Source: Gemmatimonadota bacterium | GTDB taxonomy: Bacteria > Gemmatimonadota > Gemmatimonadetes > Gemmatimonadales > GWC2-71-9 | Length of the DNA stretch: 64,000 nucleotides | Direction of reading: 5' to 3' | Assembly (NCBI GenBank): GCA_003221005.1 | Contig: QHTZ01000067.1 | Span: 69,194 to 133,193, forward strand | Translations under genes and position numbers: made by a program | Notes under the pieces: model-generated | The model's input: only the letters and a program-made list of their open reading frames with translations | Database searches by the model: none | Told to the model about the DNA's origin: nothing | Part shown: piece by piece, positions 1-64,000 of the stretch | Position numbering within the stretch: position 1 is the stretch's first letter | How the letters are laid out: the number at the start of each line of letters is the position of its first letter

Positions 1-185
1 AGGTGTCATCAGATGGAACGGTACCGCCGGCGGACGCGCACCGTCAATTGGAAGCCCTTCGGGGGCTTCAAGTTCCGGATCGACCTCCCGTCACCGAGCC
101 TGCTCGCGACGCTGTGATCATGAGCCACGTGGACCTCGTCATTCGAGCTGCGGACCTGCGGACAGTAGTGCAGGCGTCCCAGAGG

Positions 186-274
186 GCGCACCGCCCCGTC
201 CAGACCGGGATCGCGCACCTTCACCGATAGACCTTGGAGAGTCGCTCCGCGACGATCACGGCGGCGTTCGCCAT
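186..274 (-). pseudogene. 5' remnant of an ABC transporter ATP-binding gene (frameshifted, truncated)
   Basis: ATG at 274 reads [17 protein letters not shown]. Restoring one G (cgg [g]tg aag) continues [13 protein letters not shown], a typical ABC ATPase N-terminus. No Walker A follows. Confidence 0.45.
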
Positions 275-334
275 GGGCGAACCGTGCATCGGCCCACGCG
301 TCCCCGGGAACCGCGGGGCGGCGGGAGGCAGCCG

Positions 335-1316
335 CTATTCCCGCTGCGCCGCGGTCTGGAACAGTGGCAGGTACTGCGCGTACCCCTCTTCCCCCAACCG
401 CTCCACAGGCATGACCCGCAGCCGAGCGGACTTCGGTGCGGGTCATGAACAGGCTGCGATCCGTCTTCTCTTTCACGTTCGGCGCCTCGAGCGGCCGCGT
501 GAAACTCGGCCATCCGGTGCCGGAGTCGAACTTGTCGAATGAGCTGAAGAGCGGCTCCCCCGAGACCACGTCCACGTAGATCCCCGGATGGTGGTTGTCC
601 CAGAAGTCGTTGTGGAACGGCCGCTCGGTGGCCTCGTGCTGCGTGACCTCATACTGCAGCGGCGTGAGCGAGCCCTTGAGCTCGGCGTCGCCCGGCTTTC
701 GAAACTGCATGGGATTCCATCCTTTCTGACTCGCCACTCTGGATGCGTCCGCGCCCCACACTTCGCGCAGCCGCCGGTCGCGACCGCAGCCCAGGCGGTA
801 GGCCTTGTAATACGCGGAATTCTTCCGATAGAAGTGCTGATGACGTTCCTCCGCAGGGTAGAACGCGGCCGCCGGCGCGATCAGCGTCACGATCGGCTGC
901 CGAAACCGCCCCTCGAGGCTCCGCTTCGATTGCTCCGCGAGCCGCTGCTGCGTCGAGTCGTGGTAGAAGATCGCCGTGTGGTACTGCGGCCCGTGGTCGC
1001 AGAACTGGCCGTCGGCCTGGAGCGGATCGATGTTGTGCCAGAACGCGTCGAGTAGCGTCTCGTACGTCACCTTCCGCGGATCGTAGACGACCCGGACCGA
1101 CTCGAGGTGCCCGGTGCCGCCGCTCGAGACTTCCTCGTACGTCGGATTTGCCGTGCGACCTCCAGTGAAGCCCACGGTCACCGCAGTGACGCCGTCGAGC
1201 TGGTCGAAGGGATGCTCCATTGACCAGAAGCAGCCGCCTGCGAAGATCGCCGTGGCGCTGTCGCTCGGCGCCGCACCGGCGAGGAGCAGGCTGAGGACCG
1301 TGGACATGAAGAGCAT
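335..1316 (-). pseudogene. msrAB: Exported MsrA-MsrB fusion with an internal deletion/frameshift in the MsrB domain
   Basis: Signal-like N-terminus, then MsrA motifs GGCFW and [12 protein letters not shown], then MsrB motifs [25 protein letters not shown] and RTEVRS. The frame then jumps to [21 protein letters not shown] (stop 335-337). The HLGHVF..RYCINS segment is missing. Confidence 0.8.
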
Positions 1317-1525
1317 CTGGCTGGCTCCGATCGGGTTGAGTCGCTTGGCGACGCTCTCAATCTCGCCACGCGAACCCGCGGAGTGAAGCACCAGGACCGT
1401 CGGTGAGAGAACTGTCATCCTTCACTCATTCGGGAGGCGCGCAGCAGGGCACCGAACATTAGAACGGTCTCATCGGACGTCGCCGCTCGTTGCCGGCCTG
1501 GCCGGCTCCCCCGTAGCTTAGCGGC

Positions 1526-2200
1526 GTGCAGATCCTCGTGGTAGAAGACGATCGCGACCTGCGACGCTTTCTGAGCAAGGCGTTCCGCGAGGAGGGCTAT
1601 GGGGTGGCCGAGACCGACTCCGGTGACCGGGCCCTCGACCGCGCTCTCGACGGCAGCTACAGCTGCATCATCCTGGACGTGATGCTGCCGGGGCGGGACG
1701 GCTTTAGCGTCGTCGCGGAGCTGCGCCAGCGCGGGGTCTTCACCCCGGTGCTGATGCTCACTGCCAAGGACGAGCTCGACGCCCGAGTGCGGGGGCTCGA
1801 AGGCGGCGCGGACGACTATCTCACCAAACCGTTCGACTTGTCTGAGCTGATCGCGCGGGTGCACGCCATGATTCGCCGTTCCGAACTGCGCCACAAGGAT
1901 GCAACGCTGAAGGTGGGCAACATCGTCCTCGACCCGCTGACCCGCCGGGTGACGCAGGACGGGCGCGTCGTGGATCTGAGCCCGCGGGAGTTTTCCCTGC
2001 TCGAGTTCCTCATGCGCAACGCCGGCCGCACCGTGTCCCGCTCGCGCATCGCCGAGGCGGTCTGGAACTACAAGTTCGACCCGGAGACCAACGTGGTCGA
2101 CGTCTACGTCAACTACCTCCGGAAGAAGCTCAGTTTCGCGGGAGCCACGGCGCCGATCCGCACGGTGCGCGGCACGGGCTACCGGCTCGAGACGCCGTGA
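1526..2200 (+). CDS. OmpR/CusR-family two-component response regulator
   Basis: REC motifs VVEDD, LDVMLP and ADDYLTKPF, plus a winged-helix C-terminus (NVVDVYVNYLRKK, IRTVRGTGY). Confidence 0.95.
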   Translation: MQILVVEDDRDLRRFLSKAFREEGYGVAETDSGDRALDRALDGSYSCIILDVMLPGRDGFSVVAELRQRGVFTPVLMLTAKDELDARVRGLEGGADDYLTKPFDLSELIARVHAMIRRSELRHKDATLKVGNIVLDPLTRRVTQDGRVVDLSPREFSLLEFLMRNAGRTVSRSRIAEAVWNYKFDPETNVVDVYVNYLRKKLSFAGATAPIRTVRGTGYRLETP

Positions 2201-3543
2201 CCGAGGGCCGGCTCAGCGCGATCCTCACGCGGCGGTTCCGCCGCGTCGCTTGGACGGCGCTCACCGGCTACACGCTGCTCGTCGTGGCGGCGTTCGTCGT
2301 CGCGGGCGAAGCGGTGCTGCGCCGCTCCCTCGAGCACTCCGCCGACGTGATCCAATCGCTGCTGGGCGCGTACACCGACTCAACCGGGGGACCGGGGAGC
2401 GTGATGCCCGCGACGCTGGCCGAGCAGCTCGTCGGCATGGGCGGCCAGGTTGTCATCACCCGCACGCGGACCAACGCCGGCGGGATGCAGGAAGTGTACT
2501 TCCTTTCGCCGGGCATGCCCGCCAAGCGGCTCGAGGGCATCCCCGCGAGTGCCTCCCCGGAGGACGTGCGCCAGGTGTTGCTCGCGGCGATTGCGCAGCG
2601 CGCGCGCTGGCGCTACCGCGTGCTGCACCGCTCGATGGGCACCTTCGACATCTACATCGTCGCGAGCCGCGAGCCGTATCTCGTCGCGCTCGCCGCCGTG
2701 GCGGCTGCGGCCCTGCTGTTATTGCCCGGCGCCGCGCTCAGCGCCGGACGCGGCGCAGGCCAGGCCGTCGCGGCGGCGCTCGATCCCCTCGAGCGCGTGG
2801 CCGCCGAGACGCGCGCCATCGGCCCCGCCGAGCTCGGCAAACGGCTCACCAGCCCCACCGGCCAGGCGGAGGTCACGGAGCTCGCCGACAGCATCAACCG
2901 TATGCTCGAGCGCGTGGACCGGGCACACCGTGCCCTCGAGGCGTTCACCGCCGACGCGAGTCACGAGCTGCGCACGCCGCTTACCCACCTGCGCGCGCAG
3001 GTGCAGTGGGCCCTCGCCGAGGGGCGCTCCGAGCCGGAAGTGCGCGACGCGCTGATGGCGCTGGAGCGCGAGCTCGAGCGCACGACAAAGCTAGTCGAAG
3101 AGCTGCTGCTGATCGCCCGCGGGGAGAACCGCCAGCTCGCGCTCGCACACGAATCATTCGATCTTGCGACCGTGGTGGACGAGGTGCGGGAGATCACCGA
3201 AGCGATGGCGGTCGGCCGGGATCTCGTCGTACGCTCCGACGCCCTCGACCCGACGCTGGCGGTGGGCGACGCCGATCGCACCCGTCACATCCTCCTCAAC
3301 CTCGCCTCCAACGCCGTGCGCTACACGCCGCGCGGCGAGATCACCTTCTCGCTGCGGCGCAACGTCGACCGGTTCTTCCGGATTGATCAGTCCCGCAGCC
3401 GCGCGCTCGGTGGCACGGGCCTGGGCCTTGCGATCGCACGCCTGCTTGCCGAGCTCCAGGGGGGCGAGATCACAGTGGAAAGCACACTTGGCGCGGGGAG
3501 TACGTTCACGGCGTGGCTGCCGGCGGCGCGCCTCACCCCCTGA
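2197..3543 (+). CDS. HAMP-containing sensor histidine kinase; HATPase domain lacks the G1 (DxGxG) box
   Basis: Two TM segments, HAMP, H-box ASHELRTPL, N-box NLASNAVRY and G2 GTGLGL. GTGA overlap with the response regulator. Confidence 0.85.
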   Translation: MTEGRLSAILTRRFRRVAWTALTGYTLLVVAAFVVAGEAVLRRSLEHSADVIQSLLGAYTDSTGGPGSVMPATLAEQLVGMGGQVVITRTRTNAGGMQEVYFLSPGMPAKRLEGIPASASPEDVRQVLLAAIAQRARWRYRVLHRSMGTFDIYIVASREPYLVALAAVAAAALLLLPGAALSAGRGAGQAVAAALDPLERVAAETRAIGPAELGKRLTSPTGQAEVTELADSINRMLERVDRAHRALEAFTADASHELRTPLTHLRAQVQWALAEGRSEPEVRDALMALERELERTTKLVEELLLIARGENRQLALAHESFDLATVVDEVREITEAMAVGRDLVVRSDALDPTLAVGDADRTRHILLNLASNAVRYTPRGEITFSLRRNVDRFFRIDQSRSRALGGTGLGLAIARLLAELQGGEITVESTLGAGSTFTAWLPAARLTP

Positions 3544-3606
3544 CCCCCTCTCCGCGAGGCGCAGGCCTCACCCCCTCTGGCCCCTCTCCGCAATGCGGAG
3601 AGGGGG
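3531..3606. repeat. REP-like palindromic element (two CCTCACCCCC..CCCCTCTCCGC units; 12-bp inverted repeat)
   Basis: Units start at 3531 and 3566. cccctctccgca (3581-3592) is the reverse complement of tgcggagagggg (3594-3605). Lies between convergent genes. Confidence 0.65.
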
Positions 3607-3622
3607 AACGAGAGTGAGATGT

Positions 3623-4783
3623 CTAGCGAGCCGCGAGCCCGGCGACTGAGCCGGGCATGTTCCCGACCACGCCCAACGTGGTGAGGTGGCCGTCAGACTC
3701 CACCCGCAGCGCCGTGATCGGGCCGCTGCCGCGCAGCTGGTACAGATAGCGTCCGTTCACGCTCAGCGCCAAATCGAGGTTGCCCGGGCCCACCGTAGCA
3801 GTGACGCCGCTCGCATCGAGCAGGCTGAGGGAGCCATCCGTGCCCACAGCGAACCCGGAGATCGTACCGCTGGCCGCGTTGGCCGAGTACGCGAAACGGC
3901 CGTTCTTGGTCACGCCCACCCAGCAGGGGGCGCCCTGGTGCGTGGCTACCGCGCCACTCACCAGTGTCACTCGGCCGCTCGAACCGAGGGTGTATGACGA
4001 TGCACTGCCCGTGGCGGCTTCGGAGACGATCAGCTCGTTCCGCAACCCGAACGCGAACCCGAACGGCTTGATGCCGGCGCCGGCAGGCGCCTGGGGCGTG
4101 GGACCGCTCGCCACACCATCGGGGGTGACCGAGTACACGTCGATGCTATTCGTATTCTTCTCAGTCACGACCAGCCACCGGCCATCGGGGCCGAACGCTA
4201 CCTGGGCGGGGTCCACCGCTGCGCCACCGAGCGGGCGCGTCGATCCCGGAATGGGCGCGAGCGCTCCGTCCGAGCCGACGGTGAACCCGCTGACGTTCCC
4301 GCTCCCACCGCCGTTGAGGACGTAAACGATGTTGTCATGAACCGTCAGGCTGATCGGCTTCGTTCCACCCGACAAATGGCGATCGGTGAGCGAAAGGCCC
4401 GCCGGGCTCACGCGGAACGCCGAGATGTCATTGCTGCCCGCGTTGACGGTGAACAACCAGCGCCCATCGTCGCTCAAAGCGAGCGCGCCCTGCGAGCCGA
4501 GGCTGCTCCCGGTCCCCGTGCCACCGGTTGCGACCGTGCCCGCCGCGGTGAGCGTACCGGCGGCCGAGCGCTGGAAGATCGCAACGGCATTTCCCCCATT
4601 GGCCGCGACCTGGTTCATCAGCGTGTACACCGCGCCCGGAGTGTCCTCTGCATCTGCGGCGCTCGCGGCGCTGGCGCTGAGCTCACGCCGCAGCGGTGCG
4701 GCGGGGCCTGTAATCCCGCGATCCCGCGAGCAGGCGGCGACACCGGCCACCGCCAGCGCAACGAGTGCGATTCTTTGTGCCAT
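3623..4783 (-). CDS. Lactonase-family beta-propeller lipoprotein
   Basis: Lipobox VAAC. Repeated propeller motifs (SDDGRWLFTVNAGSNDISAF, PCWVGVTKNGRFAYSAN). Confidence 0.85.
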   Translation of the reverse strand: MAQRIALVALAVAGVAACSRDRGITGPAAPLRRELSASAASAADAEDTPGAVYTLMNQVAANGGNAVAIFQRSAAGTLTAAGTVATGGTGTGSSLGSQGALALSDDGRWLFTVNAGSNDISAFRVSPAGLSLTDRHLSGGTKPISLTVHDNIVYVLNGGGSGNVSGFTVGSDGALAPIPGSTRPLGGAAVDPAQVAFGPDGRWLVVTEKNTNSIDVYSVTPDGVASGPTPQAPAGAGIKPFGFAFGLRNELIVSEAATGSASSYTLGSSGRVTLVSGAVATHQGAPCWVGVTKNGRFAYSANAASGTISGFAVGTDGSLSLLDASGVTATVGPGNLDLALSVNGRYLYQLRGSGPITALRVESDGHLTTLGVVGNMPGSVAGLAAR

Positions 4784-4981
4784 GGATCGAACCTCCCGAG
4801 AGAGTGTGATGCGTGCCTGCTACGGTGCCGGAAGGTTCACTCGCGCGCCGCGTAGCGGAGCTACCCGGCGAGCGATATGAGAGGCTTCTCATGGTGTTCT
4901 CATCCACGTCGGAAAACGCAACGAGGCGCGGCTTCACTCCGCCGCGCCTCGGTCTCTCGGGCGCACCGACTGCTGGGCGCG

Positions 4982-5287
4982 TTAAGGCCGATGAATGTTC
5001 GACTGACCCAGATTTGCCGGCTTCCTCGAAGGTGAAGCGGGCACGGCGGGCGTTGCCGGCGTTGCTGGGCTAGCCGGAGCAGCCACGCCACCTACGCTCA
5101 GGGATGCAGGCGTGGCGCGCGTCGCCGGCACGGCCGCGGTCGCCGGCGTCACCGCCCGATTATCAAGCCCCACGACCTCACCCCGAAAGTGCGTCGCGCG
5201 GTGCGCGGCGACCTTCGAAACATCCTGTGCTGCGAGCAGCGACGGAACGACCAGGCTCGCGGCGAGCAACACGACCTTGCGAAGCAT
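4982..5287 (-). CDS. Small secreted Pro/Ala/Thr-rich hypothetical protein
   Basis: GGAGG RBS, signal peptide (LLAA-QD) and PAT repeats. Confidence 0.6.
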   Translation of the reverse strand: MLRKVVLLAASLVVPSLLAAQDVSKVAAHRATHFRGEVVGLDNRAVTPATAAVPATRATPASLSVGGVAAPASPATPATPAVPASPSRKPANLGQSNIHRP

Positions 5288-5436
5288 GCGCTACCTCCAG
5301 CTTGGGGTGCTGCAACGGCCCCAGACGGGGGCCGCCCTGAAGACTCCCTGCAGGGCCGCCGAGTAACGCGGCGGCCCCACAAGTGGTTATTCTGACAGGA
5401 GATAGGCGCGAAAGCGCGCACGGCTTCAGCCCGCCC

Positions 5437-6651
5437 TCAGAGCTTGCCGAGGAACTTGAGCAACACCCCACGCTCCCCATCCGACAGCGCCAGGAAGCGG
5501 TCACGCGCGGCTGTGGCTTCTCCGGCGTGCAGCCTGATCGCCTCGTCGATCGTCGCCGCGCGGCCATCGTGCAGGAACGCAGTCACGAAGCGCAGTCCCA
5601 TCAGTGGCTCGGTCCGGAACTCAGCAGGCTCCGCCTCGCCGAGACAGATGTCGGCGAGGTCCGGGCCCATGTCGTGTAGCAGCAGATCCGTGAACCCCGG
5701 CACGATCTTGTTGTTGAACGCTTGCACGGGATTGGGACCCGTCGTGAGCGCCGGAATGTGACATTCCGCGCACCCGATCCGCGAAAAGATTTTCCGGCCC
5801 GGCAACTGGCCGATCGCAAACGCCAGGGGCGTCGGAGCGTCGAGGAACCGCACGAACGCATCCGCGGCGTCGAGATCGTCTTGACTCAGCTCCGGATCGC
5901 GTGCCGGATCGACACCCGCGGGAAGCGGCTTCCCAGCGACCGTCAGCTCCGTGGGGAACGACGGGCTGGTGATCCCCATCTCCTGGATGAACGCCCCGGC
6001 CGTGAACTCGCTCAGCGTCGGGCTCTGCGCCTTGCGGCCGAAGCGACCCAGCCGCCCGTCGGGCGTCCGGTTGGGGCGCCCGGAGACGCCGTCGTGGCCA
6101 CGAGCCTGGGCGTCCGCAAACCCCTGAATCTCGGCTTCGGGCACCGCGTCCAGCAGCCCGAACCCCAGGATGGAGGGCGAGGTGCGATGCGCCGTCGCCG
6201 TGAATCCCTCGGGCAGCGGCTCGGCGTCGATCCCCAGGGCGTCGTGCAGCGCCTGCGTCACGTGCTGCTGGACGACCGGCCCGCCCACGTCGCTCAAGTC
6301 GCTGCACGCCGGTTGGCCGCTCGGGTGGTAGGCCGTCGCGTGGACCTCCACTTCGTCGCCAGTGGCACCGACGACGGGATCTTCGTGGCATTCGGCGCAG
6401 CCGGTGGAGTTGAAGAGCGGCCCCAGCCCGGTCTCAGGAGTGAAGTCGGTCGTGAACACCACGCGGCCCCGCTTGAACTGCGCCTGCTGATGGGCGGTGA
6501 GGAACGACACCGGACGACCCAGGCTCGCCACACTCATTGCAGTAGCTCGGTCCGACAGGAACGAAGGCGCGTTGGGCGGTACCGCGTCGCAGGCTGCGAC
6601 GGCGGCGAGCAGTACTGCGAACGGAATGCGGGCGCGGCTGTGGTTGGACAC
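5437..6651 (-). CDS. Di-haem oxidoreductase (DHOR)-family lipoprotein
   Basis: Two CAECH haem motifs plus GLGPLFN, GRFGRKA, TDLLLHDMG and FLHDGRA. Lipobox VAAC. GTG start with GGAGG. Confidence 0.85.
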   Translation of the reverse strand: MSNHSRARIPFAVLLAAVAACDAVPPNAPSFLSDRATAMSVASLGRPVSFLTAHQQAQFKRGRVVFTTDFTPETGLGPLFNSTGCAECHEDPVVGATGDEVEVHATAYHPSGQPACSDLSDVGGPVVQQHVTQALHDALGIDAEPLPEGFTATAHRTSPSILGFGLLDAVPEAEIQGFADAQARGHDGVSGRPNRTPDGRLGRFGRKAQSPTLSEFTAGAFIQEMGITSPSFPTELTVAGKPLPAGVDPARDPELSQDDLDAADAFVRFLDAPTPLAFAIGQLPGRKIFSRIGCAECHIPALTTGPNPVQAFNNKIVPGFTDLLLHDMGPDLADICLGEAEPAEFRTEPLMGLRFVTAFLHDGRAATIDEAIRLHAGEATAARDRFLALSDGERGVLLKFLGKL

Positions 6652-6898
6652 GGCGTCCTCCCGGTTAGTAGCAGCCATGCACCACGATGTCGCGGTCTCG
6701 AATCGGGCGGGAAACGGACCCTAGGGCGGCGAGCGTGGGTCACGTGTGTTGGCCCATATCGCCGAGCACTTCAGGGGCGCGTCTCGTCTTCGGGAAGCAC
6801 GATGGCGCCGGGGGCGGGCCGCAGGCCGTGACGGGGGCCACGTTGCCGCGGGCCGCGCGCCGGCGGCGGTCACAGGAAGGTGGGGCGCGTGCCTGTTG

Positions 6899-7300
6899 TT
6901 ACCGGGAGGGTCGGCCGTCGCGGGCTCTGACCGCAGCGAGACGGGCCGGATCGGCCGCGTCGAGCGTGCCGATGTTCACGTGTGCCCAGATGACGCGGGA
7001 ATAGCGGAACAGCAGGGGCACGCACGCAACGTGGACGACCACAGCGACGGCGATGGCGCCGACCAGGCCCAGGCGGGGCGCCAGCACGAACATCGCTACG
7101 AGCGCAAGCACGAACGCCTCGGCGATGCCAAGCGCGTAGCTCACGTACATCGCGCCTTGAAAAAAACCGGTCTCCCGCTCAAAGCGGTGCCCGCAGACGG
7201 GACACGCCGCGTTCATCGCGAAGACACCACGGAACATCCTGCCCTGGAGACACACCGGGCAACGTTGCCGCAGAACGGCTCGCAGACGCGCCGTGGTCAT
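6899..7300 (-). CDS. DUF983-family membrane protein (Zn-ribbon)
   Basis: CPVCxxG..CPVCG followed by two TM helices. Confidence 0.8.
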   Translation of the reverse strand: MTTARLRAVLRQRCPVCLQGRMFRGVFAMNAACPVCGHRFERETGFFQGAMYVSYALGIAEAFVLALVAMFVLAPRLGLVGAIAVAVVVHVACVPLLFRYSRVIWAHVNIGTLDAADPARLAAVRARDGRPSR

Positions 7301-7304
7301 CGGC

Positions 7305-7601
7305 TCAGGGAGTGTGCAGCAGGAGGTCCTGATACTCCGGGTGTCGACGGAGGTAGGCCGCGACGAAGGGACAGCGGGGCACGACCCTGAGGTGCTCTGC
7401 GCGCGCATACTCGAGCGCGGTGTGCGCCAGCTTGTCGGCGATGCCCCGGCCCCGCAGGGCGGCAGGCACTTCGGTGTGAACCAAGACGATCCTATCAGGG
7501 AAGCGCTCATACTGCAGCTCAGCCGTCTGCCCATCCACCCGCGCCACGAACCGGTTGGCCGCGGCGTCGTTCTCTACCGCGATATCGACGAGACCCGTCA
7601 C
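7305..7601 (-). CDS. Small GNAT (YjdJ-like) acetyltransferase
   Basis: HTEVPAALRGRGIA..VVPRCPFV. GTGA overlap with the upstream gene. Confidence 0.85.
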   Translation of the reverse strand: MTGLVDIAVENDAAANRFVARVDGQTAELQYERFPDRIVLVHTEVPAALRGRGIADKLAHTALEYARAEHLRVVPRCPFVAAYLRRHPEYQDLLLHTP

Positions 7602-8287
7602 GTCGACCCTTGGAACGTGGAGGGGGTGTCCAACGCCTGGGGCCTGCGCACGGCGCCGTCCTTGCGATCGCCACAGGCGCTCTCGAACCGCGCCACCGCC
7701 GCGCGACGGAGCCAGGCCCACCACGCCACGAGCCCGGCCATGGCGAGCACGATCACCACCGCCGCGAGACTGACGCGTGTCAGAGCTTGCTCGAGCTGCG
7801 GCAGATTATGACCGAACAGATAGCCGAGGGTGCCCGTGAGGACAGCCCAGCAGACAGCGCCGAGGGCGTTGTAGAGCATGAAGGTGCCGTAAGGCATGGA
7901 GGTCGTTCCCGCGAGCACGGCCGCCCAGGTGCGCAGCAGCGCGATGAAGCGGCCGAAGAAGACCGCCTTGGGTCCGTACCGCTCGAAAAAGCGGTGCCCG
8001 CGCTCGAGGTACGATTCGTTGAGATGGATGACGCGGCCATACCGGCGGACCAACGCGACGCCGCCGGTGCGCCCGATCCAGTAGCCGGCGTTGTCCCCCA
8101 GCACCGCCGCGGCCACGGCTACCGCGACCACCGCCGTTATGGAGAAATGCCCGAGCGCGGCCCACGCCGCGGCTGCGAGCAGAGCCGTCTCGCCCGGCAC
8201 CGGGACGCCCAGGCTCTCGAGCCCCACCAGGACGAAGAGCAGCGGGTAGCCCCAGCTATCGACGAGATCCTTGACGGCGTTGTCCAT
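7598..8287 (-). CDS. DedA-family membrane protein
   Basis: ESLGVPVPGE, GDNAGYWIG and FGRFIALLR motifs. Confidence 0.9.
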   Translation of the reverse strand: MDNAVKDLVDSWGYPLLFVLVGLESLGVPVPGETALLAAAAWAALGHFSITAVVAVAVAAAVLGDNAGYWIGRTGGVALVRRYGRVIHLNESYLERGHRFFERYGPKAVFFGRFIALLRTWAAVLAGTTSMPYGTFMLYNALGAVCWAVLTGTLGYLFGHNLPQLEQALTRVSLAAVVIVLAMAGLVAWWAWLRRAAVARFESACGDRKDGAVRRPQALDTPSTFQGST

Positions 8288-8289
8288 GG

Positions 8290-8661
8290 CTACGCCGCGC
8301 CGTCCGGGCGCCGCGGATGACTCCGCAGACGGTGCGTCGCCTGGTCCACCCGGGCGATGTAGGCACGGATCGCTTCGCTGCGCTCGCGCCGCGGCAGCAC
8401 GAAGTGCGGGTCATCGGGATCCCGGCTCTTCAGGTCGTCCACCATCAGGTCCCCGCCGTGGGACTCGACCGCCGCCTCGAAGCGCTCCACCGCGTCCAGC
8501 AGGCTCGCGAGGTCACCCGGATCCTCGGCACCCGTGACGGTGACCCCGCGGTCCCGCAACCGGGCCGCCACTTCCGCGACCGCCGCATCGCGCTCCTCCT
8601 TGCGGTGCGGATCGAGCGCGCCCTCCAGCTCCTCGTAATCATCCCGTGATTCCGGTACCAT
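8290..8661 (-). CDS. Hypothetical protein
   Basis: GGAGG RBS, GC3-rich codons, stop 2 nt before the dedA start. Confidence 0.7.
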   Translation of the reverse strand: MVPESRDDYEELEGALDPHRKEERDAAVAEVAARLRDRGVTVTGAEDPGDLASLLDAVERFEAAVESHGGDLMVDDLKSRDPDDPHFVLPRRERSEAIRAYIARVDQATHRLRSHPRRPDGAA

Positions 8662-8710
8662 GACTACCTCCCGTGGTCAAGCGCCGCGGCCGCGCTGCTT
8701 GTTCCCCAGT

Positions 8711-9991
8711 CTAGCGCAGCAGCACCGAGACTGTGTGGATCAGCAGGCCGACCAGCCCCCCTACCAGCGTGCCGTTGATGCGGATGAACTGCAGGTCGCT
8801 CCCCACCGCGAGCTCGAGCCGCCGCACCGCGACCTGGGGATCCCAGGCGCTCACCGTGCGGGCGATCAGCTCGGCGATCTCGTGCCGGTGCTGCTCTACG
8901 GCGGACGCCACGATCCCCGTGAGAAAGTCGTCGAGATCGTTGAGCAGCGCCTCGTTGCCGAGCAGGGACTCCCCCGCCGCGGCGATCCCACGCTCGAGGG
9001 CTTCCTGAGAGGCGTCGTCGGGGTGCGTACGGTAGCGCACCGCGGCGCGCCGCACGGCATCCCAGAGCGAGGCCGCCAGCTCGTCCACCAGCGGGTGCGC
9101 CAGCACTTGCTCCTTCAAGGCCTCCGCCTTCGCCATCACATCCGGCGCATGCTGCAGCTTGTCGATGAACTGCTCCAGCGCCGCGTCGAACTTGCGCCGC
9201 ACCGGATGACGCGGGTCGGCCCGCACGTCGAGCAGCAGCTCCTCGAGCGCGATGATGATCTTCTGGTAGATCACGTCGTCGATCACTCCGGGAACCCACC
9301 AGGGGCTGCCCTCGCGGATCTTGAGCCGAATGGCCTCCCGGTTGTCGTCGAGCGCCTGGGCGGCGAGGTTGAGCAGCGCGTTCAGGAGCTCGTGGTGGCG
9401 GTTGTCGCTCGTCACGAGCGCGAGGACGCCGCCAAGCACGGGCGCCACCCGCGTGGCCTGGAGACGGGCCACCGCGCTGTCGTGGATGAGCTCGCGGAAC
9501 TCGGCCTCCGGGAGCGCCTCGATCGTCTTCGCGACACCCGTCACCAGCTGCCTCGCCACGCGGCCGCTGTTCTCGGGGCGCGCCACCCAGCGCGCCGCCC
9601 GCTCGGACGGGCGCAGCACACGGACTTCGGCCGCGACGACCTCCCGCGAGAGGAAATGCTTCTGCACAAAGTTCCCGAGGATGCGGCCGATCCGGTCTTT
9701 CTGCGTCGCGACGATCGCCGTGTGGGGGATCGGGAGACCGAGGGGGCGCCGGAACAGTGCGGTGACGGCGAACCAGTCGGCGAGCCCGCCCACGAGCGAG
9801 GCCTCGGCCGTAGCCCGTACGAATCCCAGCCAGGGATGAGTGCTCTCCAAGAAGCGGGCGACGGCGAACACGACCGCGGCGAGAACCAGGAGCCCCGTCG
9901 CCCGCCGTCGCATGGTGTCGAGCCGGGCCTGCCGCGCCGCGTCATCCGGGGCGGGCGGGGGGGACGGAGGGGGCGATGGCGACGCCGTCAT
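8711..9991 (-). CDS. DUF445-family membrane protein
   Basis: EASLVGGLADWFAVTALFR..PHTAI and DLQFIRINGTLVGG. ATGA overlap with uppP. Confidence 0.9.
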   Translation of the reverse strand: MTASPSPPPSPPPAPDDAARQARLDTMRRRATGLLVLAAVVFAVARFLESTHPWLGFVRATAEASLVGGLADWFAVTALFRRPLGLPIPHTAIVATQKDRIGRILGNFVQKHFLSREVVAAEVRVLRPSERAARWVARPENSGRVARQLVTGVAKTIEALPEAEFRELIHDSAVARLQATRVAPVLGGVLALVTSDNRHHELLNALLNLAAQALDDNREAIRLKIREGSPWWVPGVIDDVIYQKIIIALEELLLDVRADPRHPVRRKFDAALEQFIDKLQHAPDVMAKAEALKEQVLAHPLVDELAASLWDAVRRAAVRYRTHPDDASQEALERGIAAAGESLLGNEALLNDLDDFLTGIVASAVEQHRHEIAELIARTVSAWDPQVAVRRLELAVGSDLQFIRINGTLVGGLVGLLIHTVSVLLR

Positions 9992-10848
9992 CGCACGAGC
10001 AGCACCAGGCTCGCCGAACCGGCCAGGGCACAGTAGACGGCGAACGGCACGAGCGTCTTCGTACGGAAGTATCGCGTCAGAAACTTCACGGACGCGTAGG
10101 CGGCGATCGCGGCGGCCACCGCGCCAAGCAGGGCGACGCTGATGGCTCCGCTCCCGCCCGAGAGCAACAACCTCGGAAGCTTCAGCGCGGCCGCCGCCCC
10201 GATGATCGGGGTCGCGAGCAGAAACGAGTAGCGCAGCGAGTCTTCGTGGGACAGACCGACCAGCAATCCCCCCGCGAGCGTCGATCCGGTCCGCGAGAAT
10301 CCGGGGATCAAGGCGATGATCTGCAGCAGGCCTACCCTGATCGCGTGCGGCCACGTGAGCTCCGTGGCGATGCGCCGATCGGGGTCGAGAAGGTGGTCCG
10401 CCCGCTTCGCCTTCCGACGCAGCCGCTCGGCGCCGAACAGCAGGACGCCGTTCATGATCAGGAAGAACGCGGCGGAGCGCGGCGAGACGAAAAGACCTCT
10501 CACCTGCTTCTCGAACAGCAGCCCGACGATTCCGGCGGGGACGGTTCCCGCGACCAGTAGCCAGCCGAGCCTTGCGTCGAGATCACCCGGCCCGAGCGCA
10601 CGGTCCCGCAGCGAGCGCCCCAGACCCGCCAGGATGCGCTTCCAGTCACTCCAGTACAGCACGAACAGCACGAGCGCGGTCGCGAAATGCGTGGCGACGA
10701 GGAACGTGAGGAATGCACCGGCATCCTGATCCACACGCCACCGGAGCAGCCCCGGAAGCACCACGCTATGGCCGAGGCTCGATACGGGAAACAGCTCGGT
10801 CACCCCTTGGAGGAACCCGAGGGCAATCGCCTGGGAGACGGAGATCAT
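9988..10848 (-). CDS. uppP: Undecaprenyl-diphosphate phosphatase
   Basis: QGVTELFPVSSLGH and ALIPGFSRTG motifs. Confidence 0.92.
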   Translation of the reverse strand: MISVSQAIALGFLQGVTELFPVSSLGHSVVLPGLLRWRVDQDAGAFLTFLVATHFATALVLFVLYWSDWKRILAGLGRSLRDRALGPGDLDARLGWLLVAGTVPAGIVGLLFEKQVRGLFVSPRSAAFFLIMNGVLLFGAERLRRKAKRADHLLDPDRRIATELTWPHAIRVGLLQIIALIPGFSRTGSTLAGGLLVGLSHEDSLRYSFLLATPIIGAAAALKLPRLLLSGGSGAISVALLGAVAAAIAAYASVKFLTRYFRTKTLVPFAVYCALAGSASLVLLVR

Positions 10849-10868
10849 GCCGCTAAACTTACGGTAGG

Positions 10869-11207
10869 ATGACCGGCGTGATTGTGGTGCTGGCCAGCGT
10901 CGCCGCCTTCCTCGCGGCGGCGAAGTCGCATGGCCGTCAGGTCAGGGTCGAGCGGGAGCTCGCCGGCTACTGGGAGTGGACGATCTGGCTCCCGGCCGTG
11001 GTGTGGGCGCCCATCGTCGCGTTCGTCGCGTTCGTCGCGCTCGGCGTGGCGAGCCTGCGGCGTTTCGGCGCGGCGCTGCGCCGCGGCACTCCCCCGGGGC
11101 GAGCCACCGACGCCGCCTGGCTCCGTCGCGCCCTCGCGGGGAGCGCGGCGTGGTGGCTCGTCACCTTCGGGCTGATCGCTGCTGCGGGCTGGGCCGCCTG
11201 GCCTTAG
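10869..11207 (+). CDS. Small membrane hypothetical protein
   Basis: Three hydrophobic segments. Fills the gap between uppP and the CHRD gene. Confidence 0.5.
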   Translation: MTGVIVVLASVAAFLAAAKSHGRQVRVERELAGYWEWTIWLPAVVWAPIVAFVAFVALGVASLRRFGAALRRGTPPGRATDAAWLRRALAGSAAWWLVTFGLIAAAGWAAWP

Positions 11208-11800
11208 GGCTTCGGGCCCAGCGCCCTGACCTGCCCCCGGATCTCGCCGCCGGGGAAGTCTCCGGGACCGGTGTTCGTCCCGTCCACACCGTCGTTCGTG
11301 TGCACGTTCGCATACGCCGAGTCATGGCGAATCAACCTGAGTAGATCGCTCAGCGGATGCCCGGCGAGTGGCCCGATGAGATTGCCGGCGGTGATGATGC
11401 CAGACGCCAGCACGCCGTCCGTCCGGCCGCCTCCTGCGGGCACCAGCCCGTAGAGGAAGACGACGATGGGACCGTTGATGCCTGCCGGCGCGATGTGAAT
11501 GTGAGACTGGACCACGTTGTAGATGTTGCTCGAGATGATCTTGTACTCGAGCGTGTCGCCGGCGGCGTTCAGCTGCAGCTTGAGCTCGCCCTGTCCGCGC
11601 GTATCACGCGCCGGAACCTCATCGTCGCCGCTAAGGTGCGCGTCGAAATTCTGCGCTGGGGGAGCGACCACGCTCGCGGACGGGACGGCTAGCGCCGTCG
11701 ACCCGCGCAGCTCGGTGGGCACGGCGCGATCCGCAGGATTGCAGGTCGCGAGCAAGGTCACAAGGAGAAGCAGGACGCCTGTGGTGGCGAGGGGACGCAC
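11204..11800 (-). CDS. CHRD-domain lipoprotein
   Basis: LSGDDEVP, SHIH..GINGPIV, YANVHT and PGGEIRGQ. GGAGG RBS. Confidence 0.9.
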   Translation of the reverse strand: MRPLATTGVLLLLVTLLATCNPADRAVPTELRGSTALAVPSASVVAPPAQNFDAHLSGDDEVPARDTRGQGELKLQLNAAGDTLEYKIISSNIYNVVQSHIHIAPAGINGPIVVFLYGLVPAGGGRTDGVLASGIITAGNLIGPLAGHPLSDLLRLIRHDSAYANVHTNDGVDGTNTGPGDFPGGEIRGQVRALGPKP

Positions 11801-11877
11801 AGGACCTCCAGCGAAGGGACGAGCGTCAACCTACCCCGCGGCAGGCGCGGCGCAAGCAGAGCTTCGAGCCGCTCGAC

Positions 11878-12864
11878 CTAGCGGTTGCGCGCGGGCCCGC
11901 GCGCGAACCCAGTGGCGCCCGTGACCGCCGTCGCCCCGACGGCGATCAGAGCCCCCTCGCGTGACAGCGACTGCACGCCGAGCACCGTCGTGATCGGCGG
12001 GTTCGCGCCGAAGTAGGCCGCCCCGGCGTCGCGGATCGCGGCGAGCTGGCTCGGTTTGTAGTCAGCGACGTAGATCGTGAGCGCGACGACGTCCGGCGGG
12101 GAGGCACCAGTCGCGCGCAGCACTGCCCCGAGATTGGCAAACGCCCGCAGGGCCTGGGCAGCCAAATTCCCCGCACCCACGAGTGCGCCCGCGCTGTCGA
12201 GCGGTAGCTGGCTCGAGACGTACACCGTGCGGCCGACGCGGACCGCCTGCGATCCCAGGTCCGGACGAGGCGTGCCGGGCGGGCTAGCGAGGAACGCCTT
12301 CTGTTCGGGGAGGGGCGCCATGCGCTCGCCGCCGAACGCCGCCTGCCGCCAGCGCAGCGCGTCCTCCCGCGCCTTCTCCTCGGCGGCGCGTTCCTGGTCC
12401 TCTTTCCAGCGGCGATAGCTCTTCGACTGATCGCCCGTCAGCAGGTGACGCAGCTGAACTTCGAATTTGTCCTGACGGTCTTTGAGGTACCTGCCGAGCT
12501 CCTGCAGGCGCTCGGCGTAGAACAACGCAGCGGCGCGGTCACCCGAGTCGAGGCGGTCGTTCATCTTTTCGGTCACCGCGCGGGCGCTGTCGCGCTGGGG
12601 CCGGGTGGCGACCATGAAGGAATCGTACGCCTGCCCGTACCGGGCGGCCTGCTGGTCGCTGAAATCGAGGAGCGTGCGTGCCATCGCCGAATCGGGCGGG
12701 CCGTCGAGCTCCGCCCCAGGGAGTCTCGGGGCCGCTGCCTCCCGACCGAATCCTCCGCCACCCATCCCCTGTCCGCGACCGCCGAAACCACCCCACTGCC
12801 CCCGGGCCTCGCGGGAGCTCACCGCAAACACCAGCAGAGCCGCCGTCACGAGCGTGCGTCGCAT
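11878..12864 (-). CDS. Exported protein: helical N-domain plus C-terminal RidA/YjgF-like domain
   Basis: Signal peptide, Gly-rich linker, helical region, then SQAVRVGRTVYVSSQLPLD..AQALRAFANLGAVL. Confidence 0.75.
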   Translation of the reverse strand: MRRTLVTAALLVFAVSSREARGQWGGFGGRGQGMGGGGFGREAAAPRLPGAELDGPPDSAMARTLLDFSDQQAARYGQAYDSFMVATRPQRDSARAVTEKMNDRLDSGDRAAALFYAERLQELGRYLKDRQDKFEVQLRHLLTGDQSKSYRRWKEDQERAAEEKAREDALRWRQAAFGGERMAPLPEQKAFLASPPGTPRPDLGSQAVRVGRTVYVSSQLPLDSAGALVGAGNLAAQALRAFANLGAVLRATGASPPDVVALTIYVADYKPSQLAAIRDAGAAYFGANPPITTVLGVQSLSREGALIAVGATAVTGATGFARGPARNR

Positions 12865-12911
12865 GGGCGTCTTCTCCTCGCAGGAAGATCTTGGTGCTAC
12901 CCCCGCCGCTG

Positions 12912-13442
12912 TCAGCCGCTCCGGAACCGCGGCCGATGCCGACCCCACCATGGGCCGTCGCGCCAGGGACCCCCCTCACCAGGCCCAGCCCCACGCCCCC
13001 GCCCCATACGCGCGAAGTGCTGGCGCATCAGCGAGAGTCGCGCGCGTTGCAGCGGGGACAGATAGCCCGCCATCTCCCGGTTCTGATCCCGCCGCAACTG
13101 GGCCAGGGCAGCCTCGTTCTGTTCTTGCGCGTCCAACAGCTTCCGCAGGCTGTCCGCGTTCGCCGCGACACCCGGCTGCAGCTGACCCCGGAGAGCCCCC
13201 CCGAGCTGGTGCTGCCGTTCCATAATGGCGCGGCGCTGGTCACCGAAGCGCTGCTGGGTGGCCTTGAGCTTGGCCGCCTGGTCGTCGGTGAGGCGGAGCG
13301 CCTCGCGCAGCCGGGCTTCGCGCTGGCGTTGGAACTCTTCGCGGTGCTGGCGCATCCGGCCAGCGCGCCCTGTGTCGGCGGGATTTTGCGCCGGGAGTAC
13401 CGGAGCCGCCGCGAAGAACAAGAGCAACGCGATCCGTTTCAT
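12912..13442 (-). CDS. Spy/CpxP-like periplasmic helical protein
   Basis: Signal peptide and two LTxxQ-type motifs (LRLTDDQ, YLSPLQ). Confidence 0.75.
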   Translation of the reverse strand: MKRIALLLFFAAAPVLPAQNPADTGRAGRMRQHREEFQRQREARLREALRLTDDQAAKLKATQQRFGDQRRAIMERQHQLGGALRGQLQPGVAANADSLRKLLDAQEQNEAALAQLRRDQNREMAGYLSPLQRARLSLMRQHFARMGRGRGAGPGEGGPWRDGPWWGRHRPRFRSG

Positions 13443-13561
13443 CTTCCCTCCAGAAGTGACGTGATAGGCGGCACACTCACACTTAAGGATAGAGTACGGA
13501 GACCTCCAAAGCGTCGCTGAACGCGTGATAAGTTGGAGGCCATCCCCCTCCAGGAGCGCCC

Positions 13562-13720
13562 ATGGCCTGGCACCTCCTCGGTACCCGCGACGAGCTGCTC
13601 ACTCGAGCCCTCGACTGCTGGAAGATTCTCGACCAGAACCGGGCGATGATGGACAAGCCGATGGAGCGCGCCGGCCGCAAGGGCAACCCGCTCGAGAACC
13701 CCGAGGAGGCGCTCGTATGA
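13562..13720 (+). CDS. 52-aa small ORF (MAWHLLGTRDELL..NPEEALV), absent from the ORF track
   Basis: AGGAG RBS before the ATG, GC3-rich codons, ATGA overlap with the next gene. Confidence 0.5.
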   Translation: MAWHLLGTRDELLTRALDCWKILDQNRAMMDKPMERAGRKGNPLENPEEALV

Positions 13721-14178
13721 GCAGGCGGATGGAGATCGCGCGGGCTTACGAGAAGGCGCTGTTCGCGGGCGACCGCGGCGGCGTCGGTCAGCGTTTCACG
13801 GACGACATCGTGTACTGGGTGGCGGGCGCAACCGGGCGCGCCGGGCGCCCGCCCATCGGCGGCGAGTGGAAGGGCCGGGAGCGGGTGCTGGACGCGCTCT
13901 GGAACCGCGAGGCCGGCCTGGGCGCGGCCGACTGGACCTCCGAGGACACGTGGCGGGAGTGGTACGAGGCGGACGACCGCGTGATCGTCGAGATCCGCGA
14001 ACGCAGCTGGCTCAAGAGCGACCTGCGCGACGTGATGGACCAGCGCACCTGCGTCGTGATCAGGTTCCGAGGCGACCGGATCTGCGAGATGCGGGAGTAC
14101 ACGGACAGCCACATCTACGAGGAGTTCTTGAAGCGGCACCGGAGCGAGCTGCCGAAATTCGCCGAGCGCAAGACGTAG
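13717..14178 (+). CDS. NTF2/SnoaL-like protein
   Basis: FTDDIVYW..WKGRE..DDRVIVE..FRGDRICEMREYTD. GAGGAGG RBS. Confidence 0.85.
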   Translation: MSRRMEIARAYEKALFAGDRGGVGQRFTDDIVYWVAGATGRAGRPPIGGEWKGRERVLDALWNREAGLGAADWTSEDTWREWYEADDRVIVEIRERSWLKSDLRDVMDQRTCVVIRFRGDRICEMREYTDSHIYEEFLKRHRSELPKFAERKT

Positions 14179-14249
14179 GAGAGGAGCATGCTCCGTTCAC
14201 ACGCTGAAGCGTGTGATTTGGCAGCGCGAGGTACGGGTCCTGAGCCCCG

Positions 14250-15479
14250 TTACGGGTCGAACCGGTCCAGCTTCCGGTCCCGCCGCCGCGCGAGCCAGTA
14301 GAGCGGCACGCCCAGGATCAGCGTCGCCCCTGAGGCGACCCACGCCTCAGCGATCCCCCGTGTGCGCGCGAGCCATCCCCATCCCGTCTGCCCGGCCACG
14401 CCACCCACGTTCGCGAAGAATGAATCGAGCGAGATGATCGTGGCTCGCTGCTGCGACGGGATGTGGGCGTTGAGATAGCCCTGCTTCACCGGCATCCCCA
14501 CGCCGAGTGCCATGCCATAGACGAGGTACAGCCCCACCACCACGTAGAAGTCCCGCAGCAGGCCGCACAGGACTACCGTGACCACCTGCACGACCACTGA
14601 CGCGATCAGCATTCCGGTGCGCGAGCGAACGACGCGCGACAGCGGCACGACAAGCGCATTGCCGGCGATCAGCGTGAGCGACGTGAGCGCGGCGATCACC
14701 CCCGACACCCACACCGCCTCCCGCCCCAGCAGGTCCAGGAAGTAGCGCTGCCAGCTGTAGAAGCCGAAGATCATAAAGCTCATCGAGACGAGCGACCCGA
14801 GCATCAGCGGCCGGACCACCGGGTGGTGCAAGCCGTAGCGCATGCCCTCCACGAACACGCGCCGCATCTCCGCCGGCACGCGCGACAACGCGAGCGCACG
14901 CGGGGTGTAGCCGAGCTCGCGCATCCCGAACCAGGCCAGCGCGAACAACGGCACCACGATTCCCGCCCGCACGAGGTAGGGCACGGCGAGATCGATCTGA
15001 CCCAGCAAGCCGCCGGCGAGGGTACCGACCAGCATCGCCGCGCCGAACGCCATCTGACCGCGCGCGAACACCGGCTCGAGCGGCGCGGTGTACCCCGTCG
15101 CCTTGAGAGCGTCGACCAGCCATGCGTCCACCGCGCCGGTGTAGAACGTGTAGCCGAGTCCCAGAAACACCGACACGGCGGCGAACGGCCAGAAGCCCCA
15201 CCCGAGCCGCGCGATCGCCACGTAGCAGAGTGTGGTGACGAACAAGGTGGCGAGGCACAACAGCAGCGAAATACGCCGCCCGAGGGTGTCGGCGACGACG
15301 CCGGTGGGGATCTCGAACAGGACGTTGCCCAGCGTGAACGCGGCATTCGTGAGCATCACCTGGAAGATGTCCAACCCCGCGTGGAGCTTGAACAGCGTGT
15401 CGATGCCCCAGATCAGGGACATCGCCAGGTTGAAGAGCCCGGTGATCAGCAGGTAGACGCGGATGATCTGTGCGCTCAC
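14250..15479 (-). CDS. MFS transporter
   Basis: Multiple TM helices, FEIPTGVVADTLGRR and IPSQQRATIIS. GTGA overlap with the SBP gene. Confidence 0.9.
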   Translation of the reverse strand: MSAQIIRVYLLITGLFNLAMSLIWGIDTLFKLHAGLDIFQVMLTNAAFTLGNVLFEIPTGVVADTLGRRISLLLCLATLFVTTLCYVAIARLGWGFWPFAAVSVFLGLGYTFYTGAVDAWLVDALKATGYTAPLEPVFARGQMAFGAAMLVGTLAGGLLGQIDLAVPYLVRAGIVVPLFALAWFGMRELGYTPRALALSRVPAEMRRVFVEGMRYGLHHPVVRPLMLGSLVSMSFMIFGFYSWQRYFLDLLGREAVWVSGVIAALTSLTLIAGNALVVPLSRVVRSRTGMLIASVVVQVVTVVLCGLLRDFYVVVGLYLVYGMALGVGMPVKQGYLNAHIPSQQRATIISLDSFFANVGGVAGQTGWGWLARTRGIAEAWVASGATLILGVPLYWLARRRDRKLDRFDP

Positions 15480-16345
15480 GGAACGTGCGCCTCGAGCCAG
15501 TCGTGCGCGATCGCCCGGATGTCCTGGTGCTGCACGTCGGCCAGCGCATTCAAGCGCCGCATCTCGTCGTCCGAGATCTTGCCGGTCAGCTCGCCGAGCG
15601 CGGCCGCCACCTCGGGATGGCGCCGCAACACCACTTCACGCGCGACGACCGCGGCTTCGTAGGGAGGGAAGTAATGCCGATCGTCTTCCAGGGCGACGAG
15701 ATCGAGCGCGGCGATCTGACCGTCCGTCGAGTTGCCGGCGATCATGTCCACCTTTCCGTCGGCGAGCGCGCGGTAGGTGAGTCCCAAGTCCATCGCGGTC
15801 GGAGGCGCGCGGAAGGCAAGCCTGTACACCTGCGACAGCCCGGCGAATCCGTCTGCGCGCTCCAGGAACTCGTAACCGAACCCCGCCTTCCACCGCGGCG
15901 CGACGCGCGCCACGTCGGAGATCCGCGTCAGGCCATATTGCCGCGCTTCCGTCCGGCGGATCAGAATCGCGAACGTGTTGTTGAAGCCGAACGGCGCGAG
16001 CCACCGCAGGCCGAAGCGTGCCGCATAGTCGCGCGCCACGACTCGCGCCACGCTGTCCCGATCGCTCACCGGGGGGTGCTTGAGCACCGCCGTGAACGCG
16101 GTGCCCGTGTACTCGGGATAGAGATCGATCTGTCCCGCGACGATCGCCTGATGACACACGAACGTGCCACCCAGGTGCAGGCGTCGCTCCACGGGCAGGT
16201 GCGCGCGCCGCTCGATCTGCTGCGCCACGAGCTCGGCGAGCAAGTCGGACTCCGTGAAGTTCTTGGCGCCCACGACGATCCGGTCGTGCCGGGCACACGA
16301 ACTTGCTGCGGAGAGCGCGAGCACCGCGGCGAGCAACGCGAGCAT
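15476..16345 (-). CDS. Glycine betaine/quaternary-amine ABC transporter substrate-binding lipoprotein (OsmF/OpuCC-like)
   Basis: VGAKNFTES, IDLYPEYTGT, GFNNTFAI and LEDDRHYFPPY. The start may extend to 16447. Confidence 0.9.
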   Translation of the reverse strand: MLALLAAVLALSAASSCARHDRIVVGAKNFTESDLLAELVAQQIERRAHLPVERRLHLGGTFVCHQAIVAGQIDLYPEYTGTAFTAVLKHPPVSDRDSVARVVARDYAARFGLRWLAPFGFNNTFAILIRRTEARQYGLTRISDVARVAPRWKAGFGYEFLERADGFAGLSQVYRLAFRAPPTAMDLGLTYRALADGKVDMIAGNSTDGQIAALDLVALEDDRHYFPPYEAAVVAREVVLRRHPEVAAALGELTGKISDDEMRRLNALADVQHQDIRAIAHDWLEAHVP

Positions 16346-16375
16346 GCCGGCCCGGCGTTTCCCGTGCCCTGAAGG

Positions 16376-16428
16376 GCCGGCTCGGCGTAAACGCGCGTCT
16401 TTAAAGACGCGACCTCGGCCGAGCCGGC
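16376..16428. repeat. Nested palindromic element
   Basis: 11-bp arms gccggctcggc (16376-16386) and gccgagccggc (16418-16428) enclose the perfect 18-bp palindrome cgcgtctttaaagacgcg (16394-16411). Confidence 0.75.
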
Positions 16429-16472
16429 GTTTCAACGCACGGACCACACGTGAGGCCAGGTGGGAGTCCTGC

Positions 16473-17102
16473 TCACCTTGCCCGCCACACCAGCCGCCGC
16501 TCGAGCAGCGCGAACAGGCCGTCCGCCGCCAGCGCCATCAGCGCCGCCGGGATCGCGCCCGCGAGGATCAAGGTGTCGTCCACCACCGCCACGCCGCGGA
16601 AGACGTAGACGCCGAGCCCGCCCGCGCCGATCGCGGCGCCGATCGTAGCCACGCCCACGCTCACGACCGTCGCGACGCGCACACCCGCGAGAATGACCGC
16701 CGCAGCGAGGGGCAGCTCCACCAGCCGCAGCAGCTCGGCGTCCGTCATCCCCATGCCGCGACCGGCTTCGCGGATGGCTGGGTCCACGCCCGCGATTCCC
16801 GTGTAGGTGTTGCGCACGATGGGGAGTAGCGCGTACACGATCAGCGCGGTGATCGCCGTCCAGAACCCGATGCCGAAGATCGGAATGAGGATCCCGAAGA
16901 GCGCGAGGCTCGGGATCGTCTGGAACACCCCCGCGAGCCCGAGCACGGGGGGCCGCCACGCGGGTCGGCGGGTGAGCACCACGCCGAGGGGAATCCCCAC
17001 GAGTGCCGCGGCACCGGTCGAGAGTACCACCAAGACGAGGTGCTGACCGACGAGACCGAGTGCCTCATGGGCGTTGCGCGCGAAGAACGCTACCAACCTC
17101 AT
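16473..17102 (-). CDS. Osmoprotectant-type ABC transporter permease
   Basis: QTIPSLAL, LLPIVRNTYTGI and the EAA loop EAGRGMGM..VELPLA. Confidence 0.92.
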   Translation of the reverse strand: MRLVAFFARNAHEALGLVGQHLVLVVLSTGAAALVGIPLGVVLTRRPAWRPPVLGLAGVFQTIPSLALFGILIPIFGIGFWTAITALIVYALLPIVRNTYTGIAGVDPAIREAGRGMGMTDAELLRLVELPLAAAVILAGVRVATVVSVGVATIGAAIGAGGLGVYVFRGVAVVDDTLILAGAIPAALMALAADGLFALLERRLVWRAR

Positions 17103-17851
17103 GCCGCCTCCAGGAAGCGGCGGACCTCGGGGTGCTCGTTGCGACGGAATTCGTCGGGGGTACCGAGGAACAGCAGCCGTCCCGCATGCATCAACCCGAT
17201 GCGCGTCCCCAGGAGCAGCCCCTCCCGCACGTCGTGGGTCACGAACACCATGCCCTTTCCCAGCCGCCCCTCGAGGGCGCGGAATTCCTGCTGCAGTTCG
17301 AAGCGCGTAATGGGATCGAGTGCGCCGAACGGCTCGTCCAGGAGCAGCAGCGGCGGGTCGGCAGCGAGCGCGCGCGCCACCCCGACCCGCTGCCGCTGAC
17401 CGCCCGAGAGCTGGTGCGGATAGCGTCCACCGAACGCCTCCGGGTCGAGCCCCACGAGCGCGAGCAGCTCGCGCACCCGGGCCGCGATCCGCTCTGGAGG
17501 CCAGCGTTCGAGCCGCGGCACGAGTCCCGCGTTCTCGGCCACCGTGAAATGCGGCAGCAGACCCACCTCCTGAATCACGTAGCCGATCCGCCGCCGCAGC
17601 GACGTGGGCTCGAGCGCCGCGGTCCGCTGCCCCGCCACCAACACCTCCCCCACCGAAGGCTCGAGCAGACGGTTGATGAGCTTAAGTGTGGTCGTCTTCC
17701 CAGAGCCGCTGCGGCCGAGGAGCACGAGGGTCTCTCCTGCACCCACAGTGAAGGACACGTCCCGGACGATCGGCAGGACCCGTCCCTCCTCCCCCGTCCC
17801 TCTTCCCGGCAACGTATAGCCGAGTCCCCGGACCTCGAGCACGGCGCTCAT
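17099..17851 (-). CDS. Osmoprotectant-type ABC transporter ATP-binding protein
   Basis: GRSGSGKT, LSGGQRQR and LLLDEPF. ATGA overlaps at both ends. Confidence 0.93.
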   Translation of the reverse strand: MSAVLEVRGLGYTLPGRGTGEEGRVLPIVRDVSFTVGAGETLVLLGRSGSGKTTTLKLINRLLEPSVGEVLVAGQRTAALEPTSLRRRIGYVIQEVGLLPHFTVAENAGLVPRLERWPPERIAARVRELLALVGLDPEAFGGRYPHQLSGGQRQRVGVARALAADPPLLLLDEPFGALDPITRFELQQEFRALEGRLGKGMVFVTHDVREGLLLGTRIGLMHAGRLLFLGTPDEFRRNEHPEVRRFLEAA

Positions 17852-18801
17852 TGCGCCCCCGCCCCCACCAGCACCATTTGAAAGCGGCCGTCTTCGCTCG
17901 TCCCGCGCCAGCGCTGCCCGAGGCCGGCATCTCGCAGGATTCGCAGGAACGTGTCGGCGTCGTACTTGTACGAGTGGTTCATTTCCAGCCGCTCGCCGGC
18001 ACCGAGGGTCAGGGACTCTCCGCCGAGCCGGGCGGCGACGTCGCGGGTCGCCCGGAAGTGCTTGGTGAGGGGATGCAGCCCGGGGACGCGCGCGTCCTCG
18101 CGGTCCTCGAACACGAGCTCGCCGTCGGCCTCGGTGATCCCGACGGCGTGGAGCGGCGCCCACGCGAAGCGCCGGTTCAGGGGGTTGTCATAGCCAGCGA
18201 CGGTGGCCTGGGCGGCGTAGATCTCGCCGTCCACGAGGAGCAGGTCGTCCCCGCGGAGCAGTTTCCGCAGGGCCCGCGTCTCGACCAGCGGATCGAATGC
18301 GCCGAGGGTGTTGCCCAGGAGCAAAATCAGGCGCGGCGGCGTTTCGGGATTAGGCGCCAGTGCAGTGAGGTGGTCGGTCCGTGTGAAGTCGGCCTTGACG
18401 CCCTGGGCGGGGAGCCCCGCGGCGACGGCGCCCTGACACGCGAGCTCGAGCAACGCCTGGCTCGTGTCTACGGGCGTGTAGGAGACGCGGATCCCGTGGG
18501 GTCGCAGCGCTTCGATGAGAAGCAGGTCCTTGTCCCCCTGCCCCGAGCCCAGGCTCAGGACCTCGAGCGGGCCGGGGGGTATGTAGCCAGCGAGGTCGGC
18601 GGCGGACCGAGCGATGAGCGAGCGCGACCGCACGTAGTTCCGGTAGGCGCCGTCCGAGCAGAGGGCGAGCCAGGCTCGGACGGACAGCGGAAACCAATAG
18701 AAGAATTTCTCCGGGAGCCGACGCGCGCGAAACGCGGCGACGAACTCGTCGGCGAGCGCGGTCTCGGTAAGTAGCGTGTGAGTGACGATCACGGAGTTCA
18801 A
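17848..18801 (-). CDS. EgtD-like (Methyltransf_33) SAM-dependent methyltransferase, diverged
   Basis: LPEKFFY, SLGSGQGDK, YTPVDTS, LLGNTLG, AGYDN and HSYKY follow the EgtD motif order. Start uncertain (18801 TTG or 18792 GTG). Confidence 0.8.
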   Translation of the reverse strand: MNSVIVTHTLLTETALADEFVAAFRARRLPEKFFYWFPLSVRAWLALCSDGAYRNYVRSRSLIARSAADLAGYIPPGPLEVLSLGSGQGDKDLLLIEALRPHGIRVSYTPVDTSQALLELACQGAVAAGLPAQGVKADFTRTDHLTALAPNPETPPRLILLLGNTLGAFDPLVETRALRKLLRGDDLLLVDGEIYAAQATVAGYDNPLNRRFAWAPLHAVGITEADGELVFEDREDARVPGLHPLTKHFRATRDVAARLGGESLTLGAGERLEMNHSYKYDADTFLRILRDAGLGQRWRGTSEDGRFQMVLVGAGAQ

Positions 18802-18811
18802 GAGTTACCGG

Positions 18812-18840
18812 TTGACGGGTCTGGCGGCAACCCGTATGCT
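18812..18840 (+). promoter_or_regulatory. sigma70-type promoter of the peptide operon
   Basis: TTGACG-N17-TATGCT, 51 nt upstream of the peptide ATG. Confidence 0.7.
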
Positions 18841-18891
18841 ACGTTTCGTCTGCCGTCGTCTGATTTCCACGTAAAGACGGAGGATATTCGC

Positions 18892-18984
18892 ATGCAGATC
18901 GTCGAGACGCAGGAGCTCGTGCCCACCTGTCATCGGCCTGAGGTCGTGGAGACGAGCGAGCTGCAGCCAACCTGTCACTCCTGA
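18892..18984 (+). CDS. Putative RiPP precursor peptide MQIVETQELVPTCHRPEVVETSELQPTCHS (30 aa)
   Basis: GGAGG 8 nt before the ATG. Two repeats differing at synonymous positions. First gene of an operon containing a DUF692 enzyme. Confidence 0.85.
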   Translation: MQIVETQELVPTCHRPEVVETSELQPTCHS

Positions 18985-18998
18985 CGCAGGGCGGCTGG

Positions 18999-20123
18999 AT
19001 GCAAGAGGGGGCCCGGACCGATTTCGGGCCCCTTTCGCGTTTCCTGGGCACGGAGGCGCGACTGGGGTTCGGGGGCTGGGCGGTGGGCGGCGCGGGCTGG
19101 GGGACGCCAGACGACACGCACGAGCGCGAGGCCGCGATCCGGCGCGCCGTCGAGCGGGGCGTCACGTTCTTCGACACCGCGCCGACGTACGGTGACGGCG
19201 AGTCCGAGCGACTGCTGGGCCGCGCGCTCGGAACCGTGCGCGAGCGGGTGGCGATCGCCACCAAGGTCGGCCCGCGCGACGATCCACGCGCCTCACTCGA
19301 AGCGTCGCTGCGCCGCCTCACCACGGACTGCGTGGACCTGGTGCAGCTGCACGAAGCGCTCGAACGGTGGGAATGGCAACTCGAAGCGCTCTATCGGCTG
19401 CAGCTCGAGGGAAAGGCCCTCGCGATCGGGCTCTGCAACGCCACTCACCTGCAGGTCGCGCGGGCGCTGACCATCGCTCCCCTGGCGACGTATCAGGGCA
19501 CCTACAACCTGTTCGATCGCGACGTAGAAGAGCGCGAGCTGCCACTGTGCCGCGAACGTGGCCTCGCGTTCCTGGCATTCCGGCCGCTCGCCGCAGGCCT
19601 GCTCACCGGCAAGTACCGGGAGCCTCCCGCCTTCCCGGACGATGACCACCGCCGCAAGGTCTATTGGTTCAAGGGGAAGGAGTTCGAGCGCCGCCAGCGG
19701 ACGATCGAGCGGCTGCGGCGCGTTGCGCGCCGGGAGGGCGTGTCGCTGCTCGAGCTCGCCCTGGGGTGGCTGCGCGCGCGGCCGGGGGTGAACATGGTCC
19801 TGGTGGGCGCGAGAAACCGGTCGCAGGTCGAGGAGGCGTTCGTCCCGGGCGTCGGGCCGCTGACAGCGGACACGGTGAACGAGATCGACCTCATAGTCCG
19901 CGAGGTCTTCCGCCCGGGCCGCGGCACGGCGCAACTCGAGCGGGCGGCCGCGACGTGGGGAGAGCGCGAGCGCTTCATCGCGGCGCGGCTCGACGGGAAG
20001 ACTCGCTACGAAGCGATCGCCGCCGAGTGGACCGACCGCGGCGAACAGCCGATGATCGCGGCGCAGATCAAGGTGTTCGTGGACCAGTTGGCTGAGCAAC
20101 GGTTGGTTGACGCCGACGGCTGA
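18999..20123 (+). CDS. Aldo-keto reductase with a C-terminal PqqD/RRE-like winged-helix extension
   Basis: AKR tetrad in FFDTAPTYG, IATK and VQLH. Extra ~60-aa tail RFIAARLDGKTRYEAIA..IKVFVDQLAEQRLV. Confidence 0.85.
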   Translation: MQEGARTDFGPLSRFLGTEARLGFGGWAVGGAGWGTPDDTHEREAAIRRAVERGVTFFDTAPTYGDGESERLLGRALGTVRERVAIATKVGPRDDPRASLEASLRRLTTDCVDLVQLHEALERWEWQLEALYRLQLEGKALAIGLCNATHLQVARALTIAPLATYQGTYNLFDRDVEERELPLCRERGLAFLAFRPLAAGLLTGKYREPPAFPDDDHRRKVYWFKGKEFERRQRTIERLRRVARREGVSLLELALGWLRARPGVNMVLVGARNRSQVEEAFVPGVGPLTADTVNEIDLIVREVFRPGRGTAQLERAAATWGERERFIAARLDGKTRYEAIAAEWTDRGEQPMIAAQIKVFVDQLAEQRLVDADG

Positions 20124-20129
20124 CCGCTG

Positions 20130-20915
20130 ATGGCTCTCATGGTCGGGGCGTTCTACAACCCTCAGCTCGGCGCTGAGCTCGCTGCGGCGAAGGGCATCGA
20201 CCACCTCGCCATGGCCGACCCGCCGGCAGCACACGATGCGCACTGGCCCACCATCCGCGAGCGCTACACGCTGCTGCTCCACGACTACCTCGGCCAGCTC
20301 TCCGAGCCGCTCGATGAACGCTCGATCGAGCGTGCCCGCTCCCTCGCTACGTTGTACCGCACACCGTGGATCGCCGAGCATTTCCAGTGCCTGCACACGG
20401 AAGACGGGCGCTACAACATCAACTACGTGTTCCCGCCGCTCTACACCGACGAGTTTCTGGAGCGTTTCGTCGCCAACGCACGCGCGCTCCAGGCGCGGCT
20501 CGAGCAGCCGCTCGTGATGGAGAACATCCCCGGCTTCTTCGACGTCAAGGCGAGCCAGCTCCCGGAGCCTGTCTGGCTCGCGCGTTTCTTCGACGCGACC
20601 GAGGTCGGCTTTCTGCTCGACCTGCCGCACGTTTGGCTCGAGGCCCACTACCGCGGCATGAAGCCTGAAGCGTGGCTCGCGCAATTCCCGCTCGAGCACG
20701 TAGTCGAGCTGCACGTGGCCGGCGTCGAGGAGGACGAGGACCTGCGAGGTCCCTGGATCGCGCCCACCGCCCCGTCGGAGGCCATGCTCGCGTTTCTGGC
20801 GCACGCCGTCACTCGCTGTCCCCGGGCCAAGGCTGTCACGTTCGACGCATTTTCGCCGTCGCTCACCGCCGACGTGCTGTTCCGGAGCGTTGAACGGATC
20901 CGGGGGGCGCTGTGA
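20130..20915 (+). CDS. DUF692-family multinuclear non-haem iron oxidative enzyme (MNIO), atypical
   Basis: LLLH, WIAEH, LVMEN, GFLLDLPH and VELHVAG appear in DUF692 order. Confidence 0.85.
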   Translation: MALMVGAFYNPQLGAELAAAKGIDHLAMADPPAAHDAHWPTIRERYTLLLHDYLGQLSEPLDERSIERARSLATLYRTPWIAEHFQCLHTEDGRYNINYVFPPLYTDEFLERFVANARALQARLEQPLVMENIPGFFDVKASQLPEPVWLARFFDATEVGFLLDLPHVWLEAHYRGMKPEAWLAQFPLEHVVELHVAGVEEDEDLRGPWIAPTAPSEAMLAFLAHAVTRCPRAKAVTFDAFSPSLTADVLFRSVERIRGAL

Positions 20916-21682
20916 CCGACCGGGCACTCCAGGACCTGGTGCTGCGCGCGCTGGCCGACGCCTCGTTCCGGGCGTCATCCGCCTGGCGGCAGCGTGCGCT
21001 CGCGGACCCCGCGAAGGTGGAGCGGTTCGCACGCTTCCTCGCGCGGCACTTCTACTACGAGCGGATCGTGCACTTCTTCAAGTACTCGGGGGCGCTGGCG
21101 CGTGTGACCGGCCGGCGACCAGAGGGGACGCTCCGCGGTGCCGAATTCGAAGCGCTGCTCCCCGTGGTCGTACTCGGCAGTCGGCAGACGGCTCGCGCGG
21201 TCGCCGATCTCGTCGTGCGCGAAGTGAAGGGCGGCGCCCCCGTGGCCTCGATCCCATATCGCGACGACTTGCTGCGCTACGAGGCGGCGATGATGGTCGC
21301 GGAGGCGGGGCCGAGGGTGTGGCGAGAGAACGGGAAGGGGGAAGAGGGAAGAGGAACGGGTGTCCCGGAAACCGCTGAAGGAACAGTGCTGCTGGATCTC
21401 GCCTACGACCTACCGGCGGTCCTGCCGCAGCTGCTCCAGCCGTGGACCGAGGTGCCGCAGGCGCCGCCGCGACCGGTGCGACTCCTCGTCGCGCGCTCGC
21501 CCCGCGGCCGGGTCGCGGTCGCTCGCACCGACAGCGCGGTGGCGCGCGTGGTCGAGCTCGCGGACGGCCGCCGCACCCTCGAAGAGCTCGCACGCGCGGC
21601 CGGGTTGCCGCGGAACGAGCTCGAGGCCACGCTCGCCGGGCTCACCGACCTCGGCGCCGTTCGCTTCGGGACGGGCAGCTGA
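20912..21682 (+). CDS. Putative MNIO partner protein (DUF2063-like N-terminus, C-terminal RRE-like winged helix)
   Basis: GTGA-coupled to the MNIO. Contains DLLRYE and a tail VELADGRRTLEELA..LAGLTDLGAV. Confidence 0.7.
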   Translation: MTDRALQDLVLRALADASFRASSAWRQRALADPAKVERFARFLARHFYYERIVHFFKYSGALARVTGRRPEGTLRGAEFEALLPVVVLGSRQTARAVADLVVREVKGGAPVASIPYRDDLLRYEAAMMVAEAGPRVWRENGKGEEGRGTGVPETAEGTVLLDLAYDLPAVLPQLLQPWTEVPQAPPRPVRLLVARSPRGRVAVARTDSAVARVVELADGRRTLEELARAAGLPRNELEATLAGLTDLGAVRFGTGS

Positions 21683-21693
21683 GCGCCGTGGCG

Positions 21694-22515
21694 TTACGCG
21701 GGCTTTCGCGCGCGCACGAACGCGCCCATGATCCTGCCGCTCACCTCGCGCGCCAGGACATCGACGTCGAGCCCGGCCCCAGCCAGCACGGCCCGCGCAT
21801 CCTCGAAGCTGTAGATCCGGGTCGGCTCGATCCCGACGTTTTCGAAGCCGTTCGCGCTAAGCAGCGCCTTGAACTCTTCCTCCTCGAGGGCGCCGGCCAC
21901 GCATCCCACCCACAGCTCCATGCTGCGGCGCACCTCACGCGGGATCTCCCCCCGCACCACGACGTCGGAGACGGCGAACCGGCCACCGGGCTTGAGCACG
22001 CGAAACGCCTCGGCCAGCACCCGCCGCTTATCGGCGGCGAGGTTGATGACGCAGTTCGAGATGATGACGTCCACCGACGCGTCCGGAAGAGGAATGCGCT
22101 CGATGTCCCCTTTCAAGAACTCGACGTTCTCGACCCCGGCCTTCCGCTGGTTTTCGCGCGCCAGGGCGAGCATCTCGTCGGTCATGTCGAGCCCGTACGC
22201 CTTGCCGGTCGGCCCCACGCGCCGGGCGGAGAGCAGCACGTCGATGCCCCCGCCGGAGCCGAGGTCGAGCACCACTTCTCCCGGGAGCAGCTCGGCGAGC
22301 GCAGTTGGGTTGCCGCAGCCGAGCGAAGCGAGCACGGCTTGCTCGGGGAGGGACGCGGTCTCAGCAGCCTCGTACAGGTTGGATGTGACGGGATCGCAGC
22401 CGCCGCTCGCTGCGGCGCCGCCGCAACACGAGCTTCCCTGCCCGTGCAGCACGCGCAGCGCCGCCTCTCCGTACTTCGCCCGTACGGTGTCCTTGATCAC
22501 GGTGTCGTCGGTCAT
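21694..22515 (-). CDS. arsM: Arsenite methyltransferase
   Basis: VRAKYG..SSCCG, SLGCGNP, LDLGSGGGID, ISNCVINL and LWVGCVAGAL. GGAGG RBS. Confidence 0.9.
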   Translation of the reverse strand: MTDDTVIKDTVRAKYGEAALRVLHGQGSSCCGGAAASGGCDPVTSNLYEAAETASLPEQAVLASLGCGNPTALAELLPGEVVLDLGSGGGIDVLLSARRVGPTGKAYGLDMTDEMLALARENQRKAGVENVEFLKGDIERIPLPDASVDVIISNCVINLAADKRRVLAEAFRVLKPGGRFAVSDVVVRGEIPREVRRSMELWVGCVAGALEEEEFKALLSANGFENVGIEPTRIYSFEDARAVLAGAGLDVDVLAREVSGRIMGAFVRARKPA

Positions 22516-22552
22516 CTGTCCTCCTGAACAAACGTCAATGGGTCAACCACGG

Positions 22553-22581
22553 TTGACAAGAGGGGTACCCCTGGCGATACT
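22553..22581 (+). promoter_or_regulatory. sigma70-type promoter for rpsU-csp
   Basis: TTGACA-N17-GATACT. The -35 overlaps the inverted repeat gtcaacc-ac-ggttgac (22542-22557). Confidence 0.7.
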
Positions 22582-22678
22582 GTGCGCGAGCGCAATGAAC
22601 CAGAGACTGTTCCGAGGACCTGGGCTTCGCCCGTGGTCCTCGTTCGTTTCTGGAGGCTTTCACTGGAAGCGAGGCCGC

Positions 22679-22876
22679 ATGCAGGTGACGCTGGGCGAGA
22701 ACGACCGACTGGACTTCGTCCTGAAGAAGTTTCGCCGTCAGATCGCCAAGGCCGGGCTGTTCCAGGACATGAAGCGCAAGCGCTTCTTCGAGGGCCCGCG
22801 CGCTCAGCGACGGCGGAAGGACAAGGCAGCGGCCCGCCGCAAGGCGAAATCCGCGCACCGTCGCGAACACCAATAA
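22679..22876 (+). CDS. rpsU: 30S ribosomal protein bS21
   Basis: [30 protein letters not shown]; 65 aa, basic. Confidence 0.85.
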
Positions 22877-22893
22877 GTAAGGAGTGGCATCAG

Positions 22894-23103
22894 ATGGCAC
22901 GCATCACCGGTACCGTGAAGTGGTTCAACGACGCGAAGGGCTTCGGCTTCATCACGCCCGAGAACGGCGAAAAGGACTGCTTCGTGCATCACACCGCGAT
23001 CCAGGCGGAAGGTTTCAAGACACTGGCTGAAGGTCAGCGCGTCGAGTTCGACGTCGTGCAGGGGCAAAAGGGCCCAGCGGCGCAGAACGTCGTCAAGCTC
23101 TAA
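22894..23103 (+). CDS. Cold-shock protein (CspA family)
   Basis: [19 protein letters not shown] and GQKGPAA. AAGGAG RBS. Confidence 0.97.
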
Positions 23104-23126
23104 GCCCGACCCGGTACCAGAAAACG

Positions 23127-23156
23127 AACGGCGCCATCCGTGAGGACGGCGCCGTT
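23127..23156. terminator. Hairpin terminator between convergent genes
   Basis: aacggcgcc..ggcgccgtt stem 23 nt after the csp stop. Confidence 0.7.
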
Positions 23157-23176
23157 GGTGCTTTAGGGAACAACCC

Positions 23177-24784
23177 CTAGCTCACCATCTGCGCGGTGGC
23201 ATGGGGGATGACCTTCAGGAACGCCGCCACGACGCGTTCGGACCACCACGCCCGGCAGTTCATGATCTCCTCGAGCGCGCGCTCCGCGCTCACGGCCGCA
23301 TGCTCCGTGCGCGAGTTTGTGAGCGAATCGTAGACATCCAGGATGCCGACGATCTGCGCGGACAGCGGGATCTCGTCTCCCTTGAGCCGATCGGGATACC
23401 CGCTCCCGTCGCAACGCTCATGATGCCAGCGGATGATGGGCTTCAGGTCCCACGGAAACTCGACGTTCCCGAGCAGCTCGATCCCCCAGATAGGATGCAT
23501 CTGCAAGAGTTCGCGCTCGGCGCGGGTGAGCGGCCCGGGCTTGTGGAGAATCTCGTGGGGGACGCGTACCTTGCCGACGTCATGGAGATAGGCGCCGAGC
23601 AGAATGGTCGTCTCCTCCTGGTCGTTTAGCCCGAGGGCCCGCGCCACGGCGACCGCGTTTTGCGCCACGCGCTCGCAATGACCGAACGTGCAGCCGTCGC
23701 TCGATTCGATCGACTGGCCCCACGCGCGCACCACCGCCAGATACGTGGCTTCGAGCTCGGCCAACTTGCCGCCTACGTAGACCAGGTCCGCTCGGGCGTC
23801 CAGTTGGCGGAATAGGCCGTGGGCAACGTTGAGCACCCCGAGCGCGTCCTGGTTCCGGCCCATCGCCTGATGCAGGATGGCCAATTCGCGGGAGGCCTCC
23901 GCCTCGCCGAGGACGGAGCCCGCCGCGACGGCCAGCTCGATCGCCGCCAGGAACCGCGCCTCCGCGAGCGCCGGACGGCCCGTCTCGCGGTACACCATCC
24001 CGAGCACCCGATAAGCCCCGGCCTTGGGCCCACGCGCCCCGAGGTGATCGAACACGGCGAGCGCTTCCTCGGCCTTCTGGCGCGCGTCCTCGAACCGCTG
24101 GCGCATCACGTCCACCTCGGCGTGATTGACGAGACAGAGTCCGCGCAGATGGAGGTCGCCGACCCGCTCGGCGAGGGACCGGGCCTCGCGGAAATAGCAG
24201 TCTGCCGCATGGAACCGTCCCCGATCCGCGCTCACCATCCCCAGGTTGTGGTACGCGATCGCGCACCCCTGCGCGTCACCGGAGCCGCGGTACGCCTCGA
24301 GGGACCGCTCGTAGCGCGCGATGGCCTCGCGCAGCTCGCCCTGGATGTTCGCGAGGATGCCGAGATTCTGCTCGACGCGAGCGCGCAGCTCCTTCCTCGA
24401 TCCGCCGAGCTCGAGCGCCTCGAGAAACGTCAGCCGGGCGTCCTCGACCTTCCCGGCAGCCAGGTGGAGGCCGCCCAACGTATTCAACGCTTCCGCGGCA
24501 AGTAGCTCGTTGCCGATCTGCCGCGCGATCTCGTAGCTCCTGCGGCACAACGCGTGGGCCTGACCGGACTCATTCCCGTGGTGCCTGAGGATCGCAAGCC
24601 GCCGCAGCGCTTCGGCCAGCACCGTGTGCTCCCCGGCCTGCTCCGCGGCGGCGATGGCGGATCCGAAGCGCGCAATCGCTTCGGGGATCCGTCCCGCGCG
24701 CTCCTGCTGCCGCGCCTCGTGCAGCAGGTCCGCGCTGCGACGCATCACGCCGAGGGAGCGGCGCGGGGTCGCCCGGTCGGACAC
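23177..24784 (-). CDS. TPR-repeat HD-GYP phosphodiesterase
   Basis: N-terminal TPRs, then GHCERVA, LHDVGK and HHERCDGSGYP. Start uncertain. Confidence 0.9.
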   Translation of the reverse strand: MSDRATPRRSLGVMRRSADLLHEARQQERAGRIPEAIARFGSAIAAAEQAGEHTVLAEALRRLAILRHHGNESGQAHALCRRSYEIARQIGNELLAAEALNTLGGLHLAAGKVEDARLTFLEALELGGSRKELRARVEQNLGILANIQGELREAIARYERSLEAYRGSGDAQGCAIAYHNLGMVSADRGRFHAADCYFREARSLAERVGDLHLRGLCLVNHAEVDVMRQRFEDARQKAEEALAVFDHLGARGPKAGAYRVLGMVYRETGRPALAEARFLAAIELAVAAGSVLGEAEASRELAILHQAMGRNQDALGVLNVAHGLFRQLDARADLVYVGGKLAELEATYLAVVRAWGQSIESSDGCTFGHCERVAQNAVAVARALGLNDQEETTILLGAYLHDVGKVRVPHEILHKPGPLTRAERELLQMHPIWGIELLGNVEFPWDLKPIIRWHHERCDGSGYPDRLKGDEIPLSAQIVGILDVYDSLTNSRTEHAAVSAERALEEIMNCRAWWSERVVAAFLKVIPHATAQMVS

Positions 24785-24791
24785 CCAGCCC

Positions 24792-25328
24792 TCACCAGGC
24801 GATGGCATAGTCGGAAAAGTGACTGAGGTTGGCGGTGACCGCCTGAGCCGACGGGTCGTCGACCGACGGTAGGTACTCCAGGATGGACCCGGAGGCGTTC
24901 AAGTAGGCGATCCGCTTCGCGGCGCTGATCGCGCTGCAGTTGGCGTAGCTCATGGTCAGCGACGCCGGCTGCTGGAACGTGAGGCCTTCAGGTTGGAAGA
25001 CGACCCGGTTGAGGGTGTCCGACGGCGCTACCGCCGTGATGCTTACGGAGTCGCTCAGGGCACCCGGCGGGACCGAGAGTGTCTGCCCCCCCACCACGAG
25101 CGCTCCGCCCGCGGGACCGATCGTCTGCGTGACCGAATCGGCGGCGATGGGGGAGCACCTGAGCAGGCCCGCGCTCTGCTGGGCGGTTTGCACCAGCGAG
25201 TCGAGGAGGTCTCCCTGTATCGTCGGCGCTCGGGCATTCACGCCGAGGGGCGAGCGATCTCCACAGCTCAGGACGAGCACGGTGGCACCGCCGAGCAGCG
25301 CGGAGCGCACGAAGGCAGGGACGTTCAT
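24792..25328 (-). CDS. Lipoprotein with a ZU5-like beta domain
   Basis: Lipobox VLSC, then IGPAGG..LSVPPGAL, FQPEGLTF and HFSDYAIAW. Confidence 0.65.
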   Translation of the reverse strand: MNVPAFVRSALLGGATVLVLSCGDRSPLGVNARAPTIQGDLLDSLVQTAQQSAGLLRCSPIAADSVTQTIGPAGGALVVGGQTLSVPPGALSDSVSITAVAPSDTLNRVVFQPEGLTFQQPASLTMSYANCSAISAAKRIAYLNASGSILEYLPSVDDPSAQAVTANLSHFSDYAIAW

Positions 25329-26281
25329 CGAATGGTTCTCCTGTTCTCAAGCACGAAGCCGGGCGGCGTGGTGCGCGGCACGGACGCGCCGTCACCCCCA
25401 GGCACCGCAGTCACCTCGAAGCGACGCACCCACGGGCAGTCCGGCTCCGCCTGGCCGACCCGCACGGCAGCCATCGCGCGAGCGAGCAGCTCGGCCGGAT
25501 CAATCGGCGAATAGCCCAGGTTGCCGACCGCGTCGTAGCCGGCGCGCAGCGTTGCCCCGGGAATGAGGACCGCCCCGCCAACGGTGTGGCAAAGGACGGT
25601 GCCGACCCGCTGCGCGAGCTTCACGGCACCAGCATGGTTGGTCGCGGGCGCGAGCAGTGCGAACTCGCTCGAGCTCATCACCCCGACCACGTCGGACAAT
25701 CGTGCGGCGTAAGCCAGGAGGGATCCGGCCTTGGGAACCGGGAGGTCGCTCGACAGCGCGAACACGACGCACGCCAGCGCCCCGTGCTCCCGGGCCATCA
25801 GCGCCCCGAGCTCCCGCGCCCGCCGGGCGAGCGCCGACCGACTGTGGAGGCCGGTCGCCGGGTCAACCAGACCTGCCGCCAACGCGACATCGACACTCCG
25901 CTTCGCCTGGACGTACGCTTCGAGATTGAGCGACAGCTCCCCGGCAGTGGGCGGAGCGCGGAGAAAGTCCCAGGCACCAGCGCGCAAGGCCGCCACGCGC
26001 TGCTCGGGTGTCGGTTTATCAGGAGCGACGATGAGGATCGGCACCGTTTGAGCCACTCGCGCATCGGCGTGCAGCAGCCGGCACGCGTCGATCCCCGACA
26101 TATCAGGAAGCTCAGCCTCGAGCAGGATGGCGTCCGGGGCGAACTCACGCGCGCGCTCGAGTACCTCCGCGCCCGTGTGCACCTCAGTCACCGCGTACTC
26201 ATTGCGGCCGAGCAGGGGCGCAAGAGAGTGCTCCGCGGCAGTCGCGATCAGGACGACGGGCGGTGCGCCGGTGGTGGCCAT
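25325..26281 (-). CDS. Pseudo-receiver plus degenerate GGDEF protein
   Basis: REC fold with Glu at the phospho-Asp position (ILLEAELP). VDPATGL present; SSSEF replaces GGDEF. Confidence 0.75.
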   Translation of the reverse strand: MATTGAPPVVLIATAAEHSLAPLLGRNEYAVTEVHTGAEVLERAREFAPDAILLEAELPDMSGIDACRLLHADARVAQTVPILIVAPDKPTPEQRVAALRAGAWDFLRAPPTAGELSLNLEAYVQAKRSVDVALAAGLVDPATGLHSRSALARRARELGALMAREHGALACVVFALSSDLPVPKAGSLLAYAARLSDVVGVMSSSEFALLAPATNHAGAVKLAQRVGTVLCHTVGGAVLIPGATLRAGYDAVGNLGYSPIDPAELLARAMAAVRVGQAEPDCPWVRRFEVTAVPGGDGASVPRTTPPGFVLENRRTIR

Positions 26282-26453
26282 AGGATCGTGTGGCCTCCCT
26301 GCAACGAGCGCGCCGCGCGCGCACAGCACGGGGAGCCTCAGGTTCGCGCGAGGGCGGCACCATTCTGAGGCCGGGGGTCGGTCGGCTTGCCTCAACTCGC
26401 GGCGCGCGGCGATTGCCGGGCGCTGCACGGTGTTGCGCGAGGGCCACAGCACG

Positions 26454-26960
26454 TCATGACTTCCGCCAAGGGTGCAATCTCGGAACCCAGCGCGGCACAT
26501 TGGCGCAGAACGCGTCGTATTCGGCGCCGAACGTCGCGCGCAACGTCGGCTCCTCGTACAGCAGGACAAAGCCGTGAAACGCGAGCCAGAGCAGCGCTGC
26601 ATACCCGAGCAGCGGAGCGCTGCCCAGCACCAGGCCCTGACCGACAATCAGCGCCACCAGAGCCACGTACATAGGGTTTCGGACGTAGCGATAGAAACCG
26701 CGGACGACCAGGTGGCGGGTGGGAAATACCGGTGCCGGCGTGCCGAGGCCTTCGAGCGCGAAGCGCCGGAATGCGTCCAGCAACACTGGAAGTCCGGCGG
26801 CGATTAGCGCGCCGCCGGCGATCCGGATCGCGGGGACACCCAACAGCGGCGCCTGTACGCGCCATCCCGAGATCCACCACGGCACGAGTCCGGCGACCGT
26901 GCCGGGCGCGATCACCAGGAACACCGCGGATCCCAGCACCGCGAACACGCGCCGCGTCAT
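26454..26960 (-). CDS. Isoprenylcysteine carboxyl methyltransferase/PEMT-family membrane protein
   Basis: GTPAP, LVVRGFYRYVRNPMY, YEEP..FGAEY and VPRW. Confidence 0.88.
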   Translation of the reverse strand: MTRRVFAVLGSAVFLVIAPGTVAGLVPWWISGWRVQAPLLGVPAIRIAGGALIAAGLPVLLDAFRRFALEGLGTPAPVFPTRHLVVRGFYRYVRNPMYVALVALIVGQGLVLGSAPLLGYAALLWLAFHGFVLLYEEPTLRATFGAEYDAFCANVPRWVPRLHPWRKS

Positions 26961-26965
26961 CGTCA

Positions 26966-27358
26966 CTACAGCACGACGAGTTTCCCGCCGCCGGTGAGCA
27001 AGATCACGAGATTCATCACGAGCAGCATCAGGTCGTAATGCCAGCCGTACGCCCTGCCACCCCAGAACCCGGTCCTCCACACGAAGACCTTTTTCTGTAT
27101 CGCCCCGAGCATGATGAGGATCAGCCCGATCGCCGCGAGCTGGGTCAAGATGCCGAGCGCCACACCGATACTTCCGAGCACTTCGGCCGATCCGAGGAAG
27201 ACCGTGAATCCGGTGCTCGCCCCGATGCTGTGTGATCGTGCGGCCGGGTCCCTGAGATGACTCAGCCCGCTCGAGAAGAACACCGTCGCGACCATCAGTC
27301 TCAAGAGGAGCAGCCCGACGTCGCTGAACCGCAGCAGCGCCGGAAACAGGACGTGCAT
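26966..27358 (-). CDS. DoxX-family membrane protein
   Basis: LLLLRL..SG..AE..LGILT; four TM segments. Confidence 0.85.
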   Translation of the reverse strand: MHVLFPALLRFSDVGLLLLRLMVATVFFSSGLSHLRDPAARSHSIGASTGFTVFLGSAEVLGSIGVALGILTQLAAIGLILIMLGAIQKKVFVWRTGFWGGRAYGWHYDLMLLVMNLVILLTGGGKLVVL

Positions 27359-27870
27359 CAGCCCCGCTCGTGCGCCGCCACCGCCCGGTCCGCGTGGGCT
27401 TCCACAAACCACAGCCACTTGTCGACCCCGCGGGAAATCTCGGTGCAGATGTCGGTCGCGTCCGCGTCCCCCAGATCGTCCGTCTCGTCGATGGTCCGGC
27501 GGATGCGCTCGCCGAAGCGGGCCAGGGCGTTGGACAACGCCCACACGTGTTGTTCGCCGCTCGACAGGTTGAGCGGGTACTGAGGGAGCTCGGAGCGCTC
27601 GGCGACGATCGCGCCAGTCCCTTCGGCCACGCCCCCGAGCTGGACGATGCGCTCCGCGAGGAGGTCAACGTAGTCCTCCACGGCTCCGTAGATCTCGTCG
27701 AACAGTTTATGAAGCGCGATGAATTGCGGCCCCTTCACGTTCCAGTGCGCCTGTTTCGCCTGCAACTGGAGGTCGATAGCGTCGGCCAACCGTTGATTCA
27801 ACAGGTCGATCACCTGAGCCCGGGTCGATTCCGGGATGTCGTTCAGTGTCTCGTGCGTAGCGCCAGCCAT
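27358..27870 (-). CDS. dps: DNA starvation/stationary-phase protection protein
   Basis: KQAHWNVKGPQFIALHKLFD, DLLAERI and DKWLWFVEAH. Confidence 0.95.
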   Translation of the reverse strand: MAGATHETLNDIPESTRAQVIDLLNQRLADAIDLQLQAKQAHWNVKGPQFIALHKLFDEIYGAVEDYVDLLAERIVQLGGVAEGTGAIVAERSELPQYPLNLSSGEQHVWALSNALARFGERIRRTIDETDDLGDADATDICTEISRGVDKWLWFVEAHADRAVAAHERG

Positions 27871-28222
27871 GGGCGAGCTCCAGTCTGTCGTGGAGTGAGT
27901 GGTGGAGTGGAATAGTAGCGTCGATTCCAGCGGCCTGGTCCGCCGGTACGACTCAGCAATCATCTGTCTCGAAGGAAAGTTCCCCGCCCAGGGCTCCGGG
28001 GCGGCGCCGCCGCGCGCTCGAGGCACGGCTCCCGCGCGAGCCCTTTCCGGTTTATCTTTGCGGTGGCGCGCGCGGCCTTCACCGCCCACGCCCCCTGTCG
28101 GGAGCGGTCCATCATCTCCGGTGGACCGAGGCGTTGCCCAAACGGCCCCCTGGCAGCGGTACCACACACCAATGGGAGCGTCGCATGTCCTGCCAAGGCA
28201 CCAAGGGCTCCGACACGCCGCT

Positions 28223-29734
28223 GTGAGCGCGGTGCACACCGCGCGCCCCGTCATCATCGGGTCCGGCCTCGCCGGCCTGTGGACCGCGTGGCGGATGGCG
28301 GTAGCGGGTCGCGCCTGTCTCCTCGTGACCAAGCGCAGCCTGGCTGACAGTGCCAGTGCCTGGGCGCAAGGCGGCATCGCGGCGGCTCTCGGCCCCGGAG
28401 ACAGCCCGGCCCTGCACGCCGCCGACACGCTGGCGGCGAGCGACGGGCTCGCGGACCCCGAGGCGGTCCGCATCCTCACGAGCGAAGGGCCCGAGCGCAT
28501 CCGGCAGCTGGTAGCGTTGGGCGCGACGTTCGATCGCGGGCCCGATGGGCGCCTCGCGTTCGGCCTCGAGGCCGCACACAGCCGGCCGCGGATCCTGCAC
28601 GCCGGCGGCGACCGGACGGGGGCGATGCTGGTGCATTGCCTGGCTCGGATCGTGGCCGATCACCCCCAAATCGAGATTCGGGAGCACACGGAAGTCGCCC
28701 GCTTGTTGCTCGCCGATGGCCGCGTGGTGGGGGTGGTAGCGGTCGTGGCGGGCGGCGGCGTGCTGACGCTACCGGCTCCGGCGGTCGTTCTGGCGACGGG
28801 CGGCGTGGGACAGCTCTACGCCCTCACGACCAATCCTCTCGTGGCGACGGGCGATGGCTGGGCGCTGGCGCACCACGTGGGCGCCGAGCTGCGCGACATC
28901 GAGTTCCTGCAGTTCCATCCCACCGCGCTCAAGCTCGCGGGCGTGAACCCCGCGCCCCTCATCTCGGAAGCGGTCCGGGGTGCGGGCGCGACCCTGGTGG
29001 ACCAGCACGGTCGCCGGTTCTTGGTCGAGGTGGATCCCCGCGCGGAGCTGGCACCACGGCATGTCGTGGCGCGCGCCGTCGCCGCCGCCGACCGCGCGGG
29101 CGGAGCGTGGCTGGACGCGCGCCGCGTGAAGGGCTTCGCTGCGCACTTCCCCTCCATCAGGGCGATGCTCGCGGGCCACGGCCTCGATCCCGCGCGCGAT
29201 CTCATCCCCGTGGCGCCAGCGATGCACTACGCCATGGGCGGGATCGCGACCGATCTGGCCGGGCGCTCGAGCGTCCCCGGGCTCTGGGCCGTGGGCGAGG
29301 TGGCCTGCACCGGCGTCCACGGCGCGAACCGCCTGGCATCGAACTCGCTGCTCGAGGGGCTGGTGTTCGCCGATCGCGCGGGGCGCGCACTCGCCGCGCT
29401 GCCCGCACGGCGGCCGCCCGCGGCGTCGCCGGAAGCGTCCGGGTGGCCACCCGATCGCGACGCCGACGCGGAATGCGAGGCGCTGCGCCGCCAGCTGCGG
29501 CTGGTGATGACGGCCGACGTGGGAATCGAGCGCAGCGAGTCGTCGCTGCTGCGTGCTGCGCGCGCCTTGGCCGAGCTCCTCGCGGCGGCCCCGCCGTCGG
29601 CATGGCGTACGCGTAACCAGATCACCGTAGCGCTGCTCATCACGGAGGCCGCGCGGCGACGGCGCGAGACGCGGGGCGGCCACGCCCGGCTCGACTACCC
29701 GCGGCGGGCCGGCGTGCCGGCGGTCGCATCATGA
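28223..29734 (+). CDS. nadB: L-aspartate oxidase
   Basis: IGSGLAG, SAWAQGGIAA, EAAHSRPRILH, QFHPT and GVHGANRLASNSLLE. Start uncertain (28172 or 28223). Confidence 0.92.
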   Translation: MSAVHTARPVIIGSGLAGLWTAWRMAVAGRACLLVTKRSLADSASAWAQGGIAAALGPGDSPALHAADTLAASDGLADPEAVRILTSEGPERIRQLVALGATFDRGPDGRLAFGLEAAHSRPRILHAGGDRTGAMLVHCLARIVADHPQIEIREHTEVARLLLADGRVVGVVAVVAGGGVLTLPAPAVVLATGGVGQLYALTTNPLVATGDGWALAHHVGAELRDIEFLQFHPTALKLAGVNPAPLISEAVRGAGATLVDQHGRRFLVEVDPRAELAPRHVVARAVAAADRAGGAWLDARRVKGFAAHFPSIRAMLAGHGLDPARDLIPVAPAMHYAMGGIATDLAGRSSVPGLWAVGEVACTGVHGANRLASNSLLEGLVFADRAGRALAALPARRPPAASPEASGWPPDRDADAECEALRRQLRLVMTADVGIERSESSLLRAARALAELLAAAPPSAWRTRNQITVALLITEAARRRRETRGGHARLDYPRRAGVPAVAS

Positions 29735-30672
29735 CCGACTTAGTCACCGAGATCCGGGCGCTCAAGGTCGCGCGGCGCGCGGCGATCATCGCGCACAACT
29801 ACCAGCGCCCCGAGATCCAGGACCTGGCCGACGTAGTGGCCGACTCGCTCACCATGGCACGGCGCGCGATCGCCATCGACGCGTCCGTGATCGTCATTTG
29901 CGGGGTGCACTTCATGGCCGAGACCGCCGCGATTGCAAACCCCGACAAGCGGGTGCTCATCCCGGACCCCGGTGCCGGGTGCTCCCTCGCGGCGACCATC
30001 CAGGCCGCAGACGTGCGCGCCTGGCGGGCCGCCCACCCCGATGGCGTCGTGGTCGCCTACGTGAACACGAGCGCGGCGGTGAAGGCGGAGGTCGACTACT
30101 GTTGCACTTCGGGGAACGCAGTCGCCGTGATTAACGCGCTCCCGCCCGACGTGCCGGTCCTGTTTCTTCCGGATTTCTTCCTCGGGAGCTACCTGCGGCG
30201 CGTGACCGGCCGGCCGCTCGACGTCTGGATGGGGGAATGCCACGTACACGCGGCCTTGACGCCAGACGTACTCGAAGCAAAGCGCCGCGAGCATCCGGAC
30301 GCGGAATTCCTGGTCCATCCCGAGTGCGGCTGCGTCACGAGCGCGATGTACTACGCCGAGGTGGATGGCGACGTCGCCGCCGGCCGGACGCGCATCGTTT
30401 CGACCGAGCAGATGATGCGGCGCGCGCGCGCCTCGAGCGCCAGGGAGTTCGTGGTGGCGACGGAAACGGGCGTGCTGCACCGCCTGCGGCGTGAGAACCC
30501 CGAGAAGCAGTTCTCCGCGCTCGCCGAGTCAGCGGAGTGCCGCTACATGAAGATGATCACGCTGGAGAACCTCCGGGACGCGCTCCGCGACCTGAAATAC
30601 GAGGTGACGGTGCCGCCCGAGACGGCGGCGCGGGCGCGGCGCGCCATCGAGCGGATGCTCGCGATTGGCTGA
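29731..30672 (+). CDS. nadA: Quinolinate synthase
   Basis: AHNYQ, CGVHFMAE, AGCSLA, ECHVH, HPEC and CRYMK. Confidence 0.95.
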   Translation: MTDLVTEIRALKVARRAAIIAHNYQRPEIQDLADVVADSLTMARRAIAIDASVIVICGVHFMAETAAIANPDKRVLIPDPGAGCSLAATIQAADVRAWRAAHPDGVVVAYVNTSAAVKAEVDYCCTSGNAVAVINALPPDVPVLFLPDFFLGSYLRRVTGRPLDVWMGECHVHAALTPDVLEAKRREHPDAEFLVHPECGCVTSAMYYAEVDGDVAAGRTRIVSTEQMMRRARASSAREFVVATETGVLHRLRRENPEKQFSALAESAECRYMKMITLENLRDALRDLKYEVTVPPETAARARRAIERMLAIG

Positions 30673-31513
30673 CGCGCGCGGCCGGAACGAGGTGGGCCGG
30701 GCGCTGGCGGAGGACCGGGCGACGCACGACGTGACCACCCAGCTCCTCGGACCCGCCGCGGAGCGCCCCGCCTACGCCGACTTCGTCGCCGAAGCGCGGT
30801 TCGTGCTCGCCGGGATCCCGGTCGTCGCTAGCGTCTTTGCGGAGCTCGAGCCGACGGCGCGGGTCGATGCGCGGTGCAAGGAGGGAGACTGGGTCGCGGC
30901 CGGCACAGTGCTCGCCCGCGTGCGAGCCCGCGCCGGCACGCTCCTCGCCGGCGAGCGCGTCGCACTGAATTTCCTGCAGCGGTTGTCGGGGGTCGCCACC
31001 CTGACGCGCCGGGCGGTGGACGCGGTGGCCGGGACCGGCGCACGGATCACACACACGCGCAAGACGACGCCCGGCCTCCGGGCGCTCGAGCGTTACGCCG
31101 TCACCGTGGGGGGTGGGGTTGCGAACCGGGGATCACTCGCCGAGGCGGTCTTCTGGAAGGACAACCACTGGGCGCTCCTCGGCGACCGCGACCTGGCCGC
31201 GACGCTGGCTGCCGCGCCCGCGGGGGCGCCCGTGGTCGTCGAGGTGGAGAACGACGCCCAGCTCGAGCAGGCGCTCGGCGCCGGCGTGAGGTACATCCTG
31301 GCCGATAACCAGTCGCCCGAGCGCGTGGCAGCGTGGGTGCGGCGCGTGGGTCCGGGCGTCGCCGTCCAGGCCTCGGGCGGCATCACGCCGGAGACGGCTC
31401 GGGCTTACGCGGAGGCGGGAGCGACGCTGATCTCGATCGGCGCGCTCACCCACTCGGCGCCCGCCGCGCCGATCCGGTGCGACATTGGAACGGTACCACC
31501 CTCTCCCAGTTGA
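30665..31513 (+). CDS. nadC: Quinolinate phosphoribosyltransferase
   Basis: ERVALNFL..SGVAT, TRKTTPG, KDNH, EVE, ASGG and GALTHSA. Confidence 0.92.
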   Translation: MADARGRNEVGRALAEDRATHDVTTQLLGPAAERPAYADFVAEARFVLAGIPVVASVFAELEPTARVDARCKEGDWVAAGTVLARVRARAGTLLAGERVALNFLQRLSGVATLTRRAVDAVAGTGARITHTRKTTPGLRALERYAVTVGGGVANRGSLAEAVFWKDNHWALLGDRDLAATLAAAPAGAPVVVEVENDAQLEQALGAGVRYILADNQSPERVAAWVRRVGPGVAVQASGGITPETARAYAEAGATLISIGALTHSAPAAPIRCDIGTVPPSPS

Positions 31514-31582
31514 CTTCCAACGCATCCGGAACCCTGCGAGATTGTTTCGGGGTTCATGAGCAAGTTCTCCTCGGGAGGGGCC

Positions 31583-32725
31583 GTGAAAATCCTTGACAGT
31601 CAGTGGCGAAGGAGGGTGCGCGTCGGCGCCACGGCGGCGCTCGCCCTGTTCTTGGGCGCGTGCGGCCGCAGGGGGCAAGCGCCGGCGTTCCCGCCTCCAG
31701 AAGTGGCGGTGGTGGTCGTACAGCCGAGCACGGTCCCCGAGTCCTACGAGTTCAGCGCCGAGGTGGCGCCGTACCGTCGTGTCGAGGTTCGCGCCCGGGT
31801 GGATGGCATCATCCAGGAGCGGGCCTTCACCGAGGGAGCCGTTGTCGAGCCGGGACAGGTGCTCTACCGCCTGGATCGCGTTCGCTACGACGCGTCATAC
31901 CGAGCCGCGCTGGCACGGTTCGCGAACGCCAAGCGGACGCTCGAGCGGCTCGAGCCGCTGCTGGGGCAGCACGCGGTCGCGCAGCAGGACGTGGACAATG
32001 CACGGTCCGAGTACGAAGCGTCCCAGGCCGCCCTGGAGCAGGTGAAGAAGGACCTCGACGACACCGACGTGCGCGCCGAGATCCCGGGGCGTGTGGGGCG
32101 GACCGAGCTCGACGTCGGCGCCCGGGTGACCGGACCGGCCGACCTGCTGACGACGATCGACCGGCTGGATCCCGTCTACGTGTCCTTCCGGCCGTCTTCC
32201 GCGCAGCTCCTCGCCTGGCATCAGAACGTCCGAGCACGCGCCCTGATCCACCCGGGGAGTGCGCTCGCGGTGCAGGTCGAGTTACCCGACGGCTCGGTGC
32301 TGCCGCGGACCGGCCGGCTCGACTTCGTCGCGCCGGCGCTCGACCCCGCCACGGGGACGCAGGAATTCCGGGCCCTCTTCTCGAACCCCGATCGGCTCCT
32401 CATGCCGGGGCAGTTCGTGCGGGCCGTGCTGGTGGGCTTCGCGCGGGAGAGCGCGCTCGCCGTGCCGCTGCGCGCGGTGCAATCGGGCCTCGGCCGGCAA
32501 TTCGTGTACGTGGTGGGTGTGGGGGACACGGCCAAGATGCGAGACGTCCAGCCGGGGCCCTGGAGCGGGCGCCTCTGGATCATCGATCGGGGGTTGAACG
32601 CGGGCGATCGCGTGGTGGTCGATGGCGTCCAGAAGGTGATCCCCGGGCGCCCGGTGCGGCCCGTGCCGCTCGCGGACTCGGCGTCAGCCGCATCGCGGGC
32701 GCAGCCCCCGGGGCCCGGGCGATGA
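31583..32725 (+). CDS. RND efflux periplasmic adaptor (MFP)
   Basis: Lipobox LGAC, EVRARVDG and LMPGQFVR. Confidence 0.9.
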   Translation: MKILDSQWRRRVRVGATAALALFLGACGRRGQAPAFPPPEVAVVVVQPSTVPESYEFSAEVAPYRRVEVRARVDGIIQERAFTEGAVVEPGQVLYRLDRVRYDASYRAALARFANAKRTLERLEPLLGQHAVAQQDVDNARSEYEASQAALEQVKKDLDDTDVRAEIPGRVGRTELDVGARVTGPADLLTTIDRLDPVYVSFRPSSAQLLAWHQNVRARALIHPGSALAVQVELPDGSVLPRTGRLDFVAPALDPATGTQEFRALFSNPDRLLMPGQFVRAVLVGFARESALAVPLRAVQSGLGRQFVYVVGVGDTAKMRDVQPGPWSGRLWIIDRGLNAGDRVVVDGVQKVIPGRPVRPVPLADSASAASRAQPPGPGR

Positions 32726-35700
32726 GCGCCGCGCCGCCGCCCGCCGGGCCGCCGCCCGAGATCCGGTACCTCTTCATCCGCCGGCCCGTGCTTGCCGGCG
32801 TGATCTCCATCGTCATCACGCTGCTCGGGGGCTTCGCGATCCGGCTCCTGCCCCTGTCGCGGTATCCGCAAATCGCGCCTCCCGCGGTCCAGGTCGCGGC
32901 GGCGTATCCGGGCGCGACGGCCCAGGACGTCGCCGACGCCGTCGCGGCACCAATCGAAGAGCAGCTCTCCGGGTTACAGGGACTGCTGTACTACTCGTCG
33001 GCCAACGCGAGCGACGGCACCATGGGTCTCGCGATCTCCTTCGACGTGACCCGCAGCCAGGACCTGGCGGCGGTGGACGTGCAAAACGCCGTCCAGGTCG
33101 CCGTCCCCCAGCTGCCCGACGCGGTGCGGCAGAACGGCGTCGTGATCCTCAAGGCCAACACGGACATCCTGGCGGTCGTGGCGCTCTCGTCCAGCGATCC
33201 CCGGTACGATGCGTCGTACCTCACGAACTACCTGAAGCTCTTCGTCGAGGACGAGCTCAAGCGCGTCCCGGGAATCGGGAACGCGCTGACGTTCGGCGGG
33301 CTCCAGTTCTCGATGCTGCTGCAGCTCGATCCGGCGCGCATGGCGAAGCTGGGCGTCACGGTCGGCGACGTGGCGACCGCCGTGCGGGAGCAGAACGCGA
33401 CGAACCCCGCCGGGCGCATCGGGCGCGAGCCCGCGCCCCCCGGTACCGAGTTGACGATCCCGGTGACGACGCTGGGCCGGCTCCAGACGCCCGACCAGTT
33501 CAACGACATCGTGGTGCGCGCCAAGGCGGACGGCTCGCTCCTGCGCGTGCGGGACATCGGGCGAGCGGTGCTCGGCGCGCAGAGCTATGACTTCGCCGGC
33601 CGGCTCAATGGCAAGCCGACCGCCTTCATGCTGCTGTACCTGCGGCCGGGGGCGAACGCGATCGCCGTGCGGAACGCCGTGCAACGGCGCCTGGACGAGC
33701 TGTCACGCGGTTTCCCGCCCGGGATCAGCGCGGTCATTCCGTTCGACACCACACCGTTCGTGACGGCGTCGATCAAGGAGGTCGTCTTCACGCTGCTCGA
33801 GGCGATGGCGCTCGTGTCCCTCGTCGTCTTCGTCTTCCTCCAGAGCTGGCGCGCCACGCTCATCCCGATGCTCGCGGTGCCGGTGAGCGTGATCGGCACC
33901 TTCCTCGGATTGCTCGTGATCGGCTTCTCAATCAACGTGCTCACCCTCTTCGCGCTCGTGCTGGCGATCGGAATCGTGGTGGACGACGCGATCGTGGTGA
34001 TCGAGAACGTCGAGCGCATCATGGCGACCGAGGACGTACCTGCGCGGATCGCGGCGGATCGCGCGATTCGACAGGTCGCCGGGGCGCTGATCGCCATCGT
34101 GCTCTCCCTCGTCGCCGTGTTCGTACCGGTGGCGTTCACCGGCGGCGTCACCGGGGAGATGTTCAAGCAGTTCGCGATCACGATCGTCATCGCCGTGGTG
34201 TTGTCGGGCCTCGTGGCCCTGACGCTGACGCCCGCGCTGTGCGCCCTGCTCCTCAAGGAGGCGGTGGAGGCCCACACGGGCGGCTTCTTCGGCGCATTCA
34301 ACCGCTGGTTCGCGCGGGTGACCGGAGGCTATGTCGGCGCCGTGGATCGCGTGCTCGGCCGCCCCCGCGCCTGGCTCGGCGCCGTGGCCGTCCTCGTGAT
34401 CCTCGCGGGAGTGTTGTGGCGCCGGGTCCCGACCGCGTTCATTCCCAGCGAGGACAAGGGCTACTTCGCCATGGCGCTGCAGCTCCCCGACGCGGCCTCG
34501 TTACAGCGGACCCAGGCGGTGATCGAGCGCGTGGAGGGGTTCCTGCGACAGGAGCCCGCGATTCGAAACATCGTCGCGCTCGCCGGCTTCGACCTCTTGA
34601 GCCGGGCGAGCCAGCCCAACAGCGCCACCATCTTCGTCAACGTAAGGCCGTGGGAGGAGCGCGGCCCCGGCCAGTCGATCGACGCCATCACCGGCCGCAT
34701 CAACGGCCGCCTCTTCGGCATGCGGGACGCGATGGGCTTCGCCTTCAACCTCCCCGAGATCCCCGGCCTCGGCGCCACCTCCGGGGTCGAGGCGCAGCTC
34801 CAGAATCGTGGCGGCCTCCCGGTGCAGGACTTCGCGCGCGAGGTGCAGGCGTTCGTCCAGGCGGCGAACCAGCTTCCCGCGGTGCTGGGCGTGAACGCCA
34901 ATTTCCGGGCTAACGTGCCGCAGCTGTACGTGGACGTGGACCGCGCCGCCGCCAAAGCACGCGGCGTGAAGCTGGGCGACGTCTTCGGAACGCTCCAGGC
35001 GCTCATGTCCACCCTCTATGTCAACGACTTCAACCTCTACGGCCGGACGTATCGCGTGCAGATCGAGGCGCAGGCACCCTACCGCCAGACCCCGGAGGAC
35101 CTGGGGCAGCTGTACGTGCGTGGCAGCAACGACGCCATGATGCCGATCTCGGCGCTCACGCGCACGCAGTTCAAGAGCGGCCCCACCGTGCTCACCCGGT
35201 TCAACGGCTTCACGTCCGCCCTGATCACCGGCGTGCCGCGGCCGGGCCACAGCTCGGGTGAGATGATGAACCAGCTCGACGGCCTGATCCGCAGCCGCTT
35301 TGCGGCGGAGGGGCTCGGCATTTCCTACTCCGGGCAGTCGTACCAGGAGCGGGCTTCGAGCGGCGCGGCGGGGCTCGTGTTTGCGCTCGGGCTCGTCATC
35401 GTGTTCCTGGTGCTCGCGGCGCAGTACGAGAGCTGGTCGCTCCCGTTCGCCGTGCTGTTCGGCGTTCCCTTCGGCGTGCTGGGCGCGTTCCTCGGGATCT
35501 GGCTGCGGGGCCAGCCGAGCGACATCTACTTCCAGGTCGGCCTCATCACGGTGGTGGGGCTGGCTGCGAAAAACGCGATCTTGATCGTGGAATTCGCGAC
35601 CGAGCTCCGCAGTCAGGGGGTCCCCATCCGCCAGGCGGCCGTCCAGGCGGCGCGACAGCGGCTGCGCCCGATTCTGATGACCTCCTTCGCCTTCATCCTC

Positions 35701-35895
35701 GGCGTGTCGCCGCTGGTGGTGGCGGGGGGCGCCGGCGCCGCCAGCCGCCACTCGATCGGCACCACGGTGTTCTCAGGGATGCTCATCGCCACGACGGTCG
35801 GGATCTTCTTCATCCCGCTGTTCTTCACGCTGATCCGCCGCCTCGCCGAGCGCGGCCGCGCGGAGACGCCGAGCGCCGTGGAGGGGAGACCATGA
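32722..35895 (+). CDS. RND (HAE1/AcrB-type) efflux permease
   Basis: FIRRPV, YPQIAPP, AIGIVVDDAIVVIEN, KNAILIVEF and RLRPILMTS. Confidence 0.95.
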   Translation: MSAAPPPAGPPPEIRYLFIRRPVLAGVISIVITLLGGFAIRLLPLSRYPQIAPPAVQVAAAYPGATAQDVADAVAAPIEEQLSGLQGLLYYSSANASDGTMGLAISFDVTRSQDLAAVDVQNAVQVAVPQLPDAVRQNGVVILKANTDILAVVALSSSDPRYDASYLTNYLKLFVEDELKRVPGIGNALTFGGLQFSMLLQLDPARMAKLGVTVGDVATAVREQNATNPAGRIGREPAPPGTELTIPVTTLGRLQTPDQFNDIVVRAKADGSLLRVRDIGRAVLGAQSYDFAGRLNGKPTAFMLLYLRPGANAIAVRNAVQRRLDELSRGFPPGISAVIPFDTTPFVTASIKEVVFTLLEAMALVSLVVFVFLQSWRATLIPMLAVPVSVIGTFLGLLVIGFSINVLTLFALVLAIGIVVDDAIVVIENVERIMATEDVPARIAADRAIRQVAGALIAIVLSLVAVFVPVAFTGGVTGEMFKQFAITIVIAVVLSGLVALTLTPALCALLLKEAVEAHTGGFFGAFNRWFARVTGGYVGAVDRVLGRPRAWLGAVAVLVILAGVLWRRVPTAFIPSEDKGYFAMALQLPDAASLQRTQAVIERVEGFLRQEPAIRNIVALAGFDLLSRASQPNSATIFVNVRPWEERGPGQSIDAITGRINGRLFGMRDAMGFAFNLPEIPGLGATSGVEAQLQNRGGLPVQDFAREVQAFVQAANQLPAVLGVNANFRANVPQLYVDVDRAAAKARGVKLGDVFGTLQALMSTLYVNDFNLYGRTYRVQIEAQAPYRQTPEDLGQLYVRGSNDAMMPISALTRTQFKSGPTVLTRFNGFTSALITGVPRPGHSSGEMMNQLDGLIRSRFAAEGLGISYSGQSYQERASSGAAGLVFALGLVIVFLVLAAQYESWSLPFAVLFGVPFGVLGAFLGIWLRGQPSDIYFQVGLITVVGLAAKNAILIVEFATELRSQGVPIRQAAVQAARQRLRPILMTSFAFILGVSPLVVAGGAGAASRHSIGTTVFSGMLIATTVGIFFIPLFFTLIRRLAERGRAETPSAVEGRP

Positions 35896-37388
35896 AGCCG
35901 CGCATCGCCGCCGTGGCGTTTACCCTGGGACTCGCCGGCTGCGCGGTGGGGCCCGGCTATCACCCGGCGCAGGTCGTGCCCGCGACGACCCGGGTGGGTG
36001 CCGGGAGTCGCTCGGACTCGGCGCGCGCGTTCTTCGACTCGCTCGCAGCCGCCCGCGCGGCGGACAGCGCGCGGCCCGTGCCCCCCGCCCTCCCACCGCG
36101 AGCCCTGGCGACGGATTCGATCGCGGACCTCGCCTGGCTCGACATCCTGCGCGACTCGGCCCTCACCCGCCTCGTGGCAACCGCGCTCCGGCAGAACCGC
36201 GACCTGGCGCTCGCCCGCGCGCGCATCCGCGAGTACCGCGCCGCAGCGGGCGTGGCGCGCAGCCCCCTGTTCCCGAGCCTCGCGCTCAACGGGAGCACCA
36301 GCACGAACAAGATCGCGCTCGGCTCGTTCGCACCGGTCTCGTATCACGCGTGGCGCGTCACGGCCGATGTCGCGTGGGAGCTCGACTTCTGGGGCGGAAC
36401 GCGGCGCGGCCTGCAGGCGGCGCAGGCGGACCTGAGCGCGCAGGAGGCGGCGGCGCGGGCGGTCGTCCTGTCCCTCGTGAGCGACGTGGCGAGCGGATAC
36501 CTCCAGCTGCTGGAGCTGGACCAAGAGCGGGCGGTGGCGGAGCGCACACTCGCGACTCGCGGGGTGACCCTGGACCTCGCGCGGCAGCGATACGCGCGTG
36601 GCGTGATTTCCGAGCTCGACGTGCGGCAGTTCGAGGCGCAGGTCGCCGTCCCGGCGGCGCGGCTCGCCCAGGTCGAGCAGCAGCGCGCCCAGGAGGAGCA
36701 CGCGCTCAATGTGCTGCTCGGCGCCGCGCCGGCGACGATCGTGCGGGGCACGTCGCTCGCCCAGGCGGTGCGCGCGGTGATCGTGCCTGACTCGCTTCCG
36801 GGGACGCTGCTCGAGCGGCGGCCGGACGTGCGGGAAGCGGAGCGGGCATATGCGGCGGCGACCGCCCGCGTCGGCGTCGCGGACGCGGCACGGCTCCCGA
36901 AGATCACGATCATCGGCTCCTCGGGCTCGCAGGCTGCCACCAGCGGCGGCCTGTTCACCTCGCAGACCGACGTTTATCAGCTTCAGGCAGGGGTCTCGAT
37001 CCCGCTGTTCACCGGGGGCAAGCTGATCAACGTGGCGCGGGCGGCGCGTGCGCGGGCGGAGGAGGCTCGGGCGGCGTACGAGCAGACGGCCCTCACGGCC
37101 CTGCGTGAGGCGGGTGACGCGCTCGCCGGCGTGCGCGCGGCGCGGGATCAGGTGGCGGCGCAGGACACCCAGGCCAAGGCGCTGCGACGCGCGTTGCAGC
37201 TCGCCGAGGCGCGCTATCGGGCCGGCGTCGCCAACTATCTCGAAGTCCTCGACTCGCAGCGCAGCCTGTTCGAGGCCGAGCTGGCGCTGAGCCAGGCGCA
37301 GCTGCTGCAACTCACCGCCGCCGTGCAGCTGTACAAGGCCCTGGGCGGCAGCTGGTCCGGCGACGGGGAGGGGGCGGAAACCCGCTGA
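35892..37388 (+). CDS. NodT/OprM-family outer-membrane efflux lipoprotein
   Basis: LAGC lipobox, WELDFWG, LLERRPDVREAE and LYKALGG. Confidence 0.93.
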   Translation: MKPRIAAVAFTLGLAGCAVGPGYHPAQVVPATTRVGAGSRSDSARAFFDSLAAARAADSARPVPPALPPRALATDSIADLAWLDILRDSALTRLVATALRQNRDLALARARIREYRAAAGVARSPLFPSLALNGSTSTNKIALGSFAPVSYHAWRVTADVAWELDFWGGTRRGLQAAQADLSAQEAAARAVVLSLVSDVASGYLQLLELDQERAVAERTLATRGVTLDLARQRYARGVISELDVRQFEAQVAVPAARLAQVEQQRAQEEHALNVLLGAAPATIVRGTSLAQAVRAVIVPDSLPGTLLERRPDVREAERAYAAATARVGVADAARLPKITIIGSSGSQAATSGGLFTSQTDVYQLQAGVSIPLFTGGKLINVARAARARAEEARAAYEQTALTALREAGDALAGVRAARDQVAAQDTQAKALRRALQLAEARYRAGVANYLEVLDSQRSLFEAELALSQAQLLQLTAAVQLYKALGGSWSGDGEGAETR

Positions 37389-37473
37389 CCGTGCGGTCGC
37401 GCGCTCTATTGGGTGCGACCTGTTAGATTGGCTCATCAGCCGGTCGCAGCCAACCTCCGTGGAAGGATCCCGA

Positions 37474-38196
37474 ATGACGTCGTCGCTGCCCTCGAAACAA
37501 CCCTCCAGCGTCGGTGAGCTGCTGCGCCGGCGTCTCCGGGAGGTCAACCGCTCGCGGGATGAACTCGCCGAGGTCCTCGAAGTCCCCGGGGCGTACCTCG
37601 ACGACCTGATCAGCGGCGCCCGCCGACCACCGCTGCCCGGACGCACGGACATCTACCAGAAGATGACATCCTTTCTGCGGCTCGGTCGCAACGATCTCGC
37701 CGCGTGCGCGCACGCGGAACGCGCCGACGCGACGCGGGGAGAGGCGCCCGCTCCTGAGCCCGGGGTCCGGCGCCTGTTGCTGGAACTGTGTGAGCCCGGG
37801 ACGGCGCAGGTGCTCGAGCGGCGCCGGGTGCGGCAGGGGAGCGCCGAGCTCGCCGGCTTCATTCAGCGCCTCCTCGACGTGACCCAGGGAGCCGTACGGC
37901 GGCTGCTCGATGATCAGATCACGCTGCGCCTGGCAGCCGGCGCGCGCGGTACCACCTACCTGGAGCTGCGCCTCAACGTGCTCGAGTTCCTGGACGCCAC
38001 GCCCGACACGCTCACGACTGACGACCTGACTGAGTTCGTCCAGCCGCGGATCGCGCGCTGGGACGTGAACCTCGAGACCGGCGTCTTGTGGGTGGCGCTG
38101 CGCGGGCACGAGCCGCGGGAACGCGGGCGCGGCCGCGCGCCGGGGCGCAGGGCGACCGGCGGCTCGCCGGCAGGGGATGATGGACTAGGCCCATGA
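37474..38196 (+). CDS. Hypothetical protein with an N-terminal XRE-like HTH
   Basis: SRDELAEVLEVPGAYLDDLISGARRP. Confidence 0.6.
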   Translation: MTSSLPSKQPSSVGELLRRRLREVNRSRDELAEVLEVPGAYLDDLISGARRPPLPGRTDIYQKMTSFLRLGRNDLAACAHAERADATRGEAPAPEPGVRRLLLELCEPGTAQVLERRRVRQGSAELAGFIQRLLDVTQGAVRRLLDDQITLRLAAGARGTTYLELRLNVLEFLDATPDTLTTDDLTEFVQPRIARWDVNLETGVLWVALRGHEPRERGRGRAPGRRATGGSPAGDDGLGP

Positions 38197-38507
38197 CCGC
38201 TGTGGCTGGCGACTTTCGGACCCAACTCCGCGCGCTGGTGGAGCTGCAGGGCGCGGTGCTCACGGACGCCGAGTTGTCCCACATGGCGGAGTCTTACCCG
38301 AGGTGCCCGGGGAAGGAGCACTGGGACGTCCGCGAGTACGCCCGGGCCAGCACGGCCGGCGCGCGCGAGTACCGAGTCGTACGGGGCAGCAGCGTACAGG
38401 ACGTGTACCGCAGCGTCGAGCGCGTCCGCGCGACGGCCGTGCGGACGGCCCTCAACGATCTCGAGTTCCAGCAGAACGCTCGGACTGATCCGGAACCCGC
38501 CACGTAG
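38193..38507 (+). CDS. Hypothetical protein
   Basis: ATGA-coupled to the upstream gene; GC3-rich codons. Confidence 0.6.
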   Translation: MTAVAGDFRTQLRALVELQGAVLTDAELSHMAESYPRCPGKEHWDVREYARASTAGAREYRVVRGSSVQDVYRSVERVRATAVRTALNDLEFQQNARTDPEPAT

Positions 38508-38521
38508 CCAGCCGAACCGCA

Positions 38522-39598
38522 TCAACCCACTCCCGGGCGGGAGCCGGACTTTTCCCAATTGACGAACAAGAACCCGCCGGGCGTGTCGAACTTCGGCTCG
38601 CCCGGTCCGGGCAGAATCTGGAGCTGCAGCTCCTCGATCTTGTTCGGCGAGCAGTCCCAGCAGGCGAGCGCGAAGTCCCCCTCCCGCCGCGTGCGAGACA
38701 GCAGCATCACGTGCACCATGGCGTTGTCGCTGACGACCGCGCCGTTCCTGGACAGGTGCCCGAACGCCCATAGCGCCACGGCACTGTTGATCGTGGGGAC
38801 GAGCGGCGTGTGAACGCCGGTGTTGCCATGGTAGTAGAGCCCCATGATCACGCCGCCGAAGCGCGGGTGGTGCGGCACGTCCTTGGTCTGCACGCGGTCG
38901 AGCACGAGCTTCCAGCGGGCACCGTCCTGCGTAGTGAACTCCGCGACCCCGTCCACAGAATCGCGGGTGGCGCCCTTGTCCCACGCGGTGAAGGTGAACG
39001 TGCCGGATACCGGCGCGACGTTGTTGGAGTAGGGACCGCGCAGCACCTGCGATTCGAGCCCTTCGCGCTCGTTCCCGAACTGCTTGAGCACCGGGGCGGC
39101 GCTGTCCGGGAACGGAAACGGGCCCGGAAGGATCTGGATGACGGGTCCGCCGCCCACCACCTGGATGGCCTTCACCCCCGGCGGGGTCGCGCTGTGCGCG
39201 CCCACGACGCTGAGGCGCGCCACCATGCCGAGCTTCTTGTGTGAGTCGTCGCCGACCGGACAATACACCTCATAACTCCCCGGCTTCAGGTCGAGCGTCA
39301 GCGTGCCGCTCGCGCCGGGCTGGATGATTGCCGTCTGCTTTTCGACACCCTGCCCCCCGACCTCGAAGGCGTGCGGGATACTCCCGGCGTTCGTGATCGC
39401 GAACCTGACCGTGCCGGGCGCGATCGTGCCCTGGGACAGCTCCACCTTCCACTCCGTCAGTCGGACGCTCACCCGGGCCGGGGCGTCGGGCAACAGCGCG
39501 GCGCCGAGCAGCGCACCGGCCAGAAGTACGCCTGAGGCGGCGCGTGCAACGTCTCTCGATTCGTAGCTCATCGGGATCTTCCTCCGTTCATAGGTCAT
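38522..39598 (-). CDS. Exported cupredoxin (type-1 Cu) fused to an unrecognised C-terminal domain
   Basis: Signal peptide and ligand set NAGSIPH..YCPVGDDSHKKLGM. Alternative start at 39571. Confidence 0.75.
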   Translation of the reverse strand: MTYERRKIPMSYESRDVARAASGVLLAGALLGAALLPDAPARVSVRLTEWKVELSQGTIAPGTVRFAITNAGSIPHAFEVGGQGVEKQTAIIQPGASGTLTLDLKPGSYEVYCPVGDDSHKKLGMVARLSVVGAHSATPPGVKAIQVVGGGPVIQILPGPFPFPDSAAPVLKQFGNEREGLESQVLRGPYSNNVAPVSGTFTFTAWDKGATRDSVDGVAEFTTQDGARWKLVLDRVQTKDVPHHPRFGGVIMGLYYHGNTGVHTPLVPTINSAVALWAFGHLSRNGAVVSDNAMVHVMLLSRTRREGDFALACWDCSPNKIEELQLQILPGPGEPKFDTPGGFLFVNWEKSGSRPGVG

Positions 39599-39616
39599 TG
39601 GGATCTTCCTCCGTTC
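39560..39616 (-). repeat. 27-bp tandem duplication of RBS plus start codon
   Basis: cggaggaagatccc-N-atg-acc/agc-tat/tac-gaa occurs twice, in frame. Confidence 0.85.
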
Positions 39617-39624
39617 GCCACCCT

Positions 39625-39683
39625 AGACCCTCGGCGCCGCGCCCGTATTCCCGGCGGGAATATTTCCGGGTGAACCCGGGTCT
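39625..39683. promoter_or_regulatory. Back-to-back ECF-type promoters GGAATA-N17-GTCT
   Basis: Plus strand 39657-39683 and minus strand 39651-39625; identical motif and spacing. Confidence 0.7.
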
Positions 39684-39792
39684 GGATTGGGAGAGGCCTT
39701 CCCGACGCGCGGACGCGGCGGCAGAATCCCTCGACGCAGCGCGCTCACTCGTCGTGCGGGAGCGAGCGCACAGCACCATCGCTGAGGGAACC

Positions 39793-40317
39793 TTGGCACC
39801 GAGCGAGCTCGCGCGATTCGAAGCACTGGTGCTGCCGCACCTGGACGCGGCGTACACGTTGGCGCGCTACCTGATGGACAACGACGACGATGCCCACGAC
39901 GTGGCCCAGGAGGCGTTGCTGCGCGCGCTCAAGTACTTCGATGGGTTCCGAGGGGATGACGCCCGCGCGTGGGTGCTGGCGATCGTCCGCAACGCCTGCC
40001 ACACCTGGCAGCGCACCGGTCGCTCGCACCCGGTCGCGGTCGAATTCAACGAGGAGCTCCACAGCGGGGCGGTCGGCGATGAGCATCCCGAGGCTGCCCT
40101 ACTCCGGGCCGCGGACCGCGAGGCGGTGCGCGGGGCAGTTGCAGCGCTGCCGCTCGAGTTCCGCGAGGTGATCATCCTACGGGAGGTGCAAGGACTCTCG
40201 TACAAGGAAATCGGGGAGATCGCGGAGATCCCCGTGGGCACGGTGATGTCGCGTCTCTCACGGGCGCGGCGGAGGCTCGCGCGGGCGCTGAGCAGCGTGG
40301 CACGGGAGCGGAGCTGA
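39793..40317 (+). CDS. ECF sigma factor
   Basis: DAHDVAQEA, RAWVLAIVRN and LSYKEI..PVGTVMSRLSRAR. Confidence 0.93.
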   Translation: MAPSELARFEALVLPHLDAAYTLARYLMDNDDDAHDVAQEALLRALKYFDGFRGDDARAWVLAIVRNACHTWQRTGRSHPVAVEFNEELHSGAVGDEHPEAALLRAADREAVRGAVAALPLEFREVIILREVQGLSYKEIGEIAEIPVGTVMSRLSRARRRLARALSSVARERS

Positions 40318-40318
40318 C

Positions 40319-41095
40319 ATGACCTGCAAGGACTTCGAGGCGCAGCTCGACGCGTACATCGACAACGAGCTGCCGCCGGCGGTGGTTGGCGAGATGACGG
40401 AGCACCTGGACGCGTGTGCGGCGTGCGCCCGGTCGCACGAGCGACAGCTCGCCCTGCGCCGGGCGTTGACGCAGCACGCGCCCGCGCTGCAGGCGCCACC
40501 GGGCTTGCGGGCGAGCATCCGCCAGGCCATCCGTGCCCAGATCAGGCCCGCTGCGACGCCGCGCCTGCCCGAGTGGCGCTGGCTCGCCGCTGCGGCAGTG
40601 CTCGTGGGCGTCGTCGCCGGAACCTGGAGGGTCGCGACGACGCGAGCGCGCGCCGAAGCGCTCACCGATGCACTGCTCGCGAGCCACGTCCGCTCGCTCC
40701 TGGGCAGCCACCTCCTGGATGTCGCGTCGTCCGACCAGCACACGGTCAAGCCCTGGTTCAACGGCAAGCTCGACTACTCGCCGTCGGTGTACGATCTCGC
40801 CGGGAGGGGCTACCCGCTCTTGGGGGGCCGGCTCGACTACGTCGCCAACGGCGCCGTGGCGGCGCTCGTGTACGGAAGACGCCAGCACGTCATCAGCGTC
40901 TTCCTCTGGCCCGCGGAGCGCGGGCCGACGGCAGGGCCGGCCACGGTCACGCGGCAGGGATACCACATGCTGCACTGGATCGCACCCGACTACGCGTACT
41001 GGGTCGTCTCGGATCTAGGCTCGACTGAGCTGCGTGAATTCACGCAGCTGCTACAGCGGGCGGACTCGGCGGCCGCACGACCCGACGGGCGCTAA
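40319..41095 (+). CDS. Zinc-finger (HxxxCxxC) transmembrane anti-sigma factor
   Basis: HLDACAAC, a TM segment, SSDQHTVKPWF and LLGGRLD. Confidence 0.9.
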   Translation: MTCKDFEAQLDAYIDNELPPAVVGEMTEHLDACAACARSHERQLALRRALTQHAPALQAPPGLRASIRQAIRAQIRPAATPRLPEWRWLAAAAVLVGVVAGTWRVATTRARAEALTDALLASHVRSLLGSHLLDVASSDQHTVKPWFNGKLDYSPSVYDLAGRGYPLLGGRLDYVANGAVAALVYGRRQHVISVFLWPAERGPTAGPATVTRQGYHMLHWIAPDYAYWVVSDLGSTELREFTQLLQRADSAAARPDGR

Positions 41096-41193
41096 CTCCA
41101 TGACACCGTGGGTGGGGCTCTCGATGATGGGTGCCGTCGCACCGGCGTGTCCGCAGGACGATCATCCCATCGTCAACCCGGAGGGAGGCGGCT

Positions 41194-41601
41194 ATGCAGT
41201 CGTTCCCGATCAATTTCCTCGCGCTCGTCGTGGCCACGGTCGTGAAGGGCGCGCTGGGCTGGCTCTGGTTCTCGCCGATGCTGTTCCTCAAGCCGTGGAT
41301 GCAGCTCGCGGGCGCCACCCCGGATAGCATGAAAGCAGGGATGGCGAAGGCGCTCACCATCGAAACCATCGGCAACTTCGTCATGGCGTTCGTGCTGGTG
41401 CACGCCGTGCACTACGCCGGCGCGAACACCGCGGCGCTGGGCGCGGCCGTCGGCTTTTTCAACTGGGTGGGCTTCGTCCTGACGCTGGGTCTGACGTCCT
41501 ACGCATACGAGGGACGCCCGCTGAAGCGCGTCGCCATCGAATCCGGCCACCAGCTCGTCGGGCTCGTGGCCATGGGAGCGATCGTGGCAGTCTGGACGTG
41601 A
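41194..41601 (+). CDS. DUF1761-family membrane protein
   Basis: INFLA..LGWLWFSPMLF..W. GGAGG RBS. Confidence 0.8.
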   Translation: MQSFPINFLALVVATVVKGALGWLWFSPMLFLKPWMQLAGATPDSMKAGMAKALTIETIGNFVMAFVLVHAVHYAGANTAALGAAVGFFNWVGFVLTLGLTSYAYEGRPLKRVAIESGHQLVGLVAMGAIVAVWT

Positions 41602-41609
41602 CGGGCTGA

Positions 41610-43916
41610 ATGCTCCCCTTCCCGCTCGTGCTGGTGGCCCTGCTCGAGACCGGTCCGTACTCGGGCCGCGACGGACGGACGACCGTCGCCGTCCCGAGGC
41701 TCGAAGATGCCGACGTGTCGATCGACGGCGTGCTCGGCGAGCCCGTCTGGCGCCAGGCCGCAGTGCTGAACGGATTCTCCGAATACTCCCCCGTGGACGG
41801 ACGTCCCGCCACCGATTCGACCGAGGTCCTCGTGTGGTACTCGGCCCACGCGATCTACTTCGGCATCCGCGCCTTCGAGAGCCACGGCCCGGTCCACGCC
41901 GCGCTCGCGAACCGGGACCGCATCGGGAACGACGATTGGGTCGAGATCCTGCTCGACACCTTCAACGATCACCGCCAGGCGCTTGCCTTCGGCGTCAATC
42001 CCCTGGGCGTGCAGTCGGATGGGACGCTGAGCGAGTCGCAGGCCGGGTCCCGGGATACCGTCGACCTCTCCGCGGATTTCGTATATCAGTCGAAGGGGCA
42101 GGTCACGGACACGGGCTATGAGGTCGAAATTCGCATTCCCTTCAAGAGCATCCGCTATCAGCCGCAGGGCACGCAGCAGTGGGGCATCAACGTGGTGCGC
42201 CAGGTGCAGCACTCAGGCCACCGGCAGACGTGGACGGCGGCGCGTCTCGCGGCGGCGTCGTTTCTCGCCCAGTCCGGGACGCTGACGGGACTGACCGAGC
42301 TCGACCGCGGCCTGGTGCTCGACGTGAGCCCCGAGGTCACGGCCAAGACGGACGGCACGCCCGGTGGCGCGGGGTGGACGTACAGTCCTGTCACCTCCGA
42401 CCTCGGCGGCAACATACGCTGGGGCGTGACCAACAACCTCACTCTCACGGCCACGGCGCGGCCCGACTTCTCCCAGGTCGAGTCGGACGCGGGACAGCTC
42501 GTGTTCGACCCGCGCCTGGCACTCTATTTCCCGGAGAAGCGCCCATTCTTTCTCGAGGGCCTCGAGCAGTTCACTACACCGTTCACGCTCGTGTACACGC
42601 GACGCCTGGTGCAGCCGGTGGCGGCTCTCAAGCTGACCGGGAAGGTATCCGGATTCGGCGTCGGCCTGCTCTCGGCCGTCGACGATCGCGCGTACTCGGC
42701 GAGCGGGAGCGACAACCCGGTCTACAACATCTTGCGCGTGCGGCGCGATCTCGGCGGCCAGTCGCTGCTCGGCCTCGTGTACACCGACAAGGTTGACGGC
42801 CCGGACTATAATCGCGTGGCCGGAGCGAACGCGCGCGTCCTCTTCGGTGGCATACACACGGCCGCATTCCAGATCGTGGAGAGCTTCACTCGCACCGCCG
42901 GGGCTGCTGTGAACGCCCCGCTCTGGTACGCGAGCCTTGACCGGACGGGCCAGCGGTTCGGGTACACCTATTCGATCAGCGGGATCGCTCCGGATTTCGT
43001 CGCGGCCAGTGGATTCATCGCCCGGCCGGGCGTCGCGAACGGAGCCATCGATCACCGCGTGACGCGCTACGGGCGCCCCGGGGCAGCCCTCGAGAGTTGG
43101 ACCGGTGACGCGCTCGTCTCCGGCCGCTGGGTGTATCCGCACTTGCTGAGCGGCCTGATGCCCGACGATCAGTTTCTCCACTTCACGTCGACCTGGCAGA
43201 TCCGCGGCTGGTCCCTCGCTGCGGCGCTCTACATCGAGTCGTTCCGGTTCGACTCAGCGCTCTACGCGGGGTACGCCCTCCAGCACACGGCCGGAGGCGT
43301 GACCGATACGGTGCCCTTCGTTGGCACGCCGCGCATCGCGAACTACGACCTGCAGGTGACCGCGCAGACCCCCCAGTTCCGGCGGGTCAATGCCAGGCTC
43401 CTCGTGCTCCCCGCGCTCCAGGACGAGAACTTTTTCGAGTGGTCTCCGGCGCGGATCATCCTCATTGATGCCGGCCTCGATTGGCGTCCGTCGGACCGCA
43501 TCCGCGTTAGTGCGACGTACCTCCACCAGCAGTACTGGCGCAAGACGGACGGCAGCACGGTAGGGCGCGACATGATCCCACGCGTCAAGGTCGAGTACCA
43601 AGTCGCGCGGTCCCTGTTCCTACGCGTGGTGGGCCAGTATCAGGCCTCGTGGCAGGACTCGCTCCGGGACGATTCGCGCACGAACAATCCGATTCTGATT
43701 CGCGACCCCGGGACGGGAGTCTACGAGCGGGCGGGCGCCCAGACGCACAACGCGTTACGGCTCGACTGGCTGGTATCGTTCACGCCCTCGCCGGGCACCG
43801 TGATGTACGCGGGGTACGGGAGCAGTCTCACCGAGGCCGAGGCGTTCGCGTTCCGCGGGATTCGCCGGCTGCGGGACGGGTTCTTCGCGAAGCTGAGCTA
43901 CCTCTTCCGGATGTAG
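41610..43916 (+). CDS. CBM9-like plus DUF5916 outer-membrane protein
   Basis: IDGVLGEPVW, FGVNPLGVQSD, EIRIPFKSIRY, PDFSQVESD and EKRPFFLE. Confidence 0.8.
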   Translation: MLPFPLVLVALLETGPYSGRDGRTTVAVPRLEDADVSIDGVLGEPVWRQAAVLNGFSEYSPVDGRPATDSTEVLVWYSAHAIYFGIRAFESHGPVHAALANRDRIGNDDWVEILLDTFNDHRQALAFGVNPLGVQSDGTLSESQAGSRDTVDLSADFVYQSKGQVTDTGYEVEIRIPFKSIRYQPQGTQQWGINVVRQVQHSGHRQTWTAARLAAASFLAQSGTLTGLTELDRGLVLDVSPEVTAKTDGTPGGAGWTYSPVTSDLGGNIRWGVTNNLTLTATARPDFSQVESDAGQLVFDPRLALYFPEKRPFFLEGLEQFTTPFTLVYTRRLVQPVAALKLTGKVSGFGVGLLSAVDDRAYSASGSDNPVYNILRVRRDLGGQSLLGLVYTDKVDGPDYNRVAGANARVLFGGIHTAAFQIVESFTRTAGAAVNAPLWYASLDRTGQRFGYTYSISGIAPDFVAASGFIARPGVANGAIDHRVTRYGRPGAALESWTGDALVSGRWVYPHLLSGLMPDDQFLHFTSTWQIRGWSLAAALYIESFRFDSALYAGYALQHTAGGVTDTVPFVGTPRIANYDLQVTAQTPQFRRVNARLLVLPALQDENFFEWSPARIILIDAGLDWRPSDRIRVSATYLHQQYWRKTDGSTVGRDMIPRVKVEYQVARSLFLRVVGQYQASWQDSLRDDSRTNNPILIRDPGTGVYERAGAQTHNALRLDWLVSFTPSPGTVMYAGYGSSLTEAEAFAFRGIRRLRDGFFAKLSYLFRM

Positions 43917-43932
43917 GGGGCGGGGGGGGCCG

Positions 43933-44835
43933 TCAGCGGTGCTTGATGAACGTACCGTCGTGGAGCTCGGCGTAGGCGCGCCGCAGCTCCGCGTCGGTGT
44001 TCATGACGATCGGCCCTTGCCAGGCCACAGGCTCCTCGATCGGTCTGCCTGAGACGAGCAGGAACCGGATGCCGTCCTCTCCGGCCTGGACGGTGATCTC
44101 GTCACCCGAGTCGAACAGCACGAGCGAGCGATTGCCGGCGAGCTCGGGAGTGCCAGTCGCTGCACCGACCCATTCGGTGCGGACGGCGCGGGGTGCCGAC
44201 GCGTCCCGGAACGTGCCGCTCCCCTCGAAGACGTAGGCGAACGCGTGGCGCGACGACTCGACGGGCAAGGTTCGGCGCACACACGGCGGAACCCACACAT
44301 CGAGGTAGCGGGGATCGGCGGCCACGCCTTCCACGGGACCGGTCTTACCCCAGAAGCTGCCGCAGATCACGCGCACGCGCGTGCCGTCGTCGTCCACCAC
44401 TTCCGGGATGTCGCGCGCCACGATGTCCTGGTAGCGCGGGTCGGTCATCTTGAGCGAGCGGGGGAGGTTCGCCCACAGCTGGAATCCGTGCATCCGGCCG
44501 CGCTCGTCACCCTGAGGCATTTCCTGATGCAGGATGCCGCTGCCCGCCGTCATCCATTGCACGTCCCCCGCGCCGAGGGAGCCGCGGTTGCCCAGGCTGT
44601 CACCGTGCTGTACCGCCCCGTTGAGGACGTAGGTGATGGTTTCGATCCCGCGATGGGGGTGCCACGGAAATCCGGCGAGGTAGTCCTGCGGGTTGTCGTT
44701 GCGGAAGTCGTCCAACAGGAGGAACGGGTCGAACTCGCGCGTGTTCCCGAACCCGAACGCTCGGCGCAGCCTCACGCCCGCGCCCTCGATGGTGGGCTGC
44801 GACTGAGTGATTGACTTGATCGGCCGGATAGACAT
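43933..44835 (-). CDS. Pirin-family protein
   Basis: DPFLLLD, HPHRGIET, MTAGSGILHQE and GPIVMNT. Confidence 0.95.
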   Translation of the reverse strand: MSIRPIKSITQSQPTIEGAGVRLRRAFGFGNTREFDPFLLLDDFRNDNPQDYLAGFPWHPHRGIETITYVLNGAVQHGDSLGNRGSLGAGDVQWMTAGSGILHQEMPQGDERGRMHGFQLWANLPRSLKMTDPRYQDIVARDIPEVVDDDGTRVRVICGSFWGKTGPVEGVAADPRYLDVWVPPCVRRTLPVESSRHAFAYVFEGSGTFRDASAPRAVRTEWVGAATGTPELAGNRSLVLFDSGDEITVQAGEDGIRFLLVSGRPIEEPVAWQGPIVMNTDAELRRAYAELHDGTFIKHR

Positions 44836-44941
44836 TGGCGCCTCCATGGCTGCGCGATCGCAACGATGACTGTAACGTAGCAGCGCTGGCGCAGGTTCCC
44901 GGCCAATGGAGCTGATTCGAGAACGGCGGGCCGTTTCGGCC

Positions 44942-45955
44942 CTAGCCAAACGTCAGCACGACCTTCCCGATGTTGCGCCGCTCGTGGATGTAGCGGTGCG
45001 CCGCCGCACCCTCCGCGACGGGGAATGCGCGGTCGACGCGCGGGCGGATGCGCCCGGCGCGAGCATGGTCGAGGAGCGCCTCGACCTGCGGCCGGATGAT
45101 CTGCTCCGCGGTCCACAGGCGCCCCAGGTTGACTCCCGCGACCAAGCGATTGTCGTTCATCAGGGCGAGCGGAGCGAAACGGGGCCAGCGCAGCGCCTTC
45201 CACACGACCCTGAGCAGGTTGCGGCGCGCGCCCACGGCCAGCTCGGACGCGCCGAAGCAAACCAGGCGCCCCATCGGCGCGAGCAGCGCGTAACCTCGGC
45301 GCCACGAGTCTCCACCCACGGCATCGAGCACCACGTCCACGCCCGCTGGAGCAATGCGACGCACCGCCGCGGGCCAGCGCGGGTCACGACCGTCCAGCGG
45401 CTCTACACCGTAGCTCCGCAGCACGACGTGCTTGCCGGGCGACGCGAGTCCGATGACCCGGAGCTTGAGAATGCGACCCAGCTCCGCCACGGCGAGTCCC
45501 ACGCCGCCTGCGGCGGCATGCACGAGGACGGTCTCACCGGCCCGCGCGGCCGCGACGCGCACCAGTAGGTGATGCGCGGTGAGGTACACGACCGGAAACG
45601 CCGCGCCCTCCTCGAAGGTCCACGCGTCCGGCAGGGGGAACGCGAGTCCGGCGGGCACCACCACCAGCTCGCTCTGACCACCGAACCGCGTGAGCGCGAT
45701 GACCCGCGCCCCCCGCTGCAACGTGGTAACGCCCTCCCCCACGGCATCGACGATTCCAGCCACCTCGTACCCGACGACGCTCGGAGGCTTGGGGGTGCCG
45801 GGGTAGAGGCCCTGGCGAGCGAGCAGATCGGAGAAGTTCACGCCCGCCGCTTTCACCCGAATGCGGACCGCGCCAGGAACCACAGCAGGATCGGGCGCGT
45901 CGCGCACGGTGAGCACTTCCGGCGGGCCATGACGCGGAATGACGAGTTGCTTCAC
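44942..45955 (-). CDS. MDR-family NADPH:quinone oxidoreductase (VAT-1-like)
   Basis: GVNFSD, GYEVAG, HAAAGGVG and NIGKVVL. Confidence 0.88.
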   Translation of the reverse strand: MKQLVIPRHGPPEVLTVRDAPDPAVVPGAVRIRVKAAGVNFSDLLARQGLYPGTPKPPSVVGYEVAGIVDAVGEGVTTLQRGARVIALTRFGGQSELVVVPAGLAFPLPDAWTFEEGAAFPVVYLTAHHLLVRVAAARAGETVLVHAAAGGVGLAVAELGRILKLRVIGLASPGKHVVLRSYGVEPLDGRDPRWPAAVRRIAPAGVDVVLDAVGGDSWRRGYALLAPMGRLVCFGASELAVGARRNLLRVVWKALRWPRFAPLALMNDNRLVAGVNLGRLWTAEQIIRPQVEALLDHARAGRIRPRVDRAFPVAEGAAAHRYIHERRNIGKVVLTFG

Positions 45956-46013
45956 GGATCACTGCGCGCGACTGTTACGCCGTTGCGCACCCGCCCCGTG
46001 GGATCCGCGCCCG

Positions 46014-48182
<2,169 letters not shown>

Positions 48183-48222
48183 GTTCGTCTCCTTGCGAGC
48201 CTCATTCCAATCATCCCGGCGC

Positions 48223-48858
48223 TTATTCTTTGGGCGGCTCGCGGTACAGCTCCGGGAAGTCGCGCTGCAGGTGCTTCACCTTCGGCGCGTCGTTGTACAC
48301 GATGTACAGCGCGTGCGGGTGCCGTGCCATGTAGTGCTGGTGATAGGCCTCCGCCGGATAGAAGGTCTCCAGGGGCACGATCTCCGTGACAATGGGTGCC
48401 GAGTAGACTTTTCTCGCCGTGAGGTCGGCGACGTACGCCTCAGCCAGACGGCGCTGCAAGGAGTCGCCGTAAAAGACGATGGACCGGTACTGCGTGCCGA
48501 CATCGGGGCCTTGCCGGTTCCGTTGGGTGGGATCTTGGACGACGGCGAAGAACACCCCCAGCAGTTGGTCGTACGTGACCTGAGAAGCGTCATAGGTCAC
48601 GCGCACGGACTCCGCGTGGCCGGTGGCGCCGGTCGAGACCTGCTCGTAGGAGGGCGACGGCACCGAGCCCCCCGCGTATCCCGCCGTCGCCGAGAGCACA
48701 CCCTTCACGTGCTCGAACACCCCTTCGACGCCCCAGAAGCAGCCGCCGGCAAAGACTGCCGTCGCGGACGTCGCGGGCGTCCCCTGCGCGCTCGCGGAGG
48801 TCGTGAGCGTAAGAACCGCGGCGACGGCGAGAACCGGACCTGTGAGGATGCGACGCAC
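48223..48858 (-). CDS. msrA: Exported methionine sulfoxide reductase A
   Basis: GGCFWGVE, GHAE and FYPAEAYHQHY. Confidence 0.95.
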   Translation of the reverse strand: MRRILTGPVLAVAAVLTLTTSASAQGTPATSATAVFAGGCFWGVEGVFEHVKGVLSATAGYAGGSVPSPSYEQVSTGATGHAESVRVTYDASQVTYDQLLGVFFAVVQDPTQRNRQGPDVGTQYRSIVFYGDSLQRRLAEAYVADLTARKVYSAPIVTEIVPLETFYPAEAYHQHYMARHPHALYIVYNDAPKVKHLQRDFPELYREPPKE

Positions 48859-48880
48859 GGATCGATCTCCTTGTTGGAAT

Positions 48881-49432
48881 TTATGCCCGCCGGGCGCTCT
48901 GTTGCAGCGCGGCGAGCAGCGGCTCCGCGTCCCAGGCAGCGTCGTGACGGGCGCCGTTGATGAAGAACGTGGGCGTACCGTTCACCCCACTCGTCACACC
49001 GCTGCGGAAGTCCTCGCGCACGCGCGGCTCGTACCGCCGCTCGGCCAGCTCCCGGCGCAGCCGCGCGGCGTCGAGCCCCAGCTCACGCGCGTATTCGACG
49101 AGGTCCGTGTCTTCCAGGGCGAACTGCCGCTCGAATAGCCGGTCGTGCATTTCCCAGAACTTGCCTTGCGCGCCTGCGGCCTCGGCGGCCTCGGCCGCGT
49201 GCTGCGCGTGGGGGTGACTCTCGCGCAGCGGAAAGTTGCGAAATACGAAGCGCAACCGTGGCCCCATGCGCCGCTGGACCGCGCGGACGATCGGGTATGC
49301 TCGCCCGCAGTGCGGGCACTCGTAGTCGCCGTACTCGACGAGCGTGACGAGCGCGTCGGCAGGGCCCTGCACATGATCCCGGTCGGAGACCGGAAGGGTG
49401 AGAGTTGCCGCGGCGGCGGCGCGCCTGCTCAC
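48881..49432 (-). CDS. DsbA-family thioredoxin-fold oxidoreductase
   Basis: EYGDYECPHC, FRNFPL and GTPTFFING. Confidence 0.9.
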   Translation of the reverse strand: MSRRAAAAATLTLPVSDRDHVQGPADALVTLVEYGDYECPHCGRAYPIVRAVQRRMGPRLRFVFRNFPLRESHPHAQHAAEAAEAAGAQGKFWEMHDRLFERQFALEDTDLVEYARELGLDAARLRRELAERRYEPRVREDFRSGVTSGVNGTPTFFINGARHDAAWDAEPLLAALQQSARRA

Positions 49433-49911
49433 GCCGGGCTGGGCGCGGCCGCCAGGCCTTCGAGCGCGCGCAGGATCCCGTCCGCTCCGGGGTTCACGTC
49501 CGTCGGAGAGACGTAGCTCCAGCGGATGATACCGTCGCGGTCGATGACGAACAGCGCTCGCTCCGTGAAGCCGTCGCGCGCGCGATACACGCCGTAGCGC
49601 CGGGCGACCGCGCCTTTCGGCTCGAAGTCCGCGAGCAACGGGAAGCGCAGCCGCCGATCCCGGGCAAACGCGAGATGACACCACGCCCCATCCACCGAAA
49701 TTCCCATGAGCTCGGCGTCGTGGCGTTGGAACTCAGGCAGCACCTCGTTGTAGAGCGCCATCTGGTCACCGCACACGGGACTCCAATCTGCGGGATAGAA
49801 GGCGAGAATCACCGGATGGCCGCGGAGGTCCCGAAGCGACACGGTCTTGTCCGGCGCGGTGTGCAGCATGAAATCGGGCGCCGGCGTGCCGGCGCGGAGC
49901 GGCCCTGACAT
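49429..49911 (-). CDS. Peroxiredoxin/redoxin (AhpE-like)
   Basis: APDF, FYPADWSPVC, GISVD and ERALFVID. Confidence 0.88.
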   Translation of the reverse strand: MSGPLRAGTPAPDFMLHTAPDKTVSLRDLRGHPVILAFYPADWSPVCGDQMALYNEVLPEFQRHDAELMGISVDGAWCHLAFARDRRLRFPLLADFEPKGAVARRYGVYRARDGFTERALFVIDRDGIIRWSYVSPTDVNPGADGILRALEGLAAAPSPA

Positions 49912-50086
49912 ATCGAGTCCTTTGCGTGGCGAGCGAGCAACGGTGCACCTGAGCCTAACGACCGCCGCGCGTCAAGGGTTCCTCAGCCCCGTAGCCCGCG
50001 GATTCGGACGTTCCCCGCTCGACTCGTGAACGGGCTCACTTGCGGCACCGGTCCGAAAGTGAATCTTGCTGTAGTCTTCCAGGACA

Positions 50087-51778
50087 GTGCCCGTGGGCAA
50101 GTGGCTTGAAATCATCGGACGGTCGCTGCGCGCGCTGCACCTCGACAGCATCAGGAAGCAGATCCTGGTGCTCGCGGTGGCGGCGACGCTGCTTCCCGCG
50201 CTCGCGCTGATCGTGGTGTTGTCGCGCCAGAGCCGCGGATCGCTCGGCGATCAGATCGCCCCTAAGCTCCGCGGCGTGAGCGCCGAGACGACGTGGGAGG
50301 TCGACCAATGGCTCGACGAGCGGCTGGACGATCTGCGGGCGGCGGCGACCTCCTACGCCGTTTCGGATAACCTCGCGCGCATCCAGGGAAGCGCGGGCAG
50401 CCAGGCGCTCGCGCGGCTGCGCGACTATCTCAACTCGGTGCGGGAGCGCTCCGCCGGCTGCGACGCGCTCGTGCTGCTCGACGCGCGCGGCCGCGTGGTG
50501 ACGGGCAGCGGCGGGCGCATGAGCGGGGTGCAGTTTTCCCTCGACAGACTGAACGGCCTCCGCACGGGCGATGCGCTCGTGGGCGACGCATACTGGGACT
50601 CAGGCCTCGGGAAGGCCGCGATCACGCTGGCGGTCCCGATCCGCCAGGCGGATGGGCGGTTCGCCGGCGCACTCACCGCGAAGGTCAACCTGCGCGCCGT
50701 CGCCGACATCCTGCAACGGCTCGCCCCGGGCGAGGGGACTGACGCAACCGACGCCTACGTGATGACGGACCAGGGACGCCTCATCCTGCGGTCCCAGGTC
50801 AGCTCGGTGGAGCTGATGCGGACCAAGCTCCCGGCGACGACGATGCAGCCGCTGTTGGACAAGCAAGGCACCATGGTGGCGTCGAAGAGCCCGGACGGGC
50901 GGGAGGTGCTCGCGACGCTGCGACGCATCCCCGCGCTGCACTGGGCGGTCGTGGTCGAGCTGCCGCGCGCGCAGGCCGTCCGTCAGGCGGGTGTGGTGGG
51001 CGGCGGCACGATCATGCTGTTCATCGTGCTGCTCGCGCTCGCGGGCGCGGTCGCCGGCTTGCTGGGCTTGCTCATCGTGCGACCCGTCGGGCGGCTCGCG
51101 AGCGCCGCGGCGAAGGTGGCGGCTGGGGATCTGTCGGTCGAGATCGCCGGGGGCGGCGGCGGCGAGCTGGGCCAGGTAACCCAGGTGTTCAAGAACCTCG
51201 TGACGCGCGTGCGCGAGCGCGAGGGTCAAGGGGAGCTCGAGCGGCTTTCGGTCACCGACGCCCTCACCGGACTGTACAACCGGCGGCATTTGATGGGGAC
51301 GCTCGCCAACGAGGTGCAGCGGTCGCGGCGCCTGCGTCGCACGTTCTCCGTGCTGCTCGCCGACGTGGATCACTTCAAGCAGTACAATGACACGCACGGC
51401 CACCTGGCCGGGGATGGCGCGCTCGTGAAGATCGCCGAGATCTTGCGGAAGACGACGCGCGGCGTGGACAGCGTGGCGCGCTACGGGGGCGAGGAGTTCG
51501 TGGTGATGCTGATCGAGGCGCCGATCGCGACGGCGCTGACCGTCGCCGAGCGCATTCGGTCCCGCGTGGCGGGCGAAGCCTTCGAGGGTGGCCACATGAC
51601 CGTGAGCATCGGCACAGCGGAGTATCCGGCCCATGGCGACACGCCGGAGGAACTCATCGCGAGCGCCGACGCCGCGATGTACCAGGCGAAGAGCGGCGGT
51701 CGCGATCGCGTGCTGGCCGCCGGCGGGCCGGTGGCGGCGGAGAAGGAGGGGAAGAGACGAAGAAAGGGAGAAGCCTGA
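50087..51778 (+). CDS. Cache-HAMP-GGDEF diguanylate cyclase
   Basis: Two TM segments, HAMP, DALTGLYNR, DVDHFKQYND and RYGGEEF. Confidence 0.93.
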   Translation: MPVGKWLEIIGRSLRALHLDSIRKQILVLAVAATLLPALALIVVLSRQSRGSLGDQIAPKLRGVSAETTWEVDQWLDERLDDLRAAATSYAVSDNLARIQGSAGSQALARLRDYLNSVRERSAGCDALVLLDARGRVVTGSGGRMSGVQFSLDRLNGLRTGDALVGDAYWDSGLGKAAITLAVPIRQADGRFAGALTAKVNLRAVADILQRLAPGEGTDATDAYVMTDQGRLILRSQVSSVELMRTKLPATTMQPLLDKQGTMVASKSPDGREVLATLRRIPALHWAVVVELPRAQAVRQAGVVGGGTIMLFIVLLALAGAVAGLLGLLIVRPVGRLASAAAKVAAGDLSVEIAGGGGGELGQVTQVFKNLVTRVREREGQGELERLSVTDALTGLYNRRHLMGTLANEVQRSRRLRRTFSVLLADVDHFKQYNDTHGHLAGDGALVKIAEILRKTTRGVDSVARYGGEEFVVMLIEAPIATALTVAERIRSRVAGEAFEGGHMTVSIGTAEYPAHGDTPEELIASADAAMYQAKSGGRDRVLAAGGPVAAEKEGKRRRKGEA

Positions 51779-51845
51779 CCCGGGTGCCTTGCGCTCCAGC
51801 TCCCGCTGGGGGGATATAGGGGCGCCCGTTAACGAGAGGATCGTC

Positions 51846-53882
51846 ATGGCCGCCGTCTCCGCTCGTCGCACGCTCCTGCCGCTCACGCTGGTCGTCACAG
51901 TCTGCACCGCGGCCCATGCTCAGGCCGCTGCGCCCGCCCCGTCCGGTGCGACCGCAGCGTGGACGCTCCGGTTGAGGGGGGACGTCCGCTGGCAGCAGGT
52001 CACGCCGGCGGGCGCGCTCCTCGTCTCGACCGACGCATCGCTCGCGGGCGTAGATATCGACCGCGGCCAGGTCACCTGGGAGCGGCCCGAGCTCGGCGGG
52101 TTGCCGGCCGACAGCGTTCGCATGGTCGAAGGCTCGCTTCTCATGGAAGCAGCGCGCCCGGGCTTGCTGTTGATCTTTGACCCAGTGACCGGCGCCGTCG
52201 TCTTCGATTCCCGGCGCCTGAGCCTCACGCAGGTCGTCACCCGCCGCGTCCTGCCCCAGAGCGGCACCCTGCTCGTCCACGGGCGGCGCGCCTCCGGGCC
52301 GCCGGTGGTCGCGCTGTACGATCTGGTGACGGGCGACCAGCGGTGGGCGAACGAAGGGCTGTTCGAGCAGAGCGGGCCTGCGAAACGGGGGTTGGGTGGC
52401 CTGATGCAGGGCCTGGCACGCGCCGTGTCCGGCGGGATCGAGCTGGGAGTTCTGCAGGCGGGTCCAGACATGATCGTGGTCCACACGCTGCTCGGCCTGC
52501 GGGCGCTCGATGCGCGCACCGGCGCGGTGCGGTGGTCCGCGGCGCTGCCCACCGCCCGCGCCGGCAACCCCGCGCGACACGTCCGGCTCTACCCGTCGCT
52601 CGACAAGCCCGACCGCATCTACGTGAGCTTCGACGACCGGCTCATGGCCTATCGCCTCGCGGACGGTCAGGCGTTGTGGGCCAAGCCCCCGACCATCGAG
52701 GGGTGGGTGCACAACATCGTGCAACACCCGAGCGGCATCATCATCCTCCCGGAGTCGCCGCCGCCGGACCAGGCGACCGGCAACGTCCGCATCGTGAACG
52801 GCGTGGTGCAGACGGGGCTGAACGTGGCGCGCTATGAAGATGGAACGACGATCGCCGCGAAGCCGCTGCGCATGCGCGGTACGGTGACGGACGCGATGAT
52901 CGCCGGCGGCTCCGCGGTGCTCGCGGTGGATGCCGAGTCGCGCACCTTCGTGAACGTGCTGGATGTGGCCACGGCGACGCTGCGCCTGAACAAGGATGTG
53001 AAGATCAAGGGCCGACTCGCCTACGCCGAGCTCACGCCGGCGGGCCTGCTGTACATCTCGCGCCCCGACCCGGCGACGAACGCCGAGGTGAACGTCATCG
53101 ATCTTGCCAAGGGTGAGCCGCGGTTCAAGGACGCGATCGAGAGCGGCAAGCCGTGGGGTGGGAACGACACCGACTACGATGCGGCGCGGTACTACCTGCA
53201 TCACGCGGTGGAGGGGCGAATGCTGTACGTGTTCGCGAACCGCGACCACCGCCTCTACGCGGTCGATCGCGACGCCGGCACCTTCCACGCGCTGGGCGGT
53301 GAGATCAAGCTGCAGGGCGGCGAGGATCCGACTGATATGGAGATCCGGCCCGCAGGGATCGTCCTCATCGCGCCGCAGAACCTCGTGGTCCTAGCGCGAG
53401 ATGGACAGGTGAAGCAGCAGGCCTATTACCCGGCGCCACAGCTTCCCGGGCTGCTGCGCGCGCTCCATCGGATCAACGCGGTACGCGCCGGTCTGTACGG
53501 CGCCGCCGCCTCGGCGTACGGCGATGCCTTCGCCCAGGCGTCGCGCACCGCCACGGATTCCACCGCGCGTCGCATCACTGGGCAGCTGGCGACGGCGTAC
53601 ACACAGGGCGGCGCCCAGCTCGCGGGATATGCGCACCAGTCGGCGGCGCTCGCCACGAAGCGTTTCAAGGCCTCGCTCACCGTCGCGGGATCGGTCTTCA
53701 TGCTGACGCGCGCGCCCGATGGCAACGGCAACGTGCTGCTCCAGATCGACAAGGACAGCGGGCAGCCGCGGTCGCGGGTGGATCTCGGCAAGGAGCGCGA
53801 GCCGGTGTACGCGGTGGACGACGTCGCCGGCATGCTGTTCCTGCGCACCGCGTCGGCCACGCTGGTCGGCTACCGGCTCTGA
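51846..53882 (+). CDS. Exported PQQ-like beta-propeller protein
   Basis: Signal peptide and repeated D..TG..W motifs. Confidence 0.75.
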   Translation: MAAVSARRTLLPLTLVVTVCTAAHAQAAAPAPSGATAAWTLRLRGDVRWQQVTPAGALLVSTDASLAGVDIDRGQVTWERPELGGLPADSVRMVEGSLLMEAARPGLLLIFDPVTGAVVFDSRRLSLTQVVTRRVLPQSGTLLVHGRRASGPPVVALYDLVTGDQRWANEGLFEQSGPAKRGLGGLMQGLARAVSGGIELGVLQAGPDMIVVHTLLGLRALDARTGAVRWSAALPTARAGNPARHVRLYPSLDKPDRIYVSFDDRLMAYRLADGQALWAKPPTIEGWVHNIVQHPSGIIILPESPPPDQATGNVRIVNGVVQTGLNVARYEDGTTIAAKPLRMRGTVTDAMIAGGSAVLAVDAESRTFVNVLDVATATLRLNKDVKIKGRLAYAELTPAGLLYISRPDPATNAEVNVIDLAKGEPRFKDAIESGKPWGGNDTDYDAARYYLHHAVEGRMLYVFANRDHRLYAVDRDAGTFHALGGEIKLQGGEDPTDMEIRPAGIVLIAPQNLVVLARDGQVKQQAYYPAPQLPGLLRALHRINAVRAGLYGAAASAYGDAFAQASRTATDSTARRITGQLATAYTQGGAQLAGYAHQSAALATKRFKASLTVAGSVFMLTRAPDGNGNVLLQIDKDSGQPRSRVDLGKEREPVYAVDDVAGMLFLRTASATLVGYRL

Positions 53883-54356
53883 TTATCCGCGGTCGTAGGC
53901 CTGCTGCAGGCCTTTGATGTCGATCTTTTTCATTTGCAGCATGGCCCGCATCGCCCGGTCGGCCTTCGCGGGATCCTTGTCTCCCAACATCTTGCCCAGG
54001 ACGGTGGGAATGATCTGCCACGACAGGCCATACTTGTCCTGCAGCCAGCCGCACTGATCTTCTCTCCCGCCGGCTAACAGCTTCTTCCACAGCTCGTCCA
54101 CTTCCTGCTGTGTCTCGCAGTTCACGAACAGCGAGATCGCCGGTGTGAACTTGAACTGCGGGCCGCCATTGAGGGCGTAAAACTGTTGTCCCTCGAGCTG
54201 GAACGTCGTGGACATCACGGTTCCCTTCGGGCCGGGCCCTGCCGCTCCGTAGCGCGTGACGTTGAGCACCTTCGAGTTCTTGAAGATCGACACGTAGAAA
54301 TTCATCGCCTCTTCGGCTGTGCCGTCGAACCACAGGAACGGGACGATCTTTTGCAT
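53883..54356 (-). CDS. VOC/PhnB-like protein
   Basis: PFLWF..AEEAMNFY, ALNGGP and CGWLQDKYGLSWQ. Confidence 0.92.
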   Translation of the reverse strand: MQKIVPFLWFDGTAEEAMNFYVSIFKNSKVLNVTRYGAAGPGPKGTVMSTTFQLEGQQFYALNGGPQFKFTPAISLFVNCETQQEVDELWKKLLAGGREDQCGWLQDKYGLSWQIIPTVLGKMLGDKDPAKADRAMRAMLQMKKIDIKGLQQAYDRG

Positions 54357-54394
54357 ATGCCCTCTCTCTATTGGCGAAGACACTGGCGATTGGG

Positions 54395-54886
54395 TTACCT
54401 CTTGGTTGACGCCAACAGCTCTGCAAGCCTGTCGTAGCTTGCCGCCACGCCCTTCTCCATCCCCGACTTGAGGACTGCGTCGCGCGCCGCGCGCGACTCG
54501 CAGAGCATCGTCTGCGTGAGGGTCGTCTTGCCGCCCTGCTCGACCAGGACGAGCGTGTCCACGGCCTCGCCCGGGTACCACGCCTCATCGAACTTCTCGG
54601 TGTTGACGATCCGCTCGGGCGCCACGATTTCGCGGTACACGCCACCCATGCCCATCTGGGTTCCGTCGTTGTCCCGGCGCCACACATAGCGGAACCTGCC
54701 GCCGACCCGCAGATCGATCTCGCACACCGGCATCGACCAGCCGGGCGGCCCCAACAGCCACCGCTTGACCAGTTCGGGCTTGGTATGCGCGTCGAAGACC
54801 AGCTTGCGCGGCGCATCGAAGACGCGCGTCATCACGATCTCGCGGTCCGAGGGCGTCGTGAGTTGCAACGTTGCGGCACGTTTCAT
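54395..54886 (-). CDS. SRPBCC/AHSA1-family protein
   Basis: EIVMTRVFDAPRKLVF, DLRVGG and PERIV. Confidence 0.9.
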   Translation of the reverse strand: MKRAATLQLTTPSDREIVMTRVFDAPRKLVFDAHTKPELVKRWLLGPPGWSMPVCEIDLRVGGRFRYVWRRDNDGTQMGMGGVYREIVAPERIVNTEKFDEAWYPGEAVDTLVLVEQGGKTTLTQTMLCESRAARDAVLKSGMEKGVAASYDRLAELLASTKR

Positions 54887-54906
54887 CGGTGATCTCCTGG
54901 TTCTTG

Positions 54907-55233
54907 TCACCTGGTCTTCAGCTCCTCGAGCAGCGCGTCGAGGCGTTGGTAGTTCCGTTCCCACAGCCGGCGGTAGCGTTCCAGCCATTTCGTGGCTTCC
55001 CCAAGGCGCTTGGCCTCGAGGCGGCGGGGTCGTCGCTGCGCGTCGCGGCCGCGCGAAATCAGGCCGGCCCGCTCAAGCACCTTGAGATGCTTGGAGACTG
55101 CGGGCTGGCTCATGGCGAACGGCTTGGCCAGCTCGGTCACCGACGCTTGCCCCGAAGCGAGCCGGGCGAGGATCGCCCGGCGCGTGGGGTCGGCGAGGGC
55201 AGCGAAGGTCGCGTCGAGGTGTTGCTGGTGCAT
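54907..55233 (-). CDS. ArsR-family transcriptional regulator
   Basis: FAALADPTRRAIL and SQPAVSKHLKVLERAGLI. Confidence 0.93.
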   Translation of the reverse strand: MHQQHLDATFAALADPTRRAILARLASGQASVTELAKPFAMSQPAVSKHLKVLERAGLISRGRDAQRRPRRLEAKRLGEATKWLERYRRLWERNYQRLDALLEELKTR

Positions 55234-55242
55234 AACTGGTGG

Positions 55243-55271
55243 GTTATATACGAAGGGATCCCGGCTGTCAA
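55243..55271 (-). promoter_or_regulatory. sigma70-type promoter with an overlapping operator-like inverted repeat
   Basis: TTGACA-N17-TATAAC, 9 nt before the ATG. ataac-N6-gttat spans the -10 and the start codon. Confidence 0.75.
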
Positions 55272-55299
55272 GAGACCGCCAGGGAATCTCCCGAGACTC

Positions 55300-55327
55300 C
55301 CCCCCGACTCCGCGAGGAGTCGGGGGG
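55300..55327 (-). terminator. GC-rich hairpin after the coiled-coil gene
   Basis: ccccccgactcc-gcga-ggagtcgggggg, 12-bp stem; no clear U-tract. Confidence 0.6.
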
Positions 55328-55330
55328 TCT

Positions 55331-57964
55331 TCAGGCCGTCTTCGCCACGGGCTTCTCCGGGCGCAGCTGCGCGCCCGCGGCCCGCACCTTGTCCGTGATC
55401 TCTCGCTCGTCACGCAGCGTGGCGATGAGGGCCTCCGCCTGCTTCGCGTGGAACTCGAGCGATCCGGCCTGCGCGATGACCTGATCCAGCAGGGCCTTCT
55501 GACCGTGCAGTGTTTCGAAGCTCGCCTGCATGTCGGCGAGCACCGCTTCGACGCGGCCCAGGCGCTCTTCCGCCTGCTCGACCTGGCGCTTGCGGTGGTC
55601 CAGTCCGTTGGCGGCGTCGTGGACGTGGCTCACCAAGCCCAGCACGTTCTCGAGCATGGCGCGCGTCTGCGTCACCTCCTCCTTCGCGGCAGCGATCGAC
55701 CGCACGTCGTCCGTGGTGCGCTCGGCCACCTCGAACAGCCGGTGCATGTCTGACTGGAGCGCGTCGAGCGTAGCCTGGCGCTGGGTCAGCTGCTCGAGCG
55801 ATCGCGCGAGGTGCGACTCGACCGCTTCCCACTTGGCGAGCCGCTCCTCGAACTGGGCCATACGCTTCTGCGCGAAGCGCAGGCTACCGGCACGGCTGTC
55901 GAGCTCGTCGAGCGTTGCCGTGAGTTCGGCGAGCCGGCCGCCGGCCGTGGCCAGCGCTCCAGTGAGCTGCCCGCTCCGCTCTTCCAGCTGCTGCGCGCCC
56001 GCCGCCGCCTGCTCCCGCAGCTGCGACACGCGGTCCAGGTGCTCGGTTGCCTTGTCCAGTGCCGCCTGCCGCAGCTCCAGCTCTTGGCCCAGCGTGCGGG
56101 TGCGCTCGGCGACGCCGTCGAGGTTCTGCGTGCGGGCCTCGAGCGACGCGACCGCGGCGTCCACCTCGGCAACGCGGCGCTCCGCCCGCTCGGCCGTGGC
56201 GACGGCGGTGGGGACGAGCTTCTCAATCCGTTCGGCTTCAGCCGCGTGTCCGGCGAGCGCCTGGAAGCGCTCGTCGGCGCCCTCCATCCGCGCGAGCAGT
56301 CCGCGGGTCCGCTCCTCAAGCTGTCCCCCGAGGGAGGCCAACTCCGAGAGCTTGGTATTCGTGTCCTCGAGGAGTCTGCTGCGCGCCTCGATCTGGGCGA
56401 TGGACTGCGACAGCCGGTCGGCCTCGGCCCGGACGCTCTCAACCGTCGGCTTCATCTCCTCGACCTCTGCAAGCTCACCGCGCAGCGCGTTGACCGAATC
56501 GGTCGCGCTGGCGAGCCACGCCTTCGTGCTGACCTGGCCCTCGCGCGCCCGGGCGACCTCCCGTTCGGCGACCTGCACCTGCTCGATGGCGTCCTTCACG
56601 GCCTCGTGCGTCCCCTTGAGGCTCGCGACATCCTGCAGCGCCGCCTCCACTGCGGGTTTCGCCTTCTCGAGCCGCGCCACCAGTTGGGTCATGTGTTCGA
56701 CCGTCTCACTCAGACGGCCAGCGCTCGTCTCCACGGCGCGCACCCGCTCGGCCTGGGTCTCGAGCTGCGCCATGCTTTCCGTCACGCCGTTGAGCTGCGT
56801 CGTCAGGGCGTCTGCCTTCGAGCGCACGTCAGTGATCGTGCGGCTCGACTCGGCGAGCGACCGGACCTGCGCCTCCATGTCGGTCAGCCCGCCACGGAGA
56901 TCGACGATGCGCTGCCCCACCGCGTCGAGGCCTTGGTTCTCAAGCTCGAAGCGCTTTACGGTCCGCTGGACCTCGTCGCGCAGCCCCGCGAGGCGGCCCC
57001 GCAGCTCCTCGTCGGCCCGCTTCGCTTCCTCGTGGCGTGCGCCGATCTCCTGGGTGCGCTCCAGCACCTCGCCGTGGAGCGCGCTGAGCTCACTCACTTT
57101 GGACTCGAGCTCGCCCAACGCCTTCGCGCTCTCCTCGTGCTTGCGGGTCTTGGCGTCCACCTCGCGCATGAGGTCGTGGAGGTGGGCCACCTGGCTGGTG
57201 GTGCGTTCGACGATTTCCCGCTGCTGCTCGAGCGCAGACACCTTCTGGGTGACGGTGTCCGCGAGCGCCTTGAGCGTACCGAGCTGGCGCTTCGTCTGGG
57301 TCGCGTCGGCCGCGGCCTGGGTCAGATCCTTCAGCGTTTCGCCGAGCGCTGCCACGCGGGACTCGGTCGTCGCGACGCCGCCCTGGACTTGCTGCTGCCG
57401 CTCTTCGAAGGCGTTGAGTCGCGTGGCGACCGCTTCGCCGGCCCGGCGGAGCTCCTCCTGGCGATCGCGCACCCGTTCGAACCCCTGAGTGATTTCGCGC
57501 ACCCCGGCCCCGAGCTTGTCCGCATCCATGCGGAGCGCCTTGAACCCGCCCCCCAGCTCGAGGAAGCCGGCGAGGTCGGCCTTTAGGGCGAGCGCCTGCT
57601 CAAGCGTGCCGCGCAGCTCGTCGATCTCGCTCCGGAGCCGCTTCGCATCCTCCGTTGTATTGGTGAGCTGCGTCTCGGTGCGCCGCTGGACCCTTGAGAC
57701 CGCTTCGGTCTGCTCGTCGAGCGTCGCGAGCACGGGGACGAGCCGCTCCAGCCCCTTGACCCTCGCCTGGAGCTCGCTCACCGTCTTCTGGGCCTCGGTG
57801 AGGGGCTGCGTGAGCTGGGTTAGGTTCTGAGCTGACTCCCGTGCCGTGGTCGTCAACCCCTCGAACGCCACCCGCTCCCGCTGCATTTGGGCGAGAATGG
57901 AGCGCAGCTCGGCAGGGAGCTGCTCCGGAGTGGTCTCCTTCCCGAAGATTTTCCAGGCGGCCAT
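55331..57964 (-). CDS. 877-aa coiled-coil protein of unknown function
   Basis: Continuous heptad-like E/L/A/R/Q-rich sequence; no Walker motifs or TM segments. Confidence 0.85.
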   Translation of the reverse strand: MAAWKIFGKETTPEQLPAELRSILAQMQRERVAFEGLTTTARESAQNLTQLTQPLTEAQKTVSELQARVKGLERLVPVLATLDEQTEAVSRVQRRTETQLTNTTEDAKRLRSEIDELRGTLEQALALKADLAGFLELGGGFKALRMDADKLGAGVREITQGFERVRDRQEELRRAGEAVATRLNAFEERQQQVQGGVATTESRVAALGETLKDLTQAAADATQTKRQLGTLKALADTVTQKVSALEQQREIVERTTSQVAHLHDLMREVDAKTRKHEESAKALGELESKVSELSALHGEVLERTQEIGARHEEAKRADEELRGRLAGLRDEVQRTVKRFELENQGLDAVGQRIVDLRGGLTDMEAQVRSLAESSRTITDVRSKADALTTQLNGVTESMAQLETQAERVRAVETSAGRLSETVEHMTQLVARLEKAKPAVEAALQDVASLKGTHEAVKDAIEQVQVAEREVARAREGQVSTKAWLASATDSVNALRGELAEVEEMKPTVESVRAEADRLSQSIAQIEARSRLLEDTNTKLSELASLGGQLEERTRGLLARMEGADERFQALAGHAAEAERIEKLVPTAVATAERAERRVAEVDAAVASLEARTQNLDGVAERTRTLGQELELRQAALDKATEHLDRVSQLREQAAAGAQQLEERSGQLTGALATAGGRLAELTATLDELDSRAGSLRFAQKRMAQFEERLAKWEAVESHLARSLEQLTQRQATLDALQSDMHRLFEVAERTTDDVRSIAAAKEEVTQTRAMLENVLGLVSHVHDAANGLDHRKRQVEQAEERLGRVEAVLADMQASFETLHGQKALLDQVIAQAGSLEFHAKQAEALIATLRDEREITDKVRAAGAQLRPEKPVAKTA

Positions 57965-58295
57965 AACGCGGCCCTCACGAAAGGGTTGAGCTTCCGCACA
58001 CGAAGTGCGGGAGCGTGGCGTTGGCGCCGACGCTGATGAGGACAACAACTGGGGCGGGTGGGCGCACTGTCCCGTCCGACAAACGGCGTCAGTGCGCCCA
58101 CACTATGCAATGGGCGCGACGGCCTTGCAATACTGCGCCGCTACGTCCCGCGAGATCGCGCAGTCAGGGCTTGGGCCGGAACTCGATGTGACGCTTGGAG
58201 TTCCCGGCCTCGCCTTGCGCCGGCCGATCTGCCCCTACGCCGTTCGTCGTGATTACAACGAGGCGTCGGCACAACTCAAGAGAGGAGAAACGGCC

Positions 58296-59240
58296 ATGCG
58301 TTCGTATTCCAAATCACTCGCCTTTCCCTGGAGCGGCGTCGCGGCTCTCGCGGTCGCGGCCATCATCGCCGCCCCCACCCGTCCGCAGGCACAGGTCAGG
58401 CCCACCGCGCAGGGTGCATGGGGGGGCAACACGAACGGGGTCGGCCACTACGCAGACGTAAACGGCATCAAGCTGTACTACGAGACCCTGGGAACGGGCC
58501 GACCGCTCATCCTGCTGCATGGCGGTCTTGGCGCGATCGAGATGTTCGGTCCCAACCTCCCGGCGCTCGCCAAGGGCCGCCAGGTGATCGCCGTCGACCT
58601 CCAGGGCCACGGGCGGACGGCGGACATCGATCGACCCCTGAGCGTCCAGCTGATGGCGGACGACATCGCGGCACTGATCAAGCACCTGGGACTCGAGAGC
58701 GCGGACGTCATGGGCTATTCGCTGGGTGGCGGCGTCGCCCTGCAGACAGCCATCCGACACCCCGAGGTGGTGCGCAAGCTCGTCGTGGTCTCGACGCCAT
58801 TCAGGCGCAGTGGATTCTATCCCGACATACTCGCGCAGCAGGGGCAAGTGACTGCAGCCGCAGCCGAGGCGATGAAGCAGACGCCGATGTATCAGCTGTA
58901 TGCCAGCCTTGCGCCGCGGCCCGAGGACTGGCCACGGCTGCTGGGAAAACTCGGTGACGCGATGAAAGTGGATTTTGACCTCTCGAAGGACATCGCCGGG
59001 ATCAAGGCAACTACACTAGTCATCGCTGGTGATGCCGACATCTTCCCTCCCGCACACGCCGTGGAGCTGTTCGGGCTGCTCGGCGGCGGCCAGCGCGACG
59101 GGGGGTGGGATGGATCGGGGCGTCCGAAGTCCCGGCTCGCCATTCTGCCGGGGTTGACGCACTACACCATCTTCAGCGCGCCGGCGCTCGCGGCCACGGT
59201 GATTCCATTTCTCGACGAACCGGCGACCCCCGGGAAGTGA
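58296..59240 (+). CDS. Alpha/beta hydrolase
   Basis: LLHGG, DLQGHG and GYSLGG. GAGGAG RBS. Confidence 0.92.
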   Translation: MRSYSKSLAFPWSGVAALAVAAIIAAPTRPQAQVRPTAQGAWGGNTNGVGHYADVNGIKLYYETLGTGRPLILLHGGLGAIEMFGPNLPALAKGRQVIAVDLQGHGRTADIDRPLSVQLMADDIAALIKHLGLESADVMGYSLGGGVALQTAIRHPEVVRKLVVVSTPFRRSGFYPDILAQQGQVTAAAAEAMKQTPMYQLYASLAPRPEDWPRLLGKLGDAMKVDFDLSKDIAGIKATTLVIAGDADIFPPAHAVELFGLLGGGQRDGGWDGSGRPKSRLAILPGLTHYTIFSAPALAATVIPFLDEPATPGK

Positions 59241-59263
59241 TCAAGGGAGCCCTGGAGACATCG

Positions 59264-59769
59264 ATGAGACGCTTGATCATGTGGAACATGGTGACCCTCG
59301 ATGGCTTCTTCGAGGGGTCGAACAGCTGGGAGATCGGCTGGCACGAGCTCGGCTGGGGTGGGTGACCTACGAGGGCATGGCCGCCTATTGGCCGTCCGCC
59401 AAAGGCGAGGTGGCCGAAATCATGAACGCGATTCCCAAAGTGGTGTTTTCAAAGACTCTGGCACGCGCTGATTGGAACAACACACGGCTCGTGAAGGGAG
59501 ACGCCGCGCGGGAAGTGCGCCACTTGAAACAGCAGCCCGGTAAGGACCTGCTCATCTTCGGCAGCGCCAAGCTCACCGCTTCCCTGACACGCGAGGGCCT
59601 GATCGATGAGTACCGCCTTGGCTTCAATCCGGTCGTCCTGGGCGCGGGCAGTCCGCTGTTCAAGCCCGAGTCCAGGACCATGAAGATGAAGCTGCTCGAG
59701 GCGCGGGCGCTTCAGACGGGCTGCGTGTTGCTGCGCTACGAGCCTGCGCTAGCGGTTGAGGACGGTTAG
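59264..59769 (+). pseudogene. DHFR/RibD-C-family gene with an internal deletion/frameshift near 59360
   Basis: MRRLIMWNMVTLDGFFEG..GWGG* in one frame; VTYEGM..PKVVFSKTL..FGSA..LIDEY..PVVLGAG in another. The LLFGR segment is absent. Confidence 0.8.
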
Positions 59770-60623
59770 GTCCAGCTGGCGCAGGCGCTCGGGGTCCGCG
59801 AGCAGGTCAATTGCGACGATCTTCCCGCGCGCAATCGTGAAGGCGAACACGACGCGCGGCCGTCCGCCCGCGGCCCACACGAGGCCCGCGGTGCCGTTCA
59901 CGAGCGCCAGCTGCGCGGCCTGGGCGCGTCCCTTGAAGGTCTCGGCCACGTCCGCCGCGCCACGGACCTCCGCCGTGGCGCCCATTTTCACTGCTGCGGT
60001 GTCGGCCCGGAGCACGACATCAGGGTCGAGCACAGCGAGCAGTGCCGCGAAGTCCCCGCCCCGCGAGGCGGCCAGGAATGCCTTGACGAGGGCTCGCTGG
60101 CGGGCGCGATCGGCGTCGGATGCCGCGGGCGCACCCTGCACCCGGCGGCGGGCGCGGCTCGCCAGCTGCCTCGCCGCCGCGGGGGAGCGTCCCACGATGG
60201 GAGCGATCTCGTCGAACGGCAGGTCGAACAAGTCGTGCAGCACGAACGCCACGCGCTCTGGCGGCGACAGCGTTTCGAGGACGACGAGGAGGGCGAGCCC
60301 GACCGAGTCCGCCAGGAGCGTTCACGCTCGGGGTCGGCGCCATCCTGGCTGCTCGCGATCGGCTCGGGCACGTGCGCGCCCAGAGGCTCTTCGGGCCGCG
60401 CCTTGCGCGAGCGCAGCAGGTCCAGGCACACTCGCGCGACGATCGTCGTGAGCCATCCCCTCAGGTTCTCGACTCCGCTCGTGTCGGAGCGGCTGAGCCG
60501 GAGCCAGGCTTCCTGGACGGCGTCATCGGCCTCGCTGTGCGAGCCGAGCATGCGGTAGGCCACCGCCCGCAGATGGGTCCGGTTCTCCTCAAACCGTTGC
60601 GCCAGCAATTCACGCTCGTCCAC
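59749..60623 (-). pseudogene. ECF41 (SigJ-like) sigma factor with a SnoaL-like C-terminal domain; 1-nt frameshift near 60320
   Basis: AYRMLGSHSEADDAVQEAW. gaa cg ctc ctg lacks one G of EALL. Then LHDLF, ARQLASRARRR and LLAVLDPDVVLRAD. Confidence 0.85.
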
Positions 60624-60650
60624 GGTCACATCCTTGGGTCGGGTTCCGTC
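60624..60650 (+). promoter_or_regulatory. ECF41-type promoter
   Basis: GGTCACA-N16-CGTC. Confidence 0.65.
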
Positions 60651-60658
60651 ATAGTCTT

Positions 60659-60685
60659 GACGAACGTAACCGTGCCGATGTGACG
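60659..60685 (-). promoter_or_regulatory. ECF41-type promoter upstream of the sigma gene
   Basis: CGTCACA-N16-CGTC. Confidence 0.7.
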
Positions 60686-60827
60686 AGGAGACCGAAGTTC
60701 AACGACCAGCCCGCCTCACGTACAACACCGTCGGACCAACCGCGAAGGGAGACGCAAAGCTCACGCGCGATGCGCGCTGAGCGCGTAAGTTGGCAGACAT
60801 CGCGGCGATCACCAAGGTGGATAGAGC

Positions 60828-60854
60828 AGTCACATTCCCTGGTCGCGGTCCGTC
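60828..60854 (+). promoter_or_regulatory. ECF41-type promoter upstream of the VOC gene
   Basis: AGTCACA-N16-CGTC, followed by an AGGAG RBS. Confidence 0.7.
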
Positions 60855-60887
60855 ATACCCGCAGACCCTCTCAGGAGAGCCCTCGTC

Positions 60888-61244
60888 ATGAGCAAGATGC
60901 AGCTAGGCCCGTACATCAACTTTCAGGGCCAGGCCCGTGAGGCGCTGGAGTTCTATCACCAGGTGCTGGGCGGCAAGCTCGATCCGCAAGCATTAAGACT
61001 CGAGGTCAACGGCGCGGTCCTCATCGGCACGGACGGCCACCCGAGCTACCCTGCCAAGGTCGGCGAGAACATGGCCGTTGCTTTGGGCGGCGCGGACGAG
61101 ACCCGGCTCACCAAGGTATTCAATGGCCTAGCCGACGGCGGCAGGATCAAGGGACCCCTGACCGAGCAGCCGGGGGGCGCCCGGGTTGGCTATGTCATGG
61201 ACAAATTCGGCATCAATTGGGTGGTCAGTATCGAGAAGGCTTAG
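60888..61244 (+). CDS. VOC/PhnB-like protein (appears internally shortened)
   Basis: PYINFQGQAREALEFY and DKFGINW. Confidence 0.8.
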   Translation: MSKMQLGPYINFQGQAREALEFYHQVLGGKLDPQALRLEVNGAVLIGTDGHPSYPAKVGENMAVALGGADETRLTKVFNGLADGGRIKGPLTEQPGGARVGYVMDKFGINWVVSIEKA

Positions 61245-61271
61245 CACAGAGGCAACGGAGGAAGACGCGAC

Positions 61272-61622
61272 ATGAACACCGCGCTCTGGGTAGTGCAGAT
61301 AGTTCTCGCCGCCCTGTATGTCATGGCAGGCCTGCAGAAGGTTACGGGACAAGGGCCGCTGCTCGAAAAAATGATGCCGGGTCTCTCGCTGACCCTGATT
61401 CGCCTAATTGGTCTAGGGGAGGCTCTGGCGGGATTGGGCCTGGTGCTTCCGGCGGCGGCGCGCACTTGGGCGACAATCGCGGGCTGGGCGGGCGCAATCC
61501 TGGCGGTCGAGGCAGTTGTGTTTGTGGTCTACCACCTTTGGCACAGGGCCTATGTGCCCACCGGAGCCACGCTGGTCTTGGGCGTCCTGGCCGCTTTTGT
61601 GGCCTGGGGAAGGCTCAAGTGA
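61272..61622 (+). CDS. DoxX-like membrane protein
   Basis: MNTALWVVQIVLA..AG..K and IGLGE..GLVLP. Confidence 0.85.
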   Translation: MNTALWVVQIVLAALYVMAGLQKVTGQGPLLEKMMPGLSLTLIRLIGLGEALAGLGLVLPAAARTWATIAGWAGAILAVEAVVFVVYHLWHRAYVPTGATLVLGVLAAFVAWGRLK

Positions 61623-61694
61623 TCGGGAGGTCGAACTGGCCCCTTCACAGGGGGGTGTCCATTATTCGGACCACGCTCACTTCGGGAGTCGCCG

Positions 61695-63908
61695 GTGGTC
61701 GATTCGGTTGCCCGCCTCAGGGCCGCGCTCGCGGACCGCTACACGATCGAGCGCGAGCTGGGCCGCGGAGGCATGGCGACCGTGTACCTCGCGGGCGACG
61801 TGAAGAACCGCCGCACGGTCGCCATCAACGTACTCCGACCCGAGCTGGCGTCGCTGCTCGGCCCCGACCGGTTCCTGCGAGAGGTCGAGATCGCCGCCCG
61901 GCTGAATCACCCCCACATCCTGGCGCTGTACGACTCAGGTGACGCCGATGGATTTCTGTTCTACGTCATGCCGTACATCGCGGGCGAGTCGCTCCGCAAC
62001 AAGCTCGAACGCGAGCAGCAGCTGTCCGTGGACGAGGCCCTTGGCATCACCCGGCAAGTCGCTTCCGCCCTCGCCCACGCGCACGCCCACGACGTAATCC
62101 ACCGGGACGTGAAGCCGGAGAACATCCTGCTGCACGAAGGGGAGGCCATGGTCGCGGACTTCGGGATCGCGCTGGCCGTGAGCGCGGCGGCCGACGGGCG
62201 ACTGACGCAGACCGGGATCACGGTGGGGACGCCGGCGTACATGAGTCCGGAGCAGGCCGCGAGCGAGCGGACCCTGGATGCTCGCAGCGACGTGTACAGT
62301 CTCGGCTGCGTGTTGTACGAGATGCTCGCCGGGGAACCGCCGTACACCGGATCCACGGCCCAGGCGTTGATCGCCAAGCGGCTCGTCGATCCCGTGCCCG
62401 CGGTGCGACGGCTGCGCGCCGCGGTGCCGGTGGGCGTCGAGCAAGCGCTCACGAAGGCGCTCGCCAAGGTCCCGGCCGACCGGTGGGCGTCGGCCGTCGC
62501 GTTCGCCGAGGCGCTCACCGCACCAGCCCGCCCCCGCCCGCCGTCCGTCGCGGTCCTGCCGTTCCTCAATCTGAGCGCCGACCCGGAGAACGAGTACTTT
62601 GCTGATGGCATCACGGAAGACGTCATCGCCCATCTGTCGAAGATCCGCGCTCTCAAGGTGATCTCCCGGACCTCGGTGATGGCCTTCAAGCAGCGGGAGC
62701 AAAGTTTGAAGGAGATCGGCGCGAGGTTGGACGCGGCGGCGCTGCTCGAAGGGAGCGTGCGGCGGGTGGGCGATCGGGTGCGGATCGTGGCGCAGCTCAT
62801 CGACGCGGAAACCGACCGGCACCTCTGGGCCGAGACGTATGACCGTCAGCTCACCGATGTGTTCGCGATCCAGACCGACGTGGCGTTGCACATCGCCTCC
62901 GCGCTCAAAGCGGAGCTCTCTCACGATGAGAAGACCAGGCTATACAAGGAGCCGACCGCCGATCTGCAGGCCTATCAGCTCTATCTCCAGGGCCGACATT
63001 GCTACTTGAGGTATACGGAGGAGGGGAGTCGCAAGGGACTCGAGTATTTCGAGCAAGCGATCGCCCAGGACCCCGACTACGCCCTGGCATACGCCGCCCT
63101 CGCCATGGCCTATACGGAGCTCGGGGAGACCGGCGCCCTGCGGCCAGACGAAGCCTACGCTCGAGCCAAAGCAGCCAGCGCGAAGGCGCTGGCCCTCGAC
63201 AGCGGGCTCGGGGAGGCGCACTGCATGCTGGCGTTCATCAAGGCGGTCTGCGACTTCGACTGGCTGGGCGCGGAGGAAGAGTTCAAGCGGGCGCTGGCGT
63301 TGACTCCCAACAGCGCCGATACCTACGACCTGTACGGGCGCATGTGCCTGGCACTGGAGCGGAATGAGGAAGCACTCGCGCTGGAGCGACGAGCCCAAGA
63401 GCTGGACCCGCTCGCGCACCGGGCCGACGTCGCGAGAACGCTGCTACGGATGGGACGCCACGCTGAGGCACTGCAAGCCGCTACACGCGCCATCGAGTTC
63501 GATCCCCACTACGCTCGCGGGCATGCGACGCTCGCGTGGGCGTATCTGAAGAAGGGGATCATCGAGCGAGGCTTGGCGGAATTGGAGACCGCGGTATCAC
63601 TCGCACCTGGTGTCACACAGTGGCTGGCACAGCTCGGGCAAGCGTATGGAATCGCGGGTAAGGTTGCGAAAGCCCGGGACGTGCTGCGTCAACTCGAGGA
63701 GCTCTCGCGGGAGCGATTCGTTTCACCCTACCACATGGCGATCGTCTATACGGGTCTCGACGAGCACGACAGCGCGCTGGACTGGCTGGAGCGAGCCTAT
63801 GAAGAGCGATCGGGCCCCGTGTACAGCGTCAAAGGCTCGTTCCTGTTCACGAGCCTTCACGCGCACCCCAGGTTCACGGCTCTACTGAAGAAGATGAATC
63901 TGGCGTGA
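61695..63908 (+). CDS. Hanks-type Ser/Thr kinase with TolB-like and TPR domains; VAIK lysine reads Asn
   Basis: LGRGGMATVY, VAINVL, HRDVKPEN, DFG, YMSPEQ, SVAVLPF and TPRs. Confidence 0.92.
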   Translation: MVDSVARLRAALADRYTIERELGRGGMATVYLAGDVKNRRTVAINVLRPELASLLGPDRFLREVEIAARLNHPHILALYDSGDADGFLFYVMPYIAGESLRNKLEREQQLSVDEALGITRQVASALAHAHAHDVIHRDVKPENILLHEGEAMVADFGIALAVSAAADGRLTQTGITVGTPAYMSPEQAASERTLDARSDVYSLGCVLYEMLAGEPPYTGSTAQALIAKRLVDPVPAVRRLRAAVPVGVEQALTKALAKVPADRWASAVAFAEALTAPARPRPPSVAVLPFLNLSADPENEYFADGITEDVIAHLSKIRALKVISRTSVMAFKQREQSLKEIGARLDAAALLEGSVRRVGDRVRIVAQLIDAETDRHLWAETYDRQLTDVFAIQTDVALHIASALKAELSHDEKTRLYKEPTADLQAYQLYLQGRHCYLRYTEEGSRKGLEYFEQAIAQDPDYALAYAALAMAYTELGETGALRPDEAYARAKAASAKALALDSGLGEAHCMLAFIKAVCDFDWLGAEEEFKRALALTPNSADTYDLYGRMCLALERNEEALALERRAQELDPLAHRADVARTLLRMGRHAEALQAATRAIEFDPHYARGHATLAWAYLKKGIIERGLAELETAVSLAPGVTQWLAQLGQAYGIAGKVAKARDVLRQLEELSRERFVSPYHMAIVYTGLDEHDSALDWLERAYEERSGPVYSVKGSFLFTSLHAHPRFTALLKKMNLA

Positions 63909-64000
63909 GCGGCTACCTGGTCGCCAGCGCCCGGCGCGCCAGCGCGATCTCCGGCCGCCCTCCATCGGCCTTTGCCATCAGATTCAGGAACTCCTGATAC

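What the first reader, a model, noticed from the sequence alone, without database searches (positions are those of the whole stretch)
14250..21682. Candidate new RiPP system: PTCH-repeat peptide + AKR-RRE + MNIO + partner, back-to-back with an EgtD-like methyltransferase, ABC importer and MFS
Seen: two divergent operons share a ~90-bp spacer. Rightward: promoter, 30-aa Cys-His repeat peptide, AKR with an RRE-like tail, DUF692 enzyme, coupled partner. Leftward: EgtD-like methyltransferase, ATPase, permease, SBP, MFS; three of the four junctions overlap start and stop codons. Established: DUF692/MNIO enzymes (MbnB, TglH, ChrH, HvfB, ApyH) oxidatively modify ribosomal peptides, mostly at Cys, with a partner protein. 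EgtD trimethylates histidine. The ergothioneine importer EgtU belongs to this quaternary-amine ABC class. Inference: the MNIO and AKR act in turn on the TCH motif. The product is either a modified metal-binding peptide or, as in the 3-thiaglutamate pathway, a small excised molecule such as a methylated thio-histidine-like betaine, exported by the MFS and re-imported by the ABC. I do not recall this gene combination being described.
Basis: partly seen in the sequence, partly recalled or inferred. Interest (0 to 1): 0.93.

Follow-up and report, generated by a model that had tools for sequence, protein, structure and literature searches.

The report
Ribosomal Cys/Sec-His route to ergothioneine-like betaine
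A soil bacterium carries a conserved gene set in which a tiny repeat peptide with a cysteine-histidine motif (selenocysteine-histidine in relatives), an iron oxidase, a histidine-methyltransferase relative and a betaine importer seem to replace the usual ergothioneine genes.

Summary

The conserved core is peptide + MNIO + TglI-like partner + a distinct EgtD-family methyltransferase ("MT33"). A quaternary-amine ABC importer is usually present too. The AKR-RRE and the MFS are accessories of Gemmatimonadales. The core recurs in Gemmatimonadota, Acidobacteriota and soil metagenomes in at least four gene arrangements.

New findings:
- In 17 loci the Cys codon of the xP(T/S)-Cys-His core is an in-frame TGA followed by a His codon. 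Two of these genomes encode SelA and SelB.
- Other Gemmatimonadota place homologous ABC importers beside canonical egtB/egtD/egtA. Their 14 predicted ligand-contact residues are identical to those of the MNIO-linked importers.
- The window's genome has no EgtB.
- MT33 keeps EgtD's carboxylate-binding residues but has lost its alpha-amine and imidazole determinants.

Best reading (about 0.5): a ribosomal, MNIO-dependent route to an ergothioneine/selenoneine-like betaine. The chemistry is inferred, not shown. No paper describing this was found.

The parts
14250..15479 (-). MFS transporter, a putative exporter. Accessory: found only in Gemmatimonadales-type loci.
   Evidence: Pfam MFS_1, 72.8 bits. 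tblastn hits of 70% identity or more in 50 of 80 genome loci, and none in the Terriglobales loci or in L066-L073.
15476..16447 (-). OpuAC-family substrate-binding protein of the ABC importer.
   Evidence: PF04069, 203.5 bits. The nearest solved structures are OpuBC/OpuCC and EgtUC, at 1e-47 to 1e-57. Mapped onto S. pneumoniae EgtU contacts, it keeps K242, T275, T296, N339, E375, R379, D381 and Y443. The 14-residue signature KNFGTYTNFERDNY is identical in the egt-linked SBPs of L096 and L097.
16473..17102 (-). ABC permease.
   Evidence: PF00528, 72.8 bits. Overlaps the ATPase gene by 4 nt.
17099..17851 (-). ABC ATPase of the ProV/OpuCA type.
   Evidence: PF00005, 122.7 bits. TIGR01186 proV, 258.6 bits, below its cut-off of 326.6. 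The ATG at 17851-17849 overlaps the MT33 stop as ATGA.
17848..18801 (-). EgtD-family (Methyltransf_33) methyltransferase of a distinct subfamily, called MT33 here.
   Evidence: PF10017, 85.6 bits against 23. TIGR03438 EgtD, 61.6 bits against 290.9. It is the only PF10017 gene in the genome. The profile matches EgtD 7scf at 1.8e-18. Y53, Y204 and S277 (EgtD Y56, Y206, S284) are invariant. The EgtD N166 position is A/G/I/V and the E282 position is N/S/G across 116 unique sequences.
18812..18840 (+). Promoter-like site for the peptide operon.
   Evidence: TTGACG-17-TATGCT, 9 of 12 matches. One site found against a shuffle mean of 0.1.
18892..18984 (+). Precursor peptide gene: 30 aa, two (I/V)VExxELxPTCH units.
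   Evidence: Sequence read. Conserved in 74 of 80 genome loci. Third-position bias of variable sites and a recurrent GGAGG upstream of the ATG. Invariant E5, L9, P11, C13, H14, E17, E20, T21, E23, L24, P26, C28, H29 in 23 two-repeat peptides.
18999..20123 (+). Aldo-keto reductase with a C-terminal PqqD-like (RRE-like) tail at about residues 301-374 (19899-20120). Accessory.
   Evidence: PF00248, 202.2 bits. D59, Y64, K89 and H118 are invariant in 26 sequences. The AlphaFold model has pLDDT 90.2, with helices at 311-366. The window's tail scores 16.6 bits against 23.4 for PF05402; 21 of 25 tails match at E<=0.1.
20130..20915 (+). MNIO (DUF692) oxidase of an uncurated subfamily.
   Evidence: PF05114, 94.3 bits against 25. 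ApyH 105.2 against 400 and BufB 86.3 against 310. H51, H84, E131, D164 and H195 are invariant in 148 unique sequences and align to conserved H/H/E/D/H of 3bww.
20912..21682 (+). MNIO partner protein: an N-terminal helical domain plus a C-terminal sheet and three helices.
   Evidence: Model pLDDT 90.7. Foldseek: TglI 8hi7_A at E 3.2e-5, TM 0.53; NGO1945 3dee at 3.1e-4. Weak ApyI match, 25.5 bits against 200.
21694..22515 (-). ArsM-type methyltransferase. Membership of the system is uncertain.
   Evidence: NF008823, 365.8 bits against 263. ArsM-like genes also flank the cluster in L074, L076, L078, L114, L152 and L174, but not in the other Gemmatimonadales loci.

Best explanation
This is a RiPP-type pathway that makes a small thio- or seleno-histidine betaine. 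The product is ergothioneine or selenoneine, or a close analogue, and it is built from a ribosomal peptide.

Proposed steps:
1. The precursor carries 1-4 units. Each unit is a recognition stretch, (I/V)VExxEL, followed by the core xP(T/S)-Cys-His. In some lineages the core is Sec-His.
2. The MNIO, held on the peptide by its TglI-like partner, uses O2 to move or attach the Cys/Sec chalcogen to the neighbouring His imidazole and to detach it from the Cys skeleton.
3. In Gemmatimonadales an AKR with an RRE-like tail reduces a carbonyl by-product while it is still on the peptide.
4. General peptidases release the modified His.
5. The EgtD-family methyltransferase, which still binds a free alpha-carboxylate, N-methylates it to the betaine.
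6. An MFS exports the product where one is present. An EgtU-like ABC importer takes it back up.

What is shown by computation: the gene set, its conservation and co-occurrence, the Cys/Sec exchange, the altered MT33 pocket, and the shared importer site with egt clusters. What is inferred: every chemical step and the identity of the product.
For: 1. A conserved unit.
- MT33, peptide, MNIO and partner lie together in Gemmatimonadales, Gemmatimonadaceae and Terriglobales loci.
- In 6 metagenome loci, peptide-MNIO-partner-MT33-ATPase-permease-SBP are all co-directional.
- G520 has divergent operons, and G805 has two separate loci.

2. Co-occurrence.
- The MNIO orthologue is in 20 of 401 Gemmatimonadota genomes.
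- The MT33 orthologue (E<=2e-88) is in 21 of 401. These are the same 20 plus G042, whose contig ends 963 bp beyond MT33, inside the AKR.

3. Cys/Sec exchange.
- 17 loci have TGA at the Cys position, followed by CAC (His), then AAC plus a stop, or a stop directly.
- The 17 are 2 genomes plus 15 of 80 metagenome loci.
- G520 and G805 both have SelA. G520 has SelB over cut-off; G805 was not searched for SelB.
- L100 has a Sec-type and a Cys-type precursor in tandem.

4. The pattern looks like a displacement of the egt genes.
- In G084, G135 and G051, EgtB (361-418 bits against 360), EgtD (334-380 against 291) and an EgtA-like gene lie next to a homologous ABC system. ATPase identity is 51-61%, permease 46-61% and SBP 44-55%.
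- In G260, EgtD is adjacent to the ABC system.
- Both SBP site signatures are shared between MNIO-linked and egt-linked importers. KNFGTYTNFERDNY occurs in the window, G520, G805 and L125, and also in the egt-linked L096 and L097. KPFATYTNYDRDYY occurs in the MNIO-linked L073 and the egt-linked L098.
- L073's SBD hits EgtUC best, at 1.2e-60.

5. The window's genome (94% complete) has no TIGR03440 and no PF03781 match. G520 has no EgtB over cut-off. The 21 MT33 genomes show no second, EgtD-like hit.

6. MT33 keeps EgtD's carboxylate binders Y56, Y206 and S284. It never has N166 or E282.

7. Terriglobales and one Sec group end exactly at ...C/U-H. That leaves a free His carboxylate.

8. The precursor has no signal peptide, and the transporters are of small-molecule types.
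Against: - No chemistry has been tested.
- No dedicated peptidase or C-S lyase is conserved in the cluster.
- Most precursors carry one residue after His, or internal cores, so cleavage is needed on both sides.
- EgtU's specificity determinants G244 and F293 are Phe and Tyr here.
- The inference that the egt-linked importers bind ergothioneine rests on neighbourhood alone.
- SBP relatives are common: 180 of 401 genomes at 1e-50. Four genomes carry 66-70% identical SBPs without the MNIO or MT33.
- The zero overlap between 21 MT33 genomes and 27 EgtD-like genomes is close to chance expectation, which is about 1.4.
- Of those 27 weak hits, only 4 were verified as canonical EgtD.
- MNIO best hits also include BufB, a thiooxazole maker.
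- MT33's changed pocket could equally mean a non-amino-acid substrate.
- L080 has no MT33 within 3.9 kb upstream.
Confidence: 0.5

Rival explanations
1. The product is a peptidic metal binder, like a bufferin or methanobactin. The MNIO turns each Cys/Sec into a 5-thio(seleno)oxazole or an oxazolone-thioamide. The neighbouring His adds a ligand. The peptide, or a short fragment of it, is the final product. MT33 methylates the peptide, for example at its N-terminus or on a His.
For: - BufB is the first or second best NCBIfam hit, at 82-94 bits.
- Most characterised MNIOs act on Cys, according to the table in PMC12452194 (passage seen).
- Repeated Cys cassettes occur in oxazolins and in bulbicupramide (passages seen).
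- A Sec-containing RiPP precursor converted to a selenooxazole has precedent. I saw this only as a reference title, Lewis et al. 2021.
- Two cores per peptide would give an N2S2 site. This point is recalled from methanobactin chemistry.
Against: - The precursor has no Sec signal peptide, unlike bufferins (sequence).
- The partner is closer to TglI than to DUF2063 by fold E-value.
- This reading does not explain the strict pairing with an EgtD-family enzyme that keeps alpha-carboxylate binders.
- It does not explain the pairing with a quaternary-amine importer whose site matches egt-linked importers.
- MFS and OpuAC-type systems carry small molecules. This is established knowledge of those families.
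- Sec-type precursors have a single core.
Confidence: 0.2
2. The peptide donates the chalcogen and does not supply the histidine. MT33 makes hercynine, or a similar betaine, from a free amino acid. The MNIO couples the peptidyl Cys/Sec to that compound, taking the place of EgtB and its gamma-Glu-Cys or Cys donor. The conserved His of the core serves in binding or catalysis.
For: - It fits the same displacement pattern as the best reading: no EgtB, an EgtD relative and the importer retained.
- The Cys/Sec exchange fits a donor role.
- It removes the need to excise His from the peptide.
Against: - The invariant His directly after Cys/Sec, and the C-terminal ...C/U-H ends, are left unexplained.
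- MT33 lacks EgtD's N166 and E282 in 116 of 116 unique sequences, so free His is an unlikely substrate.
- Known MNIOs modify the bound peptide itself (PMC12452194 table).
- No C-S lyase is conserved.
Confidence: 0.12
3. This is an MNIO RiPP with a different, unknown product. MT33 tailors it in a way unrelated to thiohistidines. The ABC importer is a general osmoprotectant or ergothioneine scavenger that merely tends to sit nearby.
For: - SBP relatives are widespread (180 of 401) and occur without the MNIO or MT33.
- No ABC genes lie within 10 kb in the Terriglobales loci or in L066-L072.
- The MNIO family shows very diverse chemistry (listing).
Against: - The ABC system is joined to MT33 and the MNIO in at least four different arrangements across two phyla, one of them a single co-directional operon.
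- G401 (Terriglobales) still has a 51% identical SBP elsewhere in its genome.
- The ligand-site signature is identical across sequences that are only 49-55% identical overall.
Confidence: 0.13
4. The small ORF is not a substrate. It is a regulatory leader peptide or a chance ORF, and the enzymes act on something else.
For: - A hairpin or terminator-like structure follows some single-core ORFs.
- Short ORFs are easy to over-interpret.
Against: - Conservation is at the amino-acid level across phyla, with third-position bias of 13/8/25.
- The repeat number varies from 1 to 4 while xPxC/UH is kept.
- The Sec recoding is conserved.
- An RRE-type partner and an RRE-like AKR tail are present.
Confidence: 0.03

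Closest known systems
3-Thiaglutamate (pearlin) pathway: TglA scaffold peptide, with TglH (MNIO) and TglI
   Same: - An MNIO plus a partner with the TglI fold; TglI is the top Foldseek hit, at 3.2e-5.
- Cys chemistry at or near the peptide's C-terminus.
- A small molecule made on a ribosomal scaffold and then released.
   Different: - The Cys is genetically encoded inside a repeated xPxCH core. It is not added by a PEARL enzyme.
- No TglG-like protease is present.
- MNIO identity is low: the phmmer match to 8hci_D is 8.9e-9.
- This system adds an EgtD-family methyltransferase, a betaine importer and Sec variants.
Aminopyruvatide ApyH/ApyI
   Same: ApyH is the best NCBIfam hit for the window's MNIO, at 105.2 bits. 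ApyI is the only hit for the partner, at 25.5 bits.
   Different: - The scores are far below the equivalog cut-offs of 400 and 200.
- ApyH acts on a C-terminal Asp (PMC12452194 table).
- No P450 and no radical-SAM neighbours are present.
Bufferins, oxazolins and methanobactins (BufB, HvfB, MbnB)
   Same: MNIO enzymes that oxidise Cys in repeated motifs. BufB scores 82-94 bits.
   Different: - The scores are below the cut-off of 310.
- There is no signal peptide and no DoxX.
- The partner is not a bona fide DUF2063: NGO1945_C scores 19.4 bits against 27.
- The transporter set is different.
Canonical ergothioneine and selenoneine biosynthesis (EgtA-E; SenABC)
   Same: - An EgtD-family methyltransferase.
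- The same importer family, with an identical predicted site, beside egtB/egtD in related genomes.
- S and Se versions exist for both. That selenoneine exists is recalled, and it is mentioned in PMC13188914.
   Different: - No EgtB, OvoA or SenA-type sulfoxide or selenoxide synthase is present.
- The methyltransferase fails the EgtD equivalog test, 61.6 bits against 290.9, and lacks N166 and E282.
- The chalcogen, and probably the His, are encoded in a peptide.
EgtUV ergothioneine ABC transporter
   Same: - OpuAC-type SBD.
- The carboxylate triad K242/T296/R379, the acidic E375, and N339, D381 and Y443 are conserved.
- L073's SBD hits EgtUC best, at 1.2e-60.
   Different: - G244 is Phe, F293 is Tyr, Y419 is Asn and I243 is Asn in the window's SBP.
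- The SBP is a separate protein in the window. In L073 it is fused with the SBD N-terminal to the permease.
Sec-containing RiPP precursors of radical-SAM thio(seleno)oxazole systems (SbtA/SbtM)
   Same: A genetically encoded Sec in a short precursor at a position that is Cys in relatives.
   Different: - The maturase class differs: radical SAM rather than MNIO.
- I know this system only from recall and from a reference title seen.

Membership tests
MNIO / DUF692 (PF05114) | Pfam model matched above the gathering score | tested here: met
   94.3 bits against 25.
MNIO / DUF692 (PF05114) | Conserved His/Asp/Glu iron ligands | tested here: met
   H51, H84, E131, D164 and H195 align to the conserved H, H, E, D and H of 3bww. 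They are invariant in 148 unique sequences. That these residues bind iron is recalled from MbnB/TglH structures.
MNIO / DUF692 (PF05114) | Adjacent partner protein and precursor peptide | tested here: met
   The partner overlaps the MNIO by 4 nt and has the TglI fold. The peptide is in 74 of 80 loci.
Named MNIO equivalogs (ApyH, BufB, HvfB, ChrH) | NCBIfam equivalog cut-off reached | tested here: not met
   105.2 against 400, 86.3 against 310, 51.5 against 360 and 17.4 against 600. The result is the same for the G520 and L078 MNIOs.
EgtD, L-histidine N-alpha-methyltransferase (TIGR03438) | Equivalog cut-off reached | tested here: not met
   61.6 bits against 290.9. 64.5 and 66.4 bits for the G520 and L078 proteins.
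EgtD, L-histidine N-alpha-methyltransferase (TIGR03438) | Substrate residues: Y56, Y206 and S284 bind the carboxylate, N166 binds the alpha-amine, E282 and T213 sit on the imidazole side | tested here: not met
   Roles are from passages of PMC8593015. Y56, Y206 and S284 are conserved. The N166 position is A/G/I/V, the E282 position is N/S/G and the T213 position is Asn.
Methyltransf_33 (PF10017) | Pfam gathering score reached | tested here: met
   85.6 bits against 23.
EgtU-type ergothioneine importer | The 14 ergothioneine-contact residues of SpEgtUC, including the G244 and F293 determinants | tested here: inconclusive
   8 of 14 are identical. The carboxylate triad and E375 are kept. G244 is Phe and F293 is Tyr. 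The site is identical to that of the importers beside canonical egt genes.
Aldo-keto reductase | Pfam match and the catalytic Asp-Tyr-Lys-His tetrad | tested here: met
   202.2 bits. D59, Y64, K89 and H118 are invariant in 26 sequences. Which residues form the tetrad is recalled.
RRE (PqqD-like, PF05402) on the AKR tail | PqqD model match and a winged-helix fold with a three-stranded sheet | tested here: inconclusive
   The window's tail scores 16.6 bits against 23.4. 21 of 25 tails match at E<=0.1, best 2.7e-5. The model shows four helices but hardly any sheet. Gemmatimonadaceae versions carry about 20 extra residues where the strands would lie.
Selenoprotein (Sec-decoded) precursor, in relatives and not in the window | In-frame TGA at a Cys position, Sec machinery in the genome, and a SECIS hairpin | tested here: inconclusive
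   A TGA followed by a His codon occurs in 17 loci. G520 and G805 both have SelA over cut-off; SelB was found over cut-off in G520, and G805 was not searched for it. A hairpin is present in every case, but it is no more stable than the structure downstream of 98 Cys-type cores (p=0.33). No Rfam family matched.
Pearlin-type scaffold pathway | tRNA-dependent amino-acid addition by a PEARL enzyme, and a dedicated protease | tested here: not met
   No such genes were found among the neighbours that were annotated. The Cys is encoded in the precursor itself.

The most novel reading that the evidence does not exclude
Some soil bacteria make ergothioneine, and selenoneine where the precursor encodes selenocysteine, from a ribosomally translated Cys-His or Sec-His peptide. 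A multinuclear iron oxidase transfers the chalcogen onto the adjacent histidine. A re-tooled EgtD homologue then finishes the betaine. This would be a third, RiPP-based logic for thiohistidine biosynthesis. It would also be the first MNIO system with genetically encoded selenium.
Probability: 0.4. Interest if true: 0.95.

Novelty: new variant of a known kind. Interest (0 to 1): 0.9.

Why it matters
**What it would change.** Ergothioneine and selenoneine are major redox metabolites. All their known routes start from free histidine, using EgtB, OvoA, EanB or SenA-type enzymes. A peptide-templated, MNIO-dependent route would be a new biosynthetic logic, and it would extend MNIO chemistry to C-S and C-Se bond formation on imidazole.

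**Consequences for annotation.** It would explain why hundreds of soil-metagenome "EgtD" annotations have no EgtB partner: at least 863 clusters at E<=1e-40. It would also give a genetically programmable way to choose S or Se.

**Value if the product is something else.** The family would still be a widespread, uncurated MNIO RiPP class with natural Cys/Sec exchange at the modified residue. That makes a built-in mechanistic probe.

**Testability.** The minimal gene set is small: peptide, MNIO, partner and methyltransferase. Direct testing by co-expression should therefore be straightforward.

Tried and rejected
**Binding and fold tests**
- Complex prediction with the AKR (alignment A2) and the peptide (A5) gave a score of 0.01 and no verdict. 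This is evidence neither way.
- I did not send the AKR model to fold search, because the TIM barrel would dominate the matches.

**SECIS hairpin**
- Rfam with an E-value threshold on L087 and L088 gave no SECIS family, only chance-level hits.
- RNAalifold found no pairs on all 15 Sec-type downstream stretches, nor on the 8 "UHN" ones. The MAFFT register was inconsistent.
- The 7 "UH-stop" stretches gave an 8-bp consensus hairpin, with 2 pairs changed on both sides.
- The stability control was negative. The Sec-type downstream MFE averaged -15.6 kcal/mol (14 unique). The 98 Cys-type terminal cores averaged -15.4 (Mann-Whitney p=0.33). The hairpin alone therefore does not discriminate.

**Precursor screens**
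- A looser regex flagged L128 as Sec-type. This was spurious.
- L099 has no recognisable precursor in the 330 bases upstream of its MNIO that I translated.
- 16 of the 80 metagenome loci gave no precursor. Most have under 1.4 kb of upstream sequence.

**Read laying**
- Read laying used contigs only. Parts without RNA cover are not interpretable, and contig depth cannot rank genes.

**Literature**
- Searches found no paper joining an MNIO to an AKR, to EgtD or to ergothioneine.
- The main text of the MNIO landscape paper, PMC12452194, has 0 mentions of Gemmatimonad*, aldo*, methyltransferase or Acidobacteri*. Its supplements are closed, and they might list this cluster.

**Ideas rejected**
- A leader-peptide attenuator and a chance ORF, on the conservation data.
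- Variable genes inserted between the AKR, MNIO and partner genes, as non-conserved cargo.

**Unpublished genomes**
- G182 is counted.
- G057 and G157 are counted.
- G402, the genome of L067, appears. The 12-residue repeat example from L067 rests on it.
- No conclusion depends on these genomes alone.

Full report
**1. Observation.**

The window holds two divergent operons exactly as described. Coordinates are, Pfam and NCBIfam.

Leftward operon:
- Methyltransf_33 methyltransferase ("MT33"), 17848-18801: 85.6 bits against a cut-off of 23.
- ABC ATPase, 17099-17851. I corrected the start by reading the ATGA overlap.
- Permease, 16473-17102.
- OpuAC-type binding protein, 15476-16447: 203.5 bits.
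- MFS, 14250-15479.

Three of the four junctions in this operon overlap by 4 nt.

Rightward operon, after a 90-bp spacer:
- A promoter-like site, TTGACG-17-TATGCT, at 18812-18840.
- GGAGGA at 18879-18884.
- The 30-codon ORF MQIVETQELVPTCHRPEVVETSELQPTCHS, 18892-18984.
- An aldo-keto reductase, 18999-20123.
- An MNIO, 20130-20915: PF05114, 94.3 bits against 25.
- A partner gene, 20912-21682, which overlaps the MNIO by 4 nt.

An ArsM-type methyltransferase follows on the other strand, at 21694-22515.

**2. The peptide is a real, conserved gene.**

A scan of one genome per species found 110 relatives of the MNIO, of which the best 80 were kept. They are mostly Gemmatimonadales. There are also four Gemmatimonadaceae, two MAGs labelled Actinomycetota and seven Terriglobales.

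- The peptide ORF is present in 74 of the 80 loci. The other six contigs begin at most 1.7 kb upstream of the MNIO.
- Among 61 two-repeat ORFs (51 unique DNAs), variable sites fall 13/8/25 on codon positions 1/2/3.
- A GGAGG lies a few nt upstream of the ATG in the 40 printed upstream sequences of these loci.
- The unit is (I/V)VExxE(L/V)xP(T/S/G/A)CH. It occurs twice in Gemmatimonadales. It occurs three times in Terriglobales, whose peptides end exactly at ...PTCH. It occurs three or four times in L066-L073.
- In L067 the 12-residue unit repeats with nothing between copies.
- No NCBIfam model matches any of the peptides.

**3. Core genes and accessory genes.**

tblastn synteny gave these counts across the 80 loci:

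| Gene | Loci with a hit (of 80) |
|---|---|
| MT33 | 72 |
| Partner | 75 |
| AKR | 69 |
| Binding protein (SBP) | 52 |
| MFS | 50 |

- The AKR is missing from all seven Terriglobales loci. It is also missing from L012 and L046, where the peptide is followed directly by the MNIO.
- The MFS and the ABC genes are missing from the Terriglobales loci.
- L073 carries the ABC system in another arrangement, as an ATPase plus an SBD-permease fusion.
- The Acidobacteriota genome G520 has partner<-MNIO<-peptide, then an amino-acid permease and an MFS, then MT33->ATPase->permease->SBP.
- G805 has peptide-MNIO-partner on one contig and MT33-ATPase-permease-SBP on another.
- Six metagenome loci carry peptide-MNIO-partner-MT33-ATPase-permease-SBP on one strand.

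The recurring set is therefore peptide, MNIO, partner, MT33 and the importer.

**4. Co-occurrence.**

- In a sample of 401 Gemmatimonadota genomes, the MNIO orthologue (E<=1e-40) is in 20. That is 7 of 147 genera, and in the window's own genus only the window's genome out of 3.
- MT33 hits are sharply bimodal. Twenty-one genomes hit at E<=2.1e-88 and 27 hit at 2.2e-15 to 7.1e-11.
- The 21 are the 20 MNIO genomes plus G042. G042's contig ends 963 bp beyond MT33, after the peptide and part of the AKR.
- In an Acidobacteriota sample, the MNIO orthologue was found in 2 of 401 genomes, and in 2 of 10 in G520's order.
- The binding protein behaves differently. Relatives at E<=1e-50 occur in 180 of 401 genomes. 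Four genomes of one genus have 66-70% identical copies with neither MNIO nor MT33.

**5. The proteins.**

*MNIO.*
- It scores far below every named equivalog: ApyH 105 against 400, BufB 86 against 310, HvfB 52 against 360. The same holds for the G520 and L078 proteins.
- H51, H84, E131, D164 and H195 align with the conserved motifs of 3bww. They are invariant in 148 unique sequences.

*Partner.*
- The model has pLDDT 90.7.
- It resembles TglI (8hi7_A: E 3.2e-5, TM 0.53) and NGO1945.
- Its C-terminal part is a sheet plus three helices.

*AKR.*
- It keeps D59, Y64, K89 and H118.
- Its tail folds confidently. It matches PqqD weakly in 21 of 25 homologues, best 2.7e-5. The window's own tail scores 16.6 bits against a cut-off of 23.4.

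*MT33.*
- It is the only PF10017 gene in the genome. It fails the EgtD equivalog test, at 61.6 bits against 290.9.
- A profile of 15 MT33s aligns to M. tuberculosis EgtD at 1.8e-18.
- I took residue roles from passages of PMC8593015.
- The carboxylate binders Y56, Y206 and S284 are invariant in MT33.
- The alpha-amine binder N166 is replaced by A (98 sequences), G (10), I (3) or V (2).
- E282 is replaced by N (73), S (29) or G (3). T213 is Asn.
- These counts cover 116 unique sequences.

**6. Selenocysteine variants.**

- In G520 the ORF upstream of the MNIO reads MMKDLLLEQVATEELVPT-TGA-CAC-AAC-stop.
- In G805, whose MNIO is 70% identical, it reads MEKLELEVVVTEELVPT-TGA-CAC-AAC-stop.
- A metagenome scan with the G520 MNIO found 376 relatives, of which 80 were kept.
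- Fifteen of the 80 have the same feature. There are two leader families...VPT-U-H-N-stop and ...LVPT-U-H-stop. L100 has a Sec-type and a Cys-type precursor side by side.
- Forty-nine of the 80 are Cys-only. In 16 no precursor was found.
- The His codon follows the TGA in 17 of 17 loci.
- G520 and G805 both encode SelA over cut-off. G520 encodes SelB over cut-off; G805 was not searched for SelB. The window's genome and G401 encode both.
- A hairpin lies downstream of the TGA in every case. It is no more stable than the structure downstream of Cys-type cores (p=0.33), and Rfam has no match. I therefore call the SECIS compatible but not demonstrated.
- The argument for recoding rests on the conserved TGA-His context and on the presence of the Sec machinery.

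**7. Link to ergothioneine.**

- The window's binding protein is about equally close to choline/carnitine binders and to EgtUC.
- L073's binding domain hits EgtUC best, at 1.2e-60, ahead of all others.
- I mapped the contacts described for S. pneumoniae EgtU (passages of PMC9732360) through.
  - Kept in the window protein: the carboxylate triad K242/T296/R379, plus E375, N339, T275, D381 and Y443.
  - Changed in the window protein: I243N, G244F, T274G, F293Y, Y341F and Y419N.
- Four of the genomes with weak MT33 hits carry canonical EgtD (334-380 bits against 290.9) next to a homologous ABC system. EgtB (361-418 bits against 360) and an EgtA-like gene are adjacent in G084, G135 and G051. In G260, EgtB lies elsewhere in the genome.
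- The 14-position site signature KNFGTYTNFERDNY is identical in two groups. One is the MNIO-linked proteins: the window, G520, G805, L125 and others. The other is the egt-linked L096 and L097. Overall identity between them is only 49-57%.
- The second signature, KPFATYTNYDRDYY, is shared by the MNIO-linked L073 and the egt-linked L098.
- The window's genome (93.9% complete) has no EgtB model hit and no FGE-sulfatase domain. G520 has no EgtB over cut-off.

**8. Interpretation.**

The pattern is what a non-orthologous displacement would leave. An EgtD relative and the importer are retained, while EgtB and EgtA are replaced by a Cys/Sec-His peptide, an MNIO and its partner. I therefore favour a ribosomal route to an ergothioneine/selenoneine-like betaine, at about 0.5.

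Points in favour:
- Terriglobales peptides and one Sec group end in ...C/U-H. This leaves the free His carboxylate that MT33's conserved Tyr/Tyr/Ser could bind.
- The loss of N166 and E282 fits a substrate other than plain histidine.

Points against:
- No conserved peptidase or C-S lyase is present.
- The EgtU determinants G244 and F293 are absent.
- The importer family is common.
- The non-overlap of 21 and 27 genomes is near chance expectation.
- BufB-like chemistry, a thio(seleno)oxazole, remains possible.

Rival readings are a peptide metallophore (0.2), the peptide as chalcogen donor (0.12), an unrelated product with an incidental importer (0.13), and no substrate role for the ORF (0.03).

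**9. Expression hint.**

The stretch is held by soil metagenome runs from 15 studies. In two soil metatranscriptome runs, contigs of a relative about 90% alike lie on the peptide ORF, with contig depths of 69 and 66. Contigs on the MT33 gene have depths of 2-3. The tool warns that contig depth cannot rank genes and that DNA may be present in these libraries. I treat this as a hint only.

**10. Novelty.**

- No paper in the searchable library joins an MNIO with EgtD, ergothioneine or an AKR. The listing of MNIO papers to October 2026 shows no such system.
- The main text of the MNIO landscape paper does not mention it. Its supplements could not be read.
- NCBIfam of June 2026 has no model for the MNIO subfamily, the partner, MT33 or the peptides.
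- Public records call MT33 relatives "hypothetical", "uncharacterized SAM-dependent methyltransferase" or, automatically, "L-histidine N(alpha)-methyltransferase". At least 863 clusters match at E<=1e-40.

**11. Limits.**

- The complex prediction gave no verdict.
- Counts include unpublished genomes: G182, and also G057 and G157. L067's genome, G402, is also flagged unpublished.

Noticed in passing
window 21694-22515 (-); L078:7670-8572; L074, L076, L114, L152, L174; L089:2596-3276: An ArsM-type methyltransferase lies beside the cluster in the window, in 3 of 7 Terriglobales loci and in 3 metagenome loci. In G805 it is 7.5 kb away. The other Gemmatimonadales loci do not have it. It could S- or Se-methylate the product, or it could be unrelated arsenic metabolism (in L078 it is preceded by a MarR gene).
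   Followed up: partly
L048:8825-9976; L057:10783-11730; L061:10791-11822; L010:3111-4313; L003:10782-11480: Different subclades have extra genes inserted between the AKR, MNIO and partner genes. They are an alpha/beta-hydrolase-like ORF with a signal-peptide-like N-terminus, beta-propeller-like proteins, a 400-aa protein and a membrane protein (all judged by eye from the translations; none was scanned against a family library). None is conserved across the family.
   Followed up: partly
L100, about 700-1050: One metagenome contig encodes a Sec-type precursor (...EELAPT-U-HN) and a Cys-type precursor (...EEIQPTCHN) in tandem, upstream of one MNIO.
   Followed up: partly
L095 (G084), L097 (G135), L098 (G051), L096 (G260): In other Gemmatimonadota, canonical ergothioneine genes (egtB, egtD and an egtA-like gene) sit directly beside an EgtUV-like ABC importer. 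Coupling of producer and importer seems to be a habit of this phylum.
   Followed up: yes
window 18892-18962, runs X19 and X20: Soil metatranscriptome contigs covering the precursor ORF of a relative about 90% alike have depths of 66-69. Contigs on the neighbouring methyltransferase gene have depths of 2-3. The precursor may be highly expressed in soil.
   Followed up: partly
L066, L067: Two MAGs labelled Actinomycetota carry a Gemmatimonadota-like cluster (MNIO 71-72% identical, AKR present) with 3-4 cores. This could be misbinning or horizontal transfer. The genome of L067 is flagged unpublished.
   Followed up: no
window 13525-14178 (+): A SnoaL-like protein (PF12680, 28.7 bits) recurs upstream of the MFS in many Gemmatimonadales loci, at 56-81% identity and at variable distance. 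This is probably plain synteny.
   Followed up: no
window 18812-18840 and the equivalent spacers of L005, L009, L016, L034, L044 and others: The spacer upstream of the peptide gene is conserved at the DNA level. The same out-of-frame translation...YRLTG.TATR..., recurs across loci. It covers the -35 and -10-like hexamers, which suggests a conserved promoter or operator.
   Followed up: no
window 22580-24808: Downstream lie a cold-shock protein ORF (about 22900-23103, +), an S21-like small basic ORF and a TPR/HD-domain-like protein (23177-24808, -), all judged by eye from the translations without a family search. They appear unrelated to the cluster.
   Followed up: no

What the first reader, a model, noticed from the sequence alone, without database searches (positions are those of the whole stretch)
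18892..18984. 30-aa precursor built from two [I/V]VETxELxPTCH cassettes
Seen: IVETQELVPTCH-RPE-VVETSELQPTCH-S with a 45-nt period. Nine of 12 residues are identical, and four of those use different synonymous codons (GTC/GTG, CTC/CTG, CCC/CCA, CAT/CAC), which argues for protein-level selection. It has its own RBS and promoter. There is no signal peptide or separate leader, unlike secreted MNIO substrates (bufferins, HvfA). Inference: each cassette is an acidic recognition segment plus a TCH core, and homologues may vary in repeat number.
Basis: partly seen in the sequence, partly recalled or inferred. Interest (0 to 1): 0.88.

Follow-up and report, generated by a model that had tools for sequence, protein, structure and literature searches.

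The report
Leaderless two-cassette precursor peptide of an MNIO cluster
A conserved 30-residue gene made of two near-identical Cys-His cassettes is most likely the substrate peptide of an uncharacterised iron-enzyme natural-product cluster found in soil Gemmatimonadota and Acidobacteriota, which always travels with an ergothioneine-type methyltransferase.

Summary
Window 18892-18984(+) encodes MQIVETQELVPTCHRPEVVETSELQPTCHS. It holds two 12-residue cassettes 45 nt apart, 9 of 12 residues identical, four with different synonymous codons.

The ORF is a real gene:
- Cassette peptides occur in 76 of 82 related loci. Five misses are cut by contig ends and one is rearranged.
- pN/pS is 0.23 in frame, against 1.4 and 2.7 out of frame.
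- A GGAGG Shine-Dalgarno precedes the ATG in 64 of 67 distinct upstream contexts.
- A GC-rich hairpin follows the stop codon.

The downstream genes are:
- an aldo-keto reductase (AKR) with a weak PqqD-like tail;
- an MNIO (PF05114);
- a partner protein that folds like TglI and NGO1945.

A divergent EgtD-like methyltransferase co-occurs perfectly with the peptide in 401 Gemmatimonadota genomes, 21 with both and 380 with neither. It heads an operon with a quaternary-amine ABC importer and an MFS transporter.

Nine literature searches, six of them aimed at this combination, found no description of it.

Verdict: a new, leaderless, multi-cassette MNIO precursor family. The chemistry is unknown. A peptide-derived thio-imidazole betaine remains possible.

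The parts
18892..18984 (+). 30-aa precursor ORF (stop codon included), with two [IV]VETxELxPTCH cassettes at 18898-18933 and 18943-18978
   Evidence: Translation. Repeat statistics. Homologues in 76 of 82 loci. pN/pS 0.23 in frame, against 1.43 and 2.68 in the other frames.
18879..18884 (+). Shine-Dalgarno GGAGGA, 7 nt before the ATG
   Evidence: Sequence. A GGAG-type motif is present in 64 of 67 distinct homologous upstream contexts.
18812..18840 (+). Sigma-70-like promoter TTGACG-17-TATGCT, inside a conserved imperfect palindrome that may be an operator
   Evidence: Consensus scan: 1 site, shuffles gave a mean of 0.0. Both hexamers lie in columns conserved in at least 90% of 62 distinct upstream regions. 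Function is not shown.
19005..19035 (+). GC-rich stem-loop (13 pairs in the window's own fold; 10 pairs in the consensus of homologues) followed by a T-rich tract. It starts 20 nt after the peptide stop, inside the first codons of the AKR. Candidate attenuator or mRNA-stabilising hairpin.
   Evidence: Fold: -34.3 kcal/mol, z -2.1. The stem is kept in 34 of 34 aligned homologues, with only 1 of 10 pairs showing compensatory change. It is retained in L016 and L050, where the AKR is deleted. Different hairpins followed by a T run or T-rich tract occupy the same place in L074 (z -4.1) and L077 (z -6.5); L082 holds a visible inverted repeat plus T run that the fold did not support (z -1.25).
18999..20123 (+). 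Aldo-keto reductase (AKR11-like barrel) with a conserved 60-70-aa helical C-terminal extension
   Evidence: PF00248, E 1e-59. Model pLDDT 90; best PDB matches are AKR11B and AKR11A. The Asp59/Tyr64/Lys89/His118 tetrad is invariant in 33 sequences. The tail gives PqqD E 0.0068, below the cut-off. The gene is absent from some loci.
20130..20915 (+). MNIO (DUF692) enzyme
   Evidence: PF05114, E 1e-26. Nearest NCBIfam models are ApyH at 105 bits (cut-off 400) and BufB at 86 bits (cut-off 310). It is the only MNIO found in this genome.
20912..21682 (+). MNIO partner protein: a helical N-domain plus a winged-helix, RRE-like C-domain. It overlaps the MNIO stop by 4 nt.
   Evidence: Model pLDDT 92.6. 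The best PDB matches are TglI (8hi7_A, 8hci_A) and NGO1945 (3dee). Weak ApyI and NGO1945_C HMM hits.
17848..18801 (-). Divergently transcribed Methyltransf_33 (EgtD-like) methyltransferase, a core partner of the cluster
   Evidence: PF10017, E 4e-24. TIGR03438 egtD scores 61.6 bits against a cut-off of 290.9. Adjacent in 72 of 80 loci. Orthologues occur in 21 of 401 Gemmatimonadota genomes, and those are exactly the peptide-bearing ones.
15476..18163 (-). Quaternary-amine ABC importer. The ATPase ORF is 17099-18163, with a probable true start near 17850. The permease is 16473-17102. The OpuBC/EgtUC-type binding protein is 15476-16447.
   Evidence: ABC_tran, BPD_transp_1 and OpuAC hits. proV and choline families. 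The binding protein matches OpuBC-derived sensors at E 4e-57 and the ergothioneine binder EgtUC at E 2e-47. Present in 51-55 of 80 loci.
14250..15479 (-). MFS transporter, last gene of the divergent operon
   Evidence: PF07690, E 3e-20. Orthologues at 71-88% identity in 41 of 80 loci.

Best explanation
The ORF is a genuine, translated, leaderless precursor peptide of a so-far undescribed family of MNIO-dependent ribosomal natural products.

Shown:
- It is a conserved protein-coding gene with its own Shine-Dalgarno sequence.
- It lies immediately upstream of an MNIO and its TglI/NGO1945-like partner.
- It is built from 2 to 4 cassettes of the form [IVL][IV]E-x-x-E-[LIVM]-x-P-x-C-H.

Inferred:
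- The partner's winged-helix domain docks on the acidic [IV]VETxEL stretch of each cassette.
- The MNIO then oxidises the invariant Cys next to the invariant His, once per cassette, as MNIOs do iteratively on repeat substrates.
- Where present, the AKR with its peptide-binding-like tail reduces a carbonyl created on the peptide.
- The hairpin after the stop codon raises the ratio of precursor to enzyme transcripts.
- The always-linked EgtD-like methyltransferase N-methylates the released product or a fragment with a free carboxylate.
- The product is exported by the MFS transporter and taken up again by the quaternary-amine ABC system.

The nature of the Cys modification cannot be read from sequence. 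It could be a thiooxazole, an oxazolone-thioamide, a C-S link to His, or a backbone cleavage.
For: Coding and selection
- 52 distinct 93-nt homologues have 14, 8 and 25 variable sites (of 30) at codon positions 1, 2 and 3.
- pN/pS is 0.23 in frame, against 1.43 and 2.68 in the other frames.
- M1, E5, L9, P11, C13, H14, E17, E20, T21, E23, L24, P26, C28 and H29 are invariant.

Synteny
- Cassettes occur in 76 of 82 loci found through the MNIO.
- Peptide-first pattern searches hit multi-cassette arrays in 20 of 401 Gemmatimonadota genomes and 3 of 301 Terriglobales genomes.
- All 20 Gemmatimonadota arrays lie between the methyltransferase and the AKR; the MNIO is within reach in 14 of those 20 short loci. 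All 3 Terriglobales arrays lie between the methyltransferase and the MNIO plus partner.
- The reversed-pattern control gave only single hits, 6 and 2.

Enzyme identities
- MNIO, PF05114.
- The partner folds like TglI and NGO1945.
- The AKR catalytic tetrad is invariant, and its tail has a weak PqqD hit.

Methyltransferase link
- Orthologues at E <= 1e-88 occur in 21 of 401 genomes. These are the 20 pattern-positive genomes plus G142, which also carries a variant peptide. The next best hit is E 2e-15.
- EgtD's carboxylate-binding Tyr56, Tyr206 and Ser284 align with invariant Y53, Y204 and S277.

Expression signals
- Shine-Dalgarno motif in 64 of 67 contexts.
- Conserved promoter-like hexamers.
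- A hairpin after the stop codon across clades.
- Weak hint: one 195-nt contig from a soil metatranscriptome run matches 18816-19010 with 0 mismatches and spans the whole ORF.
Against: - No modification, binding or peptide product has been observed. All chemistry is inferred.
- The RNA evidence is one low-depth contig from a library that may contain DNA. It starts upstream of the predicted -10 box.
- Within Gemmatimonadales the hairpin stem is almost invariant, with 1 of 10 pairs showing compensatory change. It also overlaps AKR codons, so covariation support within that clade is thin.
- The MNIO scores far below every curated equivalog cut-off, so its reaction cannot be transferred from ApyH or BufB.
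- The methyltransferase lacks EgtD's Asn166 and Glu282 equivalents (Ala and Asn), so its substrate is unknown.
- One Terriglobales locus, L084, has the peptide, MNIO and partner but no adjacent methyltransferase.
- The cluster was not found in 6 other genomes of the same genus. This shows it is accessory.
Confidence: 0.78

Rival explanations
1. The peptide is only a disposable scaffold. Each Cys-His pair is converted by the MNIO into a sulfur-substituted imidazole amino acid. Peptidases cut this out and the EgtD-like enzyme N-methylates it to a betaine. This would be a ribosomal route to an ergothioneine- or ovothiol-like small molecule, exported by the MFS transporter and re-imported by the quaternary-amine ABC system.
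For: - The methyltransferase co-occurs perfectly with the peptide.
- It keeps the three EgtD residues that hold a free alpha-carboxylate.
- It heads an operon with an OpuBC/EgtUC-type binding protein and an MFS transporter.
- In passages of PMC13674229, canonical thio-imidazole clusters built around EgtB-type synthases co-encode EgtD in 69.9% of cases and Opu-type ABC parts in 13.6% and 5.4%. This locus has that set, but with an MNIO and a Cys-His peptide in place of EgtB.
- No EgtB was found in the own genome, which is 94% complete.
- Some loci add an alpha/beta-hydrolase of the S33 peptidase type.
- Multi-copy cassettes suit a stoichiometric substrate.
Against: - No known MNIO forms a C-S bond to an imidazole.
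- The core set holds no C-S lyase or dedicated protease.
- EgtD's alpha-amine and imidazole contacts (Asn166, Glu282, Thr213, Met252) are all replaced.
- The residue mapping rests on an alignment at roughly 25-30% identity.
- The ABC transporter is missing from the Terriglobales loci.
Confidence: 0.18
2. The product is a cytoplasmic or exported metal-binding peptide of the bufferin, captophorin or methanobactin kind. Each Cys becomes a 5-thiooxazole or an oxazolone-thioamide. Together with the neighbouring His imidazole, this chelates copper or another soft metal.
For: - The second-best NCBIfam model for the MNIO is BufB, E 2e-24.
- Characterised MNIO and partner pairs install 5-thiooxazoles on every Cys of short repeats, and they can process a leaderless two-repeat substrate (passages of PMC12668002).
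- Cys-His pairs are good soft-metal ligands (PMC10221980, abstract only).
- Two to four S/N donor pairs per peptide would suit one or two metal ions.
Against: - The precursor has no Sec signal peptide.
- The partner lacks the DUF2063 signature of type-1 partners. It gave only NGO1945_C at E 0.0014, below the cut-off.
- No DoxX, copper-resistance or metal-regulator genes were seen among the ORFs scanned near the operon.
- This reading does not explain an amino-acid-type N-methyltransferase or a quaternary-amine importer.
Confidence: 0.3
3. The ORF is not an enzyme substrate. It is instead a regulatory upstream ORF or leader peptide that works with the following hairpin as an attenuator, or an unmodified small metal-binding peptide.
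For: - A terminator-like hairpin starts 20 nt after the stop and overlaps the start of the next gene. This geometry resembles attenuators.
- The peptide carries Cys and His.
Against: - Attenuator leader peptides conserve only the regulatory codons. Here 14 of 30 residues are invariant and pN/pS is 0.23.
- Cassette number changes while the cassette sequence is kept across two phyla.
- The peptide is the only candidate substrate gene next to an MNIO and partner pair in 76 of the 77 loci whose upstream DNA is not cut by a contig end.
Confidence: 0.05

Closest known systems
Captophorins, bufferins and oxazolins (MNIO plus DUF2063-type partner; 5-thiooxazole on Cys)
   Same: - An MNIO with a two-domain partner.
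- A substrate with short repeated Cys motifs that are modified one by one.
- A leaderless two-repeat peptide can be a substrate (PMC12668002, passages).
   Different: - No Sec signal peptide.
- A 12-residue cassette with an invariant Cys-His instead of EGKCG or DUF2282.
- The partner lacks the DUF2063 signature.
- BufB and HvfB models score far below their cut-offs.
- No DoxX.
- This cluster adds an AKR, an EgtD-like methyltransferase, an Opu-type ABC importer and an MFS transporter.
Aminopyruvatide pathway (ApyH/ApyI)
   Same: - ApyH and ApyI are the best-scoring curated models for the MNIO and the partner.
- The partner is of the non-DUF2063 'type 2' kind described in PMC12452194 (section 18).
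- The precursor has no signal peptide.
   Different: - The scores are 105 against a cut-off of 400, and 25.5 against 200.
- As I recall, ApyH acts on a C-terminal Asp. This peptide has no Asp and its conserved core is Cys-His.
- No radical-SAM or P450 genes were seen.
TglHI and pearlins (3-thiaglutamate)
   Same: - The partner model's best structural match is TglI.
- The MNIO matches TglH in the PDB at E 9e-9.
- The target is a Cys.
- A peptide serves as carrier for a small product, which is the logic of the small-molecule rival.
   Different: - The Cys is ribosomally encoded and internal.
- No tRNA-dependent amino-acid ligase is present in the operon.
- The substrate is a set of repeated cassettes rather than one C-terminal residue.
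Chryseobasin precursor ChrA (repeated Cys motifs, MNIO ChrH)
   Same: Repeated Cys-containing core motifs in one precursor, processed by an MNIO and partner pair (PMC10214503, listing and abstract only; the motif itself is recalled).
   Different: - The ChrH model scores only 17 bits.
- As I recall, ChrA has a leader.
- The motif differs and lacks His.
Ergothioneine and thio-imidazole gene clusters (EgtD with EgtB-type sulfoxide synthase, often with Opu-type ABC transporters)
   Same: - An EgtD-family methyltransferase next to an OpuBC/EgtUC-type uptake system.
- Cys and His are the building blocks.
- The gene-neighbourhood statistics are in PMC13674229.
   Different: - There is no EgtB-type enzyme in the locus or the genome.
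- Cys and His are supplied as a ribosomal peptide next to an MNIO.
- The methyltransferase scores far below the EgtD equivalog cut-off and has changed substrate contacts.

Membership tests
MNIO-dependent RiPP gene cluster (general) | An MNIO (PF05114 / DUF692) enzyme | tested here: met
   PF05114 at E 1e-26 and 94 bits, against a cut-off of 25. 37 homologues share many invariant His, Asp and Glu residues.
MNIO-dependent RiPP gene cluster (general) | A partner protein of the DUF2063, TglI or MbnC kind, encoded after the MNIO | tested here: met
   The gene overlaps the MNIO stop by 4 nt. The model has pLDDT 92.6. The top PDB matches are TglI (8hi7_A, E 8e-6) and NGO1945 (3dee, E 2e-4).
MNIO-dependent RiPP gene cluster (general) | An adjacent small precursor gene with conserved target residues | tested here: met
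   Present in 76 of 82 loci. Cys and His are invariant in every cassette of the 52 distinct two-cassette sequences.
MNIO-dependent RiPP gene cluster (general) | The peptide is actually modified by the enzyme | not testable with these tools
   This needs co-expression and mass spectrometry.
Captophorins / bufferins (MNIO with type-1 partner) | A partner carrying the DUF2063 signature | tested here: not met
   There is no DUF2063 Pfam hit. Only NGO1945_C at E 0.0014 (19.4 bits, cut-off 27) was found.
Captophorins / bufferins (MNIO with type-1 partner) | A Sec signal peptide on the precursor | tested here: not met
   The 30-aa acidic peptide starts 2 residues before cassette 1. In-frame stops lie 3-10 codons upstream in 23 of 67 contexts.
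Captophorins / bufferins (MNIO with type-1 partner) | The MNIO reaches the BufB or HvfB equivalog score | tested here: not met
   BufB scores 86.3 bits against a cut-off of 310. HvfB scores 51.5 against 360.
Aminopyruvatides (ApyHI) | The ApyH and ApyI equivalog scores | tested here: not met
   ApyH scores 105.2 bits against 400. ApyI scores 25.5 against 200.
Aminopyruvatides (ApyHI) | A C-terminal Asp as the MNIO target (recalled from the literature) | tested here: not met
   The window peptide has no Asp and ends in His-Ser. Terriglobales homologues end in Cys-His.
Pearlins / 3-thiaglutamate (TglHI) | A tRNA-dependent ligase that appends the Cys to a scaffold peptide | tested here: not met
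   Pfam scans of the operon and its neighbours found no such enzyme. The Cys residues are encoded.
Ergothioneine biosynthesis (EgtD) | The EgtD equivalog score (TIGR03438) | tested here: not met
   61.6 bits against a cut-off of 290.9. PDB EgtD matches at E 1e-7 with the single sequence and 2.5e-17 with the profile.
Ergothioneine biosynthesis (EgtD) | The histidine-binding residues of EgtD (Tyr56, Tyr206 and Ser284 for the carboxylate; Asn166 for the amine; Glu282 and Thr213 for the imidazole; residue roles from PMC8593015 passages) | tested here: inconclusive
   The carboxylate triad aligns with invariant Y53, Y204 and S277. Asn166 aligns with Ala, Glu282 with Asn, Thr213 with Asn and Met252 with Lys. 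The alignment is at low identity.
Ergothioneine biosynthesis (EgtD) | An EgtB-type sulfoxide synthase in the genome | tested here: not met
   TIGR03440 gave no match in the own genome, which is 93.9% complete.

The most novel reading that the evidence does not exclude
The cluster is a ribosomal route to a thio-imidazole betaine. The 2-4 Cys-His cassettes are sacrificial substrates. An MNIO takes the role that EgtB- or OvoA-type sulfoxide synthases play with free Cys and His, transferring the Cys sulfur onto the neighbouring imidazole or otherwise fusing the pair. The unit is excised and N-methylated by the EgtD-like enzyme. It is then trafficked by an MFS exporter and an ergothioneine-transporter-like ABC importer. 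This would be a new class of peptide-derived small molecule, alongside PQQ, mycofactocin and 3-thiaglutamate. It would also be new chemistry for MNIOs.
Probability: 0.18. Interest if true: 0.92.

Novelty: new variant of a known kind. Interest (0 to 1): 0.74.

Why it matters
MNIO enzymes are a fast-growing source of unusual peptide chemistry. Each newly characterised subfamily so far has given a new reaction.

This family has a minimal, leaderless precursor of 30 residues with two cassettes. That is convenient for cell-free or E. coli reconstitution.

It has a fixed four-gene core of peptide, MNIO, partner and EgtD-like methyltransferase. It occurs in uncultured soil Gemmatimonadota and Acidobacteriota, whose natural products are almost unexplored.

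The strict link to an amino-acid-type N-methyltransferase, and in Gemmatimonadales to a quaternary-amine importer related to the ergothioneine transporter, suggests a product unlike known MNIO peptides.

The stretch, or near-identical sequence, is held at half or more of its sampled words by 18 soil DNA runs; the 20 rows holding any part of it come from 15 studies, two of them small-share RNA runs, and one DNA run may be the source sample. The product may therefore be ecologically common.

Tried and rejected
Complex prediction
- I ran MNIO + partner + peptide, each with its own alignment. The verdict was 'no answer'.
- The median score was 0.47. The control with the MNIO replaced scored 0.42, and controls with the peptide replaced scored 0.01.

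Searches that could not be made as planned
I did not resend it. I used pattern searches in sampled genomes instead.
I searched with a 46-aa Terriglobales homologue instead. It gave 13 hits among 17 candidates, all 'hypothetical protein' or unnamed, with no Pfam.

Other dead ends and corrections
- The profile search of 1.84 billion representatives gave 46 proteins at E <= 0.001. I fetched 14 of these 46; 3 of them (P0049, P0052, P0053) are unrelated low-complexity repeats and the other 11 are family members. No relative had more than 4 cassettes.
- Tandem Repeats Finder found no DNA-level repeat.
- Wrong frame: I first treated ORF 14347-15549(-) as a 400-aa protein without a family. Its translation is Arg/Ala-rich with no hydrophobic segments, and an Atlas search pointed to MFS. 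The overlapping frame 14250-15479(-) is the real MFS gene. The 'o400' column should be read as DNA conservation of that gene.
- A fold search with the whole AKR model returned only AKR barrels and says nothing about the tail.
- RNA: parts of the region without RNA contigs are not evidence of silence.
- I considered N-terminal methylation of the peptide by the EgtD-like enzyme. I think it less likely because the carboxylate-binding triad is kept and the peptide N-termini vary.

Literature
- Searches for MNIO + aldo-keto reductase, MNIO + EgtD (23), EgtD + RiPP (33), DUF692 + ergothioneine (34), MNIO + Gemmatimonad (84) and DUF692 + aldo (100) found no description of this cluster.
- Three further searches made up the nine: a general MNIO/RiPP/DUF692 listing, EgtD residue names, which led to PMC8593015, and MNIO with thiohistidine and Cys-His terms, which found no paper holding both MNIO and thiohistidine and led to PMC13674229.
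- The MNIO landscape paper PMC12452194 (outline, sections 17 and 18, and a term search) does not mention AKR or Methyltransf_33 in its text.
- Its figures and supplements, which list Pfam names for the small MNIO clusters, were not visible and may include this group.
Full report
**Observation**

Window 18892-18984(+) translates to MQIVETQELVPTCHRPEVVETSELQPTCHS followed by TGA.

- The two 12-residue cassettes lie at 18898-18933 and 18943-18978, exactly 45 nt apart.
- They share 9 of 12 residues and 26 of 36 bases.
- None of 20,000 shuffles of the peptide's residues reached 9 of 12. The maximum was 7.
- Tandem Repeats Finder does not call the repeat at the DNA level. This fits a repeat maintained at the protein level.
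- GGAGGA sits 7 nt before the ATG.

**Gene neighbourhood**

On the + strand the ORF is followed by three genes:

- After 14 nt comes a 374-aa aldo-keto reductase (PF00248, E 1e-59).
- After a further 6 nt comes a 261-aa MNIO (PF05114, E 1e-26).
- Overlapping the MNIO stop by 4 nt is a 256-aa protein with only weak NGO1945_C and ApyI similarity.

An AlphaFold model of that last protein has pLDDT 92.6. It shows a helical N-domain and a beta-sheet plus three-helix C-domain. Its best PDB matches are TglI, the partner of the MNIO TglH, and NGO1945. It is therefore an MNIO partner protein of the non-DUF2063 kind, called 'type 2' in PMC12452194 (section 18).

The AKR model has pLDDT 90 and is an AKR11-like barrel. 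The Asp-Tyr-Lys-His tetrad is invariant in 33 homologues. A strongly conserved helical tail of 60-70 residues gives a sub-threshold PqqD hit, E 0.0068.

On the - strand, starting 90 nt from the peptide ATG, lies a second operon:

- a Methyltransf_33 (EgtD-like) methyltransferase;
- an ABC ATPase;
- a permease;
- an OpuAC-type binding protein;
- an MFS transporter.

The binding protein matches choline, carnitine and betaine binders, and the ergothioneine binder EgtUC, at E 1e-47 to 1e-57.

**Is the ORF a gene?**

A scan of one genome per prokaryotic species with the MNIO found 110 relatives. The best 80 were kept, and two more came from relatives of the window's genome. The records are MAGs labelled:

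- Gemmatimonadales (most);
- Gemmatimonadaceae (4);
- 'Actinomycetota' (2);
- Terriglobales or Acidobacteriales (7).

Cassette peptides are present in 76 of these 82 loci.

- In five of the six misses the contig ends before the expected position.
- The sixth, L046, is rearranged.

Among 52 distinct 93-nt homologues:

- variable sites number 14, 8 and 25 of 30 at codon positions 1, 2 and 3;
- pN/pS is 0.23 in the reading frame, against 1.43 and 2.68 in the other two;
- 14 residues are invariant, including both Cys-His pairs, both Pro, and the Glu and Leu of each cassette.

Start-site evidence:

- A GGAG-type Shine-Dalgarno motif precedes the ATG in 64 of 67 distinct contexts.
- In 23 of the 67 contexts an in-frame stop lies 3-10 codons upstream. 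No longer leader exists there.

Cassette number varies:

- two cassettes in 62 loci, plus one locus cut at a contig start;
- three in L071 and in all seven Terriglobales loci;
- four in L070 and L074-L077.

Spacers differ between clades: RPE, four residues such as SNFK, or none. The cassette [IVL][IV]E-x-x-E-[LIVM]-x-P-x-C-H is kept. The residue before Cys is T, S, A or G, so 'TCH' is better written 'x-C-H'.

**Independent, peptide-first test**

I searched for a degenerate DNA pattern for V-E-x-x-E-[LIVM]-x-P-x-C-H.

In 401 Gemmatimonadota genomes:

- 23 genomes were hit;
- 20 have two or three hits 45 nt apart (42-45 nt in the one three-hit genome, G128);
- 3 have single hits;
- the reversed-pattern control gave 6 single hits and no doublets.

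All 20 arrays lie between the methyltransferase and the AKR. The MNIO is within reach in 14 of the 20 short loci. The three single hits have no such context.

In 301 genomes of the Terriglobales order:

- 3 have arrays with a 48-nt period, all flanked by the methyltransferase, the MNIO and the partner;
- 1 single hit has no such context;
- the control gave 2 single hits.

The cluster is patchy. The MNIO was not found in 6 other genomes of the window's genus. The cluster is present in about 5% of the Gemmatimonadota sampled and about 1% of the Terriglobales sampled.

**Core and accessory genes**

The methyltransferase is adjacent in 72 of 80 loci.

- Seven of the eight exceptions are contig ends or the rearranged L046.
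- One, L084, has AAA ATPases instead.

Searching the 401 genomes with the methyltransferase gave a bimodal result.

- 21 genomes have orthologues at E <= 1e-88.
- All others score E >= 2e-15.
- The 21 are the 20 pattern-positive genomes plus G142. G142 also carries a two-cassette peptide whose Asp and Leu variants escape the strict pattern.
- Peptide and methyltransferase therefore co-occur in 21 genomes and are both missing from 380. The genomes are related, so this is not a statistical test.

Accessory genes:

- The AKR is absent in the Terriglobales loci, L016, L050 and G142, and is degenerate in L076. It is a tailoring enzyme, not core.
- An alpha/beta-hydrolase of the S33 peptidase type sits between AKR and MNIO in one subgroup.
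- An LssY_C-domain protein sits between MNIO and partner in another subgroup.
- A DinB_2 protein was seen downstream of the partner in the one locus examined there, L020.
- The ABC importer genes are present in 51-55 of 80 loci and the MFS in 41 of 80. Many loci end before these genes.

**Expression signals**

- A sigma-70-like TTGACG-17-TATGCT lies at 18812-18840.
- Both hexamers sit in a block that is conserved at >= 90% in 62 distinct upstream regions. The block is itself an imperfect palindrome and may be an operator.
- A 13-pair GC-rich hairpin with a T-rich tail starts 20 nt after the stop (19005-19035; -34.3 kcal/mol, z -2.1).
- Its stem is kept in 34 of 34 aligned Gemmatimonadales homologues. 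Only one pair shows compensatory change, and the stem overlaps AKR codons 3-13.
- Two facts argue that the RNA structure itself is selected:
  - It is retained, with the first AKR codons, in L016 and L050, where the AKR is gone.
  - L074 and L077 carry different hairpins, with a T-rich tract (L074) or a T run (L077), at the same place (z -4.1 and -6.5).
- In L082 an inverted repeat followed by TTTTT is visible in the sequence, but the fold was not significant (z -1.25).
- A precursor gene followed by a leaky terminator is the usual arrangement in RiPP operons (my own knowledge).
- RNA evidence is weak. Two metatranscriptome runs from the same study as the best DNA holder have contigs that match exactly. 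One is 195 nt long, spans 18816-19010 and so covers the whole ORF. Two lie in the MNIO. Such libraries can contain DNA, and the first contig begins upstream of the predicted -10 box.

**What it most likely does**

Shown: a conserved, leaderless, multi-cassette small gene with translation signals sits in front of an MNIO and partner pair.

Inferred from how characterised MNIO systems work: the partner's winged-helix domain binds the peptide, and the MNIO oxidises the invariant Cys in each cassette in turn. PMC12668002 (passages) shows that every Cys of a repeat substrate is modified and that a leaderless two-repeat peptide suffices.

The reaction cannot be assigned.

- The MNIO's best curated models are ApyH (105 bits, cut-off 400) and BufB (86 bits, cut-off 310).
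- The AKR, with an intact catalytic tetrad and a peptide-binding-like tail, suggests that a carbonyl appears on the peptide in the lineages that have it.

The methyltransferase aligns with EgtD (profile E 2.5e-17).

- The three residues that hold histidine's carboxylate in EgtD, Tyr56, Tyr206 and Ser284, align with invariant Y53, Y204 and S277. Residue roles are from passages of PMC8593015.
- Asn166 (amine contact), Glu282 and Thr213 (imidazole contacts) and Met252 are replaced by Ala, Asn, Asn and an invariant Lys.
- At this low identity the mapping is tentative. It points to a substrate with a free carboxylate that is not plain histidine.

**The bolder reading**

Passages of PMC13674229 report what surrounds EgtB-type sulfoxide synthases. 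EgtD is present in 69.9% of neighbourhoods and Opu-type ABC parts in 13.6% and 5.4%.

The present locus has the EgtD-like enzyme and such a transporter. In place of EgtB it has an MNIO with a Cys-His peptide.

The own genome is 94% complete. It has no EgtB, one Methyltransf_33 and one MNIO.

This makes a peptide-derived thio-imidazole betaine conceivable. I put it at about 0.18. No MNIO is known to make such a bond, and no lyase or dedicated protease belongs to the core.

A bufferin-like metal-binding peptide is the more conservative product guess, at about 0.3. It leaves the methyltransferase and the importer unexplained.

**Comparison with known systems, and novelty**

The system is an MNIO RiPP cluster by three tested criteria: enzyme, partner fold and adjacent conserved Cys peptide. 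It fails the tested defining features of several known families:

- captophorins and bufferins (signal peptide, DUF2063 signature, equivalog scores);
- aminopyruvatides (equivalog scores, C-terminal Asp);
- pearlins (ligase).

The peptide family has no Pfam or NCBIfam model. Its few database entries are 'hypothetical protein' or unnamed. Nine full-text searches, six of them aimed at this combination, found no paper describing it. Figures and supplements of the MNIO surveys could not be seen.

I rate it a new variant of a known kind. Interest is high for natural-product enzymology because the substrate is minimal and the gene set is unusual.

**Limits**

- No biochemical evidence exists.
- All genomes are MAGs.
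- Two of them, G201 and G416 (locus L070), are unpublished and enter some counts.
- The complex prediction gave no verdict.

Noticed in passing
window 18805-18845: The divergent intergenic region holds a block conserved at >= 90% in 62 distinct homologous regions. It contains the promoter-like hexamers and forms an imperfect palindrome (left arm around TTGAC, right arm around CAACCCG). It may be the operator of an unidentified repressor. A MarR gene lies near the cluster in Terriglobales locus L082.
   Followed up: partly
window 14250-15549 (- strand): Two long overlapping ORFs in different frames. 14347-15549 is a spurious Arg/Ala-rich frame that still gives 43-61% tblastn identity in other loci. 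14250-15479 is the real MFS_1 gene. This is a reminder that off-frame ORFs in high-GC DNA can look conserved.
   Followed up: yes
L052, L054, L055, L058, L061-L064, L066, L067, L069, L073 (between AKR and MNIO): A subgroup of clusters carries an extra gene of about 370 aa. In the two loci scanned (L052, L054) it is an alpha/beta-hydrolase (Abhydrolase_1 and S33 aminopeptidase-like hits); in the others it is inferred from the same ~1.1-kb gap. It is a candidate peptidase for a Pro-flanked core.
   Followed up: partly
L014, L018, L020, L026 and about 20 other loci (between MNIO and partner); L020:8948-9835: Another subgroup carries an extra gene inserted between the MNIO and its partner. In L020, the one locus scanned, it is a ~400-aa protein with an LssY_C domain; in the others it is inferred from the same ~1.2-kb gap. 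A DinB_2 protein lies downstream of the partner in L020. Their functions are unknown.
   Followed up: partly
L016:1179-1265, L050:5939-6002: In two loci without an AKR, the first codons of the AKR gene and the hairpin survive between the peptide and the MNIO. This indicates AKR loss by deletion with retention of the RNA element.
   Followed up: partly
L124 (G142:C208), MNIO at about 3059-3807: The MNIO match is split into two pieces (residues 2-214 and 226-261). This is a possible frameshift or assembly error in that genome.
   Followed up: no
window 23177-24808 (- strand): A 543-aa protein with TPR repeats and an HD/HD_5 (HD-GYP-like) domain lies downstream of the cluster, after ribosomal protein S21 and a cold-shock protein gene. 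No link to the cluster was seen.
   Followed up: no
L070, L071: Two MAGs labelled Actinomycetota carry the cluster with an MNIO 71-72% identical to the Gemmatimonadales one. Their peptides have 4 and 3 cassettes, and L071 has no spacer between cassettes. This could be mis-binning or horizontal transfer.
   Followed up: no

Follow-up and report, generated by a model that had tools for sequence, protein, structure and literature searches.

An aldo-keto reductase with a PqqD-like helical tail in a conserved MNIO peptide-maturation operon of Gemmatimonadota

The window, a 64,000-nucleotide stretch of Gemmatimonadota DNA, encodes an aldo-keto reductase (AKR) that its profile match and catalytic tetrad mark as catalytically intact, followed by a C-terminal tail that resembles the three-helix half of PqqD (Table 1). 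The reading we favor, with a probability of roughly 0.55, is that this protein is dedicated to an MNIO operon as its NAD(P)H-dependent tailoring reductase and that its tail is a PqqD-derived winged helix minus β2-β3, fixed to the end of the barrel. Searches of the literature on MNIO/DUF692 and RiPPs with AKR, reductase, ergothioneine, or Gemmatimonadetes found no paper on the cluster, and no report was found there of the AKR class in any RiPP pathway. In the main text of PMC12452194, a survey of MNIOs, there is no mention of an aldo-keto reductase, an oxidoreductase, a methyltransferase, or Gemmatimonadota. We regard the Gemmatimonadota/Actinomycetota MNIO cluster with the AKR-tail enzyme as undescribed.

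Table 1. Positions in the window of the genes, protein segments, and promoter match discussed in the text
Feature	Position	Strand	Evidence or remark
Divergent EgtD/EasF-like SAM methyltransferase (Methyltransf_33)	17848..18801	-	Pfam, 85.6 bits
Sigma-70-like promoter match	18812..18840	+	Two hexamers, 17-nt spacer; upstream of precursor gene
Precursor peptide gene	18892..18984	+	30 codons + stop; two repeats, each ending Pro-Thr-Cys-His
AKR-tail gene	18999..20123	+	374 aa, ATG start
Aldo-keto reductase (α/β)8 barrel, aa 21-299	19059..19895	+	Pfam, Foldseek, D59/Y64/K89/H118
Variable linker, aa 300-319	19896..19955	+	Models, conservation; short strand + helix 311-317
PqqD-like three-helix half of tail, aa 320-369	19956..20105	+	Pfam PqqD, hhalign, conservation 0.82
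MNIO (MbnB/TglH/ChrH family) oxidase	20130..20915	+	PF05114, 94.3 bits (cut-off 25)
MNIO partner (DUF2063-like / ApyI-like)	20912..21682	+	Start overlaps MNIO stop by 4 nt

The original prediction of a complete AKR with a D-Y-K-H tetrad is upheld. Aldo_ket_red (PF00248) matches residues 21-299 with 202.2 bits (E 1.2e-59) against a Pfam cut-off of 24 bits, which places the protein in the AKR superfamily, and D59, Y64, K89, and H118 occur without exception in the 41 aligned family members. From the usual AKR motif context, we take these residues to be the catalytic Asp, Tyr, Lys, and His. Foldseek matches the full AKR model (pLDDT 88.3, pTM 0.88) to AKR11B 1pz1 over 302 columns with E 1.6e-22. 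The barrel fold is that of the solved AKR11 enzymes (Bacillus subtilis YhdN/GSP69, 1pz1, and IolS, 1pyf; Gluconobacter AKR11B4, 3n2t), with which it shares 32-34% identity and the catalytic motif context. Those enzymes, however, end where the barrel ends, and their entry titles give no link to a peptide cluster; none of the solved AKR sequences aligns past query residue 308. The window protein carries about 55-70 extra residues beyond the barrel.

The precursor, AKR, MNIO, and partner genes share one strand; the first three are separated by 14 and 6 nt, and the last two overlap by 4 nt. All 70 loci of the AKR family, found in Gemmatimonadota and at two sites in Actinomycetota, fall in one cluster type, whose genes encode the precursor, the AKR, the MNIO oxidase with its partner, and a methyltransferase that is EgtD/EasF-like but divergent. 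As far as the contigs reach, 70/70 loci show this arrangement: the MNIO gene comes after the AKR in 65 and the partner gene in 59, and the methyltransferase gene stands before it in 67, both Actinomycetota loci included, with every miss at a contig end. This gene set is also that of the two Actinomycetota loci and of the long-tail locus L117, with 3 and 4 repeats. The short gaps and the constant arrangement bear out the earlier assignment of the AKR to an MNIO peptide-maturation operon. Near-identical DNA is present in soil metagenomes from 15 studies. That the closest solved relatives are general AKR11 enzymes would suit a housekeeping reductase that merely adjoins the MNIO genes, but the confinement of the family to this cluster in two phyla, the very short intergenic gaps, the patchy occurrence even within the genus, the presence of the family in only 19 of the 401 genomes sampled from the phylum, and a tail that is found almost nowhere else make such an enzyme very unlikely. 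Four ordinary AKR loci (33-37% identity) have neither the tail nor the MNIO and methyltransferase genes.

A small, Cys-containing putative precursor with two Cys-His units opens the operon, and a GGAGGA-like ribosome-binding site lies about 8 nt upstream of its gene. Homologous peptides of 30 residues (two repeats) or 39 residues (three repeats) are encoded immediately before the AKR at 68 of the 70 loci, and the two loci that lack one begin inside the AKR gene. Across the clusters, the precursor contains 2-4 repeats ending in Pro-Ser/Thr-Cys-His. The sigma-70-like site is the only one in 18600-21900, compared with a mean of 0.0 in 50 shuffles, and is a consensus match only. One RNA-library contig spans 18816-19010 without a difference, which is a weak hint only; the absence of such contigs over parts of the stretch says nothing on expression. 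Complex prediction for the AKR with the precursor (score 0.01, mark 0.32) speaks neither for nor against binding.

The MNIO enzyme, which clears its Pfam cut-off (Table 1), is the sole MNIO found in the genome. Its nearest NCBIfam family is ApyH, at 105.2 bits against a 400-bit cut-off, and the partner matches ApyI at 25.5 bits against a 200-bit cut-off, so that neither protein reaches the equivalog level of these families. The other partner matches are likewise weak (NGO1945_C, E 0.0014; HTH_20), with NGO1945_C and ApyI both falling over the C-terminal half. The aminopyruvatide (apy) system thus provides the nearest named family for both proteins, and there too the MNIO and partner genes overlap (PMC11117315). 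The partner in the apy system, ApyI, is RRE-containing (PMC11117315), and the C-terminus of the partner encoded here is a candidate for a second peptide-docking domain in the cluster.

A C-terminal tail at about 19945-20120 (residues ~316-374), as originally proposed, is indeed present: Pfam aligns PqqD (PF05402) with residues 326-370 over profile positions 21-67 of 67. The score is 12.9 bits (E 0.14) for the whole protein and 16.8 bits (E 0.0089) for the tail alone, and every match of the window protein lies below the Pfam gathering cut-off of 23.4 bits. Among 40 tails of the family, PqqD is the commonest Pfam family and is matched by all 40, each time weakly (best E 4.6e-5). Comparison of these tails with 29 over-threshold PqqD segments by hhalign yields a probability of 86.3% (E 4.8e-6, 46 columns) and a score of 32.0, versus 8.1 for the reversed control and a maximum of 13.1 in 20 column shuffles, all of which have probabilities of 1% or less. 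Both Pfam and hhalign leave profile positions 1-19/20 unmatched by the AKR tail. On these sequence comparisons, homology to PqqD is probable for the three-helix half of the tail.

Structure searches are less discriminating. The VIA-align top 20 for the tail include PqqD 3g2b (Z 6.7, rmsd 2.3, 57 aligned), lasso B1 proteins 6jx3 (Z 6.5) and 5v1u (Z 6.0), and the PbtF RRE 8t19 (Z 5.4), all under the value of 8 below which, by the tool's own warning, Z scores are common. VIA-align does not set the RREs apart from winged helices of a generic kind (AsnC/Lrp, Fur, methyltransferase C-domains; Z 5-7.4), and its highest scores, Z 7.0-7.4, go to winged helices of methyltransferases and GATOR. The Foldseek check suggested with the original prediction returned 0 PDB matches for the tail model at E <= 0.001. 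Searching PDB sequences with the tail profile brought up no PqqD protein and only a chance methyltransferase match (E 0.58), and the scores of 0.75-0.76 from a feature search of the ESM Atlas were too low to be of use. The VIA-align ranking and the lack of PDB sequence and Foldseek matches, together with the sub-threshold Pfam scores and the matches of PKMT_2nd to 8 of the 40 tails, are what one would expect of a generic winged helix or three-helix bundle that is not of PqqD origin and whose hydrophobic helix, Leu-Asp-Gly turn, and C-terminal Gly-Leu-Val arose by convergence. We consider this improbable, since PqqD is the only family matched by all 40 tails, the hhalign score is far above the reversed and shuffled controls, a sister family carries the alignment into the strand region as far as PqqD position 7, and the genomic setting is one in which RRE-type domains occur. 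A role in DNA binding, as for other winged helices, also appears unlikely to us, given a third helix that is hydrophobic and acidic and the firm attachment of the domain to a biosynthetic enzyme encoded in an operon.

The sister family in question consists of long-tail AKRs with about 17 residues more in the strand region than the AKR tail of the window; its tails align with PqqD positions 7-67 at 73.5% in hhalign. A search of 1.84 billion representatives with the tail profile recovers 31 proteins at E <= 0.001. Six of the nine that were scanned have an AKR domain, and none of the nine has a PqqD match above the Pfam cut-off. In one representative of 99 residues, P0131, the tail occurs together with a partial match to Peptidase_M15_4. 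Within the family, 67 loci include the 3' end of the AKR gene, and 66 of them have the tail. The possibility raised earlier, that the same tail might be common on AKRs outside peptide clusters, is not borne out among the 1.84 billion representatives, where the tail was found almost only on this AKR family.

The tail is a confidently modeled, helical, winged-helix-like unit (pLDDT 86-96). Two AlphaFold2 models place helices at 311-317, 322-328, 337-346, and 354-366, and the last three of these adopt the winged-helix arrangement of PqqD and RRE proteins. Strands in both models comprise only 1-2 residues (308-309, 332, and 370-371), in agreement with the earlier remark that β-strands could not be recognized. 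The winged-helix fold suggested for the tail is thus retained in its helices and lost in its three-stranded antiparallel sheet, which neither model contains. To our knowledge, all known RREs hold the leader by a β-sheet. The Introduction of PMC11117315 defines the RRE by a three-stranded sheet that precedes the helices and to which the leader is added as a fourth strand. Since the tail has no such sheet, this binding mode is unavailable to it, and on the models it is not a canonical RRE. Of the PqqD/RRE-like domain originally proposed, a probable relation to PqqD survives and the identity as a canonical RRE does not. The likeness to PqqD and the solved RREs (3g2b, 5v1u, 6jx3, 8t19) covers the three-helix half (86%, positions 20-67, Z 5.3-6.7), and, as with many RREs, the domain is fused to a tailoring enzyme within a peptide-maturation cluster; it differs from them in the missing sheet and in scoring under the Pfam cut-off.

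The place of the β2-β3 segment found in the sister family is occupied by the linker, which is the least conserved internal stretch of the protein (majority fraction 0.63). The helical tail, by comparison, has a majority fraction of 0.82 versus 0.78 for the barrel. Conservation at the level of the barrel shows that the helical half has a function, without saying which; for a tail without a sheet on an AKR, it implies either re-use after peptide binding was lost or a new mode of binding. The first of these would make the tail a former RRE that no longer recognizes peptide by itself and instead forms a rigid lid or sub-domain on the AKR, or a surface on which the MNIO-partner complex docks; the peptide would then be brought by the C-terminal domain of the partner, or the AKR would act on a small molecule released from the peptide. 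Several observations fit this alternative, which we hold to be possible but with odds well short of even. The β2-β3 region is lost, the pTM of 0.88 suggests that AKR and tail form one rigid body, the C-terminal half of the partner has its weak NGO1945_C and ApyI matches, and some related clusters contain hydrolases (an α/β-hydrolase in L052 and L010 and a β-lactamase-fold protein in L052). Shortened domains have a precedent in the PME-type 2 MNIO partners, whose truncated RRE-type domains are described in the main text of PMC12452194; there they sit on the DUF2063-like partner, whereas here the truncated domain is on a second enzyme. Against a tail without peptide recognition, the helical half is as conserved as the barrel and persists across the two phyla and the two tail variants, and the partner C-terminus is less PqqD-like than the AKR tail (7.7% against 86.3% in hhalign). 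The AKR tail and the partner align at only 4%, which gives no sign that the tail was copied from the partner's domain.

Under the preferred reading, that of a dedicated tailoring reductase, we infer that the tail binds peptide and that the AKR carries out a reduction. The MNIO and its partner would first oxidize the Cys, or a neighboring residue, in each Pro-Ser/Thr-Cys-His unit of the acidic peptide. The tail, which would stand at the place of the substrate-defining C-terminal loop of AKRs, could help to position a repeat unit, or peptide bound to the partner, at the barrel mouth, and the AKR would transfer hydride to a carbonyl-type group made by the oxidation; the original prediction named a carbonyl or imine formed by the MNIO as the possible substrate. 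The methyltransferase, together with hydrolases in some clusters, may then finish the product. According to PMC11117315, the product of ApyH is an α-keto acid, whose keto group is further modified by another enzyme. The proximity of our MNIO to ApyH counts, by analogy, in favor of a reductase, at a similarity far below family level; counting against it, the substrates differ, as ApyH acts on a C-terminal Asp and the units here are repeated Cys-His. The apy cluster also differs in having no reductase, a word absent from the main text of PMC11117315.

A bolder form of the proposal is that the sheet-less PqqD remnant reads the acidic repeat by its helices only and steers hydride transfer to the MNIO-oxidized Cys-His units, so that the 2-4 repeats would yield small Cys-His products. 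We regard this form as doubtful. If true, it would add a first NAD(P)H-dependent reduction to MNIO chemistry, and one precursor would give several copies of a modified Cys-His metabolite or metal-binding peptide in the company of an N-methyltransferase and hydrolases; the product could be thio- or oxazol-histidine-like and possibly N-methylated. NAD(P)H-dependent tailoring of modified ribosomal peptides, as proposed for the AKR, is carried out by the LanJ-type dehydroalanine reductases and by ElxO, which belong to other superfamilies (zinc-dependent, flavin-dependent, or short-chain dehydrogenases), and none of them is known to us to bear a PqqD-like fusion. It is chiefly through RRE-type domains that ribosomal peptide pathways are found and understood. 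The conservation in two phyla of one cluster of Cys-His repeat peptide, MNIO, AKR, and EgtD-like enzyme, with near-identical DNA in the soil metagenomes of 15 studies, makes it a well-defined target, both for a new MNIO reaction and for the reduction that would follow it.

The methyltransferase that precedes the operon scores 61.6 bits against egtD (cut-off 290.9) and 58.3 bits against EasF, and it is distant from the EgtD structures. A betaine-type ABC importer, a possible further component of the pathway, adjoins its gene; this importer is absent from the two Actinomycetota loci, is located elsewhere in L117, and is kept in the Gemmatimonadota loci.

The aldo-keto reductase (AKR) encoded by the window has 374 residues, of which 21-299 constitute the barrel (Pfam, E = 1.2e-59). 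Asp59, Tyr64, Lys89, and His118 are invariant in an alignment of 41 AKR family members and lie in the usual AKR motif context; the enzyme is intact. The nearest NCBIfam models all score far below their own cut-offs, which places the protein outside every named AKR equivalog. The ~75 residues following the barrel find no match in any solved AKR sequence: the 51 PDB matches never pass query residue 308, and only ~300 columns of the full-length model align to AKR11 structures in Foldseek. AlphaFold2 models of the full-length protein (pLDDT 88.3, pTM 0.88; tail blocks 86-96) and of the isolated tail (pLDDT 84.1) show the same order of elements: a two-residue strand, a short helix (311-317), helices 322-328, 337-346, and 354-366, and another two-residue strand. 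The original prediction, which had found the tail's β-strands hard to recognise, thus described it accurately.

The predicted tail fold is winged-helix-like. Foldseek identifies no PDB match to the tail model at E ≤ 0.001, and the 33 chains that VIA-align returns at Z ≥ 5 all score below Z = 8. These include PqqD (3g2b, Z = 6.7, rmsd 2.3 over 57 aligned residues; 5sxy, Z = 5.3), the lasso B1 proteins 6jx3 (Z = 6.5) and 5v1u (Z = 6.0), and the PbtF RiPP recognition element (RRE; 8t19, Z = 5.4). They are interspersed with methyltransferase C-terminal winged helices (Z = 7.4), GATOR/SEA winged helices (Z = 7.0), and AsnC/Fur regulators (Z = 5-6), so RREs are not set apart from other winged helices by fold comparison alone.

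Profile comparisons are more specific. PqqD is the sole Pfam family matched by all 40 tails examined (best E = 4.6e-5), the next commonest being PKMT_2nd and DUF5372 (8/40 each); the window tail itself scores 16.8 bits, under the 23.4-bit cut-off. The tails were also compared with 29 PqqD segments from same-phylum genomes, all scoring over this cut-off and combined into one profile; hhalign gives a probability of 86.3% (E = 4.8e-6, 46 columns), pairing tail residues 26-71 with PqqD positions 20-67. The real alignment scores 32.0, compared with 8.1 for the reversed tail and at most 13.1 for 20 column shuffles. A common origin of PqqD and the three-helix half of the tail is therefore probable on sequence grounds, and we put the likelihood of a shared ancestry of the tail and PqqD/RRE domains at roughly three in four.

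According to PMC11117315, known RREs all combine three helices with a three-stranded sheet, to which the precursor is added as a fourth strand. This sheet is absent from the models of the window tail. A sister family with longer tails (P0140, P0148, and P0153-P0157; 383-430 aa, 39-45% identity to the window AKR) carries ~17-20 extra residues directly N-terminal to the first tail helix. The alignment of this longer tail spans PqqD positions 7-67, last strand included, at 73.5% (31.5% with whole proteins as the query). By this comparison, the short tail resembles an RRE-type domain that has lost β2-β3. It is not decaying: the majority fraction over residues 320-369 is 0.82, with 12 invariant columns, versus 0.78 for the barrel, and internal variability is highest in the linker (300-319). 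The tail is folded, constrained, and related in profile to PqqD. The AKR would work like RRE-enzyme fusions, although its tail, unlike RREs, has no sheet and falls below the Pfam cut-off. Because it fails these two defining tests, we do not class it as an RRE but as a sheet-less variant derived from PqqD; the relation to PqqD proposed in the original prediction probably holds, but a canonical RRE assignment does not.

The tail is found almost exclusively on AKRs. A profile search of 1.84 billion representatives yields 31 proteins at E ≤ 0.001. Among the nine covered by a domain scan, six contain an AKR domain (several being contig fragments), two have no Pfam family, and none has a PqqD match over the Pfam cut-off. 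Among these nine, the sole non-AKR company is in P0131, a 99-aa protein with a tail-like C-terminus and a partial Peptidase_M15_4 match, which could reflect a chimera or a frameshift in gene calling. In a word-indexed search, 118 of the 120 homologues listed are 64-99% identical to the query over 96% or more of its length, and precomputed annotation assigns PF00248 alone to all those listed.

The gene neighbourhood is conserved as far as the contigs extend. A scan of species-representative genomes gives 74 loci: 70 encoding close relatives (50-78% identity; by title 67 Gemmatimonad-, two Actinomycetota, and one "uncultured bacterium") and four ordinary AKR loci (33-37%) that have no MbnB/TglH/ChrH-family oxidase (MNIO), partner, methyltransferase, precursor, or tail. 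Within the 70, an MNIO follows the AKR in 65, the DUF2063-like/ApyI-like partner follows the MNIO in 59, and the methyltransferase precedes the AKR in 67, all misses being contig ends. The precursor lies upstream of the AKR in 68, the other two loci starting inside the AKR gene. The tail is present in 66 of the 67 loci holding the 3' end. The exception is L053, whose frame diverges beyond residue ~351; this gene and that of L068, whose match spans 957 nt versus ~1120 nt elsewhere, look damaged or mis-assembled. Linkage of the tailed AKR to the Cys-His repeat peptide, MNIO, partner, and methyltransferase is obligate. The precursor is nearly invariant: in each unit, acidic residues precede Glu-Leu-x-Pro-Ser/Thr-Cys-His. 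There are two units in the window and 66 loci, three in both Actinomycetota loci, and four in L117, the long-tail locus, whose gene set is the same. Extra genes were identified in L052 and L010, and gaps of similar size occur in ~30 other loci. The extra genes encode an S33-like α/β-hydrolase between AKR and MNIO, an LssY_C-domain or β-propeller-like protein between MNIO and partner, and a β-lactamase-fold protein downstream; the hydrolases are candidates for releasing or processing the product. The betaine-type importer lies beside the cluster in Gemmatimonadota loci, elsewhere in L117, and is absent from both Actinomycetota loci. The AKR family is patchily distributed, occurring at E ≤ 1e-60 in 19 of 401 sampled genomes of the phylum (6/147 genera). 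Two near-complete genomes from the genus of the window (G034, G139) give no match to the window query, while the AKR family is present in 11/11 genomes of another genus of the same taxonomic family.

Features of the window and of related loci
Feature	Position	Strand	Remarks
Betaine-type ABC importer (OpuAC/OsmF-like binding protein, permease, ATPase)	15476-18163	-	directly downstream of EgtD-like methyltransferase
EgtD/EasF-like methyltransferase	17848-18801	-	divergent to AKR operon
Promoter-like site	18812-18840	+	single; consensus match
Precursor	18892-18984	+	30 codons; GGAGGA-like ribosome-binding site; 14-nt gap to AKR
AKR	18999-20123	+	
MNIO	20130-20915	+	PF05114, 94.3 bits; starts 6 nt after AKR
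Partner	20912-21682	+	4-nt overlap with MNIO stop
Class I SAM methyltransferase	21694-22515	-	Cys-rich N-terminal segment
Ribosomal protein S21	22680-22876	+	at end of long spurious ORF; downstream border of cluster region
L053, AKR	4055-5092		
L068, AKR match	6001-6957		
L056, precursor repeats	5883-6002		3 units
L065, precursor repeats	5865-5984		3 units
L117, precursor repeats	~7250-7442		4 units
L052, optional genes	7023-8168, 8973-9920, 10684-11778		
L010, optional genes	7593-9140, 10594-11985		

The window genome encodes one MNIO and one EgtD/EasF-like methyltransferase. Together, the importer, the Cys-His peptide, and this putative N-methyltransferase raise the idea of a betaine-like, histidine-derived product. 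The second methyltransferase, reminiscent of arsenite methyltransferases, has no tblastn match in any of the 74 loci and so probably does not belong to the cluster.

The AKR is very probably a pathway enzyme. The MNIO-partner pair would oxidise each Cys-His unit. Among named proteins, the two come closest to ApyH and ApyI, though far below family level; ApyH makes an α-keto acid, as stated in PMC11117315. A carbonyl-type oxidation product may then be reduced by the AKR, and we give even odds that it acts on a carbonyl or imine made by the MNIO. In AKRs, the C-terminal loop shapes the substrate pocket. The tail would stand in place of this loop and help position the peptide or a peptide-partner complex; direct contact between tail and peptide is a tentative proposal, rated slightly below an even chance. 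In the main rival reading, the tail has been re-purposed as a lid or docking domain and the partner's C-terminal domain delivers the peptide, but that domain is less PqqD-like (7.7%) than the AKR tail (86.3%). A literature search found no paper tying an AKR to MNIO or RiPP pathways and none on this cluster type, the supplements of the MNIO survey lying outside its reach.

Contigs from two soil RNA libraries provide a weak hint of transcription, as DNA can be present in such libraries. One covered stretch, 18816-19010, takes in the whole precursor gene and matches without a difference; the other, 20251-20543, falls within the MNIO gene and carries one difference. Near-identical DNA is found in 18 soil-metagenome runs from 15 studies.
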